Assembly (NCBI GenBank): GCA_015064735.1
Contig: SVRP01000004.1
Span: 12,800-76,799, forward strand
Direction of reading: 5' to 3'
DNA: 64,000 nt
Source of the DNA: Oscillospiraceae bacterium
GTDB taxonomy: Bacteria; Bacillota; Clostridia; Oscillospirales; CAG-272
The notes beneath the pieces were generated by a model. The model ran no database searches. It saw only the letters and a list, made by a program, of their open reading frames with translations, and was not told the DNA's origin. The number at the start of each line of letters is the position of its first letter. Position 1 is the stretch's first letter. The translations under genes were made by a program, and so were the position numbers. This document shows, in pieces, positions 1 through 64,000 of this stretch.

Positions 1-574
1 CGCCTACACCTACTATATGAATGGGGGTGCCGGGAACGTGAAGCTCCTCTCCCTGAATATGTGTAATACCAAGCTTTACGCCTTCATACGTTTCGTCTAT
101 CTCGCCGCCGGGATAGTAGCGGTTGTGGTCGGAAAGGGTAGTAAAATCATAACCCTGCTCGCGGTAATTACCAAGCTGAGCTGCGGGGTCGTGAGAGCCG
201 TCGGAACGGTAGCTGTGAACGTGGAGGTCTCCTCTCATAGGAGTAAGCTCATAGAGATCCTCGTAGAGGGAGTACATAGAAAACGTAGCAAGAGCCTTGC
301 CGTCCTTGGAAAGAATAACGGTGTGCTGCTGCTCGGAGGGGAATGCGTAATCAAACTGAAGAACTCCGCCCTTAGCTATAACCTTGATCACGGTGTGATG
401 TGCGGGATCTTTTCTTTCGGGAACGTCCGAATTAAGAGGAATAAGCGTTACGGTATATTCCTCATCCTCAAAAAGAAGAAAGGCTCTTTCGTTGGGGACA
501 ATTGTTATAGCTGTTTTTTTATCAGCGGGAACGACTGTGGGATAAATAGAATAGTTTTTTGTTTCGGGAAGCAT
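1..574 (-). CDS. PHP-domain metal-dependent phosphoesterase (CehA/McbA-like), N-terminal part; C-terminus lies beyond the window edge
   Basis: Not in ORF track because it runs off the edge. Manual minus-strand translation from ATG (574-572) behind GGAG gives MLPETKNYSIYPTVVPADKK...MRGDLHVHSYRSDGSHDPAAQLGNYREQGYDFTTLSDHN. DLHVH..SDG is the PHP metal motif. The + ORF 17..631 is its antisense shadow. Confidence 0.75.
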   Translation of the reverse strand, partial: MLPETKNYSIYPTVVPADKKTAITIVPNERAFLLFEDEEYTVTLIPLNSDVPERKDPAHHTVIKVIAKGGVLQFDYAFPSEQQHTVILSKDGKALATFSMYSLYEDLYELTPMRGDLHVHSYRSDGSHDPAAQLGNYREQGYDFTTLSDHNRYYPGGEIDETYEGVKLGITHIQGEELHVPGTPIHIVGVG

Positions 575-658
575 TTTTTACTCCTTCTTAATGTTATTTT
601 TGACAAAGATAATTATACACCCAAAAAATAAAAAAGTCAATATAGAAAAAGAATTACC

Positions 659-687
659 TTGACAATGGCGAAATAATATCGTATAAT
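659..687 (+). promoter_or_regulatory. SigA-type promoter of queT leader
   Basis: TTGACA (659-664), 17-nt spacer, TATAAT (682-687). Confidence 0.6.
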
Positions 688-692
688 TTTCC

Positions 693-735
693 TGTGAGTT
701 CGAAACCATCCTCACGTAAAACAAAACTAAGGAGA
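693..735 (+). promoter_or_regulatory. preQ1-I riboswitch
   Basis: Stem GUGAG (694-698) / CUCAC (711-715) with 12-nt loop UUCGAAACCAUC. A-rich tail GUAAAACAAAACUAAGGAG runs into the SD. Same layout as the B. subtilis queC aptamer. Sits upstream of queT. Confidence 0.75.
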
Positions 736-741
736 ATAAAA

Positions 742-1236
742 ATGAATAACGGTGGATCAAACAGGACTAAAAAAATTTGTATTTCTGCGGCGGTGGCGGC
801 ACTTTACGTAGCGTTTACTCTTATTGCGCGACTTATGGGACTTGATAGCGGCATGATACAGATAAGAATATCGGAAATGCTTTGTGTACTGCCAATATTT
901 CTGCCCCCCTCAGTAATAGGGGTAACGGCAGGTTGCTTCTTGTCGAATCTTTTGCTGTCGGGAAACTGGCTTGATATTCTTGTAGGACCCCTGGCGACCC
1001 TCATTGGTGCGCTCGGTACGTATGCGCTCCGAAGGTGGAAATGGATAGCGCCTATGCCCGCAGTCCTTTCAAATGCGCTTATAATTCCGTTTGTACTTGC
1101 GTACGGATACGGAATGGAGGAGGCTATACCTCTTATGATGTTGACGGTTGGACTTGGTGAGCTTATATCGGTTTACGGTCTCGGCTCATATCTTATAGCA
1201 AAGGGAAACGGTATATTCAAGGGATTGCAGTGTTGA
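742..1236 (+). CDS. queT: queuosine precursor transporter QueT (ECF S-component type)
   Basis: ATG 742 lies 7 nt after AAGGAGA. The track start at 694 is a GTG inside the riboswitch. Small multi-pass membrane protein (AALYVAFTL..., GVTAGCFLSNLL) behind a preQ1 riboswitch. Confidence 0.8.
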   Translation: MNNGGSNRTKKICISAAVAALYVAFTLIARLMGLDSGMIQIRISEMLCVLPIFLPPSVIGVTAGCFLSNLLLSGNWLDILVGPLATLIGALGTYALRRWKWIAPMPAVLSNALIIPFVLAYGYGMEEAIPLMMLTVGLGELISVYGLGSYLIAKGNGIFKGLQC

Positions 1237-1276
1237 ATTCCTAAAAATATAAAAATTATCGAATACGGAGGGAAAA

Positions 1277-2956
1277 ATGAAGAAACTACTTTCAATTTTT
1301 TTGGCATTACTTATGGTACTCAGCGTTTTGGCAGCATGTAAGAAATCCTCAGATGAGCAAGACTCCGACAAAAATCCGGGCTTAGAGGCTCCCTCGGGAG
1401 ATGGCTCAAATTCTGTAAGCGATTCGGATTCCAAGGATCAGAATTCCGAAGAAGATTACGACGATACTGTCAAGGTTCCCGACAGCTGGCTTGAAGGCGA
1501 TGACGGTAAGGACTACGGAACTCTTACCCTTAAGCTTCCCAAGAGAATCTACTCAAATTATCCCGCTGTGGAAATAGAGTGTATTTTCTCCAAGCCCGAA
1601 ATGGCAGAGACCCTTGTGTTTACCTCAAGCAAAGAGAGCGTAAAGATAGAAAACGGTAAGGTGTACGCGACGGGTGTAACCACGGTTGGCTATACTGCAA
1701 CAATCACAGCAAAGAGTCAGCACTTTGAGGCAAAGGCAACTATATACGTTGAGAACTACCAGGGATCAACCGCAAACGGCTCAAGTCTGAATCTTGAAAC
1801 ACAGATCGTAACAAGACAGAATCAGATAAAGTCTCACAGTGGAAGTGATGCAGAGAACCTTGAAAATATGGTTCTGTTTGTGGGCGACTCCTTCTTTAAT
1901 CCCGATAACTGGTGGACCGCATTCTATACAGATTATGCAACAAAGAAGGCCTATACCGTAGGAATTTCTTCTACCACCACCGAGGACTGGCAGGTAATTT
2001 CCGAAAAGCTCGTATATCCTTACGAGCCTAAGGCTGTCGTTCTTCACGTAGGAACGAACGATATATTCGACGATGGTGATAGCGGTGCTGAGACTGCCGA
2101 AAGTCTTAAAAAGCTCTTTAATACATATCACGAGCGTATGCCGAATACTAAGATATACTGGTTTAACATCGAGCCTCGTGTAGGCAGGAATTTCACAGAG
2201 CCCAAGGCAGCTAATGACGCAGTCAAGGCATTCGCAGCTGATAAGGATTGGCTCGTAGTTATTGATTCCGCAAGCTGGTGCTTCAACTCTGACGGATCTG
2301 TAAATTCCGCATTCTTCAAGGATAGCGTGCATCCCGCCGATGAAAAATACGCGCTTTACAGACAGGCACTGACCGATGCAGGTCTCGCAATTGAGAACAA
2401 GGCAGGAGCAGGAGACGTTCATTCGGTTCCCAACATCATAAGAGATAAATCCCAGCACGTAGGAACGTCTCACGTAGTTTATAACGGAAGCGAAATAAAG
2501 ACCGAGTACGTTGTTTCGGGAACTCTTACGGTTACCGACGTGGGAAGTAACCCCCACGCGGAATTTCAGTTCAGAGATTATCAGTGCAGATTCCTTATAA
2601 GAGACTATGACAACAACGGTAAATTCGGAGTATGCTGGTCGCTGGGCGGAGCAACAAACGAGGCGGGATACGAGGACTATACCCGCGGAAGCTCATCTCT
2701 CGTTCTTCAGTGGAAGGTAGTATTTACGCAGAAGAACGCATACTTTTACGTAAACGGAACGCTTAAGGCGGTATATTATAACGTTCCGAACCCTTCGCAC
2801 TTTAACCTCAGCACCGAAGCAATGACGGCAACCTTTACCGACATTAAGGTATATACCAAGGCTGCAGATTCGGCGGTTTACAATGAAGCTCTCACAGCTG
2901 TTTCCTCCTATGAAGCACAGGCAGGAACTGCTACAAGAGTTGAAAGAGTAGGCTAA
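1277..2956 (+). CDS. secreted lipoprotein with SGNH/GDSL hydrolase domain and C-terminal beta-rich domain
   Basis: Lipobox signal MKKLLSIFLALLMVLSVLAAC. SGNH blocks FVGDSFF, LHVGTNDI, DSVHP. Good RBS GGAGGG. Confidence 0.85.
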   Translation: MKKLLSIFLALLMVLSVLAACKKSSDEQDSDKNPGLEAPSGDGSNSVSDSDSKDQNSEEDYDDTVKVPDSWLEGDDGKDYGTLTLKLPKRIYSNYPAVEIECIFSKPEMAETLVFTSSKESVKIENGKVYATGVTTVGYTATITAKSQHFEAKATIYVENYQGSTANGSSLNLETQIVTRQNQIKSHSGSDAENLENMVLFVGDSFFNPDNWWTAFYTDYATKKAYTVGISSTTTEDWQVISEKLVYPYEPKAVVLHVGTNDIFDDGDSGAETAESLKKLFNTYHERMPNTKIYWFNIEPRVGRNFTEPKAANDAVKAFAADKDWLVVIDSASWCFNSDGSVNSAFFKDSVHPADEKYALYRQALTDAGLAIENKAGAGDVHSVPNIIRDKSQHVGTSHVVYNGSEIKTEYVVSGTLTVTDVGSNPHAEFQFRDYQCRFLIRDYDNNGKFGVCWSLGGATNEAGYEDYTRGSSSLVLQWKVVFTQKNAYFYVNGTLKAVYYNVPNPSHFNLSTEAMTATFTDIKVYTKAADSAVYNEALTAVSSYEAQAGTATRVERVG

Positions 2957-2961
2957 TAATA

Positions 2962-2996
2962 AAAAACGCTTTTGCAAAATTTTGCAAAAGCGTTTT
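2962..2996. terminator. bidirectional intrinsic terminator between convergent genes
   Basis: AAAAACGCTTTTGCAAA / TTTGCAAAAGCGTTTTT perfect hairpin with A-run and T-run flanks. Confidence 0.8.
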
Positions 2997-3000
2997 TATT

Positions 3001-3564
3001 TTACGGTAAGGCTTCTCCGTTCAGTAAATTGTTAAAAACAGTGTCGTAATCAAAAAGCAGCCTTGCCCCCTGAATGTGAATTATGCGCAGAGAAGCATAA
3101 TTATAAGTGGAAAGCGGACGGTCGAGGGCGTTGTCCGATTGAGCGCAGACTAAAATATCGTTATCGGTTGAACCGCTTATAATGAGGGAATGGTAGTATT
3201 CACCGCTTGAATTTGCAAGCTGTATAATATCTCCAATGCTCATTTCTCTTGCCTGTGCGGCGTTTATGCCGTAAGGACCAACCATTCCGTTGACCTCAGT
3301 AAAGGGAGCGGCTCCCGTCAGAAAATCGTACAGCTCATCGACACCCGTCCATGCGGGAGCTCGATCCTCGGAACTTATGTAGTACCAGCCGAACGTGGGA
3401 GTGTAATTCATAATACCGCATCCCGCAAAGATACATTGGGATACAAAGTTAGTGCAGTTGCCACCTGTGCCTGTAAAGTCAAAGAAAAGCGGGTTTCTTG
3501 ACAATGCCCATTTCCTTGCGTATTCTACAGCTTTTTCCCGGTTATACGGAAGCTCTATAAGCAA
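3001..3564 (-). CDS. putative amidase-domain protein (Amidase_6-like)
   Basis: YNREKAVEYARKWALSRNPLFFDF..GGNCTNFVSQCIFAG matches the putative amidase domain pattern (Y.R..A..YA..WA...NP.Y..F...GG.CTNFVSQC). Confidence 0.75.
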   Translation of the reverse strand: MLIELPYNREKAVEYARKWALSRNPLFFDFTGTGGNCTNFVSQCIFAGCGIMNYTPTFGWYYISSEDRAPAWTGVDELYDFLTGAAPFTEVNGMVGPYGINAAQAREMSIGDIIQLANSSGEYYHSLIISGSTDNDILVCAQSDNALDRPLSTYNYASLRIIHIQGARLLFDYDTVFNNLLNGEALP

Positions 3565-3682
3565 AACATCTTCCTCCTTGATAAATATTTATATTAAAGT
3601 ATATGCAAAAATCGGTTGAACTTGATGATGTTTTATGTTATAATTAATTTAACGTATAACTTTATCTTATGAGGTGCTTGGA

Positions 3683-4825
3683 ATGAGATTTTTACATACT
3701 GCGGATCTGCATCTTGATAGCCCGTTTGCATCATCCGATACGTTTGAGTCGGAATCGAGAAGAGCCGAGCAAAGAGCTGTGCTCGGAAGAATATTTGAAC
3801 TTGCAAAGGAAGAAAAATGTCAGATGATACTGATAGCGGGAGACCTGTTTGACGTAAAAAGTCTGACTCCGGAAACCGAAAAATACGTAACCGAGCTTTT
3901 CGGAGGCGCGGGGATGCCGATAGTTATTGCCCCCGGAAATCATGACCCATACATGGAAGGGTCCTTTTACAGTAAGACCCAATTTTCGGATAACGTATAT
4001 ATCTTTTCATCTAATGAACTCCAGCGGTTTGATTTTCACGAGCTTCGAACGAGGGTTTACGGATACGCATTTACCTCGACTGCGCTGACGTACAGTCCTC
4101 TTAACGGTCAGCCCCCGGCGATAAGGGACGGATACACCGAGATACTTTGCGCTCATGCCGATATTTCCGCTCCCGTATCAAGATATTGCCCCCTGACTGT
4201 AGGAGATATAAAGTCATTCGGACTTGATTATGCCGCGCTTGGACATAATCATAATCAGATAGGCGATATCCTTTCGGGAGACGAAAGCATACGCTATTGC
4301 GGATTTGCAGAGGGAAGAAGCTTTGACGAGCTTGGAGACGGCGGGGTATATATCGTTGACGTTGAGTACGGTGTATCACCTAAAATCGAGAGAAAAACAG
4401 TTTCAAACAGAAGATACGAGATAAGAGAGCTTGATATAAGCGACTGCGAGGATACAGTCGCGCTCAGACACGAAATATCAAGGATTTGTGAGGAATTCGG
4501 AAATGACGGAAGAACGTTTCTACGTCTGTGCCTTGTAGGAAATGCCGAGGCAGGAACCGTATCCGATACCGAAGCTCTTGAAAGGGAGCTCAGCAACGGT
4601 AACGTCTATTTGCAAATAAAGGATCTTACAGTTCCGGTAGCAAACGTGTCCGCTCTTAAAAACGATATATCCTTGAGAGGGGCATTTTATAACGCCTTGC
4701 TTGTGGGATTGAATGATCCCGACCCACAGGTACGGGCAAGAAATACTCTTGCTTTGCGCATAGGGCTTTCTGCCATAGACGGTGGACGAATAGCCGGAGA
4801 GGGAATGAAGTATGAAGATAATTGA
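3683..4825 (+). CDS. DNA repair exonuclease, SbcD/YhaO-like metallophosphoesterase
   Basis: MRFLHTADLHLDSPF, GDLFD and GNHD calcineurin-like motifs. ATG 3683 behind GAGG is preferred over GTG 3674. Confidence 0.85.
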   Translation: MRFLHTADLHLDSPFASSDTFESESRRAEQRAVLGRIFELAKEEKCQMILIAGDLFDVKSLTPETEKYVTELFGGAGMPIVIAPGNHDPYMEGSFYSKTQFSDNVYIFSSNELQRFDFHELRTRVYGYAFTSTALTYSPLNGQPPAIRDGYTEILCAHADISAPVSRYCPLTVGDIKSFGLDYAALGHNHNQIGDILSGDESIRYCGFAEGRSFDELGDGGVYIVDVEYGVSPKIERKTVSNRRYEIRELDISDCEDTVALRHEISRICEEFGNDGRTFLRLCLVGNAEAGTVSDTEALERELSNGNVYLQIKDLTVPVANVSALKNDISLRGAFYNALLVGLNDPDPQVRARNTLALRIGLSAIDGGRIAGEGMKYEDN

Positions 4826-7061
4826 TATTCAGATAATCGAATTCGGCGGACTTGAAAACCGTAGATTTACCCTTGATGGCGGATTGAATGTATTTGAGGG
4901 AGATAACGAAACCGGCAAAAGTACACTGTGGCTCTTTATAAAGTTTATGCTTTACGGTATGGCGAAAAAGGGAACGTCAGAGCGCGAACGCTCCATAAAC
5001 CGACTTTCTCACAGAGCATCGGGAACTATGACTCTTGAATGTGATAACGTAGAATACAGAATAGAGCGAAGCTTTAGCGAAAATTCCCGAGGAAAAGTAG
5101 TAACCTATAGGACAGACACGGGAGAGCGCGTTTTTGCCGATAAAGAGCCGGGAGAAGCACTTCTCGGTGTGGCGAAGGATATATTTGAGAGCAGCTGTGG
5201 AATAGGACAGTCAGCAGCCTCAAGCCTCGGAGGAGAAAAGGGAGCGGCTGCAATAAGAAATATCCTTTCTTCAGCCGACGAAAGCGTAGATATAGATAAA
5301 ATACAAAAGCGACTTGAAGCAATAAGAGTATATTACCGACATAAAAACGGTAAGGGCGGAAAGCTCTACGAAATGTCGGGAAAGATAAATCAGCTGGAGC
5401 AAAGACTCGAAAAGGCATCGGAAAACCGAATGAGAATAGCCGAAATTGAAGAAAAGCTTGAGAAAAACGCTCAGGTAACGGCGCAAAATGAGGAAAAATC
5501 CGAGGAAATAGGCGCGGTAATCGAGACAGCAAGAAAGCGAGAGGTACTGAGACGATTTGATGCTCTTGGTGAAAACCGACGGAAGAAGGCTTCGCTTGAT
5601 GAGCAAATAGAGATGCATAAATCCCGTCATGTAAGAAACGGATACATGCCGGCAGCTACCGACGTGGCAAATCTTAATATGGTTGCATCAAGCGCAGAGC
5701 GAATATCCGCAGCCGTTTCAAATGCCAAGGACGCTCTTTGTGAAGCTGAAAATAATATTCCCTTTGACAGGGAGCTTGCGCAAAAAGGCGAGCTTATAGA
5801 GAAAAACGGCGGTGCGATCGCGCTTAATGAACGTATAAGGAAATCAAAAAAGATCATATTGTTAGGCATCACGCTTTCAGGTATCGGAGTAAGTTTTGCC
5901 TTGGTTGCTGCATTTATTATATTTGTTTCGGTGGTAACGAAGCTTCCGGGAATAATTATTGCTGCCGTAGACCTCGCAATTTCTGCAATCGGTATTGCAG
6001 TTGCATGCGTATGGGGAGCAAAAAACAAGCGGATATGCAGAGAATACGGAAAGAAAAATATAAAAGAACTTTCCGAGTATATCGGTCTGTGTGCGGCTGC
6101 CTATGAAAAAAGAAACGAATATCAAAACAGCCTGCTTGAGCTTAATTCCGATCTCGTCAGAGCAGAGGAGCAAAAAAGGATAATAGAAGCCGACCTCGAA
6201 AGGGCAATAAGAAGGGTATCTCAGGACCTTCCCGTTTCAGCCGAAAACGCAAGGGCAGAGGCTGAGCGTATCAGAAATTTTCTTGATGAATATTCAGCTC
6301 TCGTAAGAGCAAAAGAAAGTATTTGTGCCGTAATTGAGAACGATGAGAAAATTCTTTCTGTATATGACGAGTCCGAGCTGAGAGCATTCGTTGCAGATAG
6401 CGGTGCAAATATTTCCGACAGAGAACTGAGGGATGCGGAAAATAAGCGAAAATTCTACGATGAACAAATAAGAGTGCTCCGCCAAAGAGACAATAATCTT
6501 CGAACAGAGCTTATAAATCTTAAGGCAACGGCGGAGGATCCTACGGCAATAGCCGACAGACTCGCAGAGCTGCGGGAAAGGCATGCGGAGGCGGATAACT
6601 ATTATGAAGCCGTGGTAACGGCAATTGACGGAATAGAAAGAGCTGCGGCATCACTTCAAGGCAATATAACACCGATGATTGGACACAAGGCGGCTAAGAT
6701 GATAGAATATATCAGCAACGGAGCATATTCCGCCGTGAATATGGGGAGAGACCTGAATATATCGCTTACCGACGGAGTTGGTCTTACTACAACAGAGGAA
6801 ATGATGAGTGGAGGAACAAAGGACGCATCCTATCTTGCACTTCGTATATCGCTTATGATGCAGATATTTGAAAAGGAATTGCCTCCGCTGATGATGGACG
6901 AGGTACTGTGTCAGCTTGACGGAACAAGAATGAAGCGAATTATCGGTCTTATCGGCGGGCTCTGCGAAAAGGAAATGCAGTGCTTGCTCTTTACCTGCCA
7001 CGAAAGGGAGGCAGAAGCATGCTCGGAGCTTGGAATAAAGGCTAAAATACACAAAATGTAA
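4812..7061 (+). CDS. AAA/SMC-like ATPase, YhaN/SbcC-like, with central hydrophobic hairpin
   Basis: N-terminal Walker A GDNETGKST, long coiled-coil-like E/K/R-rich regions and a C-terminal ABC-signature-like region. Overlaps the upstream gene by 14 nt. Confidence 0.85.
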   Translation: MKIIDIQIIEFGGLENRRFTLDGGLNVFEGDNETGKSTLWLFIKFMLYGMAKKGTSERERSINRLSHRASGTMTLECDNVEYRIERSFSENSRGKVVTYRTDTGERVFADKEPGEALLGVAKDIFESSCGIGQSAASSLGGEKGAAAIRNILSSADESVDIDKIQKRLEAIRVYYRHKNGKGGKLYEMSGKINQLEQRLEKASENRMRIAEIEEKLEKNAQVTAQNEEKSEEIGAVIETARKREVLRRFDALGENRRKKASLDEQIEMHKSRHVRNGYMPAATDVANLNMVASSAERISAAVSNAKDALCEAENNIPFDRELAQKGELIEKNGGAIALNERIRKSKKIILLGITLSGIGVSFALVAAFIIFVSVVTKLPGIIIAAVDLAISAIGIAVACVWGAKNKRICREYGKKNIKELSEYIGLCAAAYEKRNEYQNSLLELNSDLVRAEEQKRIIEADLERAIRRVSQDLPVSAENARAEAERIRNFLDEYSALVRAKESICAVIENDEKILSVYDESELRAFVADSGANISDRELRDAENKRKFYDEQIRVLRQRDNNLRTELINLKATAEDPTAIADRLAELRERHAEADNYYEAVVTAIDGIERAAASLQGNITPMIGHKAAKMIEYISNGAYSAVNMGRDLNISLTDGVGLTTTEEMMSGGTKDASYLALRISLMMQIFEKELPPLMMDEVLCQLDGTRMKRIIGLIGGLCEKEMQCLLFTCHEREAEACSELGIKAKIHKM

Positions 7062-7071
7062 GAGGATATAT

Positions 7072-7938
7072 ATGCGTAAATATTTGACTAAGGATTATAT
7101 ACAAGAGGGAAACAGCGTTCATATTTTTTCATCTACGAAAAGAGTTATCAGGGAAGCTGAGCATACCCACGATTTTATTGAAATCATATATATTTCCGCG
7201 GGAAAATGTATGCAGACTATAAACGGCGTTGACTATAATGTAAAGCATGGGGACATACTGTTTATCAATTACGGCAGTACACATTCATTCGAATGTGATG
7301 ATAGCTTTTCTTACGTGAATATATGCTTTTCTCCCGAAACACTCGGAGACAAGTTAGTAACCTCGGATAATGCATTTTCGCTTCTGTGTCTTACGGCATT
7401 CGATGAAATGCGAAACGATGCAAACGGAGGTGTCATATCCTTCTTCGGAAATGAGCGTAAGGAAATAGAGAATATTCTTTATGCTATGATTAGCGAGAGT
7501 AAAGAAAAACAGCCCTCATGGGGCAGGGTAACAGAAAATTATCTCAATATTCTTGTAACAAAAATGCTTAGAAAGACTCAAAGGGCGCTCCAGACCCAAA
7601 GTGTAAATAACGTATGGGAGGAGCTGTCGGAGTATATCGACAAAAATCTTGGGGGAGAGCTTACCCTTTCGAGCCTTGCGGGAAAATGCTTTTATAACCC
7701 ATCGTATTTTTCAAGAATGTTCAAGGAAAAATTCGGCACCTCACTCGTGGAATACGTAACCAGAAAGAGACTTGATTATGCTATAGAGCTTCTCGGTATC
7801 AGTGAGCTTTCGATTGAGGAAATATGCGAAAGAGCGGGATTTTCCGACAGAAGCAGCTTTTATTATGCCTTTTCAAAATACGTGGGCAGTACCCCAAGCG
7901 AGTATAGAAATGAAAAAGTAAAAAAATCCGACAAATAG
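7072..7938 (+). CDS. AraC family transcriptional regulator (cupin + HTH)
   Basis: C-terminal AraC HTH (SLAGKCFYNPSYFSRMFKEKFGTS...GFSDRSSFYYAFSKYVGSTPSEYR). Confidence 0.9.
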   Translation: MRKYLTKDYIQEGNSVHIFSSTKRVIREAEHTHDFIEIIYISAGKCMQTINGVDYNVKHGDILFINYGSTHSFECDDSFSYVNICFSPETLGDKLVTSDNAFSLLCLTAFDEMRNDANGGVISFFGNERKEIENILYAMISESKEKQPSWGRVTENYLNILVTKMLRKTQRALQTQSVNNVWEELSEYIDKNLGGELTLSSLAGKCFYNPSYFSRMFKEKFGTSLVEYVTRKRLDYAIELLGISELSIEEICERAGFSDRSSFYYAFSKYVGSTPSEYRNEKVKKSDK

Positions 7939-8028
7939 TGTCTCTAAAGTAAAAATAAAGTATTTCCAATCCTTCCTTTCGGTGATATAATTTAACTGTA
8001 ATATATTACCGAAAGGGAGGATCTTTTT

Positions 8029-9507
8029 ATGCATAAAAACGTACAAATTAAGCTTAATCAAAATGAATATCGCGAAAAGGTATATGCTTGCTGGTTGGGA
8101 AAGAATATAGGAGGAACCATGGGTACACCTTATGAGGGAACTCACGATTATCTCGACATTAAGGGCTTTGCGTCCGAAGCAGGCGCGCCTCTACCCAACG
8201 ACGACCTTGATTTACAGCTTGTATGGCTACATGCTGTTGAGCAGATAGGCAGTCGCGCCATAAACGCATCTACTCTCGGAGAATTCTGGCTTTCATTCCT
8301 TCCTCCTCACTGGAACGAATACGGCATAGGCAAAATAAATATGAAGAGAGGACTTATTCCGCCTCTTGCAGGAGATTACAATAACATCTGGAAGCACTCC
8401 AACGGAGCATGGATACGTACCGAGGTGTGGGCTTGTATGGCTCCTGCTTGTCCCGACATTGCGGCAAAATACGCAATTGAGGACGCAAAGGTAGACCACG
8501 GAATGGGCGAGGGTACGTATGCTGCGGCATTTGTAGCATCAATGCAGTCTGCGGCTTTCGTAGTCAAGGATATAAGAAAGTGCATAGACATCGGACTTTC
8601 TCAAATTCCCGAGGATTGCCGTATGTACGACAGTATCCGTATGGCTATCGACCTTTACGACGCAAAGACTCCCATTAAGGATGCGCGTAACGCTATCCAG
8701 CAGAGAAATGCCGATATAGGCAACGGTTGGTTTGAAGCCCCCTCTAATGTGGCATATGCAGTGCTTGGACTTCTTTACGGAGAGGGAGATTTCAAAAAGA
8801 CTATGATATACGCCATAAACTGCGGAGATGACACCGACTGTACCGGAGCGACCGTAGGCGCGACACTTGGAATTCTCGGCGGAATGGAGATGATACCTGA
8901 GGATTGGAAGGCTCATATCGGAGACGATATCGTAACTATCTCCATAGACCTTGGCGGTGTGTGCCGTAAGGTCCCCAAGACCTGTACAGAGCTTACCGAG
9001 CGTGTAGTTGCCCAGACTCCCCACCTTCTTTTCGATAACGACGCACCTGTTGTTCTTACCGACGGCGAAAATGAGATCCCCGAAAATATCGATGAAATCA
9101 TAGCTTCCTCGTGTAGCACAAGAAATATTCTTGAAGCAACCAAGCCGTATTCCATGCACTTTGACTTTACCTTTGCAAGCGCGGAGGTTACTCTCGACAG
9201 AGCACCCGATATAGCTCCTAACGGAGAAATAGGTGTTCATATAGACTTTATAAATAACCAGCTTGTTTACGATAGAGGCTACTACAACCTTAGCCTCCGT
9301 TGGTGGCTTCCCGATGGATTTGTTGCAGAGGGAGGCAGACAGACTCTCATGCTTCCGAGAAAGGATAAAAAGCAGACGGGTATGATAAGCGTTGACTTCA
9401 CCTTGAAGGCAGGCGAGCAGGTAGCATCCTCTAACCGTTGTGTTCTTGAGGTTGTAGCAGAGGGCAGACATACTCCTATGTATATACCTGTATTGCTTTT
9501 AGGTTAA
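8029..9507 (+). CDS. ADP-ribosylglycohydrolase family protein with about 170-aa C-terminal extension
   Basis: GKNIGGTMGTPYEG, NDDLDLQ and NCGDDTDCTGATVGATLG are family hallmarks. Confidence 0.85.
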   Translation: MHKNVQIKLNQNEYREKVYACWLGKNIGGTMGTPYEGTHDYLDIKGFASEAGAPLPNDDLDLQLVWLHAVEQIGSRAINASTLGEFWLSFLPPHWNEYGIGKINMKRGLIPPLAGDYNNIWKHSNGAWIRTEVWACMAPACPDIAAKYAIEDAKVDHGMGEGTYAAAFVASMQSAAFVVKDIRKCIDIGLSQIPEDCRMYDSIRMAIDLYDAKTPIKDARNAIQQRNADIGNGWFEAPSNVAYAVLGLLYGEGDFKKTMIYAINCGDDTDCTGATVGATLGILGGMEMIPEDWKAHIGDDIVTISIDLGGVCRKVPKTCTELTERVVAQTPHLLFDNDAPVVLTDGENEIPENIDEIIASSCSTRNILEATKPYSMHFDFTFASAEVTLDRAPDIAPNGEIGVHIDFINNQLVYDRGYYNLSLRWWLPDGFVAEGGRQTLMLPRKDKKQTGMISVDFTLKAGEQVASSNRCVLEVVAEGRHTPMYIPVLLLG

Positions 9508-9588
9508 GACTCTTGGTTAAAAATTAAAAAAAGTTTTATGGCTTTTTGGTGTTTTTGCCCATGGCGAAAAAAAGAAAAATATGGTATA

Positions 9589-9628
9589 ATATCAGTTGGA
9601 AGGATATCCTTCCAACTGATATTTTTTT
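9589..9628 (+). terminator. intrinsic terminator downstream of 8029..9507
   Basis: 15-bp perfect hairpin ATATCAGTTGGAAGG-ATAT-CCTTCCAACTGATAT followed by TTTTTT. Confidence 0.7.
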
Positions 9629-9641
9629 AGGACGGTGTGAT

Positions 9642-10175
9642 ATGCTGAAAAAGGGAGGATACGTCGTTTATCGTTCGGAAGGCGTTTGCATAATTTCCGA
9701 CGTGAGAGAGGAAAGCTTTGGCGCAATAGGACAAAAGGAAGAATATTATATTCTTACCCCTGTGAGTGATCCAAGGTCTACTGTGTACGTACCTGCAAAA
9801 AATGAGAAGCTCTGCGCATGTATGCGCAAATTGCTGTGCGCAAGTGAAATAATTGAGCTGTGTAATTCACTTAAAAATGAGAGGATCGAATGGTTGTCTG
9901 ACAGTCGCGGAAGAAATAATATATACAGAGATATTATATCCGCAGGAGATCGCAGAGATTTGATAATTCTCATCAATACCATTTTAGAAAAATCAGACGA
10001 TAACCGTGAGCATGGAAGAAAGATAGTGATAACAGACGAAAACGCATTGAAAAGAGCAAAGAAAATGTTATTCGATGAATTTTCGGCATCTACGGATATT
10101 TCGTCTGAGGAAGATATTATTCCATTACTTAAAGGAGAAATATCTCTCTCGGATAAAAAAATGCTTTTGCACTAA
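9642..10175 (+). CDS. CarD/CdnL-family transcriptional regulator-like protein
   Basis: MLKKGGYVVYRSEGVCIISDVREESFG..YYILTP resembles the CarD_CdnL_TRCF N-domain. ATG 9642 lies after the terminator, and the track start at 9546 (TTG) reads through that hairpin. Confidence 0.7.
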   Translation: MLKKGGYVVYRSEGVCIISDVREESFGAIGQKEEYYILTPVSDPRSTVYVPAKNEKLCACMRKLLCASEIIELCNSLKNERIEWLSDSRGRNNIYRDIISAGDRRDLIILINTILEKSDDNREHGRKIVITDENALKRAKKMLFDEFSASTDISSEEDIIPLLKGEISLSDKKMLLH

Positions 10176-10196
10176 TAAGTGCAAAAGCTTTTTTTT
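10163..10196 (+). terminator. intrinsic terminator overlapping the stop codon of 9642..10175
   Basis: GCTTTTGCAC-TAATAA-GTGCAAAAGC followed by TTTTTTTT. Confidence 0.65.
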
Positions 10197-11361
10197 ACCA
10201 ATTTGTATTCCAGCGTTGGTTATATTCCTTTTGTGAGCAACCGCTGTCCGAATCTATACTTTTTTGTGTTGACATAGCTCTTTTGCTATTGAGCATATCA
10301 AGATAAATTTCATCGTCAATGGGCAGGGAAACAGGCTTTTTCAACCATGCCGACATATATGCGGCATTGCATATAGAAAGCTCACAAATACCTTCCTCGC
10401 CATTTGCTATAAGCCGGTCGCCGTAAAGAATAGCACGTGTGAAATTCTTAATAATCTCAAGATGTCCGAAGTAAGGCTCGTCTGTTATCCTTGTAACAGA
10501 TGGCTTTATTTTTTCGGCTTCGGGATAGAGTCTGTACTTGGATTCGTCAACAGGAAGCTCGGTGAATTCAAGTACACCGTGCTCAATGACTATTTTGCCT
10601 TTGCTTCCCGATATTTCAAGTCGGTTAGTGCCGGGATAGTCTCCGGTAGAGGTTATAAATACCCCGGTAGCTCCGTTTTCGTATCTTGCGAAAATAGTCG
10701 CATCGTCCTCGACTTCAATTTGGTGGTATTTTGCCACGTCGCAGGCTGCGCTCACTTCAATAGGCATGCCGCATATCCATTGCCAGAGGTCGAGATTGTG
10801 GGGTGCCTGATTCATCAGTACTCCGCCGCCTTCACCGTCCCAAGTTGCTCTCCAATCGCCCGAATCGTAATAGCATTGCTTTCTGTACCAGTTGGTAATA
10901 ATCCAGACAGAACGCTTGATATCTCCGATTCTGCCCTCGCTAACCAAACGGCGAGCTTCACGGAAGAGCTTGTTGGTTCGCTGATTGAACATAACGGCGA
11001 AAATTTTACCGCTTTTCTTTGCGGCTTCCACCATTTCCTTTGCCGCCTTGCCGTAAACGCCGATTGGCTTTTCCGAAAGAACGTGCAGTCCGTGCTCAAA
11101 TGCCTTTACGGCGATAGGTGGATGATAGTAATGGGGAGTGGAGATGATTACGGCGTCAACAGAGCTGCTTTCAAAAAGGGAATCTGCATCTTCAAAAATC
11201 GGAACATCGGGATAAAGAGAAGCAAGCTCCGATCTCCTTTTAGCAGAGGTGTCGCAAAGAGCGCAAAGCTTGGCACCCTCAGCCTTTCCGGAATATATAC
11301 AGGAAGCGTGAGCGGAGCCGATGTTTCCTATGCCTATAATACCAATTCTTACAGTATCCAT
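10195..11361 (-). CDS. Gfo/Idh/MocA family oxidoreductase
   Basis: MDTVRIGIIGIGNIGSAH Rossmann motif and GDWRATWDGEGGGVLMNQAPHNLD C-domain motif. ATG 11361 is 1 nt after the upstream stop, so the track N-extension is rejected. Confidence 0.9.
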   Translation of the reverse strand: MDTVRIGIIGIGNIGSAHASCIYSGKAEGAKLCALCDTSAKRRSELASLYPDVPIFEDADSLFESSSVDAVIISTPHYYHPPIAVKAFEHGLHVLSEKPIGVYGKAAKEMVEAAKKSGKIFAVMFNQRTNKLFREARRLVSEGRIGDIKRSVWIITNWYRKQCYYDSGDWRATWDGEGGGVLMNQAPHNLDLWQWICGMPIEVSAACDVAKYHQIEVEDDATIFARYENGATGVFITSTGDYPGTNRLEISGSKGKIVIEHGVLEFTELPVDESKYRLYPEAEKIKPSVTRITDEPYFGHLEIIKNFTRAILYGDRLIANGEEGICELSICNAAYMSAWLKKPVSLPIDDEIYLDMLNSKRAMSTQKSIDSDSGCSQKEYNQRWNTNW

Positions 11362-11362
11362 A

Positions 11363-12541
11363 TCAGAAGGTGCTGTCCATATTGGAGACTGTGGATGTGT
11401 TAACGGCTGCTTTTCTTCGGGAGTTCTTCGCCTTTTCAAGGATCAGTTCCTTATATTTTGCGTGATCAAAGGACTTAACCTCTATATCGGAATCGGTCCA
11501 TGCGGAAAGATGCATTGCGTTTGAGATCGTAAGACCGTTTATACCCTCGCGTCCGTCGGCAACGAGGGGAGTACCGTGAAGGATATTAGCCGCAAAGGCG
11601 CGGAAAACACCCATATGCTGGGGATTCTGTCCGTCGGTTTCCACGTCTGACTTTACCATTTCGGGGTGTCCAAAGGGAATCTTGTTTGTAGCCGAGAACT
11701 CAGGCTCGGACACAGATGTTTTCCACATAGTAAGCGACGTACCGTCCTTTTCGTTTATGGCAATTATCTTGCCCTTTTCAAGGGTAACCTCAAATCTGTT
11801 GGTTCCGGGGAAATCGCCCGTTGTTGTAATAAATGTACCCGTGGCGCCGTTTGCATACTCAACGTAAGCCGTAACGTCGTCCTCAACCTCTATGTCGTGC
11901 CACTTGCCGAAATGAAGCTTTGCGCTTATTTTTTCGGGCATACCGCATATCCACTGCCAAAGGTCAAGATTGTGAGGACACTGGTTAAGAAGCACACCGC
12001 CGCCCTCGCCGCTCCACGTAGCTCTCCAATCACCCGAATCGTAGTAAGCCTGAGGACGGTACCAGTTGGTGATTATCCAGCTTGTACGGCGAATTTCTCC
12101 AAGCTCTCCGCTCTTGATTATCTCGCGCATTTTGCGATAGAGGCAGTTTGTGCGCTGATTCATCATAATAGCAAAGGTAACGTTACACTCGTCTGCTACC
12201 TTGTTCATTTCAAGCACCTGCTCGGTGTAAACTCCCGCGGGCTTTTCTATCATAACGTGAAGCCCCTTTTTCATAGCCATAATTGCGTAGGTAGGGTGGT
12301 CGTAGTGGGGAACTGCGACACAGATAGCATCAACAAGTCCCGAATCCATCATGGCCTCAGCATCGTCAAAGCGAGCAACGGCGTCGCCAAACTCCGCCTT
12401 CGCCCATTCAAGCTTTTCGGGCTTTATATCGCATACGGCGGTGAGAATTATTTCGTCTCCCGCTTCACCCGCGGTGATCTTTTTAGCATGGGACGAGCCC
12501 ATGTTTCCAAGTCCTATTATTCCAAGTCTTACTTTTTCCAT
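11363..12541 (-). CDS. Gfo/Idh/MocA family oxidoreductase (paralog of downstream gene)
   Basis: MEKVRLGIIGLGNMGSSH; GDWRATWSGEGGGVLLNQCPHNLDLWQWICGMP is nearly identical to the block in its neighbour. Confidence 0.9.
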   Translation of the reverse strand: MEKVRLGIIGLGNMGSSHAKKITAGEAGDEIILTAVCDIKPEKLEWAKAEFGDAVARFDDAEAMMDSGLVDAICVAVPHYDHPTYAIMAMKKGLHVMIEKPAGVYTEQVLEMNKVADECNVTFAIMMNQRTNCLYRKMREIIKSGELGEIRRTSWIITNWYRPQAYYDSGDWRATWSGEGGGVLLNQCPHNLDLWQWICGMPEKISAKLHFGKWHDIEVEDDVTAYVEYANGATGTFITTTGDFPGTNRFEVTLEKGKIIAINEKDGTSLTMWKTSVSEPEFSATNKIPFGHPEMVKSDVETDGQNPQHMGVFRAFAANILHGTPLVADGREGINGLTISNAMHLSAWTDSDIEVKSFDHAKYKELILEKAKNSRRKAAVNTSTVSNMDSTF

Positions 12542-12552
12542 AATAATACTCC

Positions 12553-13317
12553 TTAATTAAATCCTTGTGCTTTAAGATATTTGTAGCTTCTTGTAAGGCA
12601 GTCGAAGGGATTCTCGCCGTAGCAGTTATCCTGTTCAACCAGCATATATTCTACGCCAACCCTTTCGGCGACCTCAAATACGCGGTCAAAGTTTATGTTA
12701 CCCTCGCCCACAACAGCCATTCGCTGCTCTCTGCTAATGATGGCAAGATCCTTAAGATGAATGCACTCAACTCTGCCCGCAAGCTTTGAAAGATACGTCG
12801 CAGGGTCTACGCCTCCAACCTGCGCCCAATATGTGTCAAAGGTGATTCCGAAAAGATCGGCGGAGAAGTCCTCGCACATGCGGTCAAGATAAAGTATCCC
12901 GTTTTCGTCTCTTTCAAATTCAACGTGATGATTATGGTAGAAAAATTTATGTCCGTTATCCTTAAAGGCGTTTATTACGGGGGTGAATTTTTTTAGGAAT
13001 TCTGCATAGGCGCTAGGCATACCCGATTTTGTATTTTGCATCATGCCAAGGCCTATATTTCGACAACCGAATATATCGTGATCTCGGCAGACCTTTAATG
13101 GGTCATCCAGCATTTTATCGGGCTTTGTGTGAGTAAGGACACAGGAAAGCCCGTTTTTAGCTAACTCGTCGCGAAGCCATTCAGCCTCAAATTCGCAGGT
13201 TCCCGATACCTGAACGGTGGTGTAGCCAATGTCAGCAATCTTTTTTAAGGTTTCTGAAAAATCCTCAAGATTTGTTGCGAAATCTCTTACTGTAAAAAGC
13301 TGCGCGCCTATTTTCAT
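12553..13317 (-). CDS. sugar phosphate isomerase/epimerase family (xylose-isomerase-like TIM barrel)
   Basis: MKIGAQLFTVRD..., HNHHVEFE and IHLKD are typical AP-endonuclease-2/xylose-isomerase-like TIM features. 4-nt overlap with the upstream gene. Confidence 0.85.
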   Translation of the reverse strand: MKIGAQLFTVRDFATNLEDFSETLKKIADIGYTTVQVSGTCEFEAEWLRDELAKNGLSCVLTHTKPDKMLDDPLKVCRDHDIFGCRNIGLGMMQNTKSGMPSAYAEFLKKFTPVINAFKDNGHKFFYHNHHVEFERDENGILYLDRMCEDFSADLFGITFDTYWAQVGGVDPATYLSKLAGRVECIHLKDLAIISREQRMAVVGEGNINFDRVFEVAERVGVEYMLVEQDNCYGENPFDCLTRSYKYLKAQGFN

Positions 13318-14168
13318 GATTTTTCTCCTATTCTTTTAAGTATTGAATTAAGTGCGGAGCAAGCTGCATCAAATGCTTCGTCATTGGAAGCATATACCTT
13401 GACTCCCGTTTTTACCGACTCGCCGTTTTCAAGCTCGGAAAGCCCCGAAAATACCTTAAGATGAGGCTCAAGGGTCATAACCGAGCCCCCTCTGCTTACG
13501 TAGTCTGTAAGTATGCAGGGAATGTTTCCGAGCCCCTCGCCCGCGGGGACTACGGTGCCGTCCGCAAGAGCGTCCTTTATGTGAATATAATCTACGTAAT
13601 CACGAAGAACGGACCATGCTTCAAGGGTGTTGACACCGCACTGAATAAAGTTTGCGGGGTCAAATACAGCCTTGATTTTTGGAAGAGCCTTGTGGATTGC
13701 AAGACAGCTTTCTGTATTTTCACCGAAAATATTTTTCTCGTTTTCGTGGCAGAGAATAATGTGGTCGGGAGTCAGCTCGCAGAATCTGTCAAGACGTTCA
13801 ATAACCTTTTCAAGGCTTGCCTTTCTGTCCTCACCCTCAGCGGGGAAAAAACTGAAAAGTCTTATTCTCGATGCACCGAGAATGTCTGCGTATTCAAGAA
13901 TTCTTTTGAATTTTTCAATATGCTCGTCAAAATCTCCGTCAAGGGCAACCTTTCCGATAGGCGAGCCCATAGACCGTACGGATATTCCTCCGTCGTCAAG
14001 CTGCTTTCTGATCTCACGTGCCTTCTCGGCGCTTATTTTTGATATATTTACATTGTCAACTCCTCGTATTTCAAGCAGGGAAATGCCGTTTCTCTTTAAG
14101 GCTTCTATCTGTCCCGAAATGAAGGGGGATGCTTCATCGGCAAAAGCCGAAAGTCTTACGTTACTCAT
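13314..14168 (-). CDS. sugar phosphate isomerase/epimerase family (TIM barrel)
   Basis: LSAFADEAS..., CHENE, IHIKDA and LEPHL patterns of the same superfamily. Confidence 0.85.
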   Translation of the reverse strand: MSNVRLSAFADEASPFISGQIEALKRNGISLLEIRGVDNVNISKISAEKAREIRKQLDDGGISVRSMGSPIGKVALDGDFDEHIEKFKRILEYADILGASRIRLFSFFPAEGEDRKASLEKVIERLDRFCELTPDHIILCHENEKNIFGENTESCLAIHKALPKIKAVFDPANFIQCGVNTLEAWSVLRDYVDYIHIKDALADGTVVPAGEGLGNIPCILTDYVSRGGSVMTLEPHLKVFSGLSELENGESVKTGVKVYASNDEAFDAACSALNSILKRIGEKS

Positions 14169-14169
14169 G

Positions 14170-15000
14170 TTATACCCCCGAATAAGCCGAGAATCCGCCG
14201 TCTACGGGAATAACCACACCCGTAACGAAGGAAGACGCGCTGTTGTCGCAGAGCCAGTCAAGTGTACCGAGAAGCTCGGAGGGCTCTCCGAAACGCTTCA
14301 TGGGAGTAGCGCCGAGAATCTTTCCCGTTCGTGCCGTGGGTGTTCCGTCGGGATTGAAGAGAAGATCCTTGTTCTGCTTTGTAACGAAAAATCCGGGAGC
14401 TATTGCGTTAACTCTTATGCCGCAACCCGCAAAATGAACGGCAAGCCACTGAGTAAAGTTGGATACCGCGGATTTAGCCGCGCTGTATGCGGGAATCTTT
14501 GTAAGGGGACGGAATGCGTTCATGGAAGAAACGTTTATTATACATCCGTCTCGGTGAAGAAGATCGGGAGCAAATACCTGTGTAGGGAGAAGCGTTCCCA
14601 TAAGATTAAGACCGAATACGAAATCAAAATCGCTCTTATCGAGATTGAAGAAGGTTTTAATATCGGTTACGGTTTCGTCTCCTTCCTCGTAATATTCGTG
14701 CGCAGTTGTAGCTCTGGGGCTGTTTCCGCCCGCTCCGTTTATAAGTATATCGCACTTGCCGAAATCGGAATGTATGCTCTTGTGGACCTGCTCAAGACAA
14801 GCCTTGTCAAGGACGTTTACTTCATATGCCTTTGCGTGTCCGCCGTTTTTGTTTATTTCCTCCGCAACAGCATTAGCTGCCTCGTAATTTAAATCGAGAA
14901 GCGCAACAGATGCGCCCTGTTCAGCCAGATGAGTCGCAAAGGAAGAGCAGAGAACACCGCCCGCACCCGTAACTACAGCAATCTTATTTTCAAACAACAT
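14170..15000 (-). CDS. SDR family oxidoreductase, probable D-mannonate/fructuronate oxidoreductase by context
   Basis: TGAGGVLC glycine motif, NGAGGN, and catalytic YSAAK. Immediately downstream of uxuA. Confidence 0.8.
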   Translation of the reverse strand: MLFENKIAVVTGAGGVLCSSFATHLAEQGASVALLDLNYEAANAVAEEINKNGGHAKAYEVNVLDKACLEQVHKSIHSDFGKCDILINGAGGNSPRATTAHEYYEEGDETVTDIKTFFNLDKSDFDFVFGLNLMGTLLPTQVFAPDLLHRDGCIINVSSMNAFRPLTKIPAYSAAKSAVSNFTQWLAVHFAGCGIRVNAIAPGFFVTKQNKDLLFNPDGTPTARTGKILGATPMKRFGEPSELLGTLDWLCDNSASSFVTGVVIPVDGGFSAYSGV

Positions 15001-15002
15001 AA

Positions 15003-16061
15003 CTATCTGTCCTTTCTATTATTTGCGCGTGATTTTTCTATACCCTCAAAAAGACCTACTATATAGGTGGCTCCCAGAGCTCTGTCGTAAAGACCGTAAC
15101 CGTATCGACCCTTCTCACCCCATATCATCCTACCGTGGTCGGGGCGAACGTATCCGTCAAAGCCGTTTTCGACGAGAGCGTTGACTATTCCAAACATATC
15201 GAGAGAACCGCATTCGGTGGGATGTCCTACCTCATAGAACTGTCGCTCCGAGGTTATTTTTATATTGCGCAGATGCAGAAAATGAATTCTGTCCGCGTAT
15301 TTTGAAGCAAGGTAAACGAGATCGTTGTCGCTTGACGCACCGAGAGAGCCTGTGCAGAAGGTAAGTCCGTTTGCCCTTGAATCAACGATTTTAAGAAATC
15401 TGTCGTAATTCTTCTCGCAGGTGATGATTCTCGGGAGCCCGAAAAGTCCCCACGGCGGGTCATCGGGATGTATAGCCATGTTGACTCCCGCCTCCTCGGC
15501 TACCGGAATAACCGCCTTAAGGAATACTGACAGATTATTCCACAGATCCTCCTCGCTTACGTTTTCGTAAAGAGCAAGAAGATCTTTAAGCTCAGAAACA
15601 GTGTAGCTTTCGTCCCAACCCGGAAGAGAAAGCCCCCCCTCTGCGGGATTCATCGTAAGCAGAGTGGCATCGTCATATGCAAGGGAGTTGGCGCCGTCCT
15701 CGTGAATATGCTCAAGCTCACTGCGCAACCAGTCGAATACGGGCATGAAGTTGTAGCAAACGCATTTTACTCCCGCGCGTCCGAGCCTTCTGATATTTTC
15801 ACAGTAGTTTTCTATAAGCTTCGGCGCGTTCGGTCCGCCGTATTTTATTTCCTCAGGAACGGGAACACTTTCGACCACCTCAAATTCAAGCCCGTTCTCG
15901 TTTGCTCGATCCTTAAGCTTTTGAATACTTTCCTCGCTCCACACCTCACCGGGCTTTACGTCGTAGACAGCTGAGACGATACCGCTCATTCTCGGTATCT
16001 GACGTATTTGCTCAAGCGTTATGGGGTCGCTTTCTCCGTACCATCTGAAAGTCAGCTTCAT
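15003..16061 (-). CDS. uxuA: mannonate dehydratase
   Basis: MKLTFRWYGESDPITLEQIRQIP is the typical UxuA N-terminus. About 350 aa. Confidence 0.93.
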   Translation of the reverse strand: MKLTFRWYGESDPITLEQIRQIPRMSGIVSAVYDVKPGEVWSEESIQKLKDRANENGLEFEVVESVPVPEEIKYGGPNAPKLIENYCENIRRLGRAGVKCVCYNFMPVFDWLRSELEHIHEDGANSLAYDDATLLTMNPAEGGLSLPGWDESYTVSELKDLLALYENVSEEDLWNNLSVFLKAVIPVAEEAGVNMAIHPDDPPWGLFGLPRIITCEKNYDRFLKIVDSRANGLTFCTGSLGASSDNDLVYLASKYADRIHFLHLRNIKITSERQFYEVGHPTECGSLDMFGIVNALVENGFDGYVRPDHGRMIWGEKGRYGYGLYDRALGATYIVGLFEGIEKSRANNRKDR

Positions 16062-17428
16062 TTCTTTTCTCCTATAAGATTTTCAATATTTTCATAGCTT
16101 ACACGGTTTACAAGCGTGTAAAGTGTTTTTTCTTCAATGACTTCTCCGTTTTCGTAAAGCTCCGCGATATAAGAGCATAGAATACGACGGAAATAATCAT
16201 GGCGTGGATATGACAAGAAGCTTCTGCTGTCGGTAAGCATACCGTAGAAGGCTCCGATATATCCAATAGAGGAAACAGCCTCGAGAACCCTTATTATTCC
16301 TACCTTGTGGTCGTTAAACCACCAAGCCGCTCCAAGCTTTACGTTTCTGAAGCTTCCGGCAATAGACGCAAGCTCGTCGTTTGCGGAGGGGTTAAGCGTG
16401 TAAAGAATAGTTTCGGGGAGACCGCCCGAGAGATCCACCGCGTCAAGAATTCGAATAATATCCTTTCCGCATACCGCTGAGCCTACACAGTCGCATCCGC
16501 AGTCTGCACCAACCGTCTCAAAAAGGCGGCTGTTGGGATTTCTGTATGCCCCCAAATGGAGCTGCATAACAAGCCCGTGCTTGCGGTACAGAATCGCAAG
16601 GTCAACGAATATTCTGCCAAGGAATCCAAGATAAGCCGAATTGTCAGCCTTATTTCCCGAAAGAACATCCGAGAATGTATCGTTAGCCTCGTTGACCGAC
16701 GCAATTCTGTCGGGAAAATCGGCAATGCCCACGTCAGTAAAAATACAGCCTCTTTCCTTGAAAAAGAGAATGCGGGCTTCTGCCGCTAAGAGAAGGTCCG
16801 AATAAGAATTTATCTCCATGTTAGTCAGAGAAGAAAGCTTTTTTATATATTCCGAATACCCGTCTCGGTTTATTGTCATAAGATTGTCTGTCCTGAACGA
16901 GGGCGAAACGGTAATATCAAAGCTGCTGTCCTTTGCAATAAGGTCGTGGTATTCAAGAGTGTCGCATACGTCGTCGGTGGTGCCCACAAAGCGAACGTTG
17001 AATTTCTTCATGAGCTTTCGGGGAGACATATGGGTTTTGCGTATGTATTCGTTGGCTCTTTCGTATATTTCCTCCGCATTTTCAGAGCAAAGGGGAGTGT
17101 CTATGCCGAAGCAGAGCGAAAGCTCAGCCTGAGACCAGACCGAAAGCGGATTGCCGACAGCAAGAGGAAGAACAGACGCGTAAGCGATAAACTTTTCTTT
17201 CCAGCTTGCCTCACCGGTAATGTATTTCTCGTCCACACCTGCGCCTCTCATAAGACGCCACTTGTAGTGGTCTCCTCCAAGCCATATCTGCCCGATGCTT
17301 TCAAATTCCTCATCAAGATAGATTTCCTTTGGAGAGAGGTGGCAGTGATAATCGTATATGGGCATATCCTTTACCGATAAATATAGCTTTTCGGCAAGAG
17401 GAGAGTTGAGTAAAAGACTGGTTTTCAT
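16058..17428 (-). CDS. uxaC: glucuronate isomerase
   Basis: PIYDYHCHLSPKEI hallmark. About 456 aa. 4-nt overlap with uxuA. Confidence 0.93.
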   Translation of the reverse strand: MKTSLLLNSPLAEKLYLSVKDMPIYDYHCHLSPKEIYLDEEFESIGQIWLGGDHYKWRLMRGAGVDEKYITGEASWKEKFIAYASVLPLAVGNPLSVWSQAELSLCFGIDTPLCSENAEEIYERANEYIRKTHMSPRKLMKKFNVRFVGTTDDVCDTLEYHDLIAKDSSFDITVSPSFRTDNLMTINRDGYSEYIKKLSSLTNMEINSYSDLLLAAEARILFFKERGCIFTDVGIADFPDRIASVNEANDTFSDVLSGNKADNSAYLGFLGRIFVDLAILYRKHGLVMQLHLGAYRNPNSRLFETVGADCGCDCVGSAVCGKDIIRILDAVDLSGGLPETILYTLNPSANDELASIAGSFRNVKLGAAWWFNDHKVGIIRVLEAVSSIGYIGAFYGMLTDSRSFLSYPRHDYFRRILCSYIAELYENGEVIEEKTLYTLVNRVSYENIENLIGEKK

Positions 17429-17564
17429 ATTTTCTCCTTATAAGGCTACAACTTTAGTTATATTATACTAAAAAAATATATACAATGGAATTGCAAAAAT
17501 AATCTATTTTTATTGTATTTATGCGCATATTGTGATATAATAACAAAAAAAGAAAGGAGATATC

Positions 17565-18398
17565 ATGAAAAAATATAAAACAGAGGGATTATCATTCGCT
17601 CATTCGATAGATGAATCTCCCGATAATAAAAGCTTCAGGCTTCACGTTCACGACGATTATGAGATACTCTGCGTTGTTTCGGGGGGCGTAGGGTATATAG
17701 TAGAGGGCAAGGAATACGATCTTAGCCGCGGCAGTATTATGATAATGAGACGCGCCGAAATACATAGACTCGTTGTAAAGAAAAATGAAAAATACGAGCG
17801 CTATATAATAAACTTTTCTCCCGAGCTGCTTGAAAAATACGGATTTGACGTAAGCATTCTCGATGCGTACAATAACAGAGCACTGGGGGAGAAAAATCAA
17901 TATATGCCATCCGATCTTTCGGGTCTTGATCCAATAGGACATATGCGTCAGATGGCAGCGGTGCTTGACGTAACTCCTAACGAAAGCGTAGCGGTTGCCT
18001 ACACGGTGGCGTTGCTTTGTTCGGTCAATACGGCTTTTTATGCCAAAAATACGTCTCTCGGTAAACCGAGAGACGTATTTGAGGAGCGGATTGTTGACTA
18101 TATAAACGAGCACATTCTTGACGACATATCCCTTTCGGATATATCCGAGTCAATGCACATAAGCGTGTCTCAGCTCAACAGAGTGTTCAACAGAATGACG
18201 GGGATGTCGGTATATAACTATATCGTTTCCAAAAGACTGGTTTATGCACAGGGAATGATATCAAGAGGCGAGAGCGCCATAAATGCCTGTCAGACCTGCG
18301 GATTTAAGGATTATTCGTCATTTTACAGGCTATATAAAAAAAGATTCGGAACGTCCCCAACGGGAGCACAGAAGAAAAATATATCCTTTAAGGCTTGA
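17565..18398 (+). CDS. AraC family transcriptional regulator, divergent from the uxaC operon
   Basis: Cupin N-domain plus AraC HTH (SLSDISESMHISVSQLNRVFNRMTGMS...GFKDYSSFYRLYKKRFGTSP). Confidence 0.9.
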   Translation: MKKYKTEGLSFAHSIDESPDNKSFRLHVHDDYEILCVVSGGVGYIVEGKEYDLSRGSIMIMRRAEIHRLVVKKNEKYERYIINFSPELLEKYGFDVSILDAYNNRALGEKNQYMPSDLSGLDPIGHMRQMAAVLDVTPNESVAVAYTVALLCSVNTAFYAKNTSLGKPRDVFEERIVDYINEHILDDISLSDISESMHISVSQLNRVFNRMTGMSVYNYIVSKRLVYAQGMISRGESAINACQTCGFKDYSSFYRLYKKRFGTSPTGAQKKNISFKA

Positions 18399-18401
18399 CC
18401 G

Positions 18402-19379
18402 TCAAAATACGTCGTGGCTATCAAAAAAGTCTGAAACCTCGCGCTCGTATCCATCCTTGTCATCAAAATATGATGTGCCGTGAGAAGCAAAGGGAACTAT
18501 AAATAAACGCTTTTCCGAGGCGCAGGCACGGTAATTCTCATAGGTCATTTCTACGGGAACAAATCTGTCGGAAGAGCCGTGTATGAAAAGGATAGGCGTT
18601 TTGCATTTTTTCATGGCATCAAGAGTGGAATATCCGTCGGGAGACATATGAAGCTTCTTTTGACATATTTTCCGGACCATGGCAGTTTGAATTCCACCGT
18701 ATGGTAAATGAAGATTTTTATTAATAACGTGCTTCCATATAGCGTGGGGGGATGTAAAGCCGCAGTCGGCAATTACACCTCTCACGTTTTTTGGCAGCTC
18801 AAAGCCTGCAGTCATGAGAACGGTAGTAGCTCCCATAGAAACTCCGCAAAGATATATCGGCAGCTTGGCAAGCTCCTTGCGGCTGTTGATATATTTTATC
18901 CACTGAAAACAGTCAAATCGCTCGATAAGACCAAAGCCGATATACTGTCCGCCGCTTTCATTCTGACCTCTTTGCTCAATATAAAGCACGTTACATCCGT
19001 TGGAGTGGAAGAATTCACAAGCCCCTCCGAAATCCTTTGCCCACGTGGTTCTCCAACCGTGGACAGCGATTACCGTGCGTAATGCACCTTCGCAAATATA
19101 AAGATGACCGACAAGGCGCGCTCCGTCCTGCGCCGTTATGCTTACCCTTTGACAGTTGCATCTGAGAAGCTTGTGCGCGCTTCCTCTGCATTCTGTTTCG
19201 ATTCTCTCAATATCCTTGCATCCGGAAATGATTCTTTTGCATCTCATACCGGGATTTACCTTGAGATTTCTGTCAAGGGCAAGCTTTATCAGCGTATGGG
19301 TCATAAGTATCGAGGATATTCCTGCAATACCGAGGATAGCAGAAGATCCGGCAAGAGCAATTTTAGAATTTCTGTTCAT
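18402..19379 (-). CDS. alpha/beta hydrolase with N-terminal membrane anchor
   Basis: N-terminal TM segment (IALAGSSAILGIAGISSILM), nucleophile elbow GVSMG, and C-terminal HG. Confidence 0.8.
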   Translation of the reverse strand: MNRNSKIALAGSSAILGIAGISSILMTHTLIKLALDRNLKVNPGMRCKRIISGCKDIERIETECRGSAHKLLRCNCQRVSITAQDGARLVGHLYICEGALRTVIAVHGWRTTWAKDFGGACEFFHSNGCNVLYIEQRGQNESGGQYIGFGLIERFDCFQWIKYINSRKELAKLPIYLCGVSMGATTVLMTAGFELPKNVRGVIADCGFTSPHAIWKHVINKNLHLPYGGIQTAMVRKICQKKLHMSPDGYSTLDAMKKCKTPILFIHGSSDRFVPVEMTYENYRACASEKRLFIVPFASHGTSYFDDKDGYEREVSDFFDSHDVF

Positions 19380-19449
19380 GGCTTTCTCCGTAAAATAATC
19401 AAAACTTATAATGTATTTTTATCATTACGGAAATATTTATCCATTGTAA

Positions 19450-19497
19450 AAAAAGGAAACGCGCTGTCTTAAATGTTAAAAGGAGACAGCGCGTTTT
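19450..19497 (-). terminator. intrinsic terminator of the lipid kinase gene
   Basis: AAACGCGCTGTCT...AGACAGCGCGTTT hairpin. The T-run lies on the minus strand (complement of the A-run 19448-19454). Confidence 0.75.
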
Positions 19498-19519
19498 TAC
19501 AGATTATATTTTAATTAAT

Positions 19520-20422
19520 TCAATTTTCAACGGCAGCTTCTTCTGCCTTGTTTTGGATTTCTGCCGTGCGAGAGCTTCTTGCCGTATAGGACGACACGTT
19601 CAGAACGGTTTCTCCGTCAATCTGAGCAGGCTTGGGAGAGTCGTACTCAACCGTTATTTCATGACCCGTAAGAACGGTAACGTACTTTTCTTCTTTAATG
19701 TGTTCGCCCTTGAACAGAGAGGGGAATATCATAAGTGTCTTGAGCTTACTTGAACCGTGGAATACCATAACCGATAGCTTTCCATCCTCGGAGCATCTGT
19801 CCTGAGCGGGAGTGGGCATCATACCTCCGCCGTAGTATTTTCCGTGCATGGTAGGAGCTATCCATACCTTTTTGAACTCAGTGGTAACACCGTCAACGGT
19901 AACCCTTGCGTTTGCGGGCTTGTAATGGAAAAGGAGCCCCTTGATCGCAATGGCGGTATAGTTTACGGGCTTATCGGAGGTTGCACGGATTTTGTCCCCC
20001 TCCTCACAGCAATATCCGTCGATACCGTATCCCATGCCGTTGATGAACAGCGAGCTTTCGCCGTTAACAGTAACTGTGGGAAGTCCCGACAGATATTTCT
20101 TAATTGAAAATGGCTCGTCAAAGCGGTTCTTTCCAAACTCTCTTGCAAAATCGTTGCCGCTTCCGCAGGGGAAGTAAAGGACGTCGTTGTCAAACTTTAT
20201 TGCGGAAATTTTGTTTGCGAATCTGTTGAGGGTGCCGTCTCCGCCGCAGATGATTATGTAATCGTCCTTTTCCATAGAAAGAATGTCTTTTTCATAGACC
20301 TCATTTTTTGTCATATCGCAAAAAACAGCCTCGTCCTTTATGTAGCTATTAAGAGCCTCAAGCATATTTTCAGACTGTCCGTTGCCTGCGATAGGATTGT
20401 AAAATACGTATGCCTTAGCCAT
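19520..20422 (-). CDS. diacylglycerol kinase family lipid kinase (YegS/BmrU-like)
   Basis: ICGGDGTLN and PCGSGNDFAR motifs. Confidence 0.9.
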   Translation of the reverse strand: MAKAYVFYNPIAGNGQSENMLEALNSYIKDEAVFCDMTKNEVYEKDILSMEKDDYIIICGGDGTLNRFANKISAIKFDNDVLYFPCGSGNDFAREFGKNRFDEPFSIKKYLSGLPTVTVNGESSLFINGMGYGIDGYCCEEGDKIRATSDKPVNYTAIAIKGLLFHYKPANARVTVDGVTTEFKKVWIAPTMHGKYYGGGMMPTPAQDRCSEDGKLSVMVFHGSSKLKTLMIFPSLFKGEHIKEEKYVTVLTGHEITVEYDSPKPAQIDGETVLNVSSYTARSSRTAEIQNKAEEAAVEN

Positions 20423-20526
20423 AATACACCTCTTTAAAAAGTAAGTTTTTATAAATGTACATACAAATACATTATATATTATACATTAAGAAAAGAAACT
20501 GAATATCAACTAAAAATCAATTTTTG

Positions 20527-20554
20527 TTGAGAAAAGTCGTATTTCTGATATAAA
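20527..20554 (+). promoter_or_regulatory. candidate promoter for the plus-strand structured element
   Basis: TTGAGA (20527-20532), 16-nt spacer, TGaTATAAA (20546-20554). The predicted start falls at about 20560, the first base of helix P1. Confidence 0.4.
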
Positions 20555-20557
20555 AAA

Positions 20558-20788
20558 GAGGCTGAGTCATTTAGATGCAGAAGTCGTGAAAGCGTTCTCG
20601 TCGGCGTACAAAAGTACGCCAGAGGGCGTTTTCGCGGCTAAAAAACACACATAAAATGAAATTTGAGAGATCTATCTCGAAAATTTCTACAAAAAATCCG
20701 CTTTCACTATCATTTTTCGGATAGCAAAAGCGGGTTTTAATTTTTATTTATTCGTGTGTTTTTGATCTGCGCTAAATGACTCAGCCCC
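20558..20788 (+). ncRNA. candidate structured non-coding RNA (unclassified); a DNA-level inverted-repeat element is the alternative
   Basis: Nested helices: 20558-20581/20766-20788, hairpin 20582-20639 (4 G-U pairs valid only on the + strand), 20641-20650/20754-20763, hairpin 20658-20687, hairpin 20698-20733. No ORF of 60 aa or more. Confidence 0.4.
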
Positions 20789-20796
20789 TTTAAATT

Positions 20797-22215
20797 TTAG
20801 TTTTTAGTTTCCGATACAGATTCGATACTGTCCTCGGAGTTGTTTTCGGACTCAACAGCGGGAGCCGTTTCCTCAAGCACAAGATTGTCGTTTTCGGAAT
20901 ATTCTCTGCGGAATCTCTTCCACATGGGCGCGCAGATAAACAGAACGGCGCACCCTAAGAGAGATACGATTATCCAGGAGAATACGACGGGAGTCCATCC
21001 CGAGAATTGAGGAGGAAGCTTTTCGAACTTGAGGGTAGAGAGCCAAGCGAAAACGATAGTTCCCACAGAAGAACCGATGTAGGTACAAGCGTTAAGTACA
21101 CCGGAGAACAGCGAAACCTTTCCGCTCTTGACAAATCGCTTCGGAACAACAGTAATCAACATGAGATTGATTCCGTGCATATTCGCAACGATAACAGCCA
21201 TAAGAAGGATAGAGAGAAACGCGGAGTTTATCTGGAATACAAATAGCATGAGAACCGCGCTTGCAATAACTGCGGAGAAAACGAAGATCATAGCGGAACA
21301 GAAAACCTCATTTTTGAACAGCTTGCGGTGAATGAAATCGTAAGCTGCGAAGCTCAGGATTCCAAATACTGCAAGAATTACCGCAGAAAGGGTTGAAGCA
21401 AATTCGCCGAGACCAAAGGATTCCTTAATAAGGGTAGGAGCCCATTGCTCGATGCCGTCTCTCATTACACCCTGGAAGATTATGCCCATGAATATGAGTA
21501 CAAGGGGGAGAATAACGAAAGAGGGAAGCGGAATACCCGATTTTGCCTTTGAGCCTTTCTTCTTTGAAAGATCGGCATGAATGGGATTAACAAGAAGCTT
21601 GGGTGCCGAAACAGTCCAGCAAGCGCAGATAGCAGCACCCATAGCTGCGCAGATAAGCATTACCCATCTCCAGTTAAGCCCTATGAATGAGGTATCGCAA
21701 AGGAGAGGACACATTATAAAGAGAAGGATGGTTGCAAACTGAGAGCCCCACGAAACTCTTACTGCGGCGTAGGAATATTCCTCGTCGTTAAGATACATGG
21801 ACATTATGCGTACCATGGGAGGCCAGAGCATAGAATGAGCCACACCGTTTACAGACCAGAGAACAACCATGAGAACGATATTGTCAATGGAAGCAACGCC
21901 GGGAACAGCCATAAGAATATTGGTGGTTGCGGCAAGAGCAAGACCACCGGTTAACATATACTGAGCCTTTATCTTGTCTCCTATAAATCCGCAGACAACC
22001 TGACCGATACCGTACGAAATAGTCATACCGGTAAGGATCACCGCAAGCTGAACCTTAAGATCGTCGGCAACAAGACCGGTTGCCTCTCCGAAATCACGGA
22101 TAACGTAAAGCATCATGGCGTTGAAGTTCTTTCTCGTCATATAGCTTCCAAAATAAACCAACGTACAAAGCCACGAAATTATCTTCGCCTTTCTACTTAT
22201 AGCGAGTGAAGCCAT
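20797..22215 (-). CDS. MFS transporter (organophosphate:Pi antiporter-like N-terminal motif)
   Basis: 12-TM-like hydrophobic profile. YMTRKNFNAMM resembles the GlpT/UhpC Y..RKNF motif. ATG 22215 preferred over TTG 22263. Confidence 0.8.
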   Translation of the reverse strand: MASLAISRKAKIISWLCTLVYFGSYMTRKNFNAMMLYVIRDFGEATGLVADDLKVQLAVILTGMTISYGIGQVVCGFIGDKIKAQYMLTGGLALAATTNILMAVPGVASIDNIVLMVVLWSVNGVAHSMLWPPMVRIMSMYLNDEEYSYAAVRVSWGSQFATILLFIMCPLLCDTSFIGLNWRWVMLICAAMGAAICACWTVSAPKLLVNPIHADLSKKKGSKAKSGIPLPSFVILPLVLIFMGIIFQGVMRDGIEQWAPTLIKESFGLGEFASTLSAVILAVFGILSFAAYDFIHRKLFKNEVFCSAMIFVFSAVIASAVLMLFVFQINSAFLSILLMAVIVANMHGINLMLITVVPKRFVKSGKVSLFSGVLNACTYIGSSVGTIVFAWLSTLKFEKLPPQFSGWTPVVFSWIIVSLLGCAVLFICAPMWKRFRREYSENDNLVLEETAPAVESENNSEDSIESVSETKN

Positions 22216-22278
22216 GTCAATTTCTAAAATCCTTTCAAATACATCAAAAATTAAGTCTTGCAAAAATCATACCCGAAT

Positions 22279-22307
22279 ATTATATCATATTTGAGCGGTA
22301 ATGTCAA
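22279..22307 (-). promoter_or_regulatory. SigA-type promoter of the MFS gene
   Basis: Minus strand reads TTGACA-17 nt-TGaTATAAT. Confidence 0.6.
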
Positions 22308-22337
22308 TATCAAATATTATAAACTGTATGAGAGATA

Positions 22338-23450
22338 TCAGTTTTCGTCATTATTTCCATTGGAAGGAGCCGATTTTCTTTCCAAAGTTACGCTGAAGCA
22401 CGCTCCACCGTTATCACGGTTTTCCGCGGTTATATCACCGCCTTCAAGTATGAGAATTCTTTTTACAAGAGAAAGACCGAGTCCGTTGCCCTCAGATTTG
22501 TGCGAACTGTCGGCTTGATAAAATTTATCAAATATTCTTTTTTTTGCCTCGTCCGAAAGACCGGGACCCTCATCCTCAACGCTAAAGAAAATCTTTTGAT
22601 CATCGCCCTGCAGACGAATGCGTATGACTCCGTTTTCGGGACCGAATTTCACCGCATTTCCAATAAGATTTGACCATACGTGGTGCATCAGATTTTCACT
22701 TCCGTAGTAGCTTATATCATCCATTTCAACGTCAAAATCCACGTTTTTATTTTCCCAAGAGGGCTCAAGGGCAACGATGGCTTCCCGTATTTGTTCGTCA
22801 AGCTTGAAGGTTGATTTATCGGTAGTTATAGTTTGATTTTCAATTTTCGAAAGGAGCAGAATACTGCCCGTAAGTGATGAAAGACGCTGAGTGTTGTAAA
22901 GAATTTTTTCAACGTATTCCTTTTGCTCCTCGGAGAGATTTTCATCGTTCTGAAGAAGCATGGAATAGCCCTCAATAGCATTTATGGGAGTTTTGAACTC
23001 GTGAGAAACGTTTGAAATAAAGTCTGTTTTGAGTATTTCCGTAGCCTCAAGCTCCTCTGCCATAAGGTTGAATCCCGAATATATCTCCTGAATTTCCTGA
23101 GAGGAGCTTTTTGTTGAGATTCTGACCGAGAAGTCCCCCTCGGAAATTTTGGAGATAGCCAAGCCAAAGCGCTTGATAGGCTTGAGTATCCATACCGAAA
23201 GACCGTAAGTAGCCAATATACCAACTAAAAGGCTTATAATTATAAGGTCAACGATAAAGGGGAACTGAAATCCGTCGGGAAGAATAAAACTTTGTGTTAC
23301 CGAGCGGATGAGTGCATCAATTCCGTATGCTATAAGCACAATAAGGACAAGCTCTAAGGTGATAAAGAAAATAAGTCTGAACCGAAGGTCGAATTTTTGC
23401 TTCTTACGCTTTCGCAGTGCTCTGTATGTGTTGCTCCACTTGAATTTCAT
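22338..23450 (-). CDS. sensor histidine kinase (2 TM, HAMP, HisKA, HATPase_c)
   Basis: H-box SHEFKTPINAI, N-box NLIGNAVKF, G-boxes DEGPGL and GNGLGLS. Confidence 0.9.
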   Translation of the reverse strand: MKFKWSNTYRALRKRKKQKFDLRFRLIFFITLELVLIVLIAYGIDALIRSVTQSFILPDGFQFPFIVDLIIISLLVGILATYGLSVWILKPIKRFGLAISKISEGDFSVRISTKSSSQEIQEIYSGFNLMAEELEATEILKTDFISNVSHEFKTPINAIEGYSMLLQNDENLSEEQKEYVEKILYNTQRLSSLTGSILLLSKIENQTITTDKSTFKLDEQIREAIVALEPSWENKNVDFDVEMDDISYYGSENLMHHVWSNLIGNAVKFGPENGVIRIRLQGDDQKIFFSVEDEGPGLSDEAKKRIFDKFYQADSSHKSEGNGLGLSLVKRILILEGGDITAENRDNGGACFSVTLERKSAPSNGNNDEN

Positions 23451-24118
23451 AGCTTTACTACCTTATATCCGACACCGCGGATCGTTACTATCTTGAAATC
23501 CTTGTTGTCTCTGAAGCGGTCGCGTAGGCGTCCTATATGAACGTCAACGGTGTGGGTATCGCTTTCATTGTCATATCCCCATATCTCGTCCATAAGCTGA
23601 TGGCGGGTAAATATCTTTCCGGGAAATGCTGCCATTTTGTATAGAAGCATAAATTCCTTCTGAGGAAGAATAAAGGCCTCGCCCTTTACCGTAACGGTAA
23701 GAGAATCACATTCAAGTACAGTTCCTCCAATGACCTGACGTCGGTCGTTTATCATCTGAGCTCTGCGCAAAAGAGCTCCGACGCGAAGCACCATTTCATT
23801 TACGTTGACCGGCTTTACCATGTAGTCGTCGGTTCCCGAAATAAATCCCTTGCGCATGTCATCAAAAGCATCCTTTGCGGTTATCATCATAACGGGAGTG
23901 GTGTTTCCGCTCTCGCGCAGAGTGTGGACAAGTTCGTATCCGTCCATTTCGGGCATCATAATATCCGAAATTATAAGGTCGTAGTAGCTGCTATCGATAG
24001 CTTCAAGAGCTTCTTTTCCGTTTCCGACTCCCTTGACCGAATATCCGTTTTTCGTGAGAACGAGAGAAAAGAGACGAAGAAGCTCGCGGTCGTCCTCGGC
24101 AATAAGTATTTTTAACAT
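23447..24118 (-). CDS. OmpR/PhoB-family response regulator
   Basis: Receiver (AEDD...DLIISDIMMP...MITAK) plus winged-helix (TVDVHIGRLR...IVTIRGVGYK). 4-nt overlap with the kinase gene. Confidence 0.93.
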   Translation of the reverse strand: MLKILIAEDDRELLRLFSLVLTKNGYSVKGVGNGKEALEAIDSSYYDLIISDIMMPEMDGYELVHTLRESGNTTPVMMITAKDAFDDMRKGFISGTDDYMVKPVNVNEMVLRVGALLRRAQMINDRRQVIGGTVLECDSLTVTVKGEAFILPQKEFMLLYKMAAFPGKIFTRHQLMDEIWGYDNESDTHTVDVHIGRLRDRFRDNKDFKIVTIRGVGYKVVKL

Positions 24119-24212
24119 TCCGTTCCTCCTGGATTAGAGAGAATAAAGTTTTATACATTATACCACTTTATTATAAACCATTTATAAACTCTGTGTCAAC
24201 AATTTTTGAAGC

Positions 24213-24246
24213 AAATAAAAACTCCCACGGCATTTTTGCCGTGGGA
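24213..24246 (-). terminator. intrinsic terminator after the small membrane protein gene
   Basis: 9-bp GC-rich hairpin (24223-24231/24238-24246) followed on the minus strand by TTTTTATTT. Confidence 0.7.
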
Positions 24247-24252
24247 AGGTAG

Positions 24253-24789
24253 TTAAGACGCTTTTTTCTCTAATTTTTTCAACAGCTCCGACATGGGAAG
24301 AATGAGAAATCCGAGAGCGAAATTTCCTATTCCGTGAATAATATCAAATGGGAATCCCACTATTATCCACGCGACTGTCTGCTCAAAATTCAATCCGAAC
24401 ATGAGAGCTTGCGCAGGGGCGTAGAGAGTTCCGTAGCAAAGCCCGTGAATACAGCAGAGCAGGGGATAAACGGTCATGGCTAACCATACGGGCATCCGCT
24501 TGGGCAGAAGCATTGTGATTCCCCAAAGGATAGTCCATATGTAAAGATAAGGAACCCACCACATATTGAATCCCGCAAACAGACCGTTGAGAAAAACGTA
24601 TATGTAAATCGGTATGAGAGCCTTTGTCCTATAAACTACGGTATAGGTCATAGTCAGCATTCCGAGCAGGTGAATGTTGGGTAGACCCTCCATAAGTATC
24701 TTTGACAGGAACATGATAACCCCTAAAACAGGGAAGATTATCAATTCCCGTGTAGAGAGGAATTTTTTATTTCGTGTAGACGAGCTCAT
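24253..24789 (-). CDS. small polytopic membrane protein, putative ECF-type S component for cobalamin (CbrT-like) by context
   Basis: 178 aa with about 5-6 hydrophobic helices. Second gene behind a cobalamin riboswitch, after a DUF4430-like lipoprotein. Family assignment is contextual. Confidence 0.6.
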   Translation of the reverse strand: MSSSTRNKKFLSTRELIIFPVLGVIMFLSKILMEGLPNIHLLGMLTMTYTVVYRTKALIPIYIYVFLNGLFAGFNMWWVPYLYIWTILWGITMLLPKRMPVWLAMTVYPLLCCIHGLCYGTLYAPAQALMFGLNFEQTVAWIIVGFPFDIIHGIGNFALGFLILPMSELLKKLEKKAS

Positions 24790-25222
24790 AATGCTCTCCG
24801 TCGGCTATGGGGGTAGTATCAACACCGGTCGTACAATACTCACCGTCCTTGTATAATGCCCAATATGATTGGTCAACGTCGTAGTCCGCGGTAATTCCGT
24901 TCACGACCTTAACGTAGAGACCGTACTGACCTTGATCACCCGAAATAAGATTATGCTCGATCAAAGCATCTCCGAGAATTGCCTTATCGGTCTTAACGGT
25001 GAACGTAAGAGACTGATCCTCCGCCTGAACCTGTACCTGAACTGTTTTTGCTCCTGTACCAAAGGTTTTGTTTTCAAGGTATGTAGCCGATGCCCAAACG
25101 CCCTTAGCTTCAAGCTTGACACCGTCGGGAGTATCGTCCATTATGGCAACCTCCTCTTTACACGAAGCGAAGCAGAGGAGAATGAATAAAAGCGACAGGG
25201 TAATTGCTAAAGTTTTTTTCAT
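24767..25222 (-). CDS. DUF4430-like lipoprotein (putative corrinoid-binding)
   Basis: Lipobox MKKTLAITLSLLFILLCFASC. C-terminal ...YWALYKDGEYCTTGVDTTPIADGEHYELVY resembles DUF4430. B12 riboswitch upstream. Confidence 0.75.
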   Translation of the reverse strand: MKKTLAITLSLLFILLCFASCKEEVAIMDDTPDGVKLEAKGVWASATYLENKTFGTGAKTVQVQVQAEDQSLTFTVKTDKAILGDALIEHNLISGDQGQYGLYVKVVNGITADYDVDQSYWALYKDGEYCTTGVDTTPIADGEHYELVYTK

Positions 25223-25261
25223 TTTTGTTTTCCTTTCTTTTTAAAACGAATTTTAATCAAA

Positions 25262-25475
25262 AGGATAAAATAAAAGCGCGCCTCCACGGAAGCGCGAAAA
25301 AGGGCATAGCATACCCGAAATTCGTCTCCTCCGTTTGCCCAAGGAGCTTTTATGAAATCACAGAACAATAGGTCTTCCGACTTTGGTCTTGCCTTGCAAG
25401 ACACCTTACGGTAATGGCTGTTGCCGAGGAATTACACCTCGATTTCCCTATCGATATAATTGCCTGTCCAATTAC
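25262..25475 (-). promoter_or_regulatory. cobalamin (B12) riboswitch with terminator expression platform
   Basis: Minus strand reads ATAGGGAAATCGAGGTGTAATTCCTCGGCAACAGCC... with B12-box-like AGTCGGAAGACCT (plus 25370-25382). It ends in hairpin CGCGCUU-CCGUGG-AGGCGCG plus CUUUUAUUUU. Confidence 0.75.
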
Positions 25476-25511
25476 GTACGGAACTGTGTTTATTCTTTTG
25501 TTACGGATATT

Positions 25512-25556
25512 ATAGCACAAAACCGCAGACAATGCAATAGCAAAGTCTGCGGTTTT
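25512..25556 (-). terminator. intrinsic terminator of the GH39-like gene
   Basis: AAAACCGCAGAC...GTCTGCGGTTTT 12-bp hairpin with TTTTGTG on the minus strand. Confidence 0.75.
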
Positions 25557-25561
25557 AAAAA

Positions 25562-26920
25562 TTATAACGCGGTAATTTTGATAAGGTAAGTATCAAAAAG
25601 CTTCATGTTGATGTAGAGAGCAAACTGTTCGGCTGTGAAAATTTCTTCACGGATAAGCTCTGCGTCATGGGTATCGTCGGTGAGAATATACTCGACCTTG
25701 ACTCCGTTTGCGCTCTTTACGTTTTCAAATTCGACCTTAACGAGCTTGCCCTCGGTGGAATCGTCATCGTTGTAGTAGGTAAGAAGGAGCGCGCTGTCCT
25801 TGCCGTTAGTTGCCGCAGCGGAATATATGTTCTCGACTGAGCATTCAGCGTCTACGTAATCTCCAAGTTTTGGAAGCTCCTTAAAATAATAGAAAGCATA
25901 ATATGGCTTGGTAGGAGAAAGGTCAATGTCGCTGAATATGCCGCACCATCCGCCGGGACGGGCATCGTAGTACATCATCATATCAATAGGAGTTGCCTGA
26001 CCTACGCACATAGCCGAAGCTATAAGAGAGGTACCCTTTACGTTATACTTGGATATATATCGGGAATATTTATATTCCTCGCCTATCCAGCCCTTTACGT
26101 AGTTCCACTCGTTGTAGATAAGCTCGGGAACGGGAAGTCCTCTGCTGACGAAGGAATTTACAGCGTAGTCAGCAAGCTCCTTAACCTTTTCGGGGGTGGA
26201 GATATATCCGTGGAAGGAGTAGAAGTCAAGAGGGATGTTGCGTTCCTTAACAGCGTCAAGGAACATCTTCTTGATGGGATTTCCGGTTGAGCTTGTTTCC
26301 TTTGAGGAAGTAAATGCGGGACCGCCAATTTTCAGGTGAGGGAAGCAGGACTTAAGATACTTTGCGGCAACCTCATAAAAGTCAATAAACTGCTCGTTTG
26401 TGCCTTGCCAGCAGGGATTTGAGCCGTCGGGATTGCGGCAGTCGGCCTCGTTCCAAATCTCCCAATACTGAATATCGTAATGGAAGCCGTCAGCCCAGCC
26501 CTCGGTGTAGTGGCGGATAATATGCTCGCAGATACGCGCCCACTTATGAAAATCCTTTGGAGGATGTGTACCAACCTTGTGCTCGTGCTCAATAGACGCG
26601 CCAAGACGGTAAAAGGTTTTCGTTCCTACCGCAAGCGTATTTGCTATGTATTCATCGGTTGGCGCAAAAAGATAGCTTTCGGGATCGTTTTCGTCCGCGT
26701 CAAAATTCTTGAAAATGCGGTGAACGTCGACGGTATGCTCGCCACCGTACAAAGTACAAAACGCTGCGTCGTGATTGCGTGCGTATGGGATTTCAAGCGC
26801 CTTGTAGTATTCCGTGTTTCCCGTCTTTCTTACGGGAGAGCCTGCGGGTCCGTTGTTAACGGCATTCATGGGCTTGATTTTGCCATTTGTTTTTGAAAGG
26901 TCAAACCTTACTGTGGTCAT
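25562..26920 (-). CDS. glycoside hydrolase, clan GH-A, GH39-like
   Basis: HPPKDFHKWARICEHIIRHY and YWEIWNEAD resemble the GH39 xylosidase blocks PPKDYEKW and FEIWNEPN (acid/base Glu). No signal peptide. Confidence 0.7.
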   Translation of the reverse strand: MTTVRFDLSKTNGKIKPMNAVNNGPAGSPVRKTGNTEYYKALEIPYARNHDAAFCTLYGGEHTVDVHRIFKNFDADENDPESYLFAPTDEYIANTLAVGTKTFYRLGASIEHEHKVGTHPPKDFHKWARICEHIIRHYTEGWADGFHYDIQYWEIWNEADCRNPDGSNPCWQGTNEQFIDFYEVAAKYLKSCFPHLKIGGPAFTSSKETSSTGNPIKKMFLDAVKERNIPLDFYSFHGYISTPEKVKELADYAVNSFVSRGLPVPELIYNEWNYVKGWIGEEYKYSRYISKYNVKGTSLIASAMCVGQATPIDMMMYYDARPGGWCGIFSDIDLSPTKPYYAFYYFKELPKLGDYVDAECSVENIYSAAATNGKDSALLLTYYNDDDSTEGKLVKVEFENVKSANGVKVEYILTDDTHDAELIREEIFTAEQFALYINMKLFDTYLIKITAL

Positions 26921-27045
26921 AATTCCTCCTTATTTTTAACTGCAAATTACAGCAGCTTTAATTTGAACGTATTTTACCACAAAGATAAACGTAATTGGAA
27001 AATTATAATGCTTTTTGGCATAAATTGAATATTTAATGAGCGAAT

Positions 27046-27936
27046 TTACATATTTTTAGTTAGGATTTTCTCTCCGTCGAAAAGAAGTATTCCGTAAGCG
27101 TCTCCCATAAGGTTTCCTTCAAGCAGGAAATTTTTAAGATTTCTTTGCAAAGAAGTGTCCTCGGGAAGAGAAGAGAGACAGCCGTCTGAGTATTCGATAT
27201 TGAACACTCTCCAAAGGTCTGAATATTTATCGTTGCTGTCATACTCAACAATATCAAAAAGTGAAGCAAATGCGTAAATGTTGAAGCCTTCCTTGAACAC
27301 CCTTCCCTTGTAAGGGGGGAAGAGAAGCCACGAATGGCATGCCACGGGTAAAATTCCGTCCTTTACGTACTGCGGGTAGAATTCGTAAGCCTTTTTCAGC
27401 GAAGCAATAACGTCGGCTTCAAGAATGGGACCCTCAGACGGAATATGACACGTAAGAATAGGATCTCCGTTTTTAACTATATTCGTATATCTGCTTGGCT
27501 TAAAGGTTATTTCTTCGTATTCAAGCCGACCGAGCTTGAATCTTGTAAGACGGAAAAATTCTCCGTACCAGTATGCAACAAAGTTGCCCCATACCCCCTT
27601 AACCGACTTGCACTCAAAAAGCTTACAGCGAAGATCGGACATTGTTTCGTAAAGCAAGGATTCATCAAGGTCGTGCTTTTTGTAAAGTTCTTTAAGATAG
27701 GGAATACACAAAAGAAGAATTACCATGTCAGATGCGTAACGGTTTACTTGGGCGGCTTCTGCAATTTCCTTGAGATTTTCCGCAAAGCTTCTGTCCTTGC
27801 CGTTGAAGATTTTATCTCTTACCGCTTCAAAGTCGGTATCAAAATTTTTGTAGGATATGAGTTTTTTGTAGCATTCTTCAAGATCGACTATTGCTTCCTC
27901 GGGAAAATTTAACCTCAGAGCTTCCTTGCGTATCAT
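27046..27936 (-). CDS. hypothetical protein (possibly acyltransferase-like; family not confidently recognised)
   Basis: 296-aa ORF with AAGGAG RBS. Its start overlaps the upstream stop by 1 nt (TAATG). No motif I can name with confidence. Confidence 0.6.
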   Translation of the reverse strand: MIRKEALRLNFPEEAIVDLEECYKKLISYKNFDTDFEAVRDKIFNGKDRSFAENLKEIAEAAQVNRYASDMVILLLCIPYLKELYKKHDLDESLLYETMSDLRCKLFECKSVKGVWGNFVAYWYGEFFRLTRFKLGRLEYEEITFKPSRYTNIVKNGDPILTCHIPSEGPILEADVIASLKKAYEFYPQYVKDGILPVACHSWLLFPPYKGRVFKEGFNIYAFASLFDIVEYDSNDKYSDLWRVFNIEYSDGCLSSLPEDTSLQRNLKNFLLEGNLMGDAYGILLFDGEKILTKNM

Positions 27937-28874
27937 TATTTTATCTCCTTGCCGATAAAACGCATGGCATTGTTATAATAAATATTTTCAAGTATTTCTT
28001 TCGGCAGACGCACAGGAGAGATCCTTTTGCCGCATACCTCTTTGTATTCTCCGCCACCGAAGAAATGGGATGTAACCGTATTCTTTTTGTCGTTATACAT
28101 TCTTGCTTCTCCGACAAGGTGATTGGTGGCGTCTGTTCCGAAGAAAATTCTGTCGCCGTGCTTAAGGAAGAATTCCTCGGCTCTGTCACGGATGAGCGAA
28201 AGCTCCTCGTATATATTGAGAGCGGGGGTCATGTCCATATAAAGATTAGGGTATTTTTCCATCATATCGAAAGCCTTGTCGATATTTTCAGAGTAAAAGC
28301 CCATGTGCGCCATTGCTATTTTAAGGTTTGGATGGCGTTCGAGTATATTGTCCACCGATTGATAGTATCTGTCGTGAGTAGGGACGCTGTCATCGTATAC
28401 CCACCCCATTTTTATTGCCCGCTCGGGAGCCTTTGATATATCCCAGCTGTACGCGGGGTCATTGTTGTGCATTATTATAGGATATTGCTTCTCCTCGGCA
28501 AGAGCGAAGAAATTCTCGTAGATCTCGTGGTCGTAAAGATATGGGAAATTCTTGTAGTAATTTGGCTTACCTCCGCGGAGAAGCTTTATGCCGTCAAAGC
28601 CGTTGCTCATATAGTATTCGGCTTGCTTTGCAAAATCTTTTTCCGGAAGCAAACAGCAAAATGCGTAGCTTCCGTCTCCCATTTCTTCCTTGAGCTCAAG
28701 TGCTGCCTCGTTGCATTTTTCGTAAAATCCCTTATTATCTTCAAGACGGTAGCAGAAAGCCAGAATATTTATACCGCTGTATCCGTGGCGCTCGCACATA
28801 TCCTTGAAATAATATGCCGACTGCTTAACGGGAAGCGCGGTTTCTATGTGAACGTGAAAGTCGATCTTCTTCAT
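27936..28874 (-). CDS. amidohydrolase-family metal-dependent hydrolase (TIM barrel)
   Basis: MKKIDFHVHIE (HxH metal motif) and later IMHNND, AHMG, FGTDA. ATG 28874 behind AGAGG. Track N-extension rejected. Confidence 0.8.
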   Translation of the reverse strand: MKKIDFHVHIETALPVKQSAYYFKDMCERHGYSGINILAFCYRLEDNKGFYEKCNEAALELKEEMGDGSYAFCCLLPEKDFAKQAEYYMSNGFDGIKLLRGGKPNYYKNFPYLYDHEIYENFFALAEEKQYPIIMHNNDPAYSWDISKAPERAIKMGWVYDDSVPTHDRYYQSVDNILERHPNLKIAMAHMGFYSENIDKAFDMMEKYPNLYMDMTPALNIYEELSLIRDRAEEFFLKHGDRIFFGTDATNHLVGEARMYNDKKNTVTSHFFGGGEYKEVCGKRISPVRLPKEILENIYYNNAMRFIGKEIK

Positions 28875-28875
28875 T

Positions 28876-29487
28876 TTACACCTCTTTGATAATGTTGTAC
28901 AGATATGTTTTGAGCGCATCTGCGTTTCCGTCAAACAGATATCCCGTGATACCGAACGCTTCCGCACCCTTGATGTTTTTCTCGCTGTCGTCTATAAATA
29001 CCGTTTCCTCGGGCAAAATATCACAGACAGAGCAGAGATGCTCAAAAATCTCCGCATGAGGCTTCGTATATCCGCATACGGCGGAAAAGATACATTCCTC
29101 AAACTCATCAAGAACGGGAATTTCATTCCTGTGATTCGCAAAATACGTGCATATGTTAGAGAGAAGAAAAGTACGCACCCCGAAATCCTTTTTTATATCA
29201 GAAACAAGCTCTCTCATGCCCTCAATTTCCGGAATATTGTATATCCAATTATAGTAGATTCGGTCAACAGATCCGTGAAGTCTTTCGGGTAGCCTTTCCT
29301 TGCAGGCAAATACGACCTCATCATCGGTAATCGTTCCGGCATCCAGCCTGTCCCAATACAAACGGTCAAAAATGACCGACTCAAGTAAGAAAGAGTCCGA
29401 TGGATCGGAAACGTATTTTGACACCATATATGAGGGTTCGAAGTGAACCATAACCTGACCAAAATCAAAAACAACGTTTTTTATCAT
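28876..29487 (-). CDS. HAD-superfamily hydrolase
   Basis: MIKNVVFDFGQV (DxD-type motif I variant) and FIDDSEKN (motif IV). ATG 29487 behind GAGGA preferred over 29508. Confidence 0.8.
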   Translation of the reverse strand: MIKNVVFDFGQVMVHFEPSYMVSKYVSDPSDSFLLESVIFDRLYWDRLDAGTITDDEVVFACKERLPERLHGSVDRIYYNWIYNIPEIEGMRELVSDIKKDFGVRTFLLSNICTYFANHRNEIPVLDEFEECIFSAVCGYTKPHAEIFEHLCSVCDILPEETVFIDDSEKNIKGAEAFGITGYLFDGNADALKTYLYNIIKEV

Positions 29488-29645
29488 ATTTTCATCCTCA
29501 AAAATCATTTAAAATAATGATAGCACACGGGTAAGGCTTTGTCAATAAAATTTGATAAAGAGCAGGGAAAAAATTCAGTAATGGTATTGACAAAATTTAA
29601 AAAACATGATAATATAGTATCGAATACTACATTTGAGGTGAGGGT

Positions 29646-30431
29646 ATGGATAAAAGAAAGGTCATCTATTACAGCGACGAGCTTAATGACGAGTTCTCAA
29701 TAGCACAGATAGAGCCCAAGCCCATAGACGGTAATTACGTGTATATCCATAGCTCGGCAATAAAGAAATTCACGCATTTTTTTTGGTATCGCATAGTTGC
29801 CAATCCAATTGCGTTTCTTTATACCAAAATATCCTTTCATCACAAAATCGTAAATAAAAAAATCCTCAAGCCTTATCGGAAAACGGGATATTTCATGTAC
29901 GGAAATCACACGCAGGATATAGCCGATGCGTGTATTCCGTCTATGATAAACAATCCAAAGGACACATATGTAATAGTCCATGCCAACAATGTGTCAATGC
30001 CATATCTCGGACGTGTAACCCCCTCAATGGGTGCGTTGCCTTTGCCCGACGGAATGGACGGATACGGGAATTTTTTGAAAGCAATAGAAACGAGAATAAC
30101 CGAGGGCAGAGCAGTTGTAATATACCCCGAGGCACATATATGGCCCTATTACACGCATATACGTCCCTTTGCCGACACCTCGTTTCACTATCCCATAAAG
30201 TACAAAGCACCTACATTCTGCTTTACCAATACCTATCAGAAAAGAACGGTAGGAAAAAAGCCGAAGATCGTTACCTACGTTGACGGACCCTTTTTCCCGG
30301 ATGAAAGCCTTCCTTTGAGAAGCAGAAAAAAAGAGCTTCGCGATAGGGTGTACGAATGTATGTGCGAAAGAGCCAAGCTCTCAACGGTAGAGCAAATCAA
30401 ATATATAAAAAGAGAAGAGAACGATGGTTAA
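29646..30431 (+). CDS. lysophospholipid acyltransferase (PlsC/LPLAT-like) family protein
   Basis: GNHTQDIAD (H-x-D box variant) and VIYPEAHIW blocks. Paralogous to the C-terminal half of 31258..33039. Confidence 0.7.
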   Translation: MDKRKVIYYSDELNDEFSIAQIEPKPIDGNYVYIHSSAIKKFTHFFWYRIVANPIAFLYTKISFHHKIVNKKILKPYRKTGYFMYGNHTQDIADACIPSMINNPKDTYVIVHANNVSMPYLGRVTPSMGALPLPDGMDGYGNFLKAIETRITEGRAVVIYPEAHIWPYYTHIRPFADTSFHYPIKYKAPTFCFTNTYQKRTVGKKPKIVTYVDGPFFPDESLPLRSRKKELRDRVYECMCERAKLSTVEQIKYIKREENDG

Positions 30432-31254
30432 TATTTTATTTTGCGGAAACGACAGGGTTTTTGACGGAATGCTTACCGCCGCGCTGTCAATTATGAAGCG
30501 GACGGATTCCGACGAGCCGTTTACCTTTTACGTATATACCATGGACGTATCTCATATAAAGGATAGCTATTTGCCGGTAAACGACAGGCAGATGGAATTC
30601 TTTGAGGGTGTCATAAAGAAATATAACCGCGAAAATAAGGCGGTGAAGATAGACGTTACCGAAATCTATAACCGTGAATTTGCGGGAAGTCCCAATGAGA
30701 GCGCGTATTGCTCTCCCTACACGCTTATAAGGCTTTTTGCCGACGAGGTGGAGGGAATGCCTGATAAGCTTCTGTATCTTGACGTAGATATACTTTTCAA
30801 CAGAGATATACATCTTCTGTACGATACAGACATAGAGGGATATGAGTATGCCGCCGCAAGAGATCACTACGGTAAGTTCCTTATATCCCCGAATTACGTA
30901 AACGCTGGAGTTCTCCTTTTCAACCTTGCAAGGATGAAGGAGACAGGCTTGCTTGCAAAGGCGAGGGAGCTGATTCGAACGAAAAAGCTGGTTTTTGCCG
31001 ATCAAAGCGCAATAATAAGATCAACCGAGAAAAAGAAAATGCTTCCCCAAAAGTTCAACGATCAGAAGTTTTTGCATAAGCATACCGTAGTCAGACATTT
31101 TTCCAAGAGGCTTTTCTGGTTGCCTTATCCCCATACCGATAACGTAAAGCAGTGGCACGTAAGCAGGGTGCATAAGGTTTTCGGTTATTATTGCTTCGAC
31201 GATATATTGTACGAGTATATTTATTTAAGAGAAAAATTCAACAGAGAGGATTAA
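30424..31254 (+). CDS. glycosyltransferase family 8
   Basis: LYLDVDILF (DxD), NAGVLLFN, and FADQSAI patterns typical of GT8. Confidence 0.85.
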   Translation: MVNILFCGNDRVFDGMLTAALSIMKRTDSDEPFTFYVYTMDVSHIKDSYLPVNDRQMEFFEGVIKKYNRENKAVKIDVTEIYNREFAGSPNESAYCSPYTLIRLFADEVEGMPDKLLYLDVDILFNRDIHLLYDTDIEGYEYAAARDHYGKFLISPNYVNAGVLLFNLARMKETGLLAKARELIRTKKLVFADQSAIIRSTEKKKMLPQKFNDQKFLHKHTVVRHFSKRLFWLPYPHTDNVKQWHVSRVHKVFGYYCFDDILYEYIYLREKFNRED

Positions 31255-31257
31255 ATT

Positions 31258-33039
31258 ATGCCGGTTTCACATATTCCGATTTTTTATGCTTGCGATAACA
31301 CTTTTGTAAAATATACCGTGGTATCGCTTTACTCCATGATACAGAACGCATCAAAGGAGTATAAATATCATGTTTATATACTTCATACCGATATAGAGGA
31401 GGAGACTAAGGCAGATGCTTATGCTCTGGCAAACGAGAATTTTGAGATCTCCTTTGAGGACGTAACCGATTATCTCGATACTATTGCCGAAAAACTTCCG
31501 TTGAGAGACTATTATTCTAAGACTACGTATTTCCGTATGTTTATAGCCGAAATGTTCCCCGAATACGATAAGGCTATATACATCGACAGCGATACTATCG
31601 TTCAGGGCGACATAAGCAAGATGTATAATACCAATATTAGGGAAGCATATCTCGGTGCGTGCCACGAGCAGGCAATGGTTCAGGTTGACGAGTACGGTAC
31701 CTATGCGGAAAAGGTAGTTGGAGTGTCAAGATATAACTTCTTTAATGCCGGAGTTATACTCATAAACTGCGACAAATTCCGCGTTCATTTCGTTCTCGAT
31801 AAATTCATTCAGTATCTTCATACCTACAATTTCGTAGTAACACAGGATGAGGATTATCTTAATCTCATCTGTAAGGATCACGTTTATTGGCTTGACCAGA
31901 GATGGAATACGGAAATCTTCGGTAATATAGATTATCCCATAGAGGAAGCCTGTGTTCTTCATTACATCATGGTAAATAAGCCTTGGCACTACAAGGATTG
32001 CAGACACGGTGATATTTTCTGGAAATACGCCAAGGAGACCTCTGTGTATGAAGAGATGCTTTCCATTCTGGAAAATTACAGCGACGAGGAAAAGGCAAGA
32101 GACGTAAAGTCAGCCGAAAGTCTTCTGGCTCTTGCGGTGGCGGAGACCAAGAAGGAGGATAATTATATTAACCGCCTTAACCGCTCCGACAGAGCAAAGG
32201 ATAGAGTCGATATCGTAAAGAAGATAGAGCAATACGAGAGAGAAGGACGCTTTGACGAGGACGTTGAGGCAGACCCTCCCGGCAAGGTTCTTATGCCCGA
32301 AGATATAGACTATCTCAGAAAGGGCTACACAGATAAGCTTAAGACAAAGCTTGCGTTTATGATAGCGAGAAGGTTTGTAAACAGCCTCATCGATGAGAAG
32401 AAGATGATCATCAAGGAGATAAGGGGAATAGAGAACTTCAAAAAGCTTAATAGCGGAGCGATTATAACCTGTAACCATTTCAATGCCTTTGACAGCTTTG
32501 CTATTCAAATGGCATACGAGGCGGCAGAGCAGCCCGAAAGAAAGTTTTACAGAATTATACGAGAGGGAAATTATACCTCATTCCCCGGATTTTACGGTTT
32601 TTTGATGAGACACTGTAATACGCTTCCTCTCTCATCGAACAGAGAGACCCTCAAGAAGTTTACAGAAGCGGTTGATACAAGACTCAAAGAGGGACATTTC
32701 GTTCTTATTTATCCCGAGCAGAGCATGTGGTGGAATTACCGTAAGCCCAAGCCCTTAAAAACCGGAGCTTATATGTTTGCCGCAAAGAGCGGGGTACCCG
32801 TTCTGCCTTGCTTTATCACCATGAAGGATTCGGATATAATGGGAGACGACGGATATTTTGTTCAGGAATATACAATTCATATTTCCGCTCCTATCTACCC
32901 CGAGGACGGCTTGAACTACCGTAAGAACATGGTAAAGATGATGGAGAAAAACGCGGAAATCTGGAAGGAAATATACGAAACCGAATACCACATTCCCCTT
33001 ACCTATACTACCGAGACAAATAAGGCAGAGGAAGAATAA
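31258..33039 (+). CDS. fusion protein: N-terminal GT8 glycosyltransferase + C-terminal LPLAT-type acyltransferase
   Basis: N-half: IYIDSDTIV, NAGVILIN, QDEDYLN. C-half: ITCNHFNAFDSF (HxxxxD) and VLIYPEQSMW. Confidence 0.85.
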   Translation: MPVSHIPIFYACDNTFVKYTVVSLYSMIQNASKEYKYHVYILHTDIEEETKADAYALANENFEISFEDVTDYLDTIAEKLPLRDYYSKTTYFRMFIAEMFPEYDKAIYIDSDTIVQGDISKMYNTNIREAYLGACHEQAMVQVDEYGTYAEKVVGVSRYNFFNAGVILINCDKFRVHFVLDKFIQYLHTYNFVVTQDEDYLNLICKDHVYWLDQRWNTEIFGNIDYPIEEACVLHYIMVNKPWHYKDCRHGDIFWKYAKETSVYEEMLSILENYSDEEKARDVKSAESLLALAVAETKKEDNYINRLNRSDRAKDRVDIVKKIEQYEREGRFDEDVEADPPGKVLMPEDIDYLRKGYTDKLKTKLAFMIARRFVNSLIDEKKMIIKEIRGIENFKKLNSGAIITCNHFNAFDSFAIQMAYEAAEQPERKFYRIIREGNYTSFPGFYGFLMRHCNTLPLSSNRETLKKFTEAVDTRLKEGHFVLIYPEQSMWWNYRKPKPLKTGAYMFAAKSGVPVLPCFITMKDSDIMGDDGYFVQEYTIHISAPIYPEDGLNYRKNMVKMMEKNAEIWKEIYETEYHIPLTYTTETNKAEEE

Positions 33040-33042
33040 CAG

Positions 33043-33612
33043 ATGCAATCAGACCGCATTTATTACGAGCTCCTGCGAAGCGACCGTAAGACCTGTCAGA
33101 TTCAGGTCAAAGCTGACGGAAGTGTAATAGTCAGAGCTCCAAAACGAATGCCATTGCGGGATATAGAACGTTTCGTAAGCGAAAAATCCGATTGGATTGA
33201 AAACGCTTTTGAAAAAAACCGCAGAGCAAGAGAACAAATTAAGTATACAGAACCGTTAACCCACGAAGAAATAGGTAAACTTGCCAATATGGCGCTTGAG
33301 TACATTCCTAAAAGGGTGGAGCATTATGCGCCGATTGTGGGAGCAGAATACGGAAATATAACTATACGTAATCAGAAAACACGGTGGGGAAGCTGTAGCG
33401 GTAAAAAGAATTTAAATTTCAATTGCCTTTTAATGCTTACCGATGAAAGAATAATTGATTACGTTGTCGTTCATGAGCTTTGCCATTTAAAAGAGATGAA
33501 TCATTCGGAAAGATTTTGGGCAGAGGTCGAAAAGGTATTGCCCGAATATAAAGCAAGCAGAGCATGGCTCAAAGCAAACGGAACTGCAATAATCGCAAGA
33601 ATGACCAAATAA
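33043..33612 (+). CDS. YgjP-like (DUF45/M48-related) metal-dependent hydrolase
   Basis: WGSCS... and VVHELCHLKEMNHSERFW (HExxH) hallmark. Confidence 0.85.
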   Translation: MQSDRIYYELLRSDRKTCQIQVKADGSVIVRAPKRMPLRDIERFVSEKSDWIENAFEKNRRAREQIKYTEPLTHEEIGKLANMALEYIPKRVEHYAPIVGAEYGNITIRNQKTRWGSCSGKKNLNFNCLLMLTDERIIDYVVVHELCHLKEMNHSERFWAEVEKVLPEYKASRAWLKANGTAIIARMTK

Positions 33613-33616
33613 AAAC

Positions 33617-33661
33617 AAAAAGTGGCTGTCTCAAATGAAAATTTGAGACAGCCACTTTTTT
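33617..33661 (+). terminator. intrinsic terminator
   Basis: AAAAAGTGGCTGTCTCAAA...TTTGAGACAGCCACTTTTT. Confidence 0.85.
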
Positions 33662-33761
33662 GTGGGATGGTCAGATTTAGGCAGGAAGCGTCGATTTTCG
33701 GGGCATGAGGCGTACAAAGCGCAAAATATTCCAAAAAAACAAAAAAAAAGCAAAAAAACTA

Positions 33762-33790
33762 TTGACTTATTTTGTCAAATGGTGTAGAAT
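33762..33790 (+). promoter_or_regulatory. SigA-type promoter
   Basis: TTGACT-17 nt-TAGAAT with a TG just upstream. Confidence 0.5.
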
Positions 33791-33830
33791 AAGACATCAA
33801 TAATATTTTTTCAACAAGGAGAGTAGAAAA

Positions 33831-34541
33831 ATGGACATTTCTAACATTTTTTCCTCAATTGGCAGTACCTTTAAGGGTATGGCCAATATGTTCACCTCAG
33901 GTTCAGCGCTCGTTTTGATTATCGTAGCTGTAGTTGCATTTTTCTTTGCACTGTTTGGCTTCAAGCTTTTCAAAATCTTCGTTGGCTTCATGACCGGTTG
34001 TGCGGGTCTTGCTATCGGTTTCTTGCTTGGCTCCATAATCACTGCTATCATTGCATCAAGCGGCGGCTCCTCAGACGCTTTGAAGTGGATCCCCATTGTT
34101 TGCGCAATCATCGTAGGTATTTTGCTTGCGGTTTGGGGATATAAGCACCCCTTCGGTCTTATCAAGTTTGTTGTAGGCGTTCTTGTATACGGCGCGACCT
34201 GTATAAATTTCGTTCTTAAGATGTACGAAAAGACCAGCGATCCCGGAGTGTTCGCTATGATTTTGAACTACGTAATCCTTCCTACGATTATTACGTGCAT
34301 CGTGTGCTGGCTCGTTGGCTTGTTCCTCACGGCAGCTGTAATTCTTTCCACTTCTTTCGGTGGCGCATACTTGGGAAGCTCCTGCTTGCTTTCTTTGCTC
34401 AATATTCCTGCCGCAGGTATTATTGCGATCATCGTTGGAGTAATACTCGGCGTTGTTTGTATGATATTCCAGATCAAGAATAATAACGACAAGAAAACCA
34501 AGCTTAAAGACTTTTTGTTCGCAAAAAAGAAAAAGAGCTAA
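33831..34541 (+). CDS. polytopic membrane protein, function unknown
   Basis: 236 aa with about 7 hydrophobic segments and a lysine-rich C-terminus. RBS AAGGAGAG. Confidence 0.75.
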   Translation: MDISNIFSSIGSTFKGMANMFTSGSALVLIIVAVVAFFFALFGFKLFKIFVGFMTGCAGLAIGFLLGSIITAIIASSGGSSDALKWIPIVCAIIVGILLAVWGYKHPFGLIKFVVGVLVYGATCINFVLKMYEKTSDPGVFAMILNYVILPTIITCIVCWLVGLFLTAAVILSTSFGGAYLGSSCLLSLLNIPAAGIIAIIVGVILGVVCMIFQIKNNNDKKTKLKDFLFAKKKKS

Positions 34542-34555
34542 ATGATCTTTAATAT

Positions 34556-34596
34556 AAAAACATCCTCTGAGACGGCAGTTTCAGAGGATGTTTTTT
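34556..34596 (+). terminator. intrinsic terminator
   Basis: AAAAACATCCTCTGA...TCAGAGGATGTTTTTT. Confidence 0.85.
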
Positions 34597-34667
34597 GCTT
34601 GTAATCAAAAGCGTTAGCGGAAAAGAGAGTGAGTCCATAAAAAATAAACGAAAAAAAGTAAAAATTG

Positions 34668-34696
34668 TTGAAAAAATAACGAATCTGTGATATAAT
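34668..34696 (+). promoter_or_regulatory. SigA-type promoter
   Basis: TTGAAA-17 nt-TGaTATAAT. Confidence 0.55.
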
Positions 34697-34732
34697 ATAC
34701 GCATAAATTTTACGTAACCGAGGGAGGTTATT

Positions 34733-35956
34733 ATGAATAAAAGTAATCAAAAATTATCCATTCGCTGGGTATATATGATTGTGGGTGTTGTTGCCATGCT
34801 GTTTGCGGGTGTTCTATATGCATGGTCTATATTGAAGTCTCCTTTGACTGCTGAGTTTGGCTGGGGTGCCTCTGAGCTTGCTCTGAATTTTACTTTGGCT
34901 ATGACATTCTTTTGTATTGGCGGACTTTTGGGTGCTCAGCTGTCTAAACGGTTGGGACACCGAATAGCGATTGTATCAGCGGGTGTTTTATCTGCGGCAG
35001 GATTTATTCTTACGGCAATTTTGAATAATGTTCCGGTTATAATGCTGTATGTTACATACGGAGTACTTGCGGGTATTGGAATCGGAATAGCTTACAATGT
35101 TGTTATAGCAACAGTTAGCGCATGGTTCCCCGATAAGAAGGGACTGTGCTCAGGATGTCTGATGATGGGATTCGGAGCTTCGGCGCTGGTTTTGGGAAAC
35201 GTGGCTGATGCTATGTTTAAGAGTGCTATGGGATGGAGAGTAACTTATATAGTACTCGGTGTTGCGATTTTTGCAGTCTTGTCTTTGTCGGGAATTATAC
35301 TTAAGAAGCCCTCTCCCGAGGTTGTTTTCCCTCAGGTCGTAGGTCCAAAATCTTCGGGCGAAGAAGTGTTTGAGAAGCAGGACTTCACGTCAAAGCAGAT
35401 GCTTTGCCGTCCGTCGTTTTGGCTTGCATTTATTTGTATATCCTTCTTGGCGGCGGTAGGAAGCTCGGTTATCAGCTTCGCTAAAGATCTTGCGCTTTCG
35501 GTAAATGCTCCCGAAACTCTTGCGGTTTCGTTGGTCGGTGTGCTTTCTGTCTGTAACGGAATCGGACGTATCCTTACGGGTGCTGTGTTCGACATTATAG
35601 GCCGTCGTAAAACCATGCTGTGCGCAAATATTCTTACCATTGGTGCTACGGCGGTTACGTTGATTGCTGTGTCAGCGAATTCCTTAGTGCTTTGCATTGT
35701 CGGTGTGTGCCTTGTTGGAATGTCGTACGGAGCTTGCCCGACTATTACAGCGGCATTTACGTCGTCATTTTTCGGCATGAAGCATTTTTCAAACAATATG
35801 GCACTTATGACATTTACGGTTATGGTTGGCTCATTTGTTGCTACTGCATCAAATAAGGTTCTTGAAGTAACCGGTGGATACACAGCTACGTTTATTATGC
35901 TGTTATCCTTGACGTCGGTAGCATTGGTATTGAATATATTTATTCGAAAGCCGTAA
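34733..35956 (+). CDS. MFS transporter, oxalate/formate antiporter (OFA)-like
   Basis: RWVYMIVGVVAMLFAGVLYAWSILKSPL is the typical OFA N-terminus. 12-TM profile. Confidence 0.85.
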   Translation: MNKSNQKLSIRWVYMIVGVVAMLFAGVLYAWSILKSPLTAEFGWGASELALNFTLAMTFFCIGGLLGAQLSKRLGHRIAIVSAGVLSAAGFILTAILNNVPVIMLYVTYGVLAGIGIGIAYNVVIATVSAWFPDKKGLCSGCLMMGFGASALVLGNVADAMFKSAMGWRVTYIVLGVAIFAVLSLSGIILKKPSPEVVFPQVVGPKSSGEEVFEKQDFTSKQMLCRPSFWLAFICISFLAAVGSSVISFAKDLALSVNAPETLAVSLVGVLSVCNGIGRILTGAVFDIIGRRKTMLCANILTIGATAVTLIAVSANSLVLCIVGVCLVGMSYGACPTITAAFTSSFFGMKHFSNNMALMTFTVMVGSFVATASNKVLEVTGGYTATFIMLLSLTSVALVLNIFIRKP

Positions 35957-36009
35957 GGTATGAATGCTTGTAGGACGGTTCACAGAGAGTGGACGGCAAA
36001 CGCATATAG

Positions 36010-36038
36010 GGCTGACAGAGGAAAAGCTGTCAGCCTTT
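36010..36038 (+). terminator. hairpin (weak terminator) of the GGCTGAC family
   Basis: GGCTGACAG-loop-CTGTCAGCC followed by TTT. The stem sequence is related to the three hairpins at 39236, 43430 and 44005. Confidence 0.5.
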
Positions 36039-36070
36039 AATAAATAAGAATTTGACGGAGGTAGCTGATA

Positions 36071-36400
36071 ATGAAAGAACTTGTTGCTGCAAGCATTCTT
36101 TTCGCAGTATCCATCTTTTTGTTTTTTCTGAGTGTCCGTTCTTTTATGGAAAAGGGCTTTCTTTTTAACAATGCTTACATTTATGCATCCAAGCAAGAAA
36201 GGAAAAAAATGAATAAAAAGCCACATTATCGCCAATCGGCTATTGTTTTTTTATTGCTTGGTTTGAGTTTTTTATTAAATGCTCTCACCGTACTGCTTAA
36301 AGTAAATTGGATTTTTTACATAGCGATAGCGGTTGTCATAGTTGCTCTCATATATGCTATTGTATCAAGCATTACAATTGAGAAAAGTAATAAACAATAA
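36071..36400 (+). CDS. small membrane protein (DUF3784-like pattern)
   Basis: 109 aa with 3-4 TM segments. RBS GGAGGT. AT-rich relative to its neighbours. Confidence 0.65.
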   Translation: MKELVAASILFAVSIFLFFLSVRSFMEKGFLFNNAYIYASKQERKKMNKKPHYRQSAIVFLLLGLSFLLNALTVLLKVNWIFYIAIAVVIVALIYAIVSSITIEKSNKQ

Positions 36401-36403
36401 CAT

Positions 36404-36427
36404 TGTTACAAAATCCAATTTGTCGTG
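36404..36427 (+). repeat. junction motif copy 1 (TGTTACAAAATCCAATTTGTCGTG)
   Basis: Starts 4 nt after the stop codon. Shares AAAWTCCAAYTTGT with 38596, 39203 and 43969. Confidence 0.8.
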
Positions 36428-36460
36428 TAGATAGCGATGGCAGTTATTGTGTAAAAAATA

Positions 36461-36489
36461 TTGACATAGACGGCAAAATATGATATACT
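36461..36489 (+). promoter_or_regulatory. SigA-type promoter of ktrBA
   Basis: TTGACA-17 nt-TGaTATACT. Confidence 0.6.
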
Positions 36490-36509
36490 TATAAAAAATA
36501 ACGATGATA

Positions 36510-36556
36510 AAAGGAACCAGCTGACTGAAGAGGACCTTGGTTCCTTTATGCTTTTT
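36510..36556 (+). promoter_or_regulatory. terminator-like hairpin in the ktrB leader (possible attenuator)
   Basis: AAAGGAACCA (36510-36519) / TGGTTCCTTT (36538-36547) followed by ATGCTTTTT. ATG is at 36570. Confidence 0.4.
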
Positions 36557-36569
36557 AGAGGAAAATCTT

Positions 36570-37931
36570 ATGGTTAGGAAAAAGAAATTCACGCTTTCAA
36601 CCACGCAGATCATATTGCTCAGCTTCCTCGTTACCATTTTCATAGGAAGCGGACTTTTGGCATTGCCAATCAGCTCTGCAAGCAGAGAAGCGGTGCCGTA
36701 TCTCGATGCGCTTTTCACGGCAACCACCTCCACCTGTGTGACGGGACTCGTTACGCTTACCACAGTATCCACATGGAGTGTGTTCGGGCAGATCGTCATT
36801 CTGCTTCTCATACAGATCGGCGGTCTTGGTATCATCACCATTATGTCGGGACTGATGCTTCTTCTCAACAGAAAAATGGGCATCGGCGACCGTTTGCTCA
36901 TTCAAGATGCCTTCAATCTCAATACGATGTCTGGGCTGGCGAAATTCGTTAAAAACGTATTGTTCGGCACGCTGATTATCGAAGGGATAGGAGCTGTCCT
37001 GTATATGCTTGTGTTCGTTCCCGAGTTTGGGGCTGTGGGCATCTGGATATCGGTGTTCAATTCGGTTTCCGCTTTCTGTAATGCCGGCATTGACATTATC
37101 GCGGAAAACAGCCTTTGCAATTACGCAACCAATCCCTTGATCAATATCGTCACCTCTGCGCTCATCATTCTCGGCGGTCTCGGATATATCGTGTGGTGGG
37201 ATGTTCTCCATGTGATTAAAAGCCGTTCACCAAAGAACCGCAAGATATTCAGGCACTTGACCTTGCACTCAAAGATTGCCATTACGGTTACGGCAGGACT
37301 CATTCTTGTCGGTGCAATTCTTATATTTATTTTTGAATATGCTAACCCATTAACCATTGGAGAGATGTCCTTGTTCGATAAAATTCAGGTGTCCTTCTTC
37401 CAATCGGTTACCACGAGAACGGCAGGCTTTGCCTCTGTTCCGCAAGAGAATTTGACAAACGCTTCATCTGCCGTATCTATTATCTTGATGCTGATAGGCG
37501 GTTCACCAGTAGGAACGGCAGGCGGTATGAAAACGGTAACCATTACCATCCTTATCTGCTCGGCATTGGCTACCATTAGAAATAAAAACAGCGCAACCTT
37601 GTTCGGTCGCCGTGTTTCCGAGGTATCGGTGAAAAAGGCTGTTGCGGTAGCGATTACGTTTCTTACAATATGCTCCGCATCAACTATACTATTGATGGCA
37701 ACGAGCAATGCCTCCGCTCTTGATGCAGTCTATGAAACGGTCAGCGCGACTGCAACCGTCGGACTTTCAAGAAATCTGACGGCAACGCTGAACACCTTTG
37801 GAAAGCTAATTATCATCGTAACGATGTATTTCGGCAGAGTCGGTCCCATCTCGCTTGCGGTGGCGCTCGGCAGTAAAAACGAAAGTCAGAACGTCATTTC
37901 CGAGCCGACGGAAGATATCAGTATAGGATAA
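36570..37931 (+). CDS. ktrB: TrkH/KtrB-family potassium uptake membrane subunit
   Basis: Repeated pore-loop-like segments (TSTCVTGL, SAFCNAGIDI, TTRTAGF, TATVGLS). ATG 36570 behind AGAGGA. Confidence 0.88.
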   Translation: MVRKKKFTLSTTQIILLSFLVTIFIGSGLLALPISSASREAVPYLDALFTATTSTCVTGLVTLTTVSTWSVFGQIVILLLIQIGGLGIITIMSGLMLLLNRKMGIGDRLLIQDAFNLNTMSGLAKFVKNVLFGTLIIEGIGAVLYMLVFVPEFGAVGIWISVFNSVSAFCNAGIDIIAENSLCNYATNPLINIVTSALIILGGLGYIVWWDVLHVIKSRSPKNRKIFRHLTLHSKIAITVTAGLILVGAILIFIFEYANPLTIGEMSLFDKIQVSFFQSVTTRTAGFASVPQENLTNASSAVSIILMLIGGSPVGTAGGMKTVTITILICSALATIRNKNSATLFGRRVSEVSVKKAVAVAITFLTICSASTILLMATSNASALDAVYETVSATATVGLSRNLTATLNTFGKLIIIVTMYFGRVGPISLAVALGSKNESQNVISEPTEDISIG

Positions 37932-37942
37932 AGGAGAAGATT

Positions 37943-38593
37943 ATGAAAGCAAAGAAAACATACGCCGTCTTCGGACTTGGAAGATACGGCACAGCTGTGT
38001 CAAAAGAGCTTGTAGAGAACGGTATGGAGGTCATTGCAGTCGATACAGAGGAAAGGATCGTCAACGATGCAGCGGCATATCTGCCCGTGTGCAAATGTGC
38101 TGACGTGACTGATGCGGAGGTCATTTCTCGTCTTGGAATAGGTAATATCGATACCGTTATCGTTTGTATGGCGGGCAATCTTGAAGCGAGCGTGATGGCA
38201 GTCACGCTTTGCAAGGAGGCAGGCGTTAAGACCGTTATCGCAAAATGCGCCAATGAGATGCACCAAAAAATACTGCTTCGCGTGGGTGCGGATCAAGTGG
38301 TTTTTCCCGAAAACGAGTCTGGTATACGCCTTGCTAAGAACCTCTTAAGCTCCGGATTTATTGATATGATCTCTCTGTCAAGGGACGTGTCCATGGTTGA
38401 GATCGATGTGAAGGATGAGTGGTGCGGCAAGACCTTAATTGAATTAAATCTCCGAAAAAAATACGGATTTAATATCGTTGCAATCAAGAAAGGCGAGGAT
38501 GTCTCCGTAAATATCAATCCGGAGCAGGAACTTGATGCAGAAACAACTCTGATCGTTATTGCGAATACTACAAAGCTTGGAAAGTTAAAATAA
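37943..38593 (+). CDS. ktrA: TrkA/KtrA-family potassium uptake regulatory subunit (RCK)
   Basis: YAVFGLGRYG Rossmann (TrkA-N) plus TrkA-C. 216 aa. Confidence 0.88.
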   Translation: MKAKKTYAVFGLGRYGTAVSKELVENGMEVIAVDTEERIVNDAAAYLPVCKCADVTDAEVISRLGIGNIDTVIVCMAGNLEASVMAVTLCKEAGVKTVIAKCANEMHQKILLRVGADQVVFPENESGIRLAKNLLSSGFIDMISLSRDVSMVEIDVKDEWCGKTLIELNLRKKYGFNIVAIKKGEDVSVNINPEQELDAETTLIVIANTTKLGKLK

Positions 38594-38595
38594 GC

Positions 38596-38614
38596 TGTCA
38601 AATTCCAATTTGTA
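38596..38614 (+). repeat. junction motif copy 2 (TGTCAAATTCCAATTTGTA)
   Basis: Starts 3 nt after the ktrA stop codon. Confidence 0.7.
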
Positions 38615-38708
38615 TAATAAAGCTAAATAGAACGATGTGACGGATAGTGTCGTGACTTTTTGCGGTGGCGATGTTATAATGAACTCACAAAAGCAAGGAG
38701 GTTGCATT

Positions 38709-39200
38709 ATGACTTTTGGTGAAAAATTAAAAAAGCTGCGAAACGACAATCAGCTTACTCAAGACGAGTTGGCTGAAAAGATCTATGTCACAAGAACAGC
38801 TATCTCAAAGTGGGAAACTGACAAAGGATATCCAAGTATAGATAGCTTAAAACAACTCTCTAATCTTTTTCATATCAGTATAGACGAGTTAATATCCGAT
38901 ACCGATATCGAGAATAAGCGACTGCTTGATGAAGCGCAAAGTCGCAAATTTTATTGGTTCGCTATTGCTTGTCTTGCAGTAGCAACGGTCAGCGCAGTAA
39001 TCAACTATTTCACAAAGATACCATATCTCAACATTATCAGTTTTTCGGGAGTGATTGGATACATCGTGTTAGGTTTGCTTTCCAAGCCAAAATACAAGAG
39101 GATAGCTGCGAGGAAAATGGTGCTGCCGTATGTGCTTTCTCGGTTAGTGATACTTGCAGTTATCATTGCGGTTATAGCTTACGCATTTATTGAAACATAA
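38709..39200 (+). CDS. XRE-family HTH regulator with C-terminal membrane segments
   Basis: MTFGEKLKKLRNDNQLTQDELAEKIYVTRTAISKWETDKGYPSIDSLKQLSNLF is a Cro/C1 HTH. Two or three C-terminal TM helices. ATG 38709 behind AGGAGG. Confidence 0.85.
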   Translation: MTFGEKLKKLRNDNQLTQDELAEKIYVTRTAISKWETDKGYPSIDSLKQLSNLFHISIDELISDTDIENKRLLDEAQSRKFYWFAIACLAVATVSAVINYFTKIPYLNIISFSGVIGYIVLGLLSKPKYKRIAARKMVLPYVLSRLVILAVIIAVIAYAFIET

Positions 39201-39202
39201 AC

Positions 39203-39296
39203 AAATTCCAACTTGTCGTGATGATGATAAAGAGCGAGGGCTGACGGAAAACAACCGTCAGCCCTCAAAATTTGAGTCGCAGAAAGCAAAGAAAAG
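39203..39296 (+). repeat. inter-gene linker repeat, copy A (junction motif + GAGGGCTGAC hairpin + AAAATTTGnnTCGC...CAAAGAAAAG tail)
   Basis: Junction motif at 39203-39220. 12-bp hairpin 39236-39247/39255-39266. Tail to 39296. Aligns with copy C over about 95 nt. Confidence 0.85.
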
Positions 39297-39324
39297 CAAA
39301 TTCGAAGAAATTCACAAAATATAC

Positions 39325-39353
39325 TTGTTTTTCTTTCAAAAAAGGTGTATAAT
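39325..39353 (+). promoter_or_regulatory. candidate promoter of the thi operon
   Basis: TTGTTT-17 nt-TATAAT preceded by TG. Confidence 0.45.
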
Positions 39354-39365
39354 AATCGTACAATT

Positions 39366-39472
39366 AAACAGCGGGGAGCTTGATGCGCCTATGAGCGCGG
39401 ACAGGCTGAGAGGAAGGTAAGACCTTCGACCCATTAACCTGATTTGGATAATGCCAACGTAGGGATGCCTGA
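39366..39472 (+). promoter_or_regulatory. TPP (THI-box) riboswitch
   Basis: GGGGAGC...CTGAGA...ACCC..AACCTGAT.TGGATAATGCCAACG.AGGGA conserved THI-element blocks. Confidence 0.9.
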
Positions 39473-39490
39473 ACAATAGTGTATTCATTT

Positions 39491-39524
39491 GGAAGCTACC
39501 CAAAAAGGTAGCTTCCATTTTTTA
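39491..39524 (+). terminator. riboswitch-controlled intrinsic terminator
   Basis: GGAAGCTACC-CAAAAA-GGTAGCTTCC followed by ATTTTTTA. Confidence 0.8.
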
Positions 39525-39592
39525 TTGGTTCGTAGGTTTCCGCTGAATGATTGAATATTTTTATTCCGATCAAATCGGAGAAAGAGGCAAAA

Positions 39593-40414
39593 ATGCTTGG
39601 AAACTGTCTTGAAAACGTAAGAAAGACCACGCCACTCGTGCATAACATCACGAATTATGTTACCGTTAACGACGTGGCAAATGTGCTTCTCGCTTGTGGC
39701 GGTAGCCCTATTATGTCGGACGAGCCCGACGATGTGGCAGACATCACTTCCATCTGCGGAGGACTCAACATCAATATCGGTACGCTCAACAAGCGCAGCA
39801 TTGAAGCAATGTTTGTAGCCGGAGCGAAGTCTAACGAGCTTGGACATCCCGTTCTGCTTGATCCCGTTGGTGCAGGCGCAAGCGCGCTTCGCACTAACAC
39901 CGCAGTCGAAATTATGGAGAAAATCAAACTCGATGTTATCCGCGGCAACATCTCGGAGATCAAAACACTCGCGCTTGGAAGCGGCACAACCAAGGGCGTG
40001 GATGCGGATGCGGCAGATACCGTGACCGAGGATAACCTCGATCAGATGGTCGCCTTTGCCAAGAGCTTTGCCGCCAAGAGCGGTGCCGTTGTTGCCATCA
40101 CAGGCGCTATTGACCTTGTGGCAGATGCCGATAAGTGCTACGTGATCCGCAACGGTCGCCCCGAAATGAGCCGTATCACAGGCACGGGCTGTCAGCTTTC
40201 GGGAATCGCTACTGCATACGTTGTAGCCAACCCCGATAACAAGACCGACGCTGTTGCCGCCGCTGTGTGCGTCATGGGTCTTGCAGGTGAGATCGGCGTT
40301 GCTAATATGGCAGAGGGCGAAGGAAATTCCTCGCTCCGTAACCGCATTATTGATGCCATCTACAATATGGATGCCGAAACGCTGAATCAGGGAGCAAAGT
40401 ATGAAGTACGATAA
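39593..40414 (+). CDS. thiM: hydroxyethylthiazole kinase
   Basis: PLVHNITNYVTVNDVANVLLACGGSPIM hallmark. ATG 39593 behind GGAGAAAGAGG. Confidence 0.92.
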   Translation: MLGNCLENVRKTTPLVHNITNYVTVNDVANVLLACGGSPIMSDEPDDVADITSICGGLNINIGTLNKRSIEAMFVAGAKSNELGHPVLLDPVGAGASALRTNTAVEIMEKIKLDVIRGNISEIKTLALGSGTTKGVDADAADTVTEDNLDQMVAFAKSFAAKSGAVVAITGAIDLVADADKCYVIRNGRPEMSRITGTGCQLSGIATAYVVANPDNKTDAVAAAVCVMGLAGEIGVANMAEGEGNSSLRNRIIDAIYNMDAETLNQGAKYEVR

Positions 40415-41042
40415 AAAAGACCTACTTTTGTATGCGGTAACCGACCGTTCCTGGCTTGGTGAGCAGACCCTCTACGAGCAGGTGGAGGAGGCTCTCAAGG
40501 GCGGCGCGACCTTCGTTCAGCTTCGTGAAAAGGAGCTTGACGATGACACCTTCCTTGCCGAAGCTATTGAGATACAAGAGCTTTGCAAAAGATACAATGT
40601 GCCTTTTGTAATCAACGACAACGTGGAGATCGCAAGGAAAATGAACGCAGACGGTATTCATGTTGGACAGAGCGATATGGAGGCAGGTGACGTCCGCGCC
40701 CTTCTCGGTGAGGATAAGATACTCGGCGTATCGGCACAGACCGTAGAGCAAGCCATCCTTGCTGAGCAGCGCGGTGCGGACTATCTCGGCGTTGGCGCGG
40801 TCTTTCACACAGGCTCAAAAGCTGATGCCGATGACGTAAGCCATGAAACGTTGAAAGCGATTTGCCAAGCCGTAAGTATTCCTGTTGTCGCTATCGGCGG
40901 GATCGGTAAGCATAACGTGCTAAAGCTTAGCGGAAGCGGCATCTGCGGAATTGCCGTGATCAGCGCGATCTTCGCAGCCGAGGACATCACGAGCGCGACT
41001 GCAGAGCTGAAGGCTCTCACCGAACAGGCGGTAGCGAAATGA
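40401..41042 (+). CDS. thiE: thiamine-phosphate synthase
   Basis: LYAVTDR..., VQLREK, INDNVEIA, and DGIHVGQSD blocks. Confidence 0.93.
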   Translation: MKYDKKDLLLYAVTDRSWLGEQTLYEQVEEALKGGATFVQLREKELDDDTFLAEAIEIQELCKRYNVPFVINDNVEIARKMNADGIHVGQSDMEAGDVRALLGEDKILGVSAQTVEQAILAEQRGADYLGVGAVFHTGSKADADDVSHETLKAICQAVSIPVVAIGGIGKHNVLKLSGSGICGIAVISAIFAAEDITSATAELKALTEQAVAK

Positions 41043-41674
41043 TCAAGGGCGCGATATTTGACCTTGACGGAACGCTCCTTGATTCGATGTCCATATGGGA
41101 TACCATCGGAGAGGACTATCTTCGATCCCTTGGTATCGAGCCGAGAGAGAATTTAGCCGAAACATTCAAGACCTTCACCTTGGAAGAATCCGCCGAATAT
41201 TATCGAACACATTACGGCGTAACCTTGTCGGTTGCGGAAATCGTGGACGGTGTAAACCGAATGATCGAGGACTTTTATCGAAATACAGTATCTCTTAAAA
41301 AAGGGGTTTCCGAGTTCCTTGAACGGCTATCAAAGGACGGAGTGAAGATGTGTGTTGCTACGGTAACTGACAAGTATCTCGTAGAAGCCGTTTTGACTCG
41401 CCTGAAGGTCAGACAATACTTTGGCGAGATCATAACTACCGCCGAGGTGGGTTGTGGCAAGAACAAGCCGACGATTTATCGCACGGCTCTTGCTTATCTT
41501 GGAACGGAAAAGCACGAAACCCTCGTATTTGAGGACGTGCTCCACGCTCTGATGACAGCAAAGAATGACGGCTTTCCCGTTGCGGCAGTCTATGACAAGC
41601 ACGAGTTAAGGCAGACGGAAATGAAAGCAAACGGTGATTATTATATTACCAATTACGAAACAGTAAAAATATAA
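41039..41674 (+). CDS. HAD-IA family phosphatase embedded in the thi operon
   Basis: MIKGAIFDLDGTLLDS motif I, KPTIY, and FEDVLHAL motif. Confidence 0.85.
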   Translation: MIKGAIFDLDGTLLDSMSIWDTIGEDYLRSLGIEPRENLAETFKTFTLEESAEYYRTHYGVTLSVAEIVDGVNRMIEDFYRNTVSLKKGVSEFLERLSKDGVKMCVATVTDKYLVEAVLTRLKVRQYFGEIITTAEVGCGKNKPTIYRTALAYLGTEKHETLVFEDVLHALMTAKNDGFPVAAVYDKHELRQTEMKANGDYYITNYETVKI

Positions 41675-41742
41675 AACACAGCGGCAGACCGGGGGCACCA
41701 CTCTCTGTCGCTCAAGAAAAAATAATGTTTAGGAGAAAAAAT

Positions 41743-42546
41743 ATGAAAACAGCATTATCAATCGCGGGAAGCGACTCCTGCGGAGGCGCCGGTATTCAAG
41801 CAGATATTAAGACAATGACAATGAACGGTGTTTATGCCATGAGCGCAATAACAGCACTCACCGCACAGAACACGACCGGCGTAAGATCAATTATGGAGGC
41901 AACTCCCGACTTTTTGAAGGATCAGATCGATGCGGTTTTTGAGGATATCCGTCCCGATGCCGTAAAAATTGGAATGGTATCTTCTGCAAAGCTTATTAAG
42001 GTGATTGCCGAAAGACTTGCCTATTACAAAGCGAAAAACATTGTAGTCGATCCCGTAATGGTGGCAACAAGCGGTTCTGAATTGATGAAAACCGATGCGG
42101 TATCGGTGCTGACAAGAGAGCTTCTTCCTCTCGCTACTCTTGTTACGCCCAATATCCCCGAAGCAGAGGTCTTGTCAGGGCAGTCCGTTCACACGAAAGA
42201 AGATATGGAACGTGTGGCGAAGATGATAGGCGATACCTACGGATGCGCTGTGCTTCTAAAGGGCGGTCATAGCATCAATGATGCAAACGATCTTCTGTAT
42301 GCAAACGGCAACTACAAATGGTTCAGCGGTAAGCGTATCAACAATCCCAACACACACGGCACGGGCTGTACGCTTTCGTCTGCAATAGCATCAAACCTCG
42401 CAAAGGGATATGACCTTGAAACCTCTATCAGGAGAGCAAAGGATTATATCTCGGGCGCACTTGCGGCGATGCTCGACCTCGGGCAGGGCTCAGGACCTAT
42501 GAATCATGCTTTTGATCTGAACGGAAAATATGCGGAGGAAAACTGA
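41743..42546 (+). CDS. thiD: hydroxymethylpyrimidine/phosphomethylpyrimidine kinase
   Basis: ALSIAGSDSCGGAGIQADIKT and GTGCTLSSAIA motifs. ATG 41743 behind AGGAG. Confidence 0.93.
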   Translation: MKTALSIAGSDSCGGAGIQADIKTMTMNGVYAMSAITALTAQNTTGVRSIMEATPDFLKDQIDAVFEDIRPDAVKIGMVSSAKLIKVIAERLAYYKAKNIVVDPVMVATSGSELMKTDAVSVLTRELLPLATLVTPNIPEAEVLSGQSVHTKEDMERVAKMIGDTYGCAVLLKGGHSINDANDLLYANGNYKWFSGKRINNPNTHGTGCTLSSAIASNLAKGYDLETSIRRAKDYISGALAAMLDLGQGSGPMNHAFDLNGKYAEEN

Positions 42547-42547
42547 A

Positions 42548-43210
42548 ATGAAATTGACAACTCAAATGTCGGCAGCCGTAGAAGATATCTGGGCTGAATA
42601 TTACACGCACCCCTTTGTCAAGGGAATTGAAAACGGTACACTTGATCAAAAAAAATTCAGATACTATATCAAGCAGGACTATTTATATCTGATTGAGTAC
42701 ACCAAGGTGTTCGGCATCGGTATTGCCAAGGCGAAAAGCACCGAGGTAACTAAGCTGTTCGCATCCTACATACAGCTTTTGACTGACGGTGAAATGGACA
42801 TCCATAGAGGTTATATGGGCAGGTTCGGTGTTACCGAAGCGGAGCTTGCAGACACACCTCGTGCGCTTGATAATCTTTCCTATACCTCGTATATGCTCCG
42901 TGTAGCCTATGAGGAAGGAGAAGCAGAGGTATTGGCGGCGATCCTTTCCTGTGCTTACAGCTATGAGATGATTGCCCGTAATATCGTCAAGAACAATCCT
43001 AATTCCGTCAATCACGAGTTTTACGGTGATTGGATCAAGGGCTATGCAAGCGATGAGTACAGCAAAGAAAACAGCGTGCTTTTTGAAATGCTTGAAAAGC
43101 TGACTGCACATTACACCGACGAGCAGAAGCAGCACATCGTGGATATCTACGTTGCTTGCTCACGCTACGAGCTTGCTTTTTGGAATCTGTCTTGGAATAT
43201 GAGCAAATAA
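42548..43210 (+). CDS. tenA: thiaminase II / aminopyrimidine aminohydrolase
   Basis: HPFVKGIENGTLDQKKFRYYIKQDYLYL is the TenA/PqqC-like signature. Confidence 0.9.
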   Translation: MKLTTQMSAAVEDIWAEYYTHPFVKGIENGTLDQKKFRYYIKQDYLYLIEYTKVFGIGIAKAKSTEVTKLFASYIQLLTDGEMDIHRGYMGRFGVTEAELADTPRALDNLSYTSYMLRVAYEEGEAEVLAAILSCAYSYEMIARNIVKNNPNSVNHEFYGDWIKGYASDEYSKENSVLFEMLEKLTAHYTDEQKQHIVDIYVACSRYELAFWNLSWNMSK

Positions 43211-43213
43211 GAT

Positions 43214-43309
43214 ATGAAAAGGTGTGTAATTGTAGGCTGTTCTGATATAACCGCTTACGATAGGATCAACGGCATCATAACAGGCGAAGATTATGTTATC
43301 TTCTGCGAT
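43214..43309 (+). pseudogene. N-terminal fragment (about 32 codons) of a thiamine pyrophosphokinase (thiN/TPK)-like gene
   Basis: MKRCVIVGCSDITAYDRINGIITGEDYVIFCD resembles TPK N-termini (M..C.IV..G.......I...D.II.AD). After codon 32 the frame enters repeat-derived sequence and stops at 43438. No TPK-like continuation in any frame. Confidence 0.4.
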
Positions 43310-43316
43310 AGATTAT

Positions 43317-43354
43317 CAAAACGCAATATCTGCATCGCTGTAGTCAAAGAAAAG
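43317..43354 (+). repeat. partial, degenerate copy of the linker-repeat tail
   Basis: CAAAACGCAATATCTGCATCGCTGTAGTCAAAGAAAAGG versus CAAAATTTGCATCGCTGAAAGCAAAGAAAAGC (copy B). Confidence 0.65.
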
Positions 43355-43429
43355 GCTCGCCGAGCTGATAAAAACGATGAAAGCCGAAATCGCGGAGATG
43401 AAGAAACAAGCAAAGAATGCATAAGGAAA

Positions 43430-43486
43430 GAGGGCTGACCAAAACGGTCAGCCCTCAAAATTTGCATCGCTGAAAGCAAAGAAAAG
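43430..43486 (+). repeat. linker repeat, copy B (hairpin + tail only)
   Basis: 11-bp hairpin 43430-43440/43446-43456, then AAAATTTGCATCGCTGAAAGCAAAGAAAAG. Confidence 0.85.
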
Positions 43487-43495
43487 CCAAATCGG

Positions 43496-43524
43496 TTGAA
43501 AAGTTCATAGAAATATGATATAAT
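43496..43524 (+). promoter_or_regulatory. SigA-type promoter of the GNAT gene
   Basis: TTGAAA-17 nt-TGaTATAAT. Confidence 0.6.
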
Positions 43525-43560
43525 AAACTCATCGAATAAGAATTTGACGAGGTAATCAAT

Positions 43561-43965
43561 ATGAACATTGAATATAAAGTCATTCATGATTTTGAGTGTG
43601 AGGATTTGGAAAGGTTGTTTCTTTCGGTTGAATGGTCATCAGGACATTTTCCCGACAAGCTTGCAATTGCAATGAAAAATTTTAACACAGTATATTCTGC
43701 TTGGGATGGAACTAAGCTTGTTGGAATGATATGTGTTATGGATGATGGAATAATGAATGCCTATGTTCATTATCTTCTTGTTGACCCTGATTATCACGGA
43801 AAAACAATCGGCAGAACACTTGTAAATATGGTAAAAGAAAAGTATAAGGATTATATGCGAATTGTGGTTGTTGCTTATGATGATGAGCTGCATTTTTACA
43901 AAGCGTGTGGTTTTGAAAAGAGTAAAAATGCTTCTCCTATGTTTATAACTTCCTTGTGGACATAA
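43561..43965 (+). CDS. GNAT family N-acetyltransferase
   Basis: 134 aa. LLVDPDYHGKTIGRTLV (Q/RxxGxG/A-like acetyl-CoA motif). C-terminal YKACGFE. Confidence 0.88.
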   Translation: MNIEYKVIHDFECEDLERLFLSVEWSSGHFPDKLAIAMKNFNTVYSAWDGTKLVGMICVMDDGIMNAYVHYLLVDPDYHGKTIGRTLVNMVKEKYKDYMRIVVVAYDDELHFYKACGFEKSKNASPMFITSLWT

Positions 43966-43968
43966 TAC

Positions 43969-44066
43969 TGTTAAAATCCAATTTGTCGGTATGATGATAA
44001 GAGCGAGGGCTGACAGAAATCAATCTGTCAGCCCTCAAAATTTGCATCGCAGTAATCAAAGAAAAG
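43969..44066 (+). repeat. linker repeat, copy C (junction motif + hairpin + tail)
   Basis: Junction motif TGTTAAAATCCAATTTGTCGG, GATGATAAGAGC, 12-bp hairpin 44005-44016/44025-44036, and tail AAAATTTGCATCGCAGTAATCAAAGAAAAG. Confidence 0.85.
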
Positions 44067-44191
44067 AGATTTTGAAAAGTACTAAGAAAATAAATAAAAA
44101 AAACGCTCGAAACCGGTGTCTTGTGCCGAGAGAAAGCGTTTTGCTGAAAACTGTGGTCTTTTGGCAAAAGAGCAAGTTGGGGATAATAAAC

Positions 44192-44231
44192 AAAAAATCA
44201 GTCCTAATCTTACGAAAAGGACTGATTTTTT
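44192..44231. terminator. bidirectional intrinsic terminator (ends the tRNA-Pro transcript on the minus strand)
   Basis: AAAAAATCAGTCCT...AGGACTGATTTTTT. Confidence 0.8.
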
Positions 44232-44251
44232 GGTGCATAAAGCACAAATTT

Positions 44252-44327
44252 TGGTCGGAGTGACAGGATTCGAACCTGCGGCATCGACGTCCCAAACGTC
44301 GCGCGCTACCAGCTGCGCCACACCCCG
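44252..44327 (-). tRNA. tRNA-Pro (anticodon UGG), CCA encoded
   Basis: Minus strand reads CGGGGTGTGGCGCAGCTGGTAGCGCGCGACGTTTGGGACGTCGATGCCGCAGGTTCGAATCCTGTCACTCCGACCA. The 7-bp acceptor, D, anticodon (loop TTTGGGA) and T arms (GGTTCGAATCC) all fold. 76 nt. Confidence 0.95.
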
Positions 44328-44345
44328 ATGTGTGAAAAATATTCG

Positions 44346-44375
44346 ATTTTTAGGTCATTTTCCGTAAGTGGTCAA
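44346..44375 (-). promoter_or_regulatory. candidate promoter of tRNA-Pro
   Basis: Minus strand reads TTGACC-17 nt-TAAAAA(T), about 19 nt upstream of the mature 5' end. The -35 is part of a tandem GTTTGACCAC x2. Confidence 0.45.
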
Positions 44376-44423
44376 ACATGTGGTCAAACCGCTTTTACAG
44401 AGGATTTTGCGAGAGAGCAGAGT

Positions 44424-44469
44424 GCCGAAAAAGTCAGTGTTTACAAGGGTTTTCGGCGTTTTTTGTTTT
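44424..44469 (+). terminator. plus-strand terminator-like hairpin with no obvious upstream gene
   Basis: GCCGAAAA...TTTTCGGC followed by GTTTTTTGTTTT. Confidence 0.5.
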
Positions 44470-44495
44470 CTCGAAGAGTGTAGTCGGTGTCCTGC

Positions 44496-44533
44496 TCCCA
44501 AACGTCGCGCGCTACCAACTGCGCCACACCCCG
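44496..44533 (-). pseudogene. fragment of a second tRNA-Pro (positions 1-38 only)
   Basis: 37/38 identity to 44290-44327 (one D-loop difference). Homology stops exactly at the 3' edge of the anticodon loop. Confidence 0.85.
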
Positions 44534-44612
44534 AAAAATATAAATATTTTACCACGCCTTGATATTATATCAAAACCTTTCACTTTTGTCAACTGATATT
44601 TTACTTTTATTC

Positions 44613-44648
44613 AAAAAAAGTGTCTGCGAATTTTCGCAGACACTTTTT
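44613..44648 (-). terminator. intrinsic terminator of the EEP lipoprotein gene
   Basis: AAAAAGTGTCTGCGAA...TTCGCAGACACTTTTT hairpin with flanking A/T runs. Confidence 0.8.
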
Positions 44649-44654
44649 CATTGA

Positions 44655-46508
44655 TTATTTCTGACCAAGATTAAATTCAACGACAACGGGTGCGTGGTCG
44701 GAGAAGCTTGCAGCTTGATCTGTAAGAACTGTCTCGTAAACGTCAACAGAAACAGTATTTTTGCTGTCAAGCACGAATATATGATCAATAGATGCCTTGT
44801 AGTTTGAACCTAAGGAGTAGGGCCCGGGTATAAACAATTCAAGCTCGGGGACATAGGTTGGAGCACCGTGGCAGGAAGCGCCGTCGCTGCCTCTTACAGT
44901 GGTTGCTTCCTCATGACAATCCTTGAATTGAGCATCAAAGAGCTTTTTGCATTCTTCCGAGGATACAGTTGCATTGTAATCGCAACCGAGGAATACGGGA
45001 ATATCGGGATACAGCTCAATAACCTTATTTATTTCGCCGAGAGCGGTATCAATGTGTATCTTTCTGTTAATAGTTCCTACTTCGTTGCTTACGTTGTAGT
45101 TGGAAGAGAAGTGTGTATTGGATACAATGAACCTCTCCCCGGTCTTAAGGGACTCAAAAACAACGGTTGTTACTCCTTTTGAGTCATCAGCTGTGGTAAG
45201 TGTTCCGCTTTTATATGCAGAATCGTTCGCATACCACTGATAGTGTGTGTAGGTGGAATAGATTACTTTTACAGAGGATTCCTTGTAAAATACAGGCATT
45301 ACGTTGCCTTTTGCGCGATTGTAATCGGGAATCTCAACTTCCTTGTATCCGTTTTTTTCAAGCAGGGTCTTTATAGCACCCGATTCTCTCATTACAGGCC
45401 AATATTCATTTATGCCTATAACGTCAGCATCGAAGGCAAGATACATAGCAGCCGCATTTTCATCGCGGTTATCAATGAAATGCTCCTTGTAATCGCAAAG
45501 TCCCCAGCAGTTGTTGAACATGATTCTGTATTCGCTGTTGCTCGTGGGCACGGATTTACATTTAGCTGCATGAACATAATCGGCGCCCAAAATATCAGCC
45601 TCGATTTTTTTTACGAAAAGCTCCTTGGAGAGGAACTTGAACGCTTCCTCATAGCCGTAAAGATCATATGCGGAAATGCATAGATTACCTTCTTTTACGG
45701 AAATCTCATAATTTCCCTTGTCTATAGAGGGGGTAAGACCTCTGTTGGTTTGCCCTATAATAATTTCGTATCCGGAGGCAGGAGTTGAATCATCGATTAT
45801 TTCAAGATCAAGCCCAACCTTGTAATAAAGATGGTGCTTGAGGGAGGTAGCAACGTAGTATTCACCCTTGATAGAATCCTTTGGGAAAACTATCTTGTAG
45901 TTTTCGAGAGAATTTCCGGCACAGGTCTTTATTGGACAACCGGCTGTGCCTTCGAAGTAAAGGTCGTTTTTACTGTTATAAGCAAAATCGTCGTCAGGGT
46001 TAGCACTGAGAATTGACCTTGAAATGAAATAGCCGTATCCGGAAGTTATCGCGACCGAGTTCATACCCGTAATAACAATCTTGTTTCCGTAAAGCCCGCA
46101 GATGTAGTCGGAAGGACCTAAAAGCTGTTCGTGAGCAGAAGCGGACTCGGGTCTGTTGGTCTTGCCGATAAGAATTTCAACAGCACTTTCGACATACTCT
46201 ACGGCAGAGTCCTCTTTGCATTCAACGTAAAGGTCGAACTTCTTTAATATATCCATCTGAAGCTTGTTAGCGACTTGTTCAAGAGAATTAGCACCTTCGG
46301 GATAGATAATTACAGCATTAACATTTCCGTTTTCGCTGAGCTTAAGCTCAATACCGTTTTCATCTCCCGAAGCATCGGAGTCTGAGTGGGAAGAGCTCGG
46401 ACCGTTTGCAGAGGGTGCGTCGGTCGTCTTATCTGCCGTGTCTTTGCCGCACGAAACAATTGAAAAGACAATTATTAGTGAAAGAATTGAGGACAGTATT
46501 TTTTTCAT
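44655..46508 (-). CDS. secreted lipoprotein: two N-terminal alpha/beta modules + C-terminal endonuclease/exonuclease/phosphatase (EEP) domain
   Basis: Lipobox MKKILSSILSLIIVFSIVSC. C-terminal ...SFSDHAPVVVEF EEP hallmark. ATG 46508 preferred over 46532. Confidence 0.85.
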   Translation of the reverse strand: MKKILSSILSLIIVFSIVSCGKDTADKTTDAPSANGPSSSHSDSDASGDENGIELKLSENGNVNAVIIYPEGANSLEQVANKLQMDILKKFDLYVECKEDSAVEYVESAVEILIGKTNRPESASAHEQLLGPSDYICGLYGNKIVITGMNSVAITSGYGYFISRSILSANPDDDFAYNSKNDLYFEGTAGCPIKTCAGNSLENYKIVFPKDSIKGEYYVATSLKHHLYYKVGLDLEIIDDSTPASGYEIIIGQTNRGLTPSIDKGNYEISVKEGNLCISAYDLYGYEEAFKFLSKELFVKKIEADILGADYVHAAKCKSVPTSNSEYRIMFNNCWGLCDYKEHFIDNRDENAAAMYLAFDADVIGINEYWPVMRESGAIKTLLEKNGYKEVEIPDYNRAKGNVMPVFYKESSVKVIYSTYTHYQWYANDSAYKSGTLTTADDSKGVTTVVFESLKTGERFIVSNTHFSSNYNVSNEVGTINRKIHIDTALGEINKVIELYPDIPVFLGCDYNATVSSEECKKLFDAQFKDCHEEATTVRGSDGASCHGAPTYVPELELFIPGPYSLGSNYKASIDHIFVLDSKNTVSVDVYETVLTDQAASFSDHAPVVVEFNLGQK

Positions 46509-46797
46509 TTTGTTTTTCCTTTCATTAATCATGTGTTGATTTTGTTATCGGGAAGGTCAGGAAAATATATGATGTATAAACGCTCATATATTAAGAACGA
46601 TTTCACTTTAAATTATACATTTTTTTGTGGATTTTGTCACGCATTTTTTTGCTATATATTCGCCATTTTTTTACCTTTGACAATTAAATACAGACAAAAT
46701 TTTATAAGATGATGTATTCGACCTTGCTAAGAAATATTTCCGGAATGAATTTTTCAAAAAAATTCTTGCAAAAACGGTGGGTAATTTCAAAAAAATA

Positions 46798-46826
46798 TTG
46801 ACAGAGAAAAAAGACTGTGATATAAT
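46798..46826 (+). promoter_or_regulatory. SigA-type promoter of gdhA
   Basis: TTGACA-17 nt-TGaTATAAT. Confidence 0.65.
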
Positions 46827-46929
46827 GAACGGTAGAGTGAAAATTCGAAAACCATGGCTTTGCAAATGCAAGTCAGATAGGCTGAACTTTCATTTGCAAA
46901 GAAATTTTTACAAAGGAAGGTATACAAAA

Positions 46930-48282
46930 ATGAGTTTTAAGAATCAGTATCTTAACGAGCTTATGGAGCGCGTTGTGAAGAGAAATCCCAACGAGCCCGA
47001 ATTCCACCAGACCGTAAAAGAAGTTCTCGAGTCCATTGAGCCCGTAATCGAGGCGCGTCCCGATTACATAACCTCAGGCGTTCTTGAGAGAATGGTAGAG
47101 CCCGAAAGAATCATCAAGTTCCGCGTTCCGTGGACCGACGATAAGGGCAACGTGCAGGTAAACCGCGGATTTAGAATCCAGTTTAACAGCGCAATCGGTC
47201 CTTACAAGGGAGGACTCCGTTTCCACCCCACTGTTAACGAGAGCATTATCAAGTTCCTCGGATTTGAGCAGACCTTTAAGAACTCTCTTACCTCTCTCCC
47301 CATGGGCGGCGGTAAGGGCGGCTCCGACTTCGACCCTCAGGGCAAGTCTGACGCAGAGGTTATGCGTTTTTGTCAGAGCTTCATGACCGAGCTTTGCAAG
47401 TATATCGGTCCCGACACCGACGTTCCTGCGGGAGACATCGGAGTTGGCGCACGTGAGATAGGCTACCTCTTCGGCCAGTACAAGAGAATCCGTAACGAGT
47501 TTACGGGCGTTCTCACGGGTAAGGGACTTCCTTACGGCGGATCTCTCATCCGTCCCGAAGCAACCGGATACGGCGCGGTATACTACACCGTAGAGCTTCT
47601 TAAGTACTTCAAGGACGATATCAAGGGTAAGACCTTCGTTGTTTCCGGCTTCGGTAACGTTGCATGGGGAACCGTACAGAAGATCACCGAGCTTGGCGGT
47701 AAGGTTGTAACCATTTCCGGTCCCGACGGATACGTATACGATCCCGACGGAATCAATACCCCCGAAAAGATCGGCTATATGCTCGAGATGAGAGCATCTT
47801 GCCGTAACAGAGTTGAGGATTACGCAGATAAGTTTGGCGTACAGTTCTTCAAGGGTCAGAAGCCTTGGGGCGTAAAGGCTGATATTCTTATGCCTTGCGC
47901 TACACAGAACGAGGTTGGCATGGCTGAGGCTGAGCAGATCGTTGCTAACGGCATCAAGTACTACGTAGAGGTTTCTAACATGCCTACAACCAATGAGGCT
48001 ATGGCATATCTTAAGGCTAACGGTGTTATCATCGCTCCTTCTAAGGCGGTTAACGCAGGCGGAGTTTCCGTTTCCGGACTTGAGATGTCTCAGAACTCCA
48101 TGCGTTACAGCTGGACGGCAGAAGAGGTTGACGAGAAGCTTCACATGATCATGAAGAACATCTTCGACAACTCTATCAAGGCAGCAAACGAGTACGGTCT
48201 CGGTGATGACCTTGTTGCAGGCGCGAATATAGCAGGCTTCGTAAAGGTTGCTGAGGCTATGAAGGCTCAGGGAGCAGTTTGA
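46930..48282 (+). CDS. gdhA: NADP-specific glutamate dehydrogenase
   Basis: NPNEPEFHQ, KGGLRFHP, LPMGGGKGGSDFDP, and GFGNVAWG motifs. ATG 46930 behind AAGGAAGG. Track N-extension rejected. Confidence 0.95.
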   Translation: MSFKNQYLNELMERVVKRNPNEPEFHQTVKEVLESIEPVIEARPDYITSGVLERMVEPERIIKFRVPWTDDKGNVQVNRGFRIQFNSAIGPYKGGLRFHPTVNESIIKFLGFEQTFKNSLTSLPMGGGKGGSDFDPQGKSDAEVMRFCQSFMTELCKYIGPDTDVPAGDIGVGAREIGYLFGQYKRIRNEFTGVLTGKGLPYGGSLIRPEATGYGAVYYTVELLKYFKDDIKGKTFVVSGFGNVAWGTVQKITELGGKVVTISGPDGYVYDPDGINTPEKIGYMLEMRASCRNRVEDYADKFGVQFFKGQKPWGVKADILMPCATQNEVGMAEAEQIVANGIKYYVEVSNMPTTNEAMAYLKANGVIIAPSKAVNAGGVSVSGLEMSQNSMRYSWTAEEVDEKLHMIMKNIFDNSIKAANEYGLGDDLVAGANIAGFVKVAEAMKAQGAV

Positions 48283-48301
48283 TTAAGATTATTTAAAAAT
48301 T

Positions 48302-48333
48302 AAAATAAGGCTGTCGTCGGACAGCCTTATTTT
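48302..48333 (+). terminator. intrinsic terminator of gdhA
   Basis: AAAATAAGGCTGTC-GTCG-GACAGCCTTATTTT. Confidence 0.85.
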
Positions 48334-48348
48334 GTAGGTGGTGATACA

Positions 48349-48699
48349 GTGAATCCCGCGTGGATAGGATGCTATATAGCAATTCTCGTTGCGTTCTTTG
48401 TAATTTATGAGGAAAACCAAAGGGTAAAGTCGGTAACGGCAAAAATGATAATCGCAAAACGAAGAAAAAAAGAGGAGAAAAATCAGATGCTTGAGCTTGC
48501 AAAGAATTTTATTGGTAGGGAGTGTATGATTTACACCCTTAATTCGCAGTTGAACGGAATAATAAAAGAGGTCTGCGACGGTGCTATACTTGTGGAATAC
48601 AAGGGAAATATTGAAGCCGTAAATCTTGATTTCGTAACAAGAATACGTGAATATCCAACAAACAAAAAGGGAAAGAAAAAATCGGTTGTAATAGATTGA
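48349..48699 (+). CDS. hypothetical small protein (N-terminal TM + small C-terminal domain); start uncertain
   Basis: GTG 48349 behind AGGTGG gives a TM helix plus a basic linker. Alternative ATG 48484 behind GAGGAG would give a 71-aa soluble protein. Confidence 0.5.
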   Translation: MNPAWIGCYIAILVAFFVIYEENQRVKSVTAKMIIAKRRKKEEKNQMLELAKNFIGRECMIYTLNSQLNGIIKEVCDGAILVEYKGNIEAVNLDFVTRIREYPTNKKGKKKSVVID

Positions 48700-48717
48700 T
48701 TCCGAAAAAATTTTTGA

Positions 48718-49488
48718 TCAAAGATATTTATTTCTGTATTCCGTAGGCGTACATCCGATAGTCTCACGGAAACGCTTACAGAAATAGCTTGAGCTTTCAA
48801 ATCCGCACATCTGACCTATCTCGTTTACGGAAGCTATATTGTATTTCAGTAGCTGTTTTGCTTTGTTTATTCGTATACGGTTAAGGTCGTCCATTATGGT
48901 AGAGTGTCGCTCCTGCTTGTATATATGGCACAAAGAGAAGCGGTCCATCCCAAATTTCTCGGATATATCCAGAAGCGAAAGAGGCTTTGAGTACCCTTGC
49001 TCTAATATACGGTATATTTTGTCCGACAGCTTTTCCTTTTGTGACAGGACAGAGGATAAAAGCTCTGTTACATACGCATATCCGGCGGTAGAGCGTGTAA
49101 TTATGTCGCTTTTTCCGTTTGCAAGCTTAATAAGATGCTCGGTCTCCGTATTTAACTCGGGAGGTATTCGGAATCGCAGATAATCGCCTATGCCGATGCC
49201 GTCAAAAAAAGCTTCCGACATAGAAAAGGTGCACCATGCCGTGTAAAAATCCTCACCGTCGTAGCTGTGGGATACATGGGCGCGCATGAAAACGCCCTCG
49301 CCTTCGGATAACAAAAAGGATTCGTTTCCCACACGGTACGTTCCTACACCCTTTCTTACCCAAAGTATTTGATGGTACGCGAATCCCTCGGGGCGGACGA
49401 TCGCATTCTGCTTTGTGAAATCGCACAGCGTATTCAGACCTAAGGGTAACCATGAAAAAGCTTCTTTTTCTATTTCCGTAAATACCAT
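48718..49488 (-). CDS. AraC family transcriptional regulator
   Basis: Cupin N-domain plus AraC HTH (LLDISEKFGMDRFSLCHIYKQ...GFESSSYFCKRFRETIGCTPTEYR). Confidence 0.9.
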   Translation of the reverse strand: MVFTEIEKEAFSWLPLGLNTLCDFTKQNAIVRPEGFAYHQILWVRKGVGTYRVGNESFLLSEGEGVFMRAHVSHSYDGEDFYTAWCTFSMSEAFFDGIGIGDYLRFRIPPELNTETEHLIKLANGKSDIITRSTAGYAYVTELLSSVLSQKEKLSDKIYRILEQGYSKPLSLLDISEKFGMDRFSLCHIYKQERHSTIMDDLNRIRINKAKQLLKYNIASVNEIGQMCGFESSSYFCKRFRETIGCTPTEYRNKYL

Positions 49489-49610
49489 AACAATATCCTT
49501 ATATAAAATACAACATTTTATTATTGAAAAATGATTTTTATTGCAATATAATTATATCATAAAGGGTATAACTTGTAAACCCCAAAAATAAAAAGCTAAG
49601 GAGATTTGTT

Positions 49611-50618
49611 ATGGAAAAGGTAAGGCTTGGACTTATTGGCTGCGGAGGCAGGGCAAAAGCGCATATTAAGGGATGGCTCGCTATGGACGACGTTGAGGTG
49701 GTAGCCGTTGCTGATCCTATTGAGGAACGCAGAATGGAGGCTGCCGAAAATTTCGGATGTAAGAATATCTATAAAAATCATACGGAGCTTCTCGACAACG
49801 CAAATGGAAATATAGACGCTCTCGTTATTTGTGTTGAGCCTACGGCGCATGACGATATGGAGCTTAGGGCGGCGGAAATGGGTATTCCTTTCCTTGTAGA
49901 AAAGCCCATGTCTATAGATCTTGATCTGTGCGAGCGGATATTGAAGGCGGTCAAGGAAAAGGATCTTCTTACGTCGGTAGGATTTCAGGACAGATATCAG
50001 GATCTGACCGATATCATAAAGAACGAGCTTCCCAATCACAAAAAGGGGGGACTTGTTTACGGATCTTGGGTAGGCGGTATCCCCGGAGTATGGTGGTGGC
50101 AGAAGAAGTCCTACTGTGGCGGCCAGCTTGTAGAGCAGAATATACATCTGCTTGATGAACTTCGGTATCTCTTTGGAGAGCCTCTTTCTGTATATGCTAC
50201 CGCATCTACCGGAATCGTCAAGGCGGGTGAGCTTTGCTCTGAAGAATACGACACAGACGACCACTCCACGGCGGTTATCCGTTTTGAGAATAACGTAACG
50301 GCAACTCTTGTCAGCGGATGCTACATAAAGAAGAACGATGGAGTAAGACCCCGTTGCGGACTGTATATTACACTTGAAGATATCATTTTCGATTACCGTC
50401 TCCGCAATAATCTTATTATTGAAACGAAAAACGAAACAAGAGACATAAAGCGCGTTGAGGATCAAACCTACACCCTTGACAGAGCTTTTATTGATGCTCT
50501 AAAAACGGGAGACAGAAGTCTTATACGCTCGGATTACGAGGATGCTATGAAGAGCCTGAGACTTGGCTTTGCCGCAAATCGCTCCATGGAAACGGGAGAG
50601 GTAATTTATTTTAAATAA
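49611..50618 (+). CDS. Gfo/Idh/MocA family oxidoreductase
   Basis: MEKVRLGLIGCGGRAKAH Rossmann motif. EKP motif (FLVEKPMS). GGQLVEQNIHLLD. Confidence 0.9.
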   Translation: MEKVRLGLIGCGGRAKAHIKGWLAMDDVEVVAVADPIEERRMEAAENFGCKNIYKNHTELLDNANGNIDALVICVEPTAHDDMELRAAEMGIPFLVEKPMSIDLDLCERILKAVKEKDLLTSVGFQDRYQDLTDIIKNELPNHKKGGLVYGSWVGGIPGVWWWQKKSYCGGQLVEQNIHLLDELRYLFGEPLSVYATASTGIVKAGELCSEEYDTDDHSTAVIRFENNVTATLVSGCYIKKNDGVRPRCGLYITLEDIIFDYRLRNNLIIETKNETRDIKRVEDQTYTLDRAFIDALKTGDRSLIRSDYEDAMKSLRLGFAANRSMETGEVIYFK

Positions 50619-50637
50619 TAACTAAAAGGAGAAAAAT

Positions 50638-51390
50638 ATGAGACTTTGTGTAGCAATACCTTGTTTTTTTAAAAACGTAGACTTTTGTGATGCAATCAGA
50701 CGGGCGGCGGCTCTCGGTTATGATGCTGTAGAGACCTATAATTGGAAAACGCTTGACCTTGGCGAAGTTAGGAGAACTCTTGATGAAACCGGTGTCGAGC
50801 TTATCAGTATGTGTACTACCGAATTCAATCTTACCGATCCCGCATACCGCGATGCGTGGGTAGAGGGAATAAGGGAAACCTGTGAAGCGGCAAAAAAGCT
50901 TGGTGTCAAAAAGCTTATCACTCAGGTGGGAAAGGATACGGGAGCGCCTCGCGAGGAGCAACATGCGTCTATCGTGGCAGGACTAAAAGCAGGCGCGCCA
51001 ACTCTTGAAAAATACGGCATAACGGTTATGATCGAGCCTCTTAATACCTATGTAAATCATCCGGGCTATTACCTTTGGTCGGCAGTGGAAGCCTTTGAAA
51101 TTGTAAAAGAGGTAAATAGTCCTTGTGTAAAGGTGATATTCGATATATATCATCAGCAGGTCATGGAAGGGAATATCATACCGAATATTGTGAATAATCT
51201 TGACCTTATTGCCCATCTTCACGGTGCGGGACATCCGGGCAGAAACGAGATGCAGAACGGAGAGAGTGATTATAAGAATATAATCAAGGCTGTGGATGCG
51301 GCAGGATATACAGGAGCTCTCGGACTTGAGTATAAACCGCTTCTTGATCCTATTGAAAGCTTGAAAAAAGCAAAAGAAATTTATGGATAA
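50638..51390 (+). CDS. hydroxypyruvate-isomerase-like TIM-barrel protein
   Basis: LGYDAVE, MIEPLN, FDIYHQQVMEGN, and HLHGAGHPGRNE resemble the Hyi/OtnI family. Confidence 0.8.
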   Translation: MRLCVAIPCFFKNVDFCDAIRRAAALGYDAVETYNWKTLDLGEVRRTLDETGVELISMCTTEFNLTDPAYRDAWVEGIRETCEAAKKLGVKKLITQVGKDTGAPREEQHASIVAGLKAGAPTLEKYGITVMIEPLNTYVNHPGYYLWSAVEAFEIVKEVNSPCVKVIFDIYHQQVMEGNIIPNIVNNLDLIAHLHGAGHPGRNEMQNGESDYKNIIKAVDAAGYTGALGLEYKPLLDPIESLKKAKEIYG

Positions 51391-51490
51391 AATACTTTAC
51401 AATTAAATAAAAAAATGGTATAATAAGGCTGTGAGAGGTAGTTTGCCCAAGAGGTAAACGTTTTTCATAGCTTTATTTTTTGGAGGTCGC

Positions 51491-52531
51491 ATGAGAAAAA
51501 TTATTGCATTGTTAATGGTTATTATTATGATGTGCGTATCACTTGTTGCATGTGTGGAGAAGGAAAATAATGCACAAAATATGTCGGATACGGGTAGCTC
51601 GGATAGCACCGAAGGTCTCGGTGATTCCGAGGACAGCGAATCTGATTCCGTGTCGTCTGAGGTGCCTGCCACAAAAGAAGGAGCAAAGCTCGTCGGATTC
51701 CGAACAGCAGCAAGTCTTTACAGTGGTCCCTTTAATTCGACCGTGGGCTGGAAGGCAGCAGGAATGGGATATATAATAAAGACAAAATCCGGGAATTTGA
51801 TTGTAATAGACGGCGGTAACAGTGAAGACGCACAAAGCTTTTACAATCTTTTGCGTGAGTACAGTGATACCGAGCATATAACAATAGACTATTGGATTCT
51901 CACCCATCCCCATGGAGACCACGTAAATTGCTTGATAGAAATGAGCGAATATAAAAATATGGTCAGCAATATTACCATAAAAAACATGGTTTACTATTTT
52001 CCGGAGGGATTCAAGGATAGAAGCGGTAATACCTGTATAGCATATAAGGAGATGATAGGGAATGTAGCGAAAATCTTTAATGCTGACACGATAGAACCGA
52101 ATAACGGCAGTACGCTTCTGGTAAACGGAGCGAGAATAAAATTTCTCTACGTTCCCACCGATTACGAAAAGCTCAATAACACAAACCAATTATCATTGAT
52201 CTTTACAGTAACCACCGAAAAAAAGATAATGTTTACGGGGGATGCTTTTAACCATAGTCTTACCTTGCTTGCCAATACCAAGGGAGAAGATCTGAAATGC
52301 GATATTCTGCAGATGCCTCACCATTTTCTTTGCGATACGGGATATAAGCCGTTTTACGAATATGCTGATGCTCATACGGTCTTGCTGCCCACGTGTATAT
52401 CGGGGTATGATGCTATGAAAAACAGCGATGAGTATAAAAACAACACGGCAAATAAGGCTAATCAATTTGCCGAAAGTAATGCTGAAAAAGTGTATAAAGC
52501 ATTTGACGGAACTTTTGAGATAGACGTATAA
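51491..52531 (+). CDS. secreted lipoprotein, MBL-fold metallo-hydrolase
   Basis: Lipobox LLMVIIMMCVSLVAC. THPHGDH metallo-beta-lactamase motif. Confidence 0.85.
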   Translation: MRKIIALLMVIIMMCVSLVACVEKENNAQNMSDTGSSDSTEGLGDSEDSESDSVSSEVPATKEGAKLVGFRTAASLYSGPFNSTVGWKAAGMGYIIKTKSGNLIVIDGGNSEDAQSFYNLLREYSDTEHITIDYWILTHPHGDHVNCLIEMSEYKNMVSNITIKNMVYYFPEGFKDRSGNTCIAYKEMIGNVAKIFNADTIEPNNGSTLLVNGARIKFLYVPTDYEKLNNTNQLSLIFTVTTEKKIMFTGDAFNHSLTLLANTKGEDLKCDILQMPHHFLCDTGYKPFYEYADAHTVLLPTCISGYDAMKNSDEYKNNTANKANQFAESNAEKVYKAFDGTFEIDV

Positions 52532-52736
52532 CAAACATTGTGGTATTTTTAACGATTTTTACAAAAATATTTTAAAAAAATAGTACAAGGTTACAAAAAT
52601 TAGAAAATTTTGCTAAAAGACTTGTATATTTGAAAAAAATGAGTTAAAATATATAATTGAGAATAAAGGACATGCCCTAGGTATGCCGTTTTCAAAAAAG
52701 TCAAAAAATTTTTTAAATAAATGGAGGATTTTTACC

Positions 52737-53750
52737 ATGTCAGTAAAAGTTGCTATTAACGGCTTTGGCCGTATCGGCCGTCTCGCATTCAGACAGATGT
52801 TTGGTGCAGAAGGCTACGAGATCGTTGCAATCAACGACCTTACCAAGCCCGAGATGCTTGCTCACCTTCTCAAGTACGATACCGCTCAGGGTCGTTACGA
52901 CGGACACACCGTAGCTGCCGGTGAGGACAGCATCACCGTTGATGGAAAGACCATCAAGATCTATGCTGAAAAGGACGCTGCAAACTGTCCTTGGGCAGAG
53001 CTTAACGTAGACGTTGTTCTCGAGTGCACCGGTTTCTACTGCTCCACCGAGAAGTCTATGGCTCACATCAACGCAGGCGCAAAGAAGGTTGTTATCTCTG
53101 CTCCCGCAGGAAAGGATCTTAAGACCATCGTTTACTCTGTTAACGAGAAGACCCTTACCGCTGACGACAAGATCATCTCTGCTGCATCTTGTACCACCAA
53201 CTGCCTTGCACCTATGGCAAAGGCTCTCAATGACTACGCTCCTATCCAGAGCGGTATCATGACCACCGTTCATGCATACACCGGCGACCAGATGATCCTT
53301 GACGGTCCTCACAGAAAGGGAGACCTCAGACGTGCACGCGCAGGCGCACAGAACATCGTTCCTAACTCCACCGGCGCTGCAAAGGCAATCGGTCTTGTAA
53401 TTCCTGAGCTCAACGGCAAGCTTATCGGTTCTGCACAGAGAGTTCCTACCTGTACCGGTTCTACCACCATTCTCGTTGCAGTTGTTAAGGGTAAGGACGT
53501 TACCGTTGACGGCATCAACGCAGCAATGAAGGCAGCAGCTTCCGAGTCCTTCGGTTACAACGAGGATCAGATCGTATCTTCCGATATCATTGGTATCCGT
53601 TACGGTTCTCTCTTCGATGCAACCCAGACCATGGTTGCAAAGATCGACGACGATACCTACCAGGTACAGGTTGTTTCTTGGTACGACAACGAGAACTCCT
53701 ACACCAGCCAGATGGTTCGTACGATCAAGTACTTCGCAGAGCTCAACTAA
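52737..53750 (+). CDS. gap: type I glyceraldehyde-3-phosphate dehydrogenase
   Basis: [12 protein letters not shown] and SCTTNCLAP active-site motif. ATG 52737 behind GGAGGA. Confidence 0.95.
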
Positions 53751-53764
53751 TTCAATATATAAAC

Positions 53765-53802
53765 AAAAAATCCCACGCTCGAAATCGAGCGTGGGATTTT
53801 TT
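53765..53802 (+). terminator. intrinsic terminator of gap
   Basis: AAAAAATCCCACGCTCG...CGAGCGTGGGATTTTTT. Confidence 0.85.
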
Positions 53803-53860
53803 ATTGACAAATTTTCAATTTTTGATATAATAAAATCAATAGGCAAAGGGGAGGCAGAAT

Positions 53861-55567
53861 ATGAAAATAAATTTTAAGGTAATATCGGTAATTATTATTT
53901 TTTCCATGTTGCTGCTCAATATTGGTTGCGGTAAGAAAAATATGGAATACGGCGGACCGATTGGAGAGAGTGAGACTACAGAAAATCAAACGGAGCCTGT
54001 TGAGAGCGAAAAAATAAATACAGAGCCATATTTCATAAATTTAGACGGCTACACCGTGATATACCCCAAAAACGCAACCGATAAGCTTATAGGTTACCTT
54101 GAGAAATTCTGCGAGTTACTTGAGGATTATACGGGTGCGAAAATAGATCTTGCTTCCGACGCGAAAAGTGAGCAGGGAAAGGAAATATTGCTTGGAAATA
54201 CATCCCGCAAAGAAAGTGGCGATGCTAAAGATGAGCTTTCAAAGCATGAGAAACAAGAGGGAGCGTATATTATCCGTAATTACGGTGAGAAAATAGCTAT
54301 CGCGGGTAGGAATGAAAAGGTTATCATCAGAGCAATGAAACGCTTCCTTATGAACTATGCTAAGGCAAGCGAAACCGAGAAGTCCGTGCTTTTTTCGCAT
54401 GGAGAACGTGAAATAGGCGTTCTGAATACCGATAGTATGTTGTTTGAAAATTTTACGGAAATGTATGTGGAAACGCAATCTACAATAGCCAGTCTGCAAT
54501 CATCAAAGGAGCCTGATTCCTATGTGTATAGCTACGAAAGTATAATTGAGCTTGCCCATAACGGAGAGGATAACGGAACGTTGATTGCTACGTATACGGT
54601 ATATAGCAAGGATACGCGCAGGATTTATAAGAGTACGGACGGCGGAGAAAGCTGGGACTGTATTTCATACGTTCGGAATACTATTTCTGAAAATTCAATC
54701 AAGTCCAGTATGCAGGCATCGCTTTTTGAATTGCCGCGGGATATGGGAAGATTCAAGGCGGGGACTCTGTTTTTGGCTGACAGCACATACGTAACCAATT
54801 CGGACGGCATCGAGGCTACCGAAATAACCCTTTATTACAGTACAGATCTGGGCAAAAACTGGACATCATACTGCCAGCTTAAAAGTGGGCTGAACTATAG
54901 CGTTCACCTCGGTGTCTACGAGCCGTTCCTTTATTACGACGAGGAAACCGAAAGAGTTTATTGCTTCTACGCGGACGAAACCTACCCGAAAGCTTCCGAG
55001 GGAGTGCAAAAGCTTGTATGCCATTATACAGATGATATGGACAATTGGAGCGCGACGGTCGACGTAATAAACGGCGACGATACCGCATGGCGTCCGGGAA
55101 TGCCTTGCGTAACAAGAATGGGCAACGGCGAATATTTTCTTGTGTACGAGATATATGAGGAATCAATGGGAGCTCCGGTGTACTATCAGAAATTAAATTC
55201 TCTCAATGAATTTAGGTCTAAAGATTACGGAACGCATCTTGTAACTGCTGACGGTAAAAGCATAGGCGCATCACCTTGGTGTGCATGGACTCCTGCCGGA
55301 GGAGAATGCGGTACACTTGTTGTGGTAGGGAGCGGTTCGAATAAGGCAATATGGGGGCAAAGTGATATGTTTCTGAGCTTTGACTACGGTGAGACCTTTA
55401 TAGCAATTAAAAATCCTGTTCAGGTTTTAAGCTATGGAGTAAGAAAAATAGGGTACAGTCCAAGTGTTTTCTTTTCATCTGACGGAGAGACGTTACATTA
55501 CTGTACCAATACTGCCGATTTTAATTGCAGGGTAAGCGTTATATATTCGAATATCAAAATTTGGTAA
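53861..55567 (+). CDS. secreted lipoprotein: N-terminal alpha/beta module + BNR/sialidase-like beta-propeller
   Basis: Lipobox-like MLLLNIGC. BNR repeats STDGGESW and STDLGKNW. N-module homologous to that of 44655..46508. Confidence 0.8.
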   Translation: MKINFKVISVIIIFSMLLLNIGCGKKNMEYGGPIGESETTENQTEPVESEKINTEPYFINLDGYTVIYPKNATDKLIGYLEKFCELLEDYTGAKIDLASDAKSEQGKEILLGNTSRKESGDAKDELSKHEKQEGAYIIRNYGEKIAIAGRNEKVIIRAMKRFLMNYAKASETEKSVLFSHGEREIGVLNTDSMLFENFTEMYVETQSTIASLQSSKEPDSYVYSYESIIELAHNGEDNGTLIATYTVYSKDTRRIYKSTDGGESWDCISYVRNTISENSIKSSMQASLFELPRDMGRFKAGTLFLADSTYVTNSDGIEATEITLYYSTDLGKNWTSYCQLKSGLNYSVHLGVYEPFLYYDEETERVYCFYADETYPKASEGVQKLVCHYTDDMDNWSATVDVINGDDTAWRPGMPCVTRMGNGEYFLVYEIYEESMGAPVYYQKLNSLNEFRSKDYGTHLVTADGKSIGASPWCAWTPAGGECGTLVVVGSGSNKAIWGQSDMFLSFDYGETFIAIKNPVQVLSYGVRKIGYSPSVFFSSDGETLHYCTNTADFNCRVSVIYSNIKIW

Positions 55568-55584
55568 AAGCTCTATCGGCTATC

Positions 55585-55622
55585 CAAAAAAGAGGCTGTC
55601 TCAAATTGCATTTGAGACAGCC
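55585..55622 (-). terminator. intrinsic terminator of truB (shared hairpin between convergent genes)
   Basis: GGCTGTCTCAAAT-TGC-ATTTGAGACAGCC. The T-run is on the minus strand only. Confidence 0.75.
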
Positions 55623-55627
55623 CTTAG

Positions 55628-56533
55628 TTATAATTCAAATATTTTTATGGATTTAATTGCGCTTCCGTTTTCGTATTCACGTACCTCGCCGATGGCGAAG
55701 AAAGTTCCGTTTGCATCCGCAAGTCTTACTCTTGCCCCAAGGGGCAGAGAGGATTGTATCTTCTTTTGGTATATCTCACAACCGCCACGGCAAAGCTTTT
55801 CAAAAAATTCGGGTAAGCATACCTTGGGTAAGGAATCGAAAAGAGATTCGGTGGGGATAAGCTTCAAAATTCTATCGCTTTCTTCCATGGTCTCAAGCTC
55901 GGCTACTGAAAAAGAATTTTCTATCGAAAATCCACCCGCCTCAAGTCGCTCAAGGGTTGCCATTATACCGCCGCAACCAAGTGCCTTGCCTATATCCGCG
56001 CAAAGAGTGCGTATATAGGTTCCCGAAGAGCAGAAAACCTCAAGAATATAATCGGACGGTGTGGATGTTTTTGAGCATTGTAATTCAAATATCTTTACCT
56101 TTCGTGCTTCACGTTCCACAGTGATGCCTTTTCTTGCAAGGTCGCATAGCTTTTGCCCGTCCTTTTTCAGCGCGCTGTACATAGGAGGAATCTGCTCAAT
56201 CTCACCCAAAAATCCGGTACACGCAGAAATGACCTCGTCTGCTGACGGGAGCTTTTCGCATACGGCAAGAATATTCCCACTTGCATCTTCGGTGTCCGTG
56301 GTCATGCCCAAGCGGAGAGTTGCTCGATATCTTTTTGTGTCCGACACAAGGAATTCCGCTGCTTTTGCAGCTCTGCCGATAAGAACCACGAGAACTCCCG
56401 ACGCATCGGGATCAAGAGTGCCCGTATGCCCAACGCGACGGGTATTGTACAAACGGCGAACCTTCCCCACAATATCGTGAGATGTTACACCTACGTGCTT
56501 ATTGACAATAAGTACACCCGACGGCTCGGTCAT
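55628..56533 (-). CDS. truB: tRNA pseudouridine(55) synthase
   Basis: GVLIVNKHVGVTSHD and GHTGTLDPDASGVL motifs. Confidence 0.95.
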   Translation of the reverse strand: MTEPSGVLIVNKHVGVTSHDIVGKVRRLYNTRRVGHTGTLDPDASGVLVVLIGRAAKAAEFLVSDTKRYRATLRLGMTTDTEDASGNILAVCEKLPSADEVISACTGFLGEIEQIPPMYSALKKDGQKLCDLARKGITVEREARKVKIFELQCSKTSTPSDYILEVFCSSGTYIRTLCADIGKALGCGGIMATLERLEAGGFSIENSFSVAELETMEESDRILKLIPTESLFDSLPKVCLPEFFEKLCRGGCEIYQKKIQSSLPLGARVRLADANGTFFAIGEVREYENGSAIKSIKIFEL

Positions 56534-56554
56534 AGGAATACTCCTTTCGAAATT

Positions 56555-57799
56555 TTATTTTATGATTATATCGTCAAGTGGACGCTTGGGAACGTAGTGA
56601 ATATCCTCGCTGTCTCTGTAATACTTTACCTGACCGTCAACAGCCTCGGTAAGCACGACCTGTTCGTCGGGGACACCAAGTCCGAGGATAAGCTTTGGAA
56701 CAAGGTTATCGGGAAGAGAAAGGGCAGCTCTTATACTGTCAGCGCCCGCAGAGCCGATAATGCAACCGCCATACCCCTTTTCGTGCGCCGCAAGCATCAT
56801 GGTTTGAGCTACAATACCTACGTCAATCATGAATATAGGCTTTTCCTCGACTACGTTATTGTCATGGCAGATAACGATAAATGCCGTGGGCGCGTGATTT
56901 TCGGGAGGAAGCTTCTTGTCAAGAGCACTTGCCCAACGGGTAATTCCGAGAAGAGCGGCAACATCCTTATCATCCTGAACTATTTTGTATTTAAGAGGCT
57001 GCATGTTCATTGCTGCGGGACAATATCTCGCAGTATCGCAAATATCCTTGAGTATATCGTAGGGAATTCCCTTATCGGGTAGAAAGCTTCTCTTACTGCG
57101 GCTGCCAAGAACGAGTTCCTTAAGCATATTTGATTCCTCCTTTTTGGGAAGCTTGACCCAAGCCGAACAAATCGAAAATCCCTTTTCGGAGAAATTCTTT
57201 TCGTACTCGGTCATAACGTTATCCGTATTTTTCTCACTTGCGTGGAGATCTCTCGTCTGCCAGATTATTTCAGCGCCGAAACGCTCGAATTCCTCAAGAG
57301 AAAAATCAAAAAGCCCTGCGTTGTCGGTCTTGAAACGTAAAATCCCGTCCTCCTTGAGCATTCTCGCGTAGATCTCAAGAAAAACACTGTGAGTAAGTCT
57401 GCGCTTCGCATGTCTTGATTTTGGCCAGGGATCGCTGAAATTAAGATAAATGCAGTCAAGGGAATTGGCGGGAACACATTCCTCAAGAAGCTTTGCGTCT
57501 CCTATAAGAAAACGCAAATTGTCATTTTGCCTTTCTTCCTTGGAGGCATAAGCCTTTTCAAGGGCGACACAGCAAACGTCCGCAACCTTTTCCATGGCGA
57601 TAAAATTAATGTTTGGATACTTTTGCGCCATTCCAACAGCAAAGTTTCCCTTGCCACACCCGATCTCAAGATGAACAGGACGGCTATCGTCGTCAAAAAT
57701 ACCCGCAAAACCATCTCGAAGATCTCTTATATCCTTAATAAGGAGCTCGGAGCAGACCTCGATCCGCTCCGCTCCGTGTTTTTTCTTTCTTACTCTCAT
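56555..57799 (-). CDS. trmB: fusion: tRNA (guanine46-N7)-methyltransferase TrmB + C-terminal nitroreductase-family domain
   Basis: N-half: HLEIGCGKGNF, NFSDPWPK. C-half: SRSKRSF, nitroreductase-like core. No stop between the halves. ATG 57799 behind GGAG, 10 nt after the ychF stop. Confidence 0.85.
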   Translation of the reverse strand: MRVRKKKHGAERIEVCSELLIKDIRDLRDGFAGIFDDDSRPVHLEIGCGKGNFAVGMAQKYPNINFIAMEKVADVCCVALEKAYASKEERQNDNLRFLIGDAKLLEECVPANSLDCIYLNFSDPWPKSRHAKRRLTHSVFLEIYARMLKEDGILRFKTDNAGLFDFSLEEFERFGAEIIWQTRDLHASEKNTDNVMTEYEKNFSEKGFSICSAWVKLPKKEESNMLKELVLGSRSKRSFLPDKGIPYDILKDICDTARYCPAAMNMQPLKYKIVQDDKDVAALLGITRWASALDKKLPPENHAPTAFIVICHDNNVVEEKPIFMIDVGIVAQTMMLAAHEKGYGGCIIGSAGADSIRAALSLPDNLVPKLILGLGVPDEQVVLTEAVDGQVKYYRDSEDIHYVPKRPLDDIIIK

Positions 57800-57809
57800 A
57801 GTTGCTCCG

Positions 57810-58904
57810 TTATACGTTGAAGCGGAAGAGAACAATGTCTCCGTCCTTCATAACGTAGTCCTTACCCTCGCTTCGGTAAAGACCTGCTTCACGAACAGCG
57901 CTCATGGTACCGAGACGGTAAAGATCGTCGTAGGAGACAACCTCGGCTCTGATAAATCCGCGCTCAAAGTCGCTGTGGATTTTGCCAGCCGCCTGAGGTG
58001 CCTTGGTGCCGTTAACGATAGTCCAAGCCCTTACCTCGGTAGGACCTGCCGTAAGATAGCTGATAAGACCGAGAAGAGTGTAGCTTGCCTTGATAAGTCG
58101 GTCGAGACCGCTTTCGGGAATACCGAGGTCCTCAAGGAACATAGCTTTTTCCTCACCGTCAAGCTCTGCAATTTCAGCTTCAAGCTGTGCGCATACAGCC
58201 ATTATCTGAGAATGCTCACGCTCTGCCTGCTCCTTAAGAGCTACGTAGTTTTTGTTGCCTAAGGGCTCTTCGCCAATCTCATTTTCGCTTACGTTTGCGA
58301 CGTAAATAACAGGCTTCATGGAAAGAAGGGGAGTATCATAGAGACATTCAAGCTCTGATTCGTCAAGCTCAACCTCACGCGCGCTCTTGCCCTCGGAGAG
58401 AGCTGCAAGGAGCTTTTCAAAAACAGCAAGCTCGGATGCAAGGGTCTTATCACCCTTCATAGCCTTCTTTGTACGGTCGATACGTCGCTCAACCATTTCA
58501 ATATCCGAGAAAATAAGCTCAAGATTTATGGTTTCAAGGTCGCGCAGAGAATTTATATTTCCGTCAACGTGAATAATGTTCTCATCCTCAAAGCAACGGA
58601 TAACGTGAACGATAGCATCAACCTCACGGATATGAGAGAGGAACTTGTTTCCAAGACCCTCGCCCTTGGATGCACCCTTAACGAGACCGGCGATATCTAC
58701 AAATTCGATAACAGCGGGAGTGTATTTCTCCGCGTTGTACATCTTCTCAAGAAAATCGAGTCTGTTATCGGGTACGGAAACCACACCTACGTTAGGCTCA
58801 ATCGTGCAGAAGGGGTAGTTAGCAGATTCGGCTCCTGCGTTTGTCAATGCGTTAAACAGAGTACTTTTTCCCACATTGGGAAGTCCAACAATTCCAAGTT
58901 TCAT
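57810..58904 (-). CDS. ychF: redox-regulated ATPase YchF
   Basis: [21 protein letters not shown], 364 aa, and C-terminal TGS-like domain. Confidence 0.95.
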
Positions 58905-59261
58905 TTTTTAATATCCTTTTCAAAAAAATATATCCAATCTATTATACAATATTATAAAGATTTTTTCAAGGTTATTTGAAAAAATATTCCATAGCTATTT
59001 AAAGTTTTAAAAAAACGCAGTATACAGTGCGGATATACATGATTAAAGAAATATACGGTTATTTTCATGGAGAAAGAATTCTAAAATTCTCATATTTTTG
59101 CCAAAAAAACAGAAAAATCACACAATCGTCATAATTAATCATAAAAAATTCATTAAAAAGGTCAAAAATTATTAAAAAAATGTTTGCAATTTGGAAAATT
59201 ATATGTTATAATATGTCAGTAATGAGTTTACGTTCATTTTCACTGAAAGGAATGGAACAGA

Positions 59262-59954
59262 ATGTTGGATACTAAAATTCTTGTAATCGACGATGACGAA
59301 AATATATGCGAGCTGCTTAAAATATACTTCGAAAACGAGGGATACAGCGTTAAGGTCGCCAATGACGGAGTAGAGGGCTTGGGCTTTTTCAAAATATATG
59401 AGCCCGATCTCGTTTTGCTTGATATAATGCTCCCCAAAAAAGACGGCTGGCAGATATGCCGCGAAATAAGAGAAATATCTTCAAAGCCGATAATTATTAT
59501 CTCTGCAAAGGGAGAGGTTTTTGATAAGGTTCTGGGACTTGAGCTCGGAGCGGATGACTTTGTAGTAAAGCCATTTGATATGAAGGAGCTCAGCGCAAGG
59601 GTCAAGAGTGTTCTCCGCCGCTGTCAGGCTCATGCAAGTCAGGGAGATGAGGAGGTTATCAAATTCGATAATATTGAGATAAGCCATCAAAAGTATGAGC
59701 TTAAGCTCAGAGGAAAAGCAGTGGACGTTCCTCCCAAGGAGCTGGAGCTTCTCTATTTCCTCGCTTCTAATTACAACCGCGTATTCACGAGAGATCAGCT
59801 TCTTGACAAGGTATGGGGCTTTGACTACCTCGGAGATTCCAGAACAGTTGACGTGCATGTAAAGCGTCTGCGTGAAAAGCTTGAGGGAGTATCCGATAAG
59901 TGGATGCTTAAGACTGTTTGGGGCGTTGGATATAAATTCGAGTTGCTTACCTGA
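59262..59954 (+). CDS. OmpR/PhoB-family response regulator (no cognate kinase adjacent)
   Basis: Receiver (VIDDDE...DLVLLDIMLP...IISAK) plus winged helix (TVDVHVKRLR...TVWGVGYKF). Confidence 0.93.
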   Translation: MLDTKILVIDDDENICELLKIYFENEGYSVKVANDGVEGLGFFKIYEPDLVLLDIMLPKKDGWQICREIREISSKPIIIISAKGEVFDKVLGLELGADDFVVKPFDMKELSARVKSVLRRCQAHASQGDEEVIKFDNIEISHQKYELKLRGKAVDVPPKELELLYFLASNYNRVFTRDQLLDKVWGFDYLGDSRTVDVHVKRLREKLEGVSDKWMLKTVWGVGYKFELLT

Positions 59955-59985
59955 TAGAATATGTAACATAGCTGAATAAAAATCA

Positions 59986-60033
59986 GCCTCAAGGCGAAAG
60001 ATAAATTAAAGTCTTTGCCTTGAGGTGTTTTTT
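59986..60033 (+). terminator. terminator/attenuator hairpin whose 3' arm contains the SD of the downstream protease gene
   Basis: GCCTCAAGGC (59986-59995) / GCCTTGAGGT (60017-60026), then TGTTTTTT directly abutting ATG 60034. GAGGTG at 60022-60027 is the only SD. Confidence 0.6.
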
Positions 60034-61371
60034 ATGGGCGGAAATTATGGAAAAAAGAGATTTTTCAAGAGCTTTATCGACGGAGCGCGGAAGAAGAAAG
60101 CAGATGATAAAAGAAAAGGGGATTCGGCAGGTCGTCAGATAATTAAAAAGGAAACACAGTTGTATCAAAGTAATATCGGGAATCAAAAATCATACGAGGA
60201 AGAACAGCACAAAGATCTTGATTTATCTTTCACGGAAAAAACCGAAACAGTGTGGAATAAAAAAAGGAGTGAGCTTGCAAGAGCCGTGTGTGTTGCAATT
60301 ACCGTTATTGCCGTTTTAGCGTCTATAGGGGTAACCGGTTACGCACTTTATATAGCGAAAAAGGTACCTGCCGAAAATACATTCCCCACGATCGACCCGT
60401 ACGGAAATATACCCGAAGGGGAAAAAAAGGTTATTTTTATAAAGGAGCACGACAGCGAAAGCGGTGCCCTTACTCCTTCGGAAATTTACGAAAAGTGTAA
60501 AGGAGCTGTCGTTACTGTTTTATGCGAGGATAATTCATCGGTTGGCAGCGGATTTATATATTCGGCAGACGGATATATCGCCACAGCCGCGCACGTTGTG
60601 GAAAATTGTGAGCAAATAAGTGTAGTAACCTACAATAACCGAAAATTTATTGCCAAGCTAATTCAATCCGATACAAAAACCGATGTTGCATTGCTAAAAA
60701 TAGATGCAAAGAATCTGCCATGCGTTGAGCTTGGGATATCTTCGGAGCTTCTCGTAGGAGAAGACGTTTACGCAATAGGAACACCTGCTTCTGTTGATTA
60801 CGCCGGAAGCTTTTGCTCAGGCGAGGTAACCTATTTTAACAGAGTTCTGTCAATTTACGATAATACGGGAGCTCTTGAAAAGAAAATGACGGTTATACAG
60901 ACAAATGCGGTTCTGAATTCAGGCAATTCGGGAAGTCCGCTTTTTGACGGATTCGGCAGAGTAGTAGGAATGGTAACAATGAAGCTTGGCGGTGAATATG
61001 ACGGAATTGGCTTTGCGTTGCCTGCTGACGGTGTATCAAATATTCTTGATGCCATGATGAAAAATGAGATTCCTGACGACGACGTAGTATCGTCATTTGT
61101 AACTCTGGCCCCTAAGCTCGGAATATTCGGGGAAACGGTGAGCAAGGACGGAAAATACGGGTATCAGATAAGCTCCTTTGCCGAGTGTGGCTCGACTGCT
61201 AAGACCGTTCTCCGTGAGGGCGATACAGTAGTCGGTATCGACGGAGAAGAGGTAAGTCGATATGAAGAGATTGTGAATATAATAAATAGAAAAAAGCCGA
61301 AAGACACCGTGAGTGTAACGGTTATAAGAAACCGACAAAGCCTGACCTTTGATATAATTCTAGGTCAGTAA
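60034..61371 (+). CDS. membrane-anchored HtrA/DegP-like serine protease with PDZ domain
   Basis: TM anchor (VCVAITVIAVLASIGVTGYALYI). Catalytic triad contexts AAHVV, TDVALLK, and GNSGSPLF. C-terminal PDZ-like segment. Confidence 0.85.
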   Translation: MGGNYGKKRFFKSFIDGARKKKADDKRKGDSAGRQIIKKETQLYQSNIGNQKSYEEEQHKDLDLSFTEKTETVWNKKRSELARAVCVAITVIAVLASIGVTGYALYIAKKVPAENTFPTIDPYGNIPEGEKKVIFIKEHDSESGALTPSEIYEKCKGAVVTVLCEDNSSVGSGFIYSADGYIATAAHVVENCEQISVVTYNNRKFIAKLIQSDTKTDVALLKIDAKNLPCVELGISSELLVGEDVYAIGTPASVDYAGSFCSGEVTYFNRVLSIYDNTGALEKKMTVIQTNAVLNSGNSGSPLFDGFGRVVGMVTMKLGGEYDGIGFALPADGVSNILDAMMKNEIPDDDVVSSFVTLAPKLGIFGETVSKDGKYGYQISSFAECGSTAKTVLREGDTVVGIDGEEVSRYEEIVNIINRKKPKDTVSVTVIRNRQSLTFDIILGQ

Positions 61372-61505
61372 CAGAAAATATATCAAGATTGCACAAAATA
61401 ATTTAAAAAATCAAAAAAACTATTGCAAAAAGCGAACAAATCATGTATAATTAAAATATTATACACTGAGTGTTCGTTTTTTCTTTTGAAAGGAGGAAAG
61501 TAAAA

Positions 61506-62192
61506 ATGACTTTGTCATTTTGGAATGTAGTGCTGCGCTTGTTTGTGGCTGCAATTTGCGGAGGACTTATCGGAATAGATAGAGGAAGAAAGCGCAGAGC
61601 GGCAGGCTTTAGAACTCATATGCTTGTGTGTATGGGAGCGGCGCTGACTATTGTGCTTGGTATTTATCTCTCAAATCAAATATACGGTGTATGGGGCTTG
61701 GGAGATTTTTATAAAACGGATATATCGAGATTTGGAGCGCAGGTCATTAACGGCATAGGATTTATCGGTGCAGGTACTATTATAGTAACGGGACGTCAGC
61801 AGGTAAAGGGAATGACGACGGCTGCAGGTCTTTGGGCATCTGCCTGTATGGGGCTTGCTATTGGAGCAGGCTTTTGGGCAGCTGCTGTCATAGGCTGTTC
61901 TTGTATTATAATTACCATAGTTATATTTTCCAAGCTTGAATCATTTATCCTTTCACATTCGAGAAACGTGAATATATTTGTTGAATTTGAGAATGCTGAT
62001 GATCTTTCTACCATAATAGAGAGGATCAAGGAGCAGGATGTCCGTATTTTCGATATTGAGCTAACCAAGGCAAAGGGAGAATCCTATCCAAATGCGATCT
62101 TTTCCTTGCAACTTCCCAAAAGTAGGTCTCACGCATATGTAATGACGGCAATTGCGGAAATTGATACCGTCAGAACCATAGAAGAAGTATAA
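61506..62192 (+). CDS. MgtC/SapB family protein
   Basis: GGLIGIDRGRKRRAAGFRTH and GIGFIGAGTII motifs. ATG 61506 behind AGGAGG. Confidence 0.9.
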   Translation: MTLSFWNVVLRLFVAAICGGLIGIDRGRKRRAAGFRTHMLVCMGAALTIVLGIYLSNQIYGVWGLGDFYKTDISRFGAQVINGIGFIGAGTIIVTGRQQVKGMTTAAGLWASACMGLAIGAGFWAAAVIGCSCIIITIVIFSKLESFILSHSRNVNIFVEFENADDLSTIIERIKEQDVRIFDIELTKAKGESYPNAIFSLQLPKSRSHAYVMTAIAEIDTVRTIEEV

Positions 62193-62205
62193 GGAGGGCA
62201 GAGAA

Positions 62206-62904
62206 ATGTTAGAATTTTTTGATATTTTTCGCGGTAATTACATAGATTGGCTTACAGTCGCTGTCCGACTTGTTACGGCAATAATCTGCGGAGGAGTTAT
62301 AGGACTCGAGCGCGAAAGAAAGCGCCGTCCCGCAGGCTTCCGAACACACATTCTTATTTGTCTCGGTGCTGCAATGACAACCCTTACAAGCCAGTATCTC
62401 GTTTTGAACCTTCACATGTTTACCGATATGGCTCGTCTTGGCGCACAGGTTATTGCGGGTATCGGATTTATAGGCGCGGGTACAATTATCATAACCAAGA
62501 GACGTCAGGTTAAGGGACTTACTACGGCAGCAGGACTTTGGGCTGCCGCGATCGTCGGTCTTTGCTGCGGTGCGGGCTTCTTTGAGGCAGCTATCGTTTC
62601 TACGGCAATAATTCTTTTAGCGGAAATTGTTTTTGCAAAGCTTGAATATTTTATTGTTTCAAATGCAAGAGTTTGTAATCTCTACATAGAGTATTCGGAG
62701 ACGAGCAAGCTTGGAGTTATAGTTGATACCATAAAAAAGACGGGCGCATACATAGTGGATATGGAAATAACCAAAAAGGGCTCGGATGAGGGAAAAAACC
62801 CTTGCGCTGTGTTTTCGATACGTACACCCAGAAAAATCAAACATCAGGCTATGATGACAATGCTTGCTAAGCTTGACGGTGTAATTTCTGTTGAAGAGCT
62901 TTAA
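62206..62904 (+). CDS. MgtC/SapB family protein (tandem paralog)
   Basis: GGVIGLERERKRRPAGFRTH and GIGFIGAGTII. Confidence 0.9.
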   Translation: MLEFFDIFRGNYIDWLTVAVRLVTAIICGGVIGLERERKRRPAGFRTHILICLGAAMTTLTSQYLVLNLHMFTDMARLGAQVIAGIGFIGAGTIIITKRRQVKGLTTAAGLWAAAIVGLCCGAGFFEAAIVSTAIILLAEIVFAKLEYFIVSNARVCNLYIEYSETSKLGVIVDTIKKTGAYIVDMEITKKGSDEGKNPCAVFSIRTPRKIKHQAMMTMLAKLDGVISVEEL

Positions 62905-62921
62905 GAAAGGACTGCAAAATT

Positions 62922-63830
62922 ATGATCATTACAAATATTACGGGAATAGGCGATCCCCAGATTATCCTTTTTGAGGGTGTTTATTATTGCTATGCAACTA
63001 CCCCCGCAAGCGAAAACAAAAACTTTTACGTTTGGAAAAGTGATGATCTCGTAAATTGGAGCGATAAAATACTTTGTTTTGAAGCGTCAAAAGCTTGGGG
63101 AGACAGAGATTTTTGGGCACCTGAGGTGGTATATCACAACGGGAAATTTATTATGCACTATTCTGCAAGAAGAGCAGAGGATAACTCGCTTCGTTTGGGT
63201 GTTGCCGTATCCGACAGCCCGGAAGGACCCTTTACCGACGTTTACGGGAAGCCTATGTTTGACCTCGGATACGCAACGATCGACGGATCGGTGCTCATAT
63301 GCGAGGAGGGAAATTTCTTCTATTATTCAAGAGATTGCTCCGAAAACTGGGTTGACGGAGTAAGACTTAGTCAAACCTATTGTATGAAGCTTGATGATAC
63401 ACTCACCAAGGTAATAAGCGAGCCGATGCTTATGACTACGCCGACAGAGGAATATGAAAGAAAATCTCTCCACGTAAGGTCGAAGCCCACCCTTTGGAAC
63501 GAAGGACCTACAGTTATAAAGCTTGGAAACAAGTACGTAATGAACTATTCTACCAATTATTTCGGTAGCAACGATTACGCGATTTGCGTTGCGACTGCAG
63601 ATCATCCTCTAGGACCTTGGAAAAAGTCGGTGAATAATCCCGTGCTTTCCTGCAATCCCGACCTTTTCGGAGCAGGACATAATGCGTTCTTCAAGACTAA
63701 GAACGGTGAACTGTATACTTCCTTCCATATACAGACATATCCTGACAACCCCAGCGGAGACAGAAGAACCGTAATAGGAAAGGTTACGTTCAGTGAAAAG
63801 AACGGCGATATTTTCGAGGAAATAGAATAA
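62922..63830 (+). CDS. glycoside hydrolase family 43
   Basis: GDPQIILFEGVYY, WAPEVVYHNGKF, IDGSV, NEGPTV and GHNAFF five-bladed-propeller blocks. Confidence 0.88.
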   Translation: MIITNITGIGDPQIILFEGVYYCYATTPASENKNFYVWKSDDLVNWSDKILCFEASKAWGDRDFWAPEVVYHNGKFIMHYSARRAEDNSLRLGVAVSDSPEGPFTDVYGKPMFDLGYATIDGSVLICEEGNFFYYSRDCSENWVDGVRLSQTYCMKLDDTLTKVISEPMLMTTPTEEYERKSLHVRSKPTLWNEGPTVIKLGNKYVMNYSTNYFGSNDYAICVATADHPLGPWKKSVNNPVLSCNPDLFGAGHNAFFKTKNGELYTSFHIQTYPDNPSGDRRTVIGKVTFSEKNGDIFEEIE

Positions 63831-63976
63831 TCAAAGAAATGGCGGTATTTATTGAAAATATCGCCATTTTTTGCTAATTATTTTTGGAAAAAGTATTGAA
63901 AAGATTTGTAAAATATTGTATAATTAATTTGTATGCGAGATTAACGCAAAAATAATCAAAAAAGAGGTTTAGAACT

Positions 63977-64000
63977 ATGAAAATGAGAGCTCCTGCTGTG
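63977..64000 (+). CDS. start of an unidentified gene (8 codons, runs off window)
   Basis: ATG 63977 lies 9 nt after AAAGAGG (MKMRAPAV...). Too short to classify. Confidence 0.3.

Follow-up and report, generated by a model that had tools for sequence, protein, structure and literature searches.

This locus raises the question of what two Gfo/Idh/MocA oxidoreductases and two TIM-barrel proteins do in an operon for glucuronate catabolism. It lies in a window of 64,000 nucleotides, the whole stretch of Oscillospiraceae bacterium DNA that was analysed, and consists of seven closely packed genes on the minus strand (17428 to 10195) with one promoter region, one terminator and a divergent AraC gene. 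Open reading frames and family matches agree with the gene order given in the initial annotation, i.e. uxaC (16058-17428), uxuA (15003-16061), an SDR-type uxuB (14170-15000), the TIM-barrel genes TIM-A (13314-14168) and TIM-B (12553-13317), and the oxidoreductase genes Gfo-1 (11363-12541) and Gfo-2 (10195-11361). Adjacent genes overlap or are separated by 12 nt at most, just as had been described: 4-nt ATGA overlaps are found at 16058-16061 (uxaC/uxuA) and 13314-13317 (TIM-A/TIM-B), the other gaps measure 2, 1 and 11 nt, and the junction of Gfo-1 and Gfo-2 reads TGA-T-ATG. The start of Gfo-2 was set at this ATG as the N-termini of homologues agree with it; the longest open reading frame would begin at TTG 11439. 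Shine-Dalgarno sequences are located upstream of six of the seven operon starts, Gfo-2 being the exception, and this gene looks translationally coupled.

The AT-rich, 136-nt divergent promoter region that separates uxaC from araC (17429-17564) carries a promoter-like site on the minus strand at 17566-17537, the -10 element of which is extended (TG before the -10); no Rfam families were found in this region. Downstream of Gfo-2 the operon is closed by a bidirectional intrinsic terminator (10163-10188; 11-bp stem, five GC pairs, T-runs on both strands), which serves at the same time as terminator of the convergent CarD-like gene (9546-10175). No terminator-like site of comparable strength was found between the operon genes, in agreement with the single transcription unit that had been proposed. 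The AraC-family protein encoded on the plus strand (17565-18398) combines a cupin sensor domain with HTH_18 (Pfam HTH_18, AraC_binding and Cupin_2) and is presumed to regulate the operon; a divergent AraC homologue occupies the same position in 16 of the 38 related loci with wide flanks. The open reading frame list and family searches also bear out that the operon itself contains no glycoside hydrolase, transporter, kdgK or eda.

The first three genes encode the hexuronate (isomerase) pathway, each product scoring above its curated cut-off. The glucuronate isomerase UxaC, which converts D-glucuronate to D-fructuronate, matches PF02614 with 523 bits and the equivalog NF002794 with 511 bits (cut-off 387), and UxuA, the D-mannonate dehydratase forming KDG, matches PF03786 with 457 bits and TIGR00695 with 372 bits (cut-off 200). 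The SDR protein matches NF006132 (PRK08277, D-mannonate oxidoreductase) with 427 bits (cut-off 281) and is assigned as D-mannonate oxidoreductase/fructuronate reductase. The operon carries the mannonate branch, uxuA and SDR-type uxuB, without a separate uxaA or uxaB gene.

[quoted passage not shown] The four P2B11 proteins jointly cleave alpha- and beta-(thio)glucuronides, with Mn and Co enhancing the activity and added NAD(P)(H) having no effect, and Oxido2 is a non-essential accessory protein with a minor effect in vitro (bioRxiv 10.1101/2024.03.25.586180). Gfo-1 matches 8TDI ("P2B11 glucuronide-3-dehydrogenase") with an E-value of 2e-101 and 47% identity over 381 residues and Gfo-2 with 4e-93 and 43% identity, and for both the next best PDB structure follows at about 1e-36 to 1e-39. 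The six published active-site residues (N147, W179, R181, Y185, N205 and H209 in the numbering of the paper) are kept in both Gfo proteins, and Gfo-1 also keeps the EKP lysine. Gfo-1, which places within a clade of 83 orthologues, is the predicted Oxido1-type, NAD-dependent glucuronide 3-dehydrogenase of a P2B11-type cluster.

Gfo-2, a lineage-specific paralogue of the Oxido1 type, forms a separate clade (SH-aLRT 99) whose sister group is the Gfo-1 clade; P2B11 Oxido1 branches outside the two. The two proteins had been taken for close paralogues; they do share the block GDWRATW.GEGGGVL.NQ.PHNLDLWQWICGMP and are paralogous, but an overall identity of 44% makes them only moderately close. As references for Iso1, Iso2 and Oxido2 we used the proteins of a P2B11-like contig that encodes an Oxido1 with 99% identity to 8TDI. 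Gfo-2 is only 34% identical to this Oxido2, which is a very distant outgroup in the tree. Gfo-2 may be a 3-keto-glucuronate reductase or NAD recycler, or a second 3-dehydrogenase of other specificity.

Both TIM barrels belong to the AP_endonuc_2 family and correspond one-to-one to the two Iso proteins, Iso1 matching TIM-A alone among the window proteins and TIM-B matching only Iso2. TIM-A, a xylose-isomerase-like and probably metal-dependent barrel, is 37% identical to Iso1 over its full length (302 columns, E 2e-52), and invariant E/D/H residues are kept in its family; it takes the place of the Iso1-type barrel. TIM-B is 31% identical to Iso2 over its full length (E 5e-33) and matches PDB entries 8TCS, 8TCD and 8TCT with E-values of 6e-21 to 2e-12. 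Its residues H128-x-H130, D161-x-x-W164, H187 and E228 align with the metal-binding and catalytic residues of AL1/BT1 and are invariant in 40 homologues, as expected of an Iso2-type barrel. In a Foldseek search with the AF2 model of TIM-B (pLDDT 95.8) the AL1/BT1 lyases came out on top (E 8e-18) and the Agrobacterium tumefaciens O-glycoside beta-eliminase at rank 8, and TIM-B is predicted to be the 3-keto-glucuronide 1,2-lyase that eliminates the aglycone. The AF2 model of TIM-A (pLDDT 93) is closest to Art22 (an isomerase), the 3-dehydroshikimate dehydratase AsbF and ketose 3-epimerases, not to AL1/BT1, and resembles no structurally characterised lyase or hydratase of 3-keto pathways. Based on the identity to Iso1, TIM-A would act as hydratase of the 2-hydroxy-3-keto-glycal and/or as a lyase acting on the second anomer; the preprint does not specify in its main text which exact step Iso1 catalyses (bioRxiv 10.1101/2024.03.25.586180).

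The genome (2.1 Mb, 95% complete) holds one copy of the module. Searches of it found no uidA-type GUS, GH67, GH115 or GH88/105 and no recognisable beta- or alpha-glucuronidase, the single small GH2 being of the furanosidase subfamily GH2_19. No transporter was found in or adjoining the operon, and genome-wide there was just one weak GPH-type (MFS_2) match. A pair of eda and a PfkB kinase gene is located at C16, unlinked to the operon. For synteny we compared 80 related loci, from Oscillospiraceae/Acutalibacteraceae-type MAGs, 71 of which were scored for adjacency of TIM and Gfo-1 genes and 38 of which have wide flanks. The module core was found again in most of the 80. Conservation of the seven-gene set, proposed as a check in the initial annotation, turned out to be partial: both TIM barrels adjoin Gfo-1 in 54 of 71 loci, and all seven genes occur in 7 of the 38 wide ones (SDR in 18, UxuA in 16, UxaC in 9). 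Three contigs that were retrieved independently show the same layout as here. In one relative, L078, the order resembles that of P2B11 (TIM-A, Gfo-1, Gfo-2, TIM-B), and an Oxido1-type protein is present in about half of the genera of the same family.

These findings support the proposal of the initial annotation that the module cleaves a glucuronide-like substrate oxidatively, without hydrolase, and feeds the isomerase pathway. We consider it likely, with a probability of about 0.8, that the operon leads from glucuronides to KDG within the cytoplasm and without a glycosidase. Counted against this reading are the identities of the module proteins to characterised enzymes, which reach only 31-47%, the different gene order and second oxidoreductase of the characterised cluster, the absence of a transporter gene from the operon and its immediate surroundings, and the fold of TIM-A, which is unlike that of the structurally characterised 3-keto-pathway lyases and hydratases. 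As no signal peptides are evident at their N-termini, all four module proteins are suggested to be cytoplasmic. With a glucuronide as the presumed substrate, NAD-bound Gfo-1 would oxidise the C3 hydroxyl to give the 3-keto-glucuronide, from which TIM-B, with a divalent metal, would remove H-2 and eliminate the aglycone, leaving the 2-hydroxy-3-keto-glycal of glucuronate. TIM-A would add water to yield 3-keto-glucuronate, a division of steps between the two barrels that we infer from their homologues, and the reduced cofactor of Gfo-1, or else Gfo-2, would return 3-keto-glucuronate to D-glucuronate, the net reaction of the module being a redox-neutral hydrolysis. UxaC, the SDR-type UxuB and UxuA would then lead from glucuronate via fructuronate and mannonate to KDG, and the unlinked eda and PfkB kinase pair would complete the pathway. 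The divergent AraC protein probably turns the operon on.

Instead of cleaving a glycoside, the module might remodel a free sugar acid, a uronate or keto-uronate being epimerised or isomerised via a 3-keto intermediate for UxaC, UxuB and UxuA. The operon indeed has no transporter or glycoside-specific component, TIM-A is closest in fold to ketose 3-epimerases, an isomerase and a dehydratase rather than to known lyases, and the rarity of uxaC in the related operons (9 of 38) leaves room for another entry point. However, the three essential P2B11 components are matched one-to-one with their catalytic residues kept, TIM-B clearly belongs with the 3-keto-glycoside lyases in type, and the characterised relatives cleave glucuronides, and we regard remodelling of a free acid as unlikely. 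The analogy to levoglucosan (LgdA/B1/B2/C) and C-glycoside (DgpA/B/C) systems drawn in the initial annotation holds for the enzyme classes, Gfo/Idh/MocA proteins plus xylose-isomerase-like TIM barrels, and DgpA and levoglucosan dehydrogenase are among the distant matches. As nearest relatives they fail, LgdA and DgpA being much more distant than P2B11: the Gfo proteins reach 79 and 55 bits against the levoglucosan dehydrogenase model NF052479 (cut-off 650), DgpA (7XR9) is matched at 3e-18 and 1e-13 compared with about 1e-93 to 1e-101 for 8TDI, and neither TIM-A nor TIM-B matches DgpB/C at E ≤ 0.01. The linkage to the glucuronate pathway moreover argues for a uronic acid product. Action on an anhydro-sugar or on C-glycosides is very improbable.

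An inositol-type side path with IolG-like dehydrogenase, IolE-like dehydratase and IolI-like isomerase activities, the alternative offered earlier, has in its favour a weak family likeness, with TIGR04380 (iolG) as top NCBIfam match of both Gfo proteins and TIGR04379 (iolE) as the only one of TIM-B. These scores stay far below the equivalog cut-offs (iolG 127 and 94 bits versus 355, iolE 45 versus 290) and effectively refute it. Homolog and structure comparison, which had been recommended as a check, places TIM-B nearest to the AL1/BT1 lyases and both Gfo proteins nearest to 8TDI and not to inositol enzymes, the inositol dehydrogenases in the PDB scoring 1e-19 to 1e-21 where 8TDI reaches about 1e-93 to 1e-101. 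The genes iolB, iolC, iolD and iolJ are absent from the operon, and the conserved neighbours are uxuA, uxuB and uxaC. The probability left to an inositol path is close to nil.

For the glucuronide route itself, a more specific version appears possible, if rather doubtful: in this Oscillospirales-type lineage the module could be the sole cellular means to strip alpha-linked (4-O-methyl)glucuronic acid from plant glucuronoxylan fragments and glucuronoyl esters that the cell takes up, replacing GH67/GH115 alpha-glucuronidases, and not mainly a beta-glucuronidase substitute for host or drug glucuronides, with Gfo-2 newly specialised as 3-keto-glucuronate reductase or as a dehydrogenase of second specificity. 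This is hinted at by the absence of GH67, GH115 and GUS from the genome together with the acceptance of alpha-glucuronides by the P2B11 enzymes. Further hints come from CE15: 17 of the 80 related loci have a CE15 glucuronoyl esterase without obvious signal peptide within the module or next to it, and the present genome encodes a CE15 elsewhere.

Among known systems, the operon shares with P2B11 an Oxido1-type dehydrogenase with the same six active-site residues plus a TIM barrel each of the Iso1 and the Iso2 type, and both lack evident signal peptides and a DUF1080 protein. The order is TIM-TIM-Gfo-Gfo here and Iso-Oxi-Oxi-Iso there, and the 333-aa Oxido2 is replaced by an Oxido1 duplicate of 388 aa (Gfo-2), which is no bar to membership as Oxido2 is reported to be non-essential. 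The P2B11-like contig also has uxaC nearby, about 4.6 kb downstream of Iso2, but with a GH3 and a GPH-type MFS transporter in between, whereas the present module is fused with uxaC-uxuA-uxuB in a single operon under a divergent AraC gene. The hosts differ as well, relatives of the P2B11 Oxido1 at 78% identity including Lacrimispora and Agathobacter. AL1-AL4 of Alistipes and BT2156-2160 of Bacteroides thetaiotaomicron likewise proceed by stepwise oxidation, elimination and hydration, but are periplasmic, act on glucosides and mannosides and rely for the alpha-lyase and hydratase steps on a DUF1080 jelly-roll protein, whose place a second TIM barrel would take here; similarity of the Gfo proteins to the AL3 type is low (8TDF/8TDH, E about 6e-8). 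The Agrobacterium tumefaciens route also relies on a TIM-barrel eliminase and a hydratase for 3-keto-glycosides (AtOGE, 8BVK; AtHYD, 8RO4), and TIM-B matches 8BVK over its full length (E 2e-11) and 8RO4 weakly. Both enzymes are, however, farther from TIM-B than AL1/BT1, neither TIM barrel is close to AtHYD, and the names of entries 8BVK and 8RO4 do not include uronic acids. With the classical hexuronate pathway (uidA-uidB, uxaC, uxuA, uxuB, kdgK, eda) the locus has in common UxaC, a UxuB-type reductase and UxuA, and the genome encodes eda and a PfkB kinase elsewhere, but there is neither a uidA-type GUS nor a good GPH-type glucuronide transporter, and the oxidative module occupies the place of the GH2 beta-glucuronidase. 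The idea of oxidative cleavage was right, but is less novel than the initial annotation assumed: the operon is one more case of a system that was described recently and does not represent a new type.

The operon comprises uxaC, uxuA, an SDR-type uxuB, TIM-A, TIM-B, Gfo-1 and Gfo-2 (minus strand, 17428 to 10195) with araC being divergent, and the coordinates given in the initial annotation for these seven open reading frames and for araC proved exact. In a Pfam/NCBIfam profile search of the window proteins UxaC and UxuA scored 523 and 457 bits, respectively, the SDR protein reached 427 bits against the D-mannonate oxidoreductase model NF006132 (cut-off 281), and the other four genes were found to encode two xylose-isomerase-like TIM barrels and two Gfo/Idh/MocA oxidoreductases. 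Adjacent genes either overlap by 4 nt or are separated by 1, 2 or 11 nt, the Gfo-1/Gfo-2 junction reading TGA-T-ATG. A Shine-Dalgarno sequence precedes six of the genes and none is present ahead of Gfo-2, which looks translationally coupled and whose start was set by the N-termini of homologs at ATG 11361 and not at an upstream TTG. The 136-nt spacer between uxaC and araC contains a promoter-like site with an extended -10, an 11-bp bidirectional terminator lies 3' of Gfo-2 (10163-10188), and a sequence scan revealed no terminator-like sites of comparable strength between the operon genes. Judged by the junctions, the promoter-like site and the terminator, the seven genes make up a single transcription unit, insofar as this can be told from sequence, just as had been proposed.

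Neither convincing operator repeats in the AT-rich spacer nor Rfam families in the operon leader were detected, and a whole-window Rfam scan gave no match in or near the operon. The scan did report a TPP riboswitch (58.7 bits) at 39362-39482 (+) and one tRNA at 44255-44327 (-). Adjoining araC we observed a gene for a 325-aa alpha/beta-hydrolase with a hydrophobic N-terminus (18402-19379, minus strand), homologs of which lie near the araC/module region in two related loci, L018 and L054. A second AraC-family gene is located just past a convergent CarD-like gene and is followed by one for a 492-aa ADP-ribosylglycohydrolase-family protein (the two genes together at 7072-9507, plus strand); distant homologs of the latter (25-29% identity) occur ~3.3 kb upstream of Gfo-1 in loci L033 and L041.

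Among solved structures a single one stands out as a match of both Gfo proteins, 8TDI (E 2e-101 for Gfo-1, 4e-93 for Gfo-2), the glucuronide-3-dehydrogenase of the four-enzyme cluster P2B11 (Iso1-Oxido1-Oxido2-Iso2; Nasseri et al., bioRxiv 10.1101/2024.03.25.586180, published in Nature 2024), whereas the next PDB entries follow at about 1e-36 to 1e-39. The six published active-site residues of this dehydrogenase (N137, W169, R171, Y175, N195 and H199 in the numbering of the deposited 8TDI chain) are kept in both Gfo proteins. Inositol dehydrogenases, DgpA and levoglucosan dehydrogenase reached only 1e-11 to 1e-21, and assignments to inositol, levoglucosan or C-glycoside metabolism scored far under the curated cut-offs as well as far under the 8TDI match. 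The inositol-type alternative of the initial annotation was rejected on these grounds; of its analogy to the Lgd and Dgp systems the idea of oxidative glycoside cleavage stood, while an assignment to the levoglucosan or C-glycoside families fell with the same scores.

As the P2B11 isomerases are absent from the PDB, we searched a protein collection with the 8TDI sequence to reach their genes on a reference contig and found a protein 99% identical to the query. In BLASTP searches TIM-A was the sole match of Iso1 among the window proteins (37%, E 2e-52) and TIM-B the sole match of Iso2 (31%, E 5e-33). The H-x-H, D-x-x-W, H and E residues of the 3-keto-glycoside 1,2-lyases AL1 (Alistipes) and BT1 (Bacteroides thetaiotaomicron) are kept in TIM-B and invariant in 40 homologs; these lyases are also the best structural matches of the TIM-B model (pLDDT 95.8), with the O-glycoside beta-eliminase of A. 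tumefaciens at rank 8. TIM-A belongs to a different branch of the superfamily, and its model (pLDDT 93) most resembles Art22, the 3-dehydroshikimate dehydratase AsbF and ketose 3-epimerases. These enzymes rely on metal-assisted enolization beside a keto group, so that a role of TIM-A as hydratase or lyase would fit. A search on Art22 yielded nothing useful.

The P2B11-type Oxido1 is 47% identical to Gfo-1 and 43% to Gfo-2, but Oxido2 only 33-34% to either of them. In a maximum-likelihood tree of 125 sequences Gfo-1 belongs to a clade of 83 orthologs and Gfo-2 forms a clade of its own (38 sequences, SH-aLRT 99), with Oxido1 outside both clades (support 95) and Oxido2 as a very distant outgroup. 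This topology indicates that Oxido1 was duplicated in the lineage and that the Oxido2 type is missing from it, and together with the BLASTP result it rules out that Gfo-2 is the counterpart of Oxido2. Since Oxido2 has just minor effects in vitro (bioRxiv 10.1101/2024.03.25.586180) and Gfo-2 directly follows Gfo-1 in just 31 of 70 related loci, we read Gfo-2 as accessory. Most likely it would reduce 3-keto-glucuronate to glucuronate, thereby recycling the cofactor; a second dehydrogenase of other specificity is the less likely role.

In a scan of species-representative genomes, 374 stretches were found to encode a relative. The best 80 loci, which we examined, belong for the most part to uncultured gut Clostridia (recorded as Oscillospiraceae, Acutalibacteraceae, Faecousia, Ruminococcus and similar), with ruminants, other animals and humans as the sources of most. 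By tblastn with the window proteins, both TIM genes adjoin Gfo-1 in 54 of the 71 loci with enough flank. Among the 38 wide-flank loci the SDR-type uxuB was found in 18, uxuA in 16, uxaC in 9, the divergent araC in 16 and all seven genes in 7. Precomputed Pfam maps showed the same operon in three more contigs, with uxaC heading the operon in one, closing it in another and missing from the third, and no transporter inside the operon in any of them. Within the same taxonomic family an Oxido1-type protein (E <= 1e-90) occurs in 51 of 101 genomes and 48 of 97 genera. The module is linked to the mannonate branch (uxuA/uxuB, the operon carrying no separate uxaA or uxaB), which argues for glucuronate as product. 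In one relative (L097:1-5501) the uxuA-module operon has another cluster immediately upstream, comprising a GH2-like gene, a Gfo/Idh/MocA gene, a TIM barrel, another Gfo/Idh/MocA gene and its own araC; this cluster may represent a further oxidative glycoside module.

The source assembly (2.11 Mb, 95% complete) carries one copy of the module, and the searches run on it revealed no recognizable glucuronidase: GH67, GH115 and GH88/105 were not found, and no protein attained the score of the uidA equivalog (best 137 bits, cut-off 544). The sole small GH2 protein (585 aa, C23:46551-48308, plus strand, corresponding to L101:6552-8309) might be mistaken for a hidden beta-glucuronidase (GUS), as its best PDB match, 7XYR, is labeled beta-glucuronidase. 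It lacks N-x-K, the carboxylate motif of GUS. Moreover, 7XYR is an uncharacterized member of GH2_19, whose characterized members are furanosidases (PMC12243196), and we rejected the candidate; the database labels could wrongly suggest GUS in this genome. Outside the window, a KDPG aldolase gene (211 bits) followed by a PfkB-family kinase gene (C16:17797-19442, plus strand, corresponding to L099:7798-9443) lies downstream of genes for a DegT-type aminotransferase and a TPP enzyme and is likely the eda-kdgK pair that completes KDG catabolism. For GPH-type transporters the genome gave one weak match. The MFS gene at 20797-22263 was dismissed as operon transporter: its product shows no similarity to the GPH-type transporter encoded on the P2B11-like contig, two unrelated genes intervene between it and the operon, and its adjacency to the module is not conserved.

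Of the 80 related loci, 17 have a gene for a CE15 glucuronoyl esterase within the module or next to it: L006-L009, L011, L012, L014, L016, L017, L020, L021 and L023 (e.g. L014:6500-7573), L056, L065, L067 and L074 (e.g. L056:4831-5853), and L052, where a partial match lies at the edge. The assignment is based on Pfam GCE_fung (106-111 bits) and on the PDB entries of OtCE15A and MZ0003 (E 1e-49 to 1e-56), and the two copies inspected had no obvious signal peptide. Its position is between uxuA and the SDR-type uxuB in one group of loci, but between TIM-B and Gfo-1 in another. The source genome encodes a CE15 of its own (382 aa, GHSRGGK motif, GCE_fung 152 bits; C7:18169-19317, minus strand), whose gene immediately follows that of a 262-aa xylose-isomerase-like TIM barrel (C7:19327-20115, minus strand) unrelated to TIM-A and TIM-B, both after ligA (pair corresponding to L103:4169-6115). 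The alpha/beta-hydrolase next to araC is not a hidden CE15, as it gave no GCE_fung match and BLAST revealed no resemblance to the CE15 proteins encoded in related operons. The CE15 genes, the lack of GH67/GH115 and the acceptance of alpha-glucuronides by P2B11 make plant substrates plausible, and glucuronoxylan side chains and glucuronoyl esters might, quite tentatively, be the natural ones.

Taken together, we consider oxidative glucuronide cleavage feeding the glucuronate pathway the probable function of the operon (probability roughly 0.8). Some transporter would import a glucuronide, Gfo-1 would oxidize its C3, TIM-B would eliminate the aglycone and TIM-A would hydrate the resulting glycal; Gfo-2 or reduced Gfo-1 would then reduce the product to glucuronate, to be taken over by UxaC, UxuB, UxuA, KdgK and Eda. 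In this scheme the homologies, the residues, the operon and the synteny are shown, and the substrate, the assignment of steps to the two TIM proteins, the role of Gfo-2 and the AraC effector are inferred. No paper on 3-keto-glucuronide intermediates was found in the open literature.

Here, as in many of the related gut Clostridia, the enzyme set is wired straight into a glucuronate-catabolic operon, which supports a real role in harvesting glucuronic acid. Provided that the enzymes are active, these organisms would escape surveys of gut glucuronide reactivation (drugs, hormones, bilirubin, plant glucuronides) in which GH2 GUS genes alone are counted, and inhibitors directed at GUS should leave the route unaffected, its chemistry being unlike that of GUS. 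The recurrent CE15 esterase provides a concrete, testable lead to plant-derived substrates.

We assign the operon to the P2B11-type system, which was described in 2024. P2B11 originates from a functional screen, and its four gene products together split alpha- and beta-glucuronides and thioglucuronides by C3 oxidation, aglycone elimination and hydration, with activity being raised by Mn2+/Co2+ and added NAD(P)(H) having no effect; the preprint names neither an adjacent transporter or regulator nor a downstream pathway (bioRxiv 10.1101/2024.03.25.586180). The P2B11-type contig has the order Iso1 (295 aa), Oxido1 (399), Oxido2 (333), Iso2 (289), GH3, GPH-type MFS transporter and UxaC. The last three of these genes lie just downstream of the cluster (L081:4325-10162), so that the characterized cluster does have a transporter and the first gene of the glucuronate pathway close by, although the preprint notes no transporter. 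Named relatives of the P2B11 Oxido1 at 78% identity included Lacrimispora and Agathobacter, and the preprint gives the origin of P2B11 only as "unknown Gram-positive". The window operon differs from P2B11 in gene order, in having a duplicate of Oxido1 where P2B11 has Oxido2, and in that its module is fused with uxaC-uxuA-uxuB under AraC control.

Follow-up and report, generated by a model that had tools for sequence, protein, structure and literature searches.

A Structured, Probably Mobile Repeat Family in Terminator Slots of Uncultured Herbivore-Gut Clostridia

In the window (the whole 64,000-nucleotide stretch of DNA that was analyzed), a structured element in the gap between two minus-strand genes is, with a probability of about 0.6, one copy of a ∼225- to 240-bp noncoding and probably mobile repeat family that occupies terminator slots behind genes. 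The family occurs across one order of uncultured Clostridia from herbivore guts (Oscillospiraceae-like MAGs), and our best reading of it is a MITE/SPRITE/BOX-like "terminator cassette". The earlier note on this DNA had proposed the element as a candidate structured RNA with its own promoter; BLAST and nhmmer searches reject a single-copy RNA gene and instead reveal a dispersed repeat, whose two subfamilies together number ∼19 copies, full or partial, in its own 2.1-Mb genome.

Results

Locus and Fold of the Window Copy

The element lies in a 374-bp gap (20423 through 20796) that separates an MFS transporter gene (20797 through 22263, minus strand) from a downstream DAGK/YegS-like gene (19520 through 20422, minus strand). 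The MFS stop codon (20797 through 20799) adjoins the 3′ end of the element, so the MFS transcript runs into the element's minus strand. The DAGK-like gene has a leader and promoter region of its own (20423 through 20557), including a candidate extended −10 box, TGTATAAT (20485 through 20478, minus strand), which is a consensus match only. As previously noted, the gap holds no open reading frame (ORF) of 60 or more residues; none of at least 30 residues lies wholly inside it, and the sole ORF touching it, of 30 residues (20790 through 20882, minus strand), is at its 3′ edge.

The window copy is a full-length unit of subfamily 1 (20558 through 20788, plus strand; GAGGCTG...CAGCCCC). Its covariance-model match spans 20555 through 20791 and scores 263 bits on the plus strand, compared with 27.6 bits on the minus strand. 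The minimum free energy (MFE) calculated by RNAfold for 20555 through 20800 is −116.1 kcal/mol on the plus strand (200 shuffles, −51.5 ± 4.6 kcal/mol; z = −14) and −97.3 kcal/mol on the minus strand (z = −11.6). All the helices drawn in the earlier note are present at 20558 through 20788, and the plus-strand MFE structure contains P1, P2, P3, and the hairpins at 20658 through 20687 and 20698 through 20733. P1 is formed by the left and right terminal inverted repeats (20558 through 20581 with 20766 through 20788), the latter ending 8 nt before the MFS stop codon. P2 is a long plus-strand hairpin (20582 through 20639) with the apex GGCGTAC-N4-GTACGCC at 20603 through 20620, and P3 pairs 20641 through 20650 with 20754 through 20763. 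The P4 hairpin (20658 through 20687) differs in length from copy to copy, and P5 (20691 through 20738, minus strand) has a stem at 20733 through 20698 followed by the tail ATTTTTTGTA. Internal loops in P2, P4, and P5 are small only.

Copy Number and Distribution

Congeneric sister species carry between 0 and at least 19 copies each, and relatives together hold hundreds. Many copies sit at contig ends, and the family thus breaks MAG assemblies. Covariance-model matches occur in 31 of 301 genomes of the order, usually in multiple copies, with carriers in 17 of 153 genera and in 9 families. Exact matches to the P2 apex number 89; every one belongs to a MAG of uncultured Clostridia, Eubacteriales, or Oscillospiraceae, and the guts sampled were those of goat, sheep, deer, and rabbit. 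Searches of IMG/VR and PLSDB returned no match that would indicate phage or plasmid carriage.

Truncated and half copies are common. Copies comprising only the 3′ half persist, and their starts coincide at one module boundary, CTAC (minus strand, GTAG); apparent half copies in the relative G008 proved to be contig ends. The window itself contains a truncated subfamily 2 copy, consisting of the P1 5′ arm and half of P2 (33662 through 33719, plus strand), directly 3′ of a palindromic terminator (33622 through 33655). The ORF beside a truncated copy in L148 has no significant Pfam match. When copy orientation was compared with GC skew, subfamily 1 displayed at most a suggestive trend and subfamily 2 the opposite one.

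The Element Replaces Terminator Stem-Loops

In 46 of 57 copies, the 3′ end of the element faces an incoming gene (≥100 codons) whose stop codon is 2 to 34 nt away; this is also the arrangement in the window, where the MFS stop codon lies at the 3′ end. Genes of this size likewise run into the 5′ end in 29 of 56 copies. G008 has a filled allele at the transketolase locus, while two metagenome strains with flanks 95.5 to 98.2% identical have a plain palindromic terminator in the same place. Comparison of this pair shows that the element replaces the terminator stem-loop exactly, with the A-tract on one side and the T-tract on the other. Filled and empty alleles are 2 to 4.5% divergent overall, so the pair does not represent a fresh insertion event. 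An ordinary terminator stem-loop likewise stands where the element is lacking in three cross-species comparisons; three further look-ups found no empty allele. The transketolase slot is also filled in two species whose flanks are only ∼72% identical (tblastx matches), and the copies there differ by compensatory changes.

Near-identical copies in G008 and G010 have sharp ends, beyond which the A-rich left flanks and T-rich right flanks are unrelated. Direct repeats indicative of a target-site duplication were found neither at the ends of these copies nor in the filled/empty pair. At the window's own locus, the element is kept in 23 of 23 metagenome contigs from other assemblies encoding an identical DAGK protein, and no empty allele occurs among them; synteny does not extend to the closest species, where the neighbors differ.

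Covariation and Strand Specificity

Copies share sequence from GGGGCTG to CAGCCCC (19 to 77 copies compared), with a P1 of 14 to 25 bp and P3 as a second inverted segment. Across 77 copies, 90.7% of the cells of the five-helix fold are paired, compared with 42 to 45% in slid controls. Changes on both sides are seen in 74 of 84 pairs, and none of 500 shuffles reaches any of five measures; these values derive from an alignment (hmmalign and a covariance model) fitted to the model's structure, in which the sequences are related and many double changes are inherited within subfamilies, and plain MAFFT with RNAalifold (64 copies) did not recover P1 or P3. The earlier note had made its RNA proposal depend on compensatory changes in P1 through P3, and many were found among the 77 copies. 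In P1, 19 of 21 pairs have changed on both sides (77 copies), and all 10 pairs of P3 covary (for example, ACACAC/GTGTGT in subfamily 1 and AGTCC/GGACT in subfamily 2). The P2 apex GGCGTAC-N4-GTACGCC is nearly invariant in all subfamilies and its loop varies; P1 contains a conserved U·G in 64 of 77 copies.

Individual helices favor opposite strands. In the window copy, the G-U pairs of P2 fall on the plus strand, as described previously. Read on the plus strand over 64 family members, P2 has 191 G·U and 22 A·C cells, and it folds better on this strand in 61 of 64 copies (−32.2 versus −22.7 kcal/mol). P5 shows the reverse: in 59 of 64 copies its minus-strand fold is the more stable, and reading it on the plus strand gives 128 A·C and 14 G·U cells. 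The folding energy of P4 prefers neither strand. For the element as a whole, 52 of 64 copies have the better fold on the plus strand.

P5 as a Predicted Intrinsic Terminator and the Possibility of a Cis-Acting RNA

The scan called a single strong terminator: P5 on the minus strand, which lies ∼60 nt past the MFS stop codon and has 14 pairs (two of them G·U) followed by AUUUUUU. It therefore combines a GC-containing hairpin, an immediate U-tract, and a position just past a stop codon, as expected of an intrinsic terminator. Copies conserve the U-tract, which reads as an A-run on the plus strand, and in the minus-strand direction P5 is followed by the word GTAG. From its sequence, P5 is predicted to end transcription, and because a T-rich tract follows it on the plus strand also, it is probably bidirectional. 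Strand stability, the terminator call, and gene positions all bear out, as a prediction, the earlier suggestion that the hairpin at 20698 through 20733 terminates the MFS mRNA. The arms of P1 and P3 lie astride this terminator, and their covariation needs either a read-through RNA or an explanation at the DNA level.

The first of these would be met by a cis-acting RNA that serves the host, in which the five-helix fold acts in read-through 3′ untranslated regions (UTRs), mainly on the plus strand, as a protector of mRNA 3′ ends, an RNase III/Y processing site, or an insulator, and mobility is secondary. We consider this unlikely, although several results favor it: covariation is strong in every helix, P1 and P3 included; the G·U bias of P2, the conserved U·G of P1, and the better-folded plus strand all point the same way; and the transketolase slot is filled in two diverged species by copies that differ by compensatory changes. 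The GC-rich base of P1 also sits beside A/T tracts, and the closed element could be a giant bidirectional terminator. However, P5, with U-tracts on both sides, sits between the P1 and P3 arms, so transcription entering from either side should mostly stop before it has copied the two arms. Around 30% of copies are in tandem gene contexts in which nothing known transcribes the plus strand. Moreover, the range of copy number among close species and the copies reduced to a 3′ half form the pattern of a parasite rather than of an essential host element.

It is very unlikely that the copies are plus-strand ncRNA genes, each transcribed independently into a structured RNA that acts in trans. The element does have a covarying structure, and in agreement with the earlier note, which recognized no RNase P, SRP, tmRNA, or riboswitch signature in it, cmscan against 4227 Rfam families at permissive E-values gave nothing near any gathering score; this combination and the plus-strand bias of P2 are what such genes would show. 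Conserved ORFs are absent from the element, and P4 indels are not multiples of three. A conserved promoter is missing, however: the scan called none inside the unit, and upstream flanks are unrelated between copies. The σ70-like promoter previously proposed for the window copy, TTGAGA-16-TATAAA, does have its words in place (20527 through 20554, plus strand), although the scan, which found 2 promoter-like sites (2.0 expected by chance), passed it over, and its position is outside the repeat unit, in a left flank that is conserved in no other copy. In addition, only ∼27 nt separate the 5′ end of the unit from P2, P5 is built for the opposite strand, and truncated and half copies abound. Finally, stop codons abut the copies on one or both sides, which implies that they are cotranscribed with genes.

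Search for a Mobility Partner

The family resembles bacterial MITEs in being short, noncoding, multicopy, and dispersed between genes, in having terminal inverted repeats, and in being polymorphic for presence (one strain-level pair and three cross-species pairs). It has neither a target-site duplication nor a cognate autonomous insertion sequence (IS) with the same ends, and the missing duplication is atypical of classical MITEs. The MITE-like alternative raised in the earlier note thus came closer to the truth as regards copy number and terminal repeats, although not in the flanking duplications.

No transposase partner was found among the families checked (Y1/RAYT and IS110). Y1_Tnp (PF01797, RAYT) has no match in G000, G003, G004, G008, or G013, and a RAYT/IS200 partner was rejected on its absence from these main carrier genomes. 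IS110 (PF01548) exceeds the cut-off in 2 of 17 carrier and 5 of 17 noncarrier genomes; given this lack of correlation and the small loops of P2, P4, and P5, an IS110/IS1111 bridge- or seek-RNA was also rejected. An autonomous long version was discounted, as a search of G000 and of 732 kb of loci from relatives found no pair of matching ends 0.3 to 6 kb apart. The element's own genome also holds a REP-like family of ∼30 to 50 short palindromes, GGGGCTGTCTCAAAT-N4-ATTTGAGACAGCCCC, with arms similar to P1. The idea that the element inserts into loops of preexisting short palindromes was rejected on two grounds: carrier genomes including G003, G008, G013, and G014 are without GCTGTCTCAAA palindromes, and P1 is identical among young copies.

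A single-stranded DNA recombination site (integron attC- or HUH-target-like) that exchanges genes or terminators, with P2 as the recognition hairpin, is the least probable explanation and a most improbable one: the structured plus strand of P2 is antisense to the abutting gene, as are attC bottom strands, duplications are absent, the P2 apex is invariant around a variable loop, and 3′-only copies share the CTAC boundary, yet ordinary conserved neighbor genes occur with or without the element, which therefore does not travel with cassettes (the ground on which this idea was rejected), Y1/RAYT enzymes are absent from most host genomes, no integrase or recombinase adjoins the copies examined, and the element has no similarity to the cassette junction at 36043 through 36427.

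Discussion

In the terminator cassette that we favor, P1 and P3, formed by the inverted ends, would close around three hairpins, and the unit would fill the terminator slot at gene 3′ ends, between the A-tract and the T-tract. The MFS operon would be transcribed into the element's minus strand and its transcript should end at P5 (14-bp stem, then U6), which would insulate the DAGK-like gene downstream, itself served by a separate promoter region. Read in the plus direction, P5 and its T-rich tail could stop a convergent gene, whose 3′ UTR would then carry P2 as a very stable, plus-strand-specific hairpin. We suggest that P1, P3, and the invariant P2 apex serve propagation, perhaps by pairing of the ends or recognition by a trans-acting protein, or through template switching at the A/T tracts. 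The family appears largely selfish, yet the host may tolerate or co-opt it for the working terminator that it provides.

A bolder version, which we hold to be doubtful, is that the cassette is of a new kind that moves independently of a transposase or by an unknown enzyme, its fold being functional in single-stranded form. P1 and P3 would join the ends, the P2 apex would recruit a host or other protein, and the unit would swap with resident terminator stem-loops between A- and T-tracts, for example by template switching, paying its way with a bidirectional terminator and a 3′-UTR hairpin. If movement proves to occur without a classical transposase, the mechanism is new; if this bolder version is true in full, terminators in these bacteria are exchangeable modules and the fold is a new structured nucleic-acid class. 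For annotation, structured intergenic regions of this kind in several genomes of uncultured rumen and gut Clostridia belong to one repeat family and are not separate ncRNA candidates. The family also supplies the 3′ ends of many housekeeping genes.

Among known RNAs, the best cmscan match is the Listeria sRNA rliE (RF01459; 23.7 bits versus a gathering score of 90, E = 0.15), in which a terminator-like hairpin is likewise enclosed by a long closing stem; the match is at chance level and does not indicate membership. REP/BIME sequences, which are associated with the RAYT (Y1 HUH) enzyme, are also palindromic, terminator-like repeats at gene ends (PMC3733652), and further likenesses are the short palindromes of the element's own genome and the GTAG past P5. 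In contrast to REP, the unit here is ∼6 times longer, its GTAG lies beyond the U-tract rather than directly against the stem, and the carriers checked have no Y1_Tnp.

BOX, RUP, ERIC, Correia/NEMIS, bcr1, and EFAR are nonautonomous and intergenic, with paired inverted ends that close a stable fold (PMC10969869, PMC3184786, PMC3733652), as in this family. Like BOX-type repeats, the copies here are expected to be cotranscribed with neighbor genes and show lineage-specific bursts, and their truncated copies reveal 5′ and 3′ modules reminiscent of boxA, boxB, and boxC. Most of those MITE-like families make target-site duplications and some have a cognate IS (PMC10969869, PMC3184786, PMC3733652), whereas the present family was found with neither duplication nor partner and replaces a terminator stem-loop between A- and T-tracts.

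The closest precedent is provided by the pneumococcal SPRITE and BOX repeats (PMC3049150). SPRITE is a small, noncoding, interspersed repeat that resembles a terminator and ends in A- and T-runs; it is enriched near gene 3′ ends, especially convergent ones, is patchy among close species, and could not be assigned a target-site duplication (PMC3049150). It consists of a single 18-bp duplex and a U-rich tract, is <200 bp long, and is restricted to S. pneumoniae and S. mitis (PMC3049150). The element described here has no sequence similarity to SPRITE and differs in its length (∼230 bp), its five covarying helices with a three-way junction, its 14- to 25-bp inverted ends, the tuning of its helices to opposite strands, and its spread over at least nine families of the order. 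It thus represents an unusually clean case of a terminator-replacing repeat, in which a complex fold with helices tuned to opposite strands extends across an order.

Fold and Strand Asymmetry of the Element

The element (window 20558-20788, plus strand) lies in a 374-bp gap (20423-20796) flanked by two minus-strand genes, a DAGK/YegS-like gene (19520-20422) and an MFS transporter gene (20797-22263). When 20555-20800 was folded as plus-strand RNA, every helix drawn in the earlier note was reproduced: P1 (20558-20581 with 20766-20788), P2 (20582-20639), P3 (20641-20650 with 20754-20763), P4 (20658-20687), and P5 (core 20698-20733). The plus-strand energy is -116.1 kcal/mol, compared with -51.5 ± 4.6 kcal/mol in shuffles (z = -14); that of the minus strand is -97.3 kcal/mol (z = -11.6). 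An Rfam search of the element returned chance-level matches only, the best being rliE (23.7 bits vs. a gathering score of 90).

Covariation was assessed on 77 model-aligned copies, divergent subfamilies included. Standard pairs occupy 90.7% of cells, as opposed to 42-45% when the 3' partners are slid, and the covariation score is 0.383 versus ~0.09. The count of pairs changed on both sides is 74/84 (slid controls, 49-57; shuffles, 53.6 ± 2.8), many of these double changes being inherited within subfamilies. The compensatory changes that the earlier note had proposed looking for in P1-P3 are found in all five helices, on an alignment fitted to the model.

The helices differ in strand preference, measured on an hmmalign projection of 64 distinct copies. 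The plus-strand G-U bias reported for P2 of the window copy extends across the family (191 G·U vs. 22 A·C cells), and in 61 of 64 copies P2 folds more stably as the plus strand (-32.2 vs. -22.7 kcal/mol). For P5 the counts are 14 G·U and 128 A·C cells, and in 59 of 64 copies it is the minus strand that folds more stably (-21.0 vs. -14.9 kcal/mol); P4 shows 58 plus-strand G·U and 4 A·C cells, with no strand preference in folding energy. A terminator scan calls P5 on the minus strand only (14 pairs, tail ATTTTTTGTA), and the A-run encoding its U-tract is kept in the copies. The element contains a canonical, predicted minus-strand intrinsic terminator, P5, in agreement with the earlier suggestion that 20698-20733 terminates the MFS mRNA.

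A Dispersed Repeat Family

The single-copy RNA gene with its own promoter put forward in the earlier note did not hold: BLAST and iterated nhmmer recovered ~19 full or partial copies on 14 contigs of the window's 2.1-Mb assembly. The promoter words are present at 20527-20554, yet a promoter scan gives no call there; their flank is unique to the window copy, and promoter-like sites in the element region show no excess over shuffles of that region. The copies form two subfamilies of common architecture but different sequence: P3 is ACACAC/GTGTGT in subfamily 1, that of the window copy, and AGTCC/GGACT in subfamily 2, and compensated differences run along the whole outer stem of P2. At the P2 apex (GGCGTAC-N4-GTACGCC) the sequence hardly varies. 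Several copies are truncated (one at window 33662-33719) or comprise the 3' module alone, beginning at CTAC.

No match was found in 9 of 24 congeneric species, and several species have at least 19, copy numbers in relatives being lower bounds; matches often lie at contig ends, as expected of near-identical repeats. Of 301 genomes sampled across the order, 31 had full-length matches to a covariance model of the element (17 of 153 genera, 9 GTDB families), and positive genomes usually hold several copies (per-genome counts are lower bounds). All hosts are MAGs, where repeats and IS elements are under-assembled. The exact P2-apex pattern matched 89 stretches, and every one belongs to a MAG from the gut of a goat, sheep, deer, or rabbit, labeled as uncultured Clostridia, Eubacteriales, Oscillospiraceae, or "Ruminococcus sp."; IMG/VR and PLSDB gave no element matches.

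Copies Occupy Terminator Slots

Near-identical copies in two related genomes, G008 and G010, have sequence in common exactly from GGGGCTG to CAGCCCC, between unrelated flanks that are A-rich on the left and T-rich on the right. No direct repeats, the target-site duplications by which the earlier note would have recognized a MITE, occur at their ends. At the transketolase locus, G008 carries the element where two metagenome strains, with an identical transketolase protein and flanks 95.5-98.2% identical to G008, carry a plain terminator. This empty allele is a perfectly palindromic bidirectional terminator, TTAACTAAAAAAG-CACAAACGCGCGCGTTTGTG-CTTTTTTAGTTAA; in the filled allele the element replaces the stem-loop, lying between A-tract and T-tract. 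Three cross-species comparisons with the window's genome gave a like result, the element standing in for an unrelated terminator. One distant species (flanks ~72% identical in tblastx matches) has the transketolase slot filled as well, in the same orientation, by a copy with compensatory changes in P1, P2, and P5; either the element has long been kept there or the slot was used twice.

The position of 61 nonredundant full-length copies from relatives was surveyed. In 46 of 57 copies, the 3' end, and so the minus strand, lies in the path of a gene of 100 codons or more whose stop codon is 2-34 nt from the element. The 5' end is also entered by a gene in 29 of 56 (stop 1-33 nt away), and where genes read into both ends the unit fills the convergent spacer; copies whose 5' side points toward the start of a gene are separated from it by ~80-180 nt of promoter region. 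The window copy fits this pattern: the MFS gene reads into its 3' end, with its stop 8 nt from the last C of the unit, and the DAGK-like gene, which has an RBS of its own and a candidate extended -10 box, starts 135 nt past the 5' end. The element is a structurally conserved unit with inverted ends that is dispersed, patchy in its distribution, and resident in terminator slots.

Proposed Role and Search for a Partner

At the window locus, MFS-operon transcripts would run into the minus strand of the element and end at P5. In convergent contexts, the T-rich plus-strand tail of P5 would stop plus-strand transcripts, whose 3' UTR would then include P2 and P4. Since the arms of P1 and P3 enclose P5, the closed fold would require RNA that reads through P5, or else DNA that is single-stranded or extruded. 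We favor a DNA-level role in propagation, in which the ends pair and the invariant P2 apex is recognized; selection on the fold at the RNA level is possible. Element junctions fall at A/T tracts without duplication, and no partner enzyme emerged from the transposase families examined (PF01797 and PF01548).

Other readings were rejected. Insertion into the short palindromes of the window's genome as the origin is contradicted by carriers such as G003, G008, G013, and G014, which have none. An IS110 link fails because PF01548 exceeds the cut-off in 2 of 17 carriers versus 5 of 17 noncarriers. A REP/RAYT system lacks its enzyme, PF01797 (RAYT) being absent from the window's genome, G003, G004, G008, and G013. 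Conserved genes occur with and without the element, which therefore does not travel with particular genes as cargo; no longer element with the same ends was found.

Short Palindromes and Neighboring Observations

The short palindromes are a REP-like family of perfectly palindromic bidirectional terminators, (A)nGGGGCTGTCTCAAAT-N3-5-ATTTGAGACAGCCCC(T)n, located in the window at 33622-33655 and 55592-55623, with a degenerate copy near 19461-19492. The window's genome has 22 exact copies and ~50 with up to 2 mismatches; the congener G004 has 37, and most other species 0-4. Their arms resemble P1, and the palindromes may have arisen by collapse of the long element or may form a mobile terminator family of their own. 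Subfamily 2 copies, and not those of subfamily 1, nearly always lie directly 3' of such a palindrome (window 33622-33719; elsewhere in the genome C29:128688-128943, C14:106137-106391, C12:1335-1588, C12:5660-5826, and C20:7785-7960).

The empty-allele terminators on two metagenome contigs (L162:2187-2238 and L163:1996-2047) are perfect 46-nt palindromes taking in 13 nt of each A/T-rich flank (TTAAC T AAAAAAG ... CTTTTTT A GTTAA), a symmetry exceeding the needs of termination that hints at a hairpin-templated origin. On a MAG contig (L148:4937-5390) a copy breaks off just before CTAC, where it is joined to a 113-aa ORF that has no significant match in Pfam; as 3'-only copies start at CTAC, this module boundary may be a recombination breakpoint. 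Upstream of the element, the MFS/histidine-kinase/response-regulator block may represent an accessory insertion: it is not syntenic in the closest congener, G023 (window 17500-24000 vs. contig L043), where the gene immediately before the DAGK-like gene is a different one, of 198 aa, and a family copy lies on the opposite side of the DAGK-like gene.

Comparison with Known Repeats

A full-text literature search found no description of the family. The element is assigned to a known kind, the small structured interspersed repeats, and it is unlikely that its propagation mechanism or fold will prove new in kind. Its wider class comprises the BOX, RUP, ERIC, Correia, bcr1, and EFAR repeats (PMC3733652, PMC10969869, PMC3184786). 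The closest analogue is SPRITE of pneumococci, an interspersed repeat that resembles a terminator and has A/T ends; no duplication could be demonstrated for it, and convergent genes are enriched for it at their 3' ends (PMC3049150). Unlike SPRITE and the BOX-class repeats, the element has a five-helix fold with a three-way junction and helices tuned to opposite strands, is spread over a whole order, and demonstrably replaces terminator stem-loops.

Follow-up and report, generated by a model that had tools for sequence, protein, structure and literature searches.

The window, the whole 64-kb stretch of Oscillospiraceae DNA analysed here, contains a block of gene units lying between an MFS gene and a tRNA-Pro gene. 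The sequence-only reading had described five units, a TPP riboswitch and the tRNA in this block, and Pfam, Rfam and ARAGORN showed all of them to be real. The features are as follows.

34733-35956: MFS gene (Pfam).
About 35957-44534: the block, read below as a decayed composite island.
35972-36007, plus strand: intB remnant 1, from the 3' region of the gene (codons for ...EGRFTPRVNGKRI...), 92% identical to L002 713-750.
36008-36040, plus: relic hairpin of the type found after the intB stop codon in intact elements (repeat family D17).
36040-36400, plus: DUF3784 unit, with the cargo gene at 36071-36400 (Pfam PF12650) and a leader, ATAAATAAGAATTTGACGGAGG, that matches the leader in the linker consensus.
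36410-36425, plus: junction palindrome copy 1 (AAAATCCAATTTGTCG).
36448-38607, plus: ktrB-ktrA unit, with its own promoter (36461-36489), TrkH/KtrB (36570-37931) and TrkA/KtrA (37943-38593; Pfam).
38595-39201, plus: XRE-TM regulator unit, opening with palindrome copy 2 (38600-38613), followed by its own promoter (38652-38680) and the gene (38709-39200; HTH_3 and a C-terminal membrane part, Pfam).
39203-39345, plus: linker copy after XRE, with palindrome 3 (39203-39218), a spacer and a hairpin (39235-39267; fold z=-5.1), a conserved post-hairpin stretch to 39304 and then the thi promoter (nhmmer E=1.9e-29).
39227-43311, plus: thi unit, 92.2% identical at the nucleotide level to L120 over 4090 nt.
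39362-39482, plus: TPP riboswitch upstream of thiM (Rfam).
39593-40414, plus: thiM.
40401-41042, plus: thiE.
41039-41674, plus: HAD hydrolase gene.
41743-42546, plus: thiD.
42548-43210, plus: tenA.
From 43214, plus: truncated thiN (TPK); the intact TPK in L120 has 207 aa.
43318-43354, plus: post-hairpin-like relic without the hairpin (repeat family D2; direct comparison to L002).
43347-43424, plus: intB remnant 2, comprising the stop codon and the ~25 codons preceding it (...EKLAELIKTMKAEIAEMKKQAKNA); it matches L002 from nt 787 onward at 99.3% identity.
43422-43560, plus: linker copy 3' of the intB stop, with a hairpin (43430-43456), post-hairpin stretch, promoter (43496-43524; scan 11/12, extended -10) and RBS leader (nhmmer E=6.4e-36).
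43561-43965, plus: GNAT acetyltransferase cargo gene (Pfam).
43973-44110, plus: linker copy after GNAT, with palindrome 4 (43973-43988), a hairpin (44005-44036), the post-hairpin stretch and a decayed promoter part (fold z=-5.6; nhmmer E=3.7e-28).
44252-44327, minus: intact tRNA-Pro(UGG) (ARAGORN and Rfam).
44328-44495, plus: element arm 'X' (attR arm), in which GTGGTCAAA and TTTACAAGG..TTTCGG sites are repeated, 88-92% identical to the end arm of L012/L014/L016.
44496-44534, minus: displaced 5' half of a former resident tRNA-Pro, opening at the core TCCCAAA (repeat family D15).
44564-44592, minus: perfect consensus promoter (TTGACA-17-TATAAT, TG-extended; promoter scan 12/12) upstream of the displaced 5' half.

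The block had been called free of recombinases. This holds for intact genes, as the window ORFs of at least 100 aa yielded no Pfam family of recombinases, transposases or phages, and tblastn detected no intact IntA, IntB, MobP3 or serine recombinase in the window. The block is not, however, free of integrase sequence, and contains the two 3'-end remnants of intB listed above. Positions 43348-44242 are 99.3% identical to locus L002, which encodes an identical GNAT protein downstream of a Phage_integrase gene (PF00589, 7.7e-26), while remnant 1 matches a more upstream part of this same, intact-ended gene. Remnant 2 also gave an 87% match to IntB residues 456-477 in tblastn. The same hairpin as that following remnant 1 also lies 3' of intB in L007. 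The relic at 43318-43354 joins the truncated thiN on one side and, via GAAAAG microhomology, remnant 2 on the other. The 74-codon ORF at 43214-43438 represents a fusion of a truncated thiamine pyrophosphokinase gene to these relics.

The IntB of the remnants belongs to a family of mobilizable elements that is widespread in Oscillospirales, and more than 6500 IntB homologues were found. The gene order in these elements is an excisionase-like HTH_17 gene, a MobL/MobP3 relaxase gene and two tandem tyrosine recombinase genes, encoding IntA (387 aa) and IntB (about 477 aa). In intact elements, intB is followed by a hairpin, a variable cargo slot (0.1-4.8 kb in relatives), a whole tRNA-Pro on the opposite strand and an arm of ~170 nt, and a minus-strand tRNA-Pro lay 113-4757 nt beyond intB in 26 of the 55 loci. 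One identical IntB occurred in three different chromosomal contexts. Element identity breaks off at ...CCTGC|TCCCAAA, beyond which differing tRNA 5' halves follow, and about 30 loci carry the full tRNA, the arm and then at least one tRNA 5' half. L110, the only element for which both ends are available, contains a tRNA of its own and is flanked by the 3' half and the 5' half of one tRNA-Pro, both carrying TCCCAAA. In L110 the element sequence stops at this 7-nt anticodon-loop motif at both ends, and about 30 further loci show the same at their right end.

The right end of the window has exactly this layout of full tRNA, arm and 5' half. We read the tRNA-Pro at 44252-44327 as an element-borne copy, with the crossover core TCCCAAA (plus strand) at 44290-44296; it occupies the same position as the internal tRNA of elements L012/L014/L016 and L110. 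The displaced half (39 nt) is 97% identical to 44290-44328, and the promoter at 44564-44592 is probably the one that originally served the resident tRNA-Pro. This geometry differs from classical integration at the 3' end of a tRNA gene: the element splits tRNA-Pro at the anticodon loop and brings its own copy. Further integration does occur at this tRNA, because L027, the same chromosome from another sample, is 100% identical up to 44290 and then continues into a different arm, holding an added element inserted there. The window lacks the tRNA 3' half expected as the left att site and contains a single arm-plus-half scar, although at least two elements are inferred.

Four of the five units had been said to end with the same junction motif 3-10 nt past the stop codon. 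Searching the 64 kb for AAWTCCAAYTTGT with up to one mismatch returned four matches (starts 36411, 38601, 39204 and 43974), all perfect, on the plus strand and within the block, compared with a mean of 0.74 in shuffled sequence; they lie 10, 7, 3 and 8 nt past the stop codons of DUF3784, ktrA, XRE and GNAT, respectively. In an alignment of the copies, the motif, an imperfect palindrome, forms the first 16 nt of a ~165-nt linker that separates cargo genes and comprises palindrome, hairpin, promoter and RBS leader. Each unit looks self-contained because the linker provides the latter three between cargo genes. Palindrome and linker recur in other loci: a linker model gave 65 matches across 42 loci, every one in the orientation of intB or of the locus-orienting cargo gene, and only three in the window, all within the block. 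For 15 of 16 distinct palindrome copies, the distance to the end of a long open frame was -2 to +9 nt (4.9% expected).

Three of the units occur separately elsewhere, in the cargo slot of the IntB element family, with breakpoints at linkers or the motif. In L120 the thi operon is intact, with a truncated intB on one side and a tRNA-Pro bearing att scars on the other. At the nucleotide level, L125, L128, L130 and L132 match the XRE unit with 91% identity; in L125, L130 and L132 it stands behind three other genes, with the shared sequence opening exactly at CAAATTCCAATTTGT, and the arrays of L128 and L132 end at tRNA-Pro. The GNAT unit recurs at 99% nucleotide identity, its identical protein being encoded behind an intact-ended intB in L002 and within other flanks in L003 and L004. 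By contrast, ktrB-ktrA was never found in a cargo slot, its relatives being ordinary chromosomal ktrBA genes of other Oscillospiraceae (85-89% nucleotide identity), and a 90%-identity cluster look-up returned no close relatives of DUF3784. Such clusters, whose size as a signal of transfer varies with the sampling depth of donor lineages, contained 144 members for KtrB, 1753 for KtrA, 94 for XRE, 130 for ThiE, 241 for HAD and 194 for GNAT, versus 1, 2, 2, 19 (GapA), 1, 16, 7, 2, 1, 3, 4 and 9 for twelve non-block proteins of the window. Variable presence of the units had been suggested as a check; the block is syntenic and internally invariant across all ~15 contigs of this strain, and it is in other genomes that the breakpoints appear. 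The analysis found no relative with an empty site, as the flanking genes have too few homologues or only distant ones, so that the evidence for where the island ends and for each unit having been acquired is indirect.

The compositional mosaic reported earlier is genuine, but it is borne by about 5 of 11 genes. Compared with the 50 non-block ORFs (GC 0.443 +/- 0.029, range 0.368-0.490), thiM (0.519) and thiE (0.533) exceed every background gene and GNAT (0.343) and DUF3784 (0.321) fall below all of them; the XRE gene has a GC of 0.384, whereas ktrB, ktrA, HAD, thiD and tenA are ordinary. The 1-kb GC profile of the block runs from 0.377 to 0.540, close to the full range of the window (0.353-0.540).

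We consider it likely (probability roughly 0.78) that the block represents a composite genomic island, now decayed, which was assembled from cargo ends of integrative mobilizable elements (IMEs) of one family common in Oscillospirales. The earlier idea of a recombination hotspot or decayed island with unrelated cargo beside a tRNA is backed by the intB remnants, the att-type scar, L027, the cargo matches and the cluster sizes. The resident tRNA would not be rebuilt at integration and the element's own tRNA would take over; a later element could enter this copy and displace its predecessor inward. In the window, two or more elements of this kind would have arrived. Deletions, with GAAAAG microhomology at one junction and GCATA microhomology at another, would then have taken out the mobility genes, leaving 36 and 78 nt of intB, truncating thiN and erasing the left att site. 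What remains would be cargo, namely DUF3784, ktrBA, the XRE-TM regulator, the thi operon and GNAT, and every unit would have a donor history of its own. Both routes of cargo shuffling proposed before are live options, the site-specific one as a step at the palindrome and the other as homologous exchange via the linkers; we favour gene entry by homologous exchange between linkers, with short-homology joins for new genes.

The whole block might instead have come in a single event, carried by one element as its long cargo array, with no serial integration here and with remnant 2 and the extra hairpin copies arising from rearrangement within the array. The single scar beside the tRNA, the invariance within the strain and the presence of several linkers and truncated intB pieces in other arrays (e.g. 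L120, L132) are consistent with this. We nevertheless find it improbable, as the two separate remnants have different deletion end points, donors and identities differ by unit (GNAT 99%, thi 92%, XRE 91%, ktrBA 85-89%), L027 demonstrates added integration at this tRNA, and the 8.3 kb from remnant 1 to the tRNA exceeds the largest slot seen. It is highly implausible that the block consists of housekeeping DNA passed on vertically and that the motif is just a terminator or operator element shared within this genome. Admittedly, ktrBA and thiamine salvage serve common housekeeping functions, synteny holds in all contigs of the strain and half of the genes have ordinary GC, but this explanation is contradicted by the integrase remnants, the split-tRNA scar with its element arm, the contrast in cluster sizes (94-1753 versus 1-19), the confinement of motif and linker to the block (none in the remaining 55 kb) and the thi, XRE and GNAT matches (91-99% nucleotide identity) in unrelated contexts beside intB and tRNA-Pro.

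It is likewise doubtful that the 16-nt palindrome is a recombinase site for single genes, in an integron-like or rAID-like array, even though the palindrome is conserved at 12-14 of 14 positions ahead of a variable spacer, abuts or overlaps the stop codons of many different co-directional genes, and has a stem-spacer-stem layout like the anticodon stem-loop used as attB. Identity breakpoints also fall at the palindrome or ORF edge: the XRE unit opens exactly at CAAATTCC behind four different genes and its identity stops 1 nt past the stop codon, the native ktrA flank joins within CAAATTCCA|ATTTGT. The 5' leader AAGAATTTGACGGAGG resembles the palindrome (12/18). However, no single recombinase co-varies with the palindrome, because it also occurs with large serine recombinases and without IntA/IntB (L151, L162, L149) and with an unrelated terminator (L148). 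Furthermore, the GNAT genes of the window and L004 share neither flank, the slot of cargo-free elements contains no such site, other indels in the arrays lack the motif, the scores of IntA and IntB are far below the integron-integrase cut-off, and ~165-nt linkers at 79-92% identity offer ample homology for RecA.

The favoured composite island shares with accretion arrays of Firmicutes ICEs and IMEs, such as the Faecalibacterium composites (PMC12084326; review PMC5704250), tRNA-gene integration by a site-specific integrase, a relaxase-only mobilizable element, successive integrations at an att site beside a resident element, and decayed remnants retaining adaptive cargo, including vitamin-synthesis modules by tRNA genes. 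It differs from them in crossing over in the anticodon loop, leaving a tRNA 5' half as scar, in carrying a complete tRNA and not restoring the 3' end, in its two tandem tyrosine recombinases and in holding its cargo in one slot ordered by a repeated linker. In the tRNA-dependent lysogeny of actinobacteriophages (Guerrero-Bustamante and Hatfull 2024, PMC10865867), a tyrosine integrase likewise uses only a short common core inside a tRNA gene and the host tRNA is not rebuilt, as we infer for the present element; those are temperate phages of Mycobacterium, whereas this is a mobilizable non-phage element of Clostridia. Prochlorococcus tycheposons (bioRxiv 10.1101/2020.12.28.424599) are also cargo-carrying elements specific to particular tRNA genes, with newcomers pushing older elements inward, fragmented integrases and partial tRNAs in the islands, and nutrient-acquisition operons among the cargo, but they have another integrase lineage, other hosts and no relaxase, and linker-organised gene arrays were not reported for them. 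The rAID-1 clusters of Bacteroidales (Ross et al., bioRxiv 10.1101/471110) belong to a different phylum, have an XerD-like recombinase and carry immunity genes, whereas the present cargo is mixed, includes whole operons with their own regulation and sits within an IME, next to the tRNA that the element carries. Integrons and integrase-less attC clusters (CALINs) resemble our arrays in having co-directional genes with a conserved site directly behind or overlapping each stop codon and a content rich in GNATs and small unknown proteins; ours lack an IntI-type integrase, attC structure and GTTRRRY core, and their linkers each carry a promoter and RBS, while integron cassettes are mostly promoterless. 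On the composite-island reading, the potassium-uptake, thiamine and acetyltransferase genes of this bacterium are cargo common to other gut bacteria, joined by a reusable linker.

Pfam and Rfam annotation bore out the genes, the riboswitch and the tRNA that the sequence-only reading had placed between an MFS gene and tRNA-Pro, with tRNA and the TPP riboswitch being the only Rfam families found over the window:

34733-35956, MFS gene (Pfam)
36071-36400, DUF3784 gene (Pfam)
36570-37931, KtrB gene (Pfam)
37943-38593, KtrA gene (Pfam)
38709-39200, gene for an HTH_3 regulator with a membrane tail, the XRE unit (Pfam)
39362-39482, TPP riboswitch (Rfam), then thiM, thiE, a HAD hydrolase gene, thiD and tenA
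43561-43965, GNAT gene (Pfam)
44252-44327, minus strand, tRNA-Pro(UGG)

The junction motif reported at the ends of four of the five units, AAWTCCAAYTTGT, matches four times in the 64 kb, against a mean of 0.74 in shuffled sequences; all four copies are on the plus strand and inside the block, 3-10 nt past the stop codons of DUF3784, ktrA, XRE and GNAT. The proposed GC mosaic held at its extremes only: thiM (0.519) and thiE (0.533) are higher than all 50 non-block ORFs (0.443 +/- 0.029, min 0.368, max 0.490), and GNAT (0.343) and DUF3784 (0.321) lie under all of them, low GC being confined to these two and XRE, whereas ktrBA, the HAD gene, thiD and tenA are ordinary. Elsewhere in the window we noted a 180-nt direct repeat (10747-10926 and 11921-12100, 73% identity) that overlaps a GFO_IDH_MocA gene (10195-11439, minus strand) and an unannotated ORF (11666-12556, plus strand), as well as two tandem MgtC-family genes (240 and 232 aa, 61470-62904).

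The window had also been described as free of recombinases, and it indeed contains no intact recombinase, transposase or phage gene, but two 3' remnants of an integrase gene are present. The GNAT protein was found identical on other metagenome contigs, and window 43348-44242 is 99.3% identical to 895 nt of one of them, L002, where the final 286 codons of a tyrosine recombinase gene (PF00589, E=7.7e-26) come before the GNAT-side match. This adjacency identifies the beginning of the matching stretch as the 3' end of intB, the second of the tandem tyrosine recombinase genes (intA and intB) of a family of mobilizable elements (IMEs) in Oscillospirales. The two remnants are:

35972-36007, intB remnant 1, 36 nt, starting 16 nt past the MFS stop codon, 92% identical to L002 713-750
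43347-43424, intB remnant 2, 78 nt, confirmed by tblastn with IntB

Directly 3' of remnant 1 lies a hairpin of the type that follows intB in intact elements. Remnant 2 is part of a 74-codon ORF (43214-43438) composed of the first ~32 codons of thiamine pyrophosphokinase (TPK), a relic resembling the sequence after that hairpin, and the intB fragment, with GAAAAG microhomology at the join; in the related locus L120, an intact 207-aa TPK ends the corresponding thi operon.

The family to which these remnants belong is large, with more than 6500 IntB homologues of about 478 aa in Clostridia MAGs and at least 579 relatives in species-representative Oscillospirales genomes, carriers including Ruminococcus intestinalis, Flavonifractor plautii, Angelakisella, Intestinimonas, Oscillibacter and strain CCNA10. 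Its module runs from an excisionase-like HTH_17 gene through Cys_rich_VLP, a MobP3 relaxase (272 bits, cut-off 150) and IntA (387 aa) to IntB in last position. One identical IntB occurs in three chromosomal contexts, which implies that this element, at least, moved in recent times. No MobP3 relaxase was detected in the window by tblastn, and the mobilization module was seen only in intact relatives; the window therefore carries a remnant and not an IME. A search of a plasmid collection gave no close relative of IntB (best match 41% identity). IntB itself (P0001, alignment A1) carries a duplicated domain of ~50 aa, once at each terminus (44% identity over 50 aa, E=1e-8), whose copies share the pattern ..AKT.EECEEKL.AL and have no Pfam name. 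We take this repeat to resemble an arm-DNA-binding type domain; such a domain at both ends of one integrase is unusual.

The identical element in its three contexts (L012, L014 and L016) delimits the integration site. Its sequence is the same from intB through the hairpin, a complete minus-strand tRNA-Pro and a ~170-nt arm, which bears repeated GTGGTCAAA and TTTACAAGG..TTTCGG sites, and identity ends at ...CCTGC|TCCCAAA, that is, in the anticodon loop, beyond which three different tRNA-Pro 5' halves follow. The 7-nt TCCCAAA is thus the common core, and the element-side flanks are unrelated to tRNA. L110 holds a complete element of ~7.15 kb with its own tRNA-Pro inside, bounded on the left by a tRNA-Pro 3' half plus TCCCAAA and on the right by the arm, TCCCAAA and the matching 5' half. 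A minus-strand tRNA-Pro (UGG, CGG or GGG) lies 113-4757 nt past intB in 26 of 55 loci, about 30 loci show the full tRNA, the arm and then one to three extra 5' halves ~200 nt apart, and a conserved far-end arm comes after each of five orphan tRNA-Pro 3' halves. More distant integrases adjoin tRNA-Ala, tRNA-Val or tRNA-Thr. Read from these junctions, an element would split the resident tRNA-Pro without rebuilding it and supply a replacement tRNA; a later element could enter the replacement in turn, leaving a row of arm-plus-5'-half scars and pushing older elements inward.

The right end of the block, as follows, exactly matches the right end of the family (arm, core and 5' half):

44328-44495, arm, 88-92% identical to the L012 arm
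44496-44534, displaced tRNA-Pro 5' half, 39 nt, 97% identical to the 5' half of the tRNA-Pro at 44252-44327
44592-44564, minus strand, perfect TG-extended consensus promoter TTGACA-17-TATAAT, just upstream of the displaced 5' half

This promoter, presumably that of the old tRNA, would now drive the 5' fragment and the element arm toward the element's tRNA. For the left att site, no other tRNA 3' half was found anywhere in the window. The site is polymorphic in nature, as seen in L027 (3380-3789; ENA ERZ27248436), a contig of the same chromosome from another sample, which matches at 100% identity for 3.6 kb as far as window 44290 and then continues, at the anticodon-loop core, into a further arm, which indicates one more element in that genome's copy of the tRNA-Pro. 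The other same-strain contigs in the series L017-L030 are 99.7-100% identical to the window and hence uninformative on variability. No empty site lacking the block was found through homologues of the flanking 625-aa and MFS proteins: the 625-aa protein (44655-46532, minus strand) matches no Pfam domain, and a search of 5.8 billion proteins gave only 7 homologues, the best (69% identity) on contigs of ~2.4-2.5 kb, and MFS relatives (73-85% aa identity) have unrelated genes downstream and no tRNA. More distant homologues of the 625-aa protein carry PF03372 (endonuclease/exonuclease/phosphatase).

In intact relatives a variable slot separates the intB hairpin from the element tRNA; it is empty in L012, holds a beta-CASP nuclease gene in L007, a methyltransferase gene in L011 and the GNAT gene in L002, and reaches 4.8 kb elsewhere. 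The GNAT unit, lying behind intB in L002, is thus cargo. The thi unit (39227-43311) matches L120 at 92.2% identity across 4090 nt; there, the intact operon is bracketed by a truncated intB (last 124 codons) and a tRNA-Pro with three scars, the locus also holding a hairpin and a second hairpin. Immediately upstream of this 124-codon remnant we observed a large serine recombinase gene (Resolvase, Recombinase, Zn_ribbon_recom and DUF4368; L124 1-1941, L120 303-677), and the tyrosine-recombinase element may there have been invaded, or for the most part displaced, by a second element type. The XRE unit (38595-39201) shares 91% identity with arrays in L125, L128, L130 and L132, the second and last of which end at tRNA-Pro; it is preceded by four different genes, namely KtrA in the window and hexapeptide transferase, methyltransferase and TfoX_N-like genes elsewhere, and the common sequence begins exactly at CAAATTCCAATTTGT. 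Arrays in L130 (1-6792) and L132 (1-3834) consist of 6-12 small co-directional accessory genes, some spaced 0-20 nt (GNATs, methyltransferase, NUDIX, Rce1-like, DUF1349, YbjN-like and HTH regulators), with an integron-like or rAID-like look. Relatives of ktrBA (92-94% aa and 85-89% nt identity) reside in ordinary chromosomal settings and have no linkers; on the 3' side their native sequence is GTCAAATTCCAGATC or GTCAAAATTTAATTT, so identity with the window ends inside the junction motif, and ktrBA looks like a chromosomal operon captured through short homology. DUF3784 has no close relatives and lies directly past intB remnant 1 with a standard leader.

Cluster sizes at 90% identity independently support cargo status for the block units, with 144 members for KtrB, 1753 for KtrA, 94 for XRE, 130 for ThiE, 241 for HAD and 194 for GNAT, against 1, 2, 2, 19 (GapA), 1, 16, 7, 2, 1, 3, 4 and 9 for twelve non-block proteins. 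The host lineage is rare in databases, yet the block genes are common to many contigs at 90% identity or above, and L121, which shares block genes, comes from the same sample (3300032167) as L019 of the window strain.

Alignment of these loci showed that co-directional cargo genes are separated by a linker of ~165 nt, made up in order of:

stop codon plus 0-10 nt
AAATTCCAATTTGTCG, a 16-nt palindrome
spacer of ~18 nt
hairpin GGGCTGAC..GTCAGCCC
TCAAAATTTGCATCGCAGAAAGCAAAGAAAAG
promoter TTGAAAAGTTCATAGAAATATGATATAAT (TTGAAA-17-TATAAT)
leader ..GATAAATAAGAATTTGACGGAGG with RBS, then ATG

The junction motif of the sequence-only reading is the opening element of this linker. A profile of this linker gave 65 matches in 42 loci, all co-oriented with intB or the locus-orienting cargo gene, and three only in the window (39206-39345, 43422-43553 and 43977-44110). 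The hairpins are very stable (fold z about -5), and a variant in L148 (6050-7287) keeps the palindrome, promoter and RBS leader while the GGGCTGAC hairpin is swapped for an unrelated canonical terminator (GCCCATCGAGGA..TCCTTGGTGGGC plus a T-run); because a stable hairpin and a terminator occupy the same place, the hairpin probably serves transcription termination. The palindrome region gave no significant RNA fold (z about 0 to +0.9), and far-end (attL) arms showed no relation to the sequences past the palindrome. Among distinct palindrome copies with at most one mismatch, 15 of 16 fall within -2 to +9 nt of the point where a same-strand long open frame ends (expectation 4.9%, P about 3e-19), in loci that were gathered by kinship to the window and are non-independent, though their cargo genes differ; in three relatives the stop codon overlaps the palindrome. 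The post-hairpin stretch was considered as a minus-strand gene end (...FFAFSDANFEG*) and discarded, given non-synonymous differences among copies and loss of the frame. An IS200/IS605-type or PATE/MITE nature of the linker was not favoured: the linker has a single hairpin, has neither TnpA nor TnpB in its vicinity, and in every case runs from stop to start codon.

These observations support and sharpen the earlier interpretation of a decayed island: the intB remnants, the right-end tRNA scar and cargo units shared with intB/tRNA-Pro loci elsewhere support an island derived from an IME, a known sort of structure in a new form. We propose that at least two elements of the family integrated at the tRNA-Pro and that IntA, the relaxase, most of intB and the left att site would then have been lost to internal deletions, which would also have truncated thiN, so that the surviving sequence would be cargo and linkers. 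With only these left, the units look self-contained and the mobility genes are gone. It is rather improbable that the block instead represents the single arrival of one long array. How genes come to lie between linkers is a separate matter, for which a site-specific recombination step at the palindrome is a candidate. The palindrome is conserved next to a variable spacer, sits tightly at stop codons and is resembled by the linker's 5' leader, and breakpoints fall at the palindrome or the ORF edge. Against this, the GNAT gene in L004 retains neither flank, cargo-free elements have no palindrome site, and the homology between linkers is ample for recombination of the ordinary kind. The palindrome is moreover found on contigs with serine recombinases only. 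An exact-motif scan of IMG/VR returned a raw count of 33 matches, of which four (L148, L151, L162 and L149) are related to the arrays and the other 29 have no linker or IntA/IntB match; in L151 (5247, 6053), L162 (4794) and L149, IMG/VR contigs from the same JGI sample series, the palindrome follows cargo stop codons upstream of two tandem large serine recombinase genes, and the motif is therefore not bound to IntA/IntB elements. A bolder possibility, which we regard as unlikely, is that linker and terminal palindrome form a gene-cassette platform of gut and rumen Oscillospirales, in which mobile elements with differing types of recombinase trade single ORFs or operons, each with its own promoter and RBS, exactly at the ORF borders, and which is coupled to the tRNA-Pro-replacing elements.

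Integrons resemble the arrays loosely in design. Their attC sites are imperfect inverted repeats of 57-141 nt with a GTTRRRY core at the cassette boundary, and their cassettes are mostly promoterless, expressed from the common Pc promoter. Classification as an integron or CALIN was rejected: IntB and IntA score 61 and 41.5 bits against a TIGR02249 cut-off of 265, the junctions, as read from their sequences, carry AAATTCCAATTTGTCG and no attC or GTTRRRY, the hairpin is replaced by an unrelated terminator in one variant, and every linker has its own promoter and RBS leader, unlike promoterless cassettes. Closer in array design are the rAID-1 clusters of Bacteroidales, characterized by a 5' tyrosine recombinase, at least two co-directional downstream genes, low GC and repetitive intergenic sequence (10.1101/471110); L132, L011 and L002 display such an architecture, and the window a decayed form of it, which is a likeness of architecture and not membership. 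Islands that arise at tRNA genes by tandem integration and decay to cargo-keeping remnants are well described, in tycheposon islands (10.1101/2020.12.28.424599) and in Faecalibacterium composites, where vitamin modules occur in remnants beside tRNA genes (PMC12084326). The block resembles a tRNA-associated island in adjoining tRNA-Pro, in the boundary repeat of part of that tRNA and in its foreign content (the cluster sizes, thi, XRE and GNAT beside intB and tRNA-Pro elsewhere, and the extra insertion in L027); of the two flanking att sites, the window has the right junction only. In integration geometry the family parallels the tRNA-dependent lysogeny of mycobacteriophages (PMC10865867), sharing a short core in the tRNA and a tRNA rebuilt at neither junction, here in a mobilizable element. 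The literature searched yielded analogues only and no description of the element family or the linker, a weak sign of novelty.

The apparently "integrase-less" mosaic is thus explained as the wreck of a definable element family, whose two notable features, tRNA replacement and linker-organised cargo, are worth following up. Concrete markers are now available for locating further islands of this sort in uncultured Oscillospirales, namely the 3' end of intB, the arm, the split tRNA-Pro and the linker model. The "bring your own tRNA" strategy, hitherto demonstrated in mycobacteriophages, would extend to mobilizable elements of gut and rumen Clostridia, and K+ uptake and thiamine-salvage operons appear to circulate as cargo in this community, ktrBA relatives elsewhere being chromosomal. 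The promoter-bearing linker with a conserved palindrome at every gene junction is a candidate new route to assemble and express accessory genes, and the cassette platform, if true, would give Firmicutes an equivalent of integrons and rAID arrays that differs from them in recombination site and in logic.
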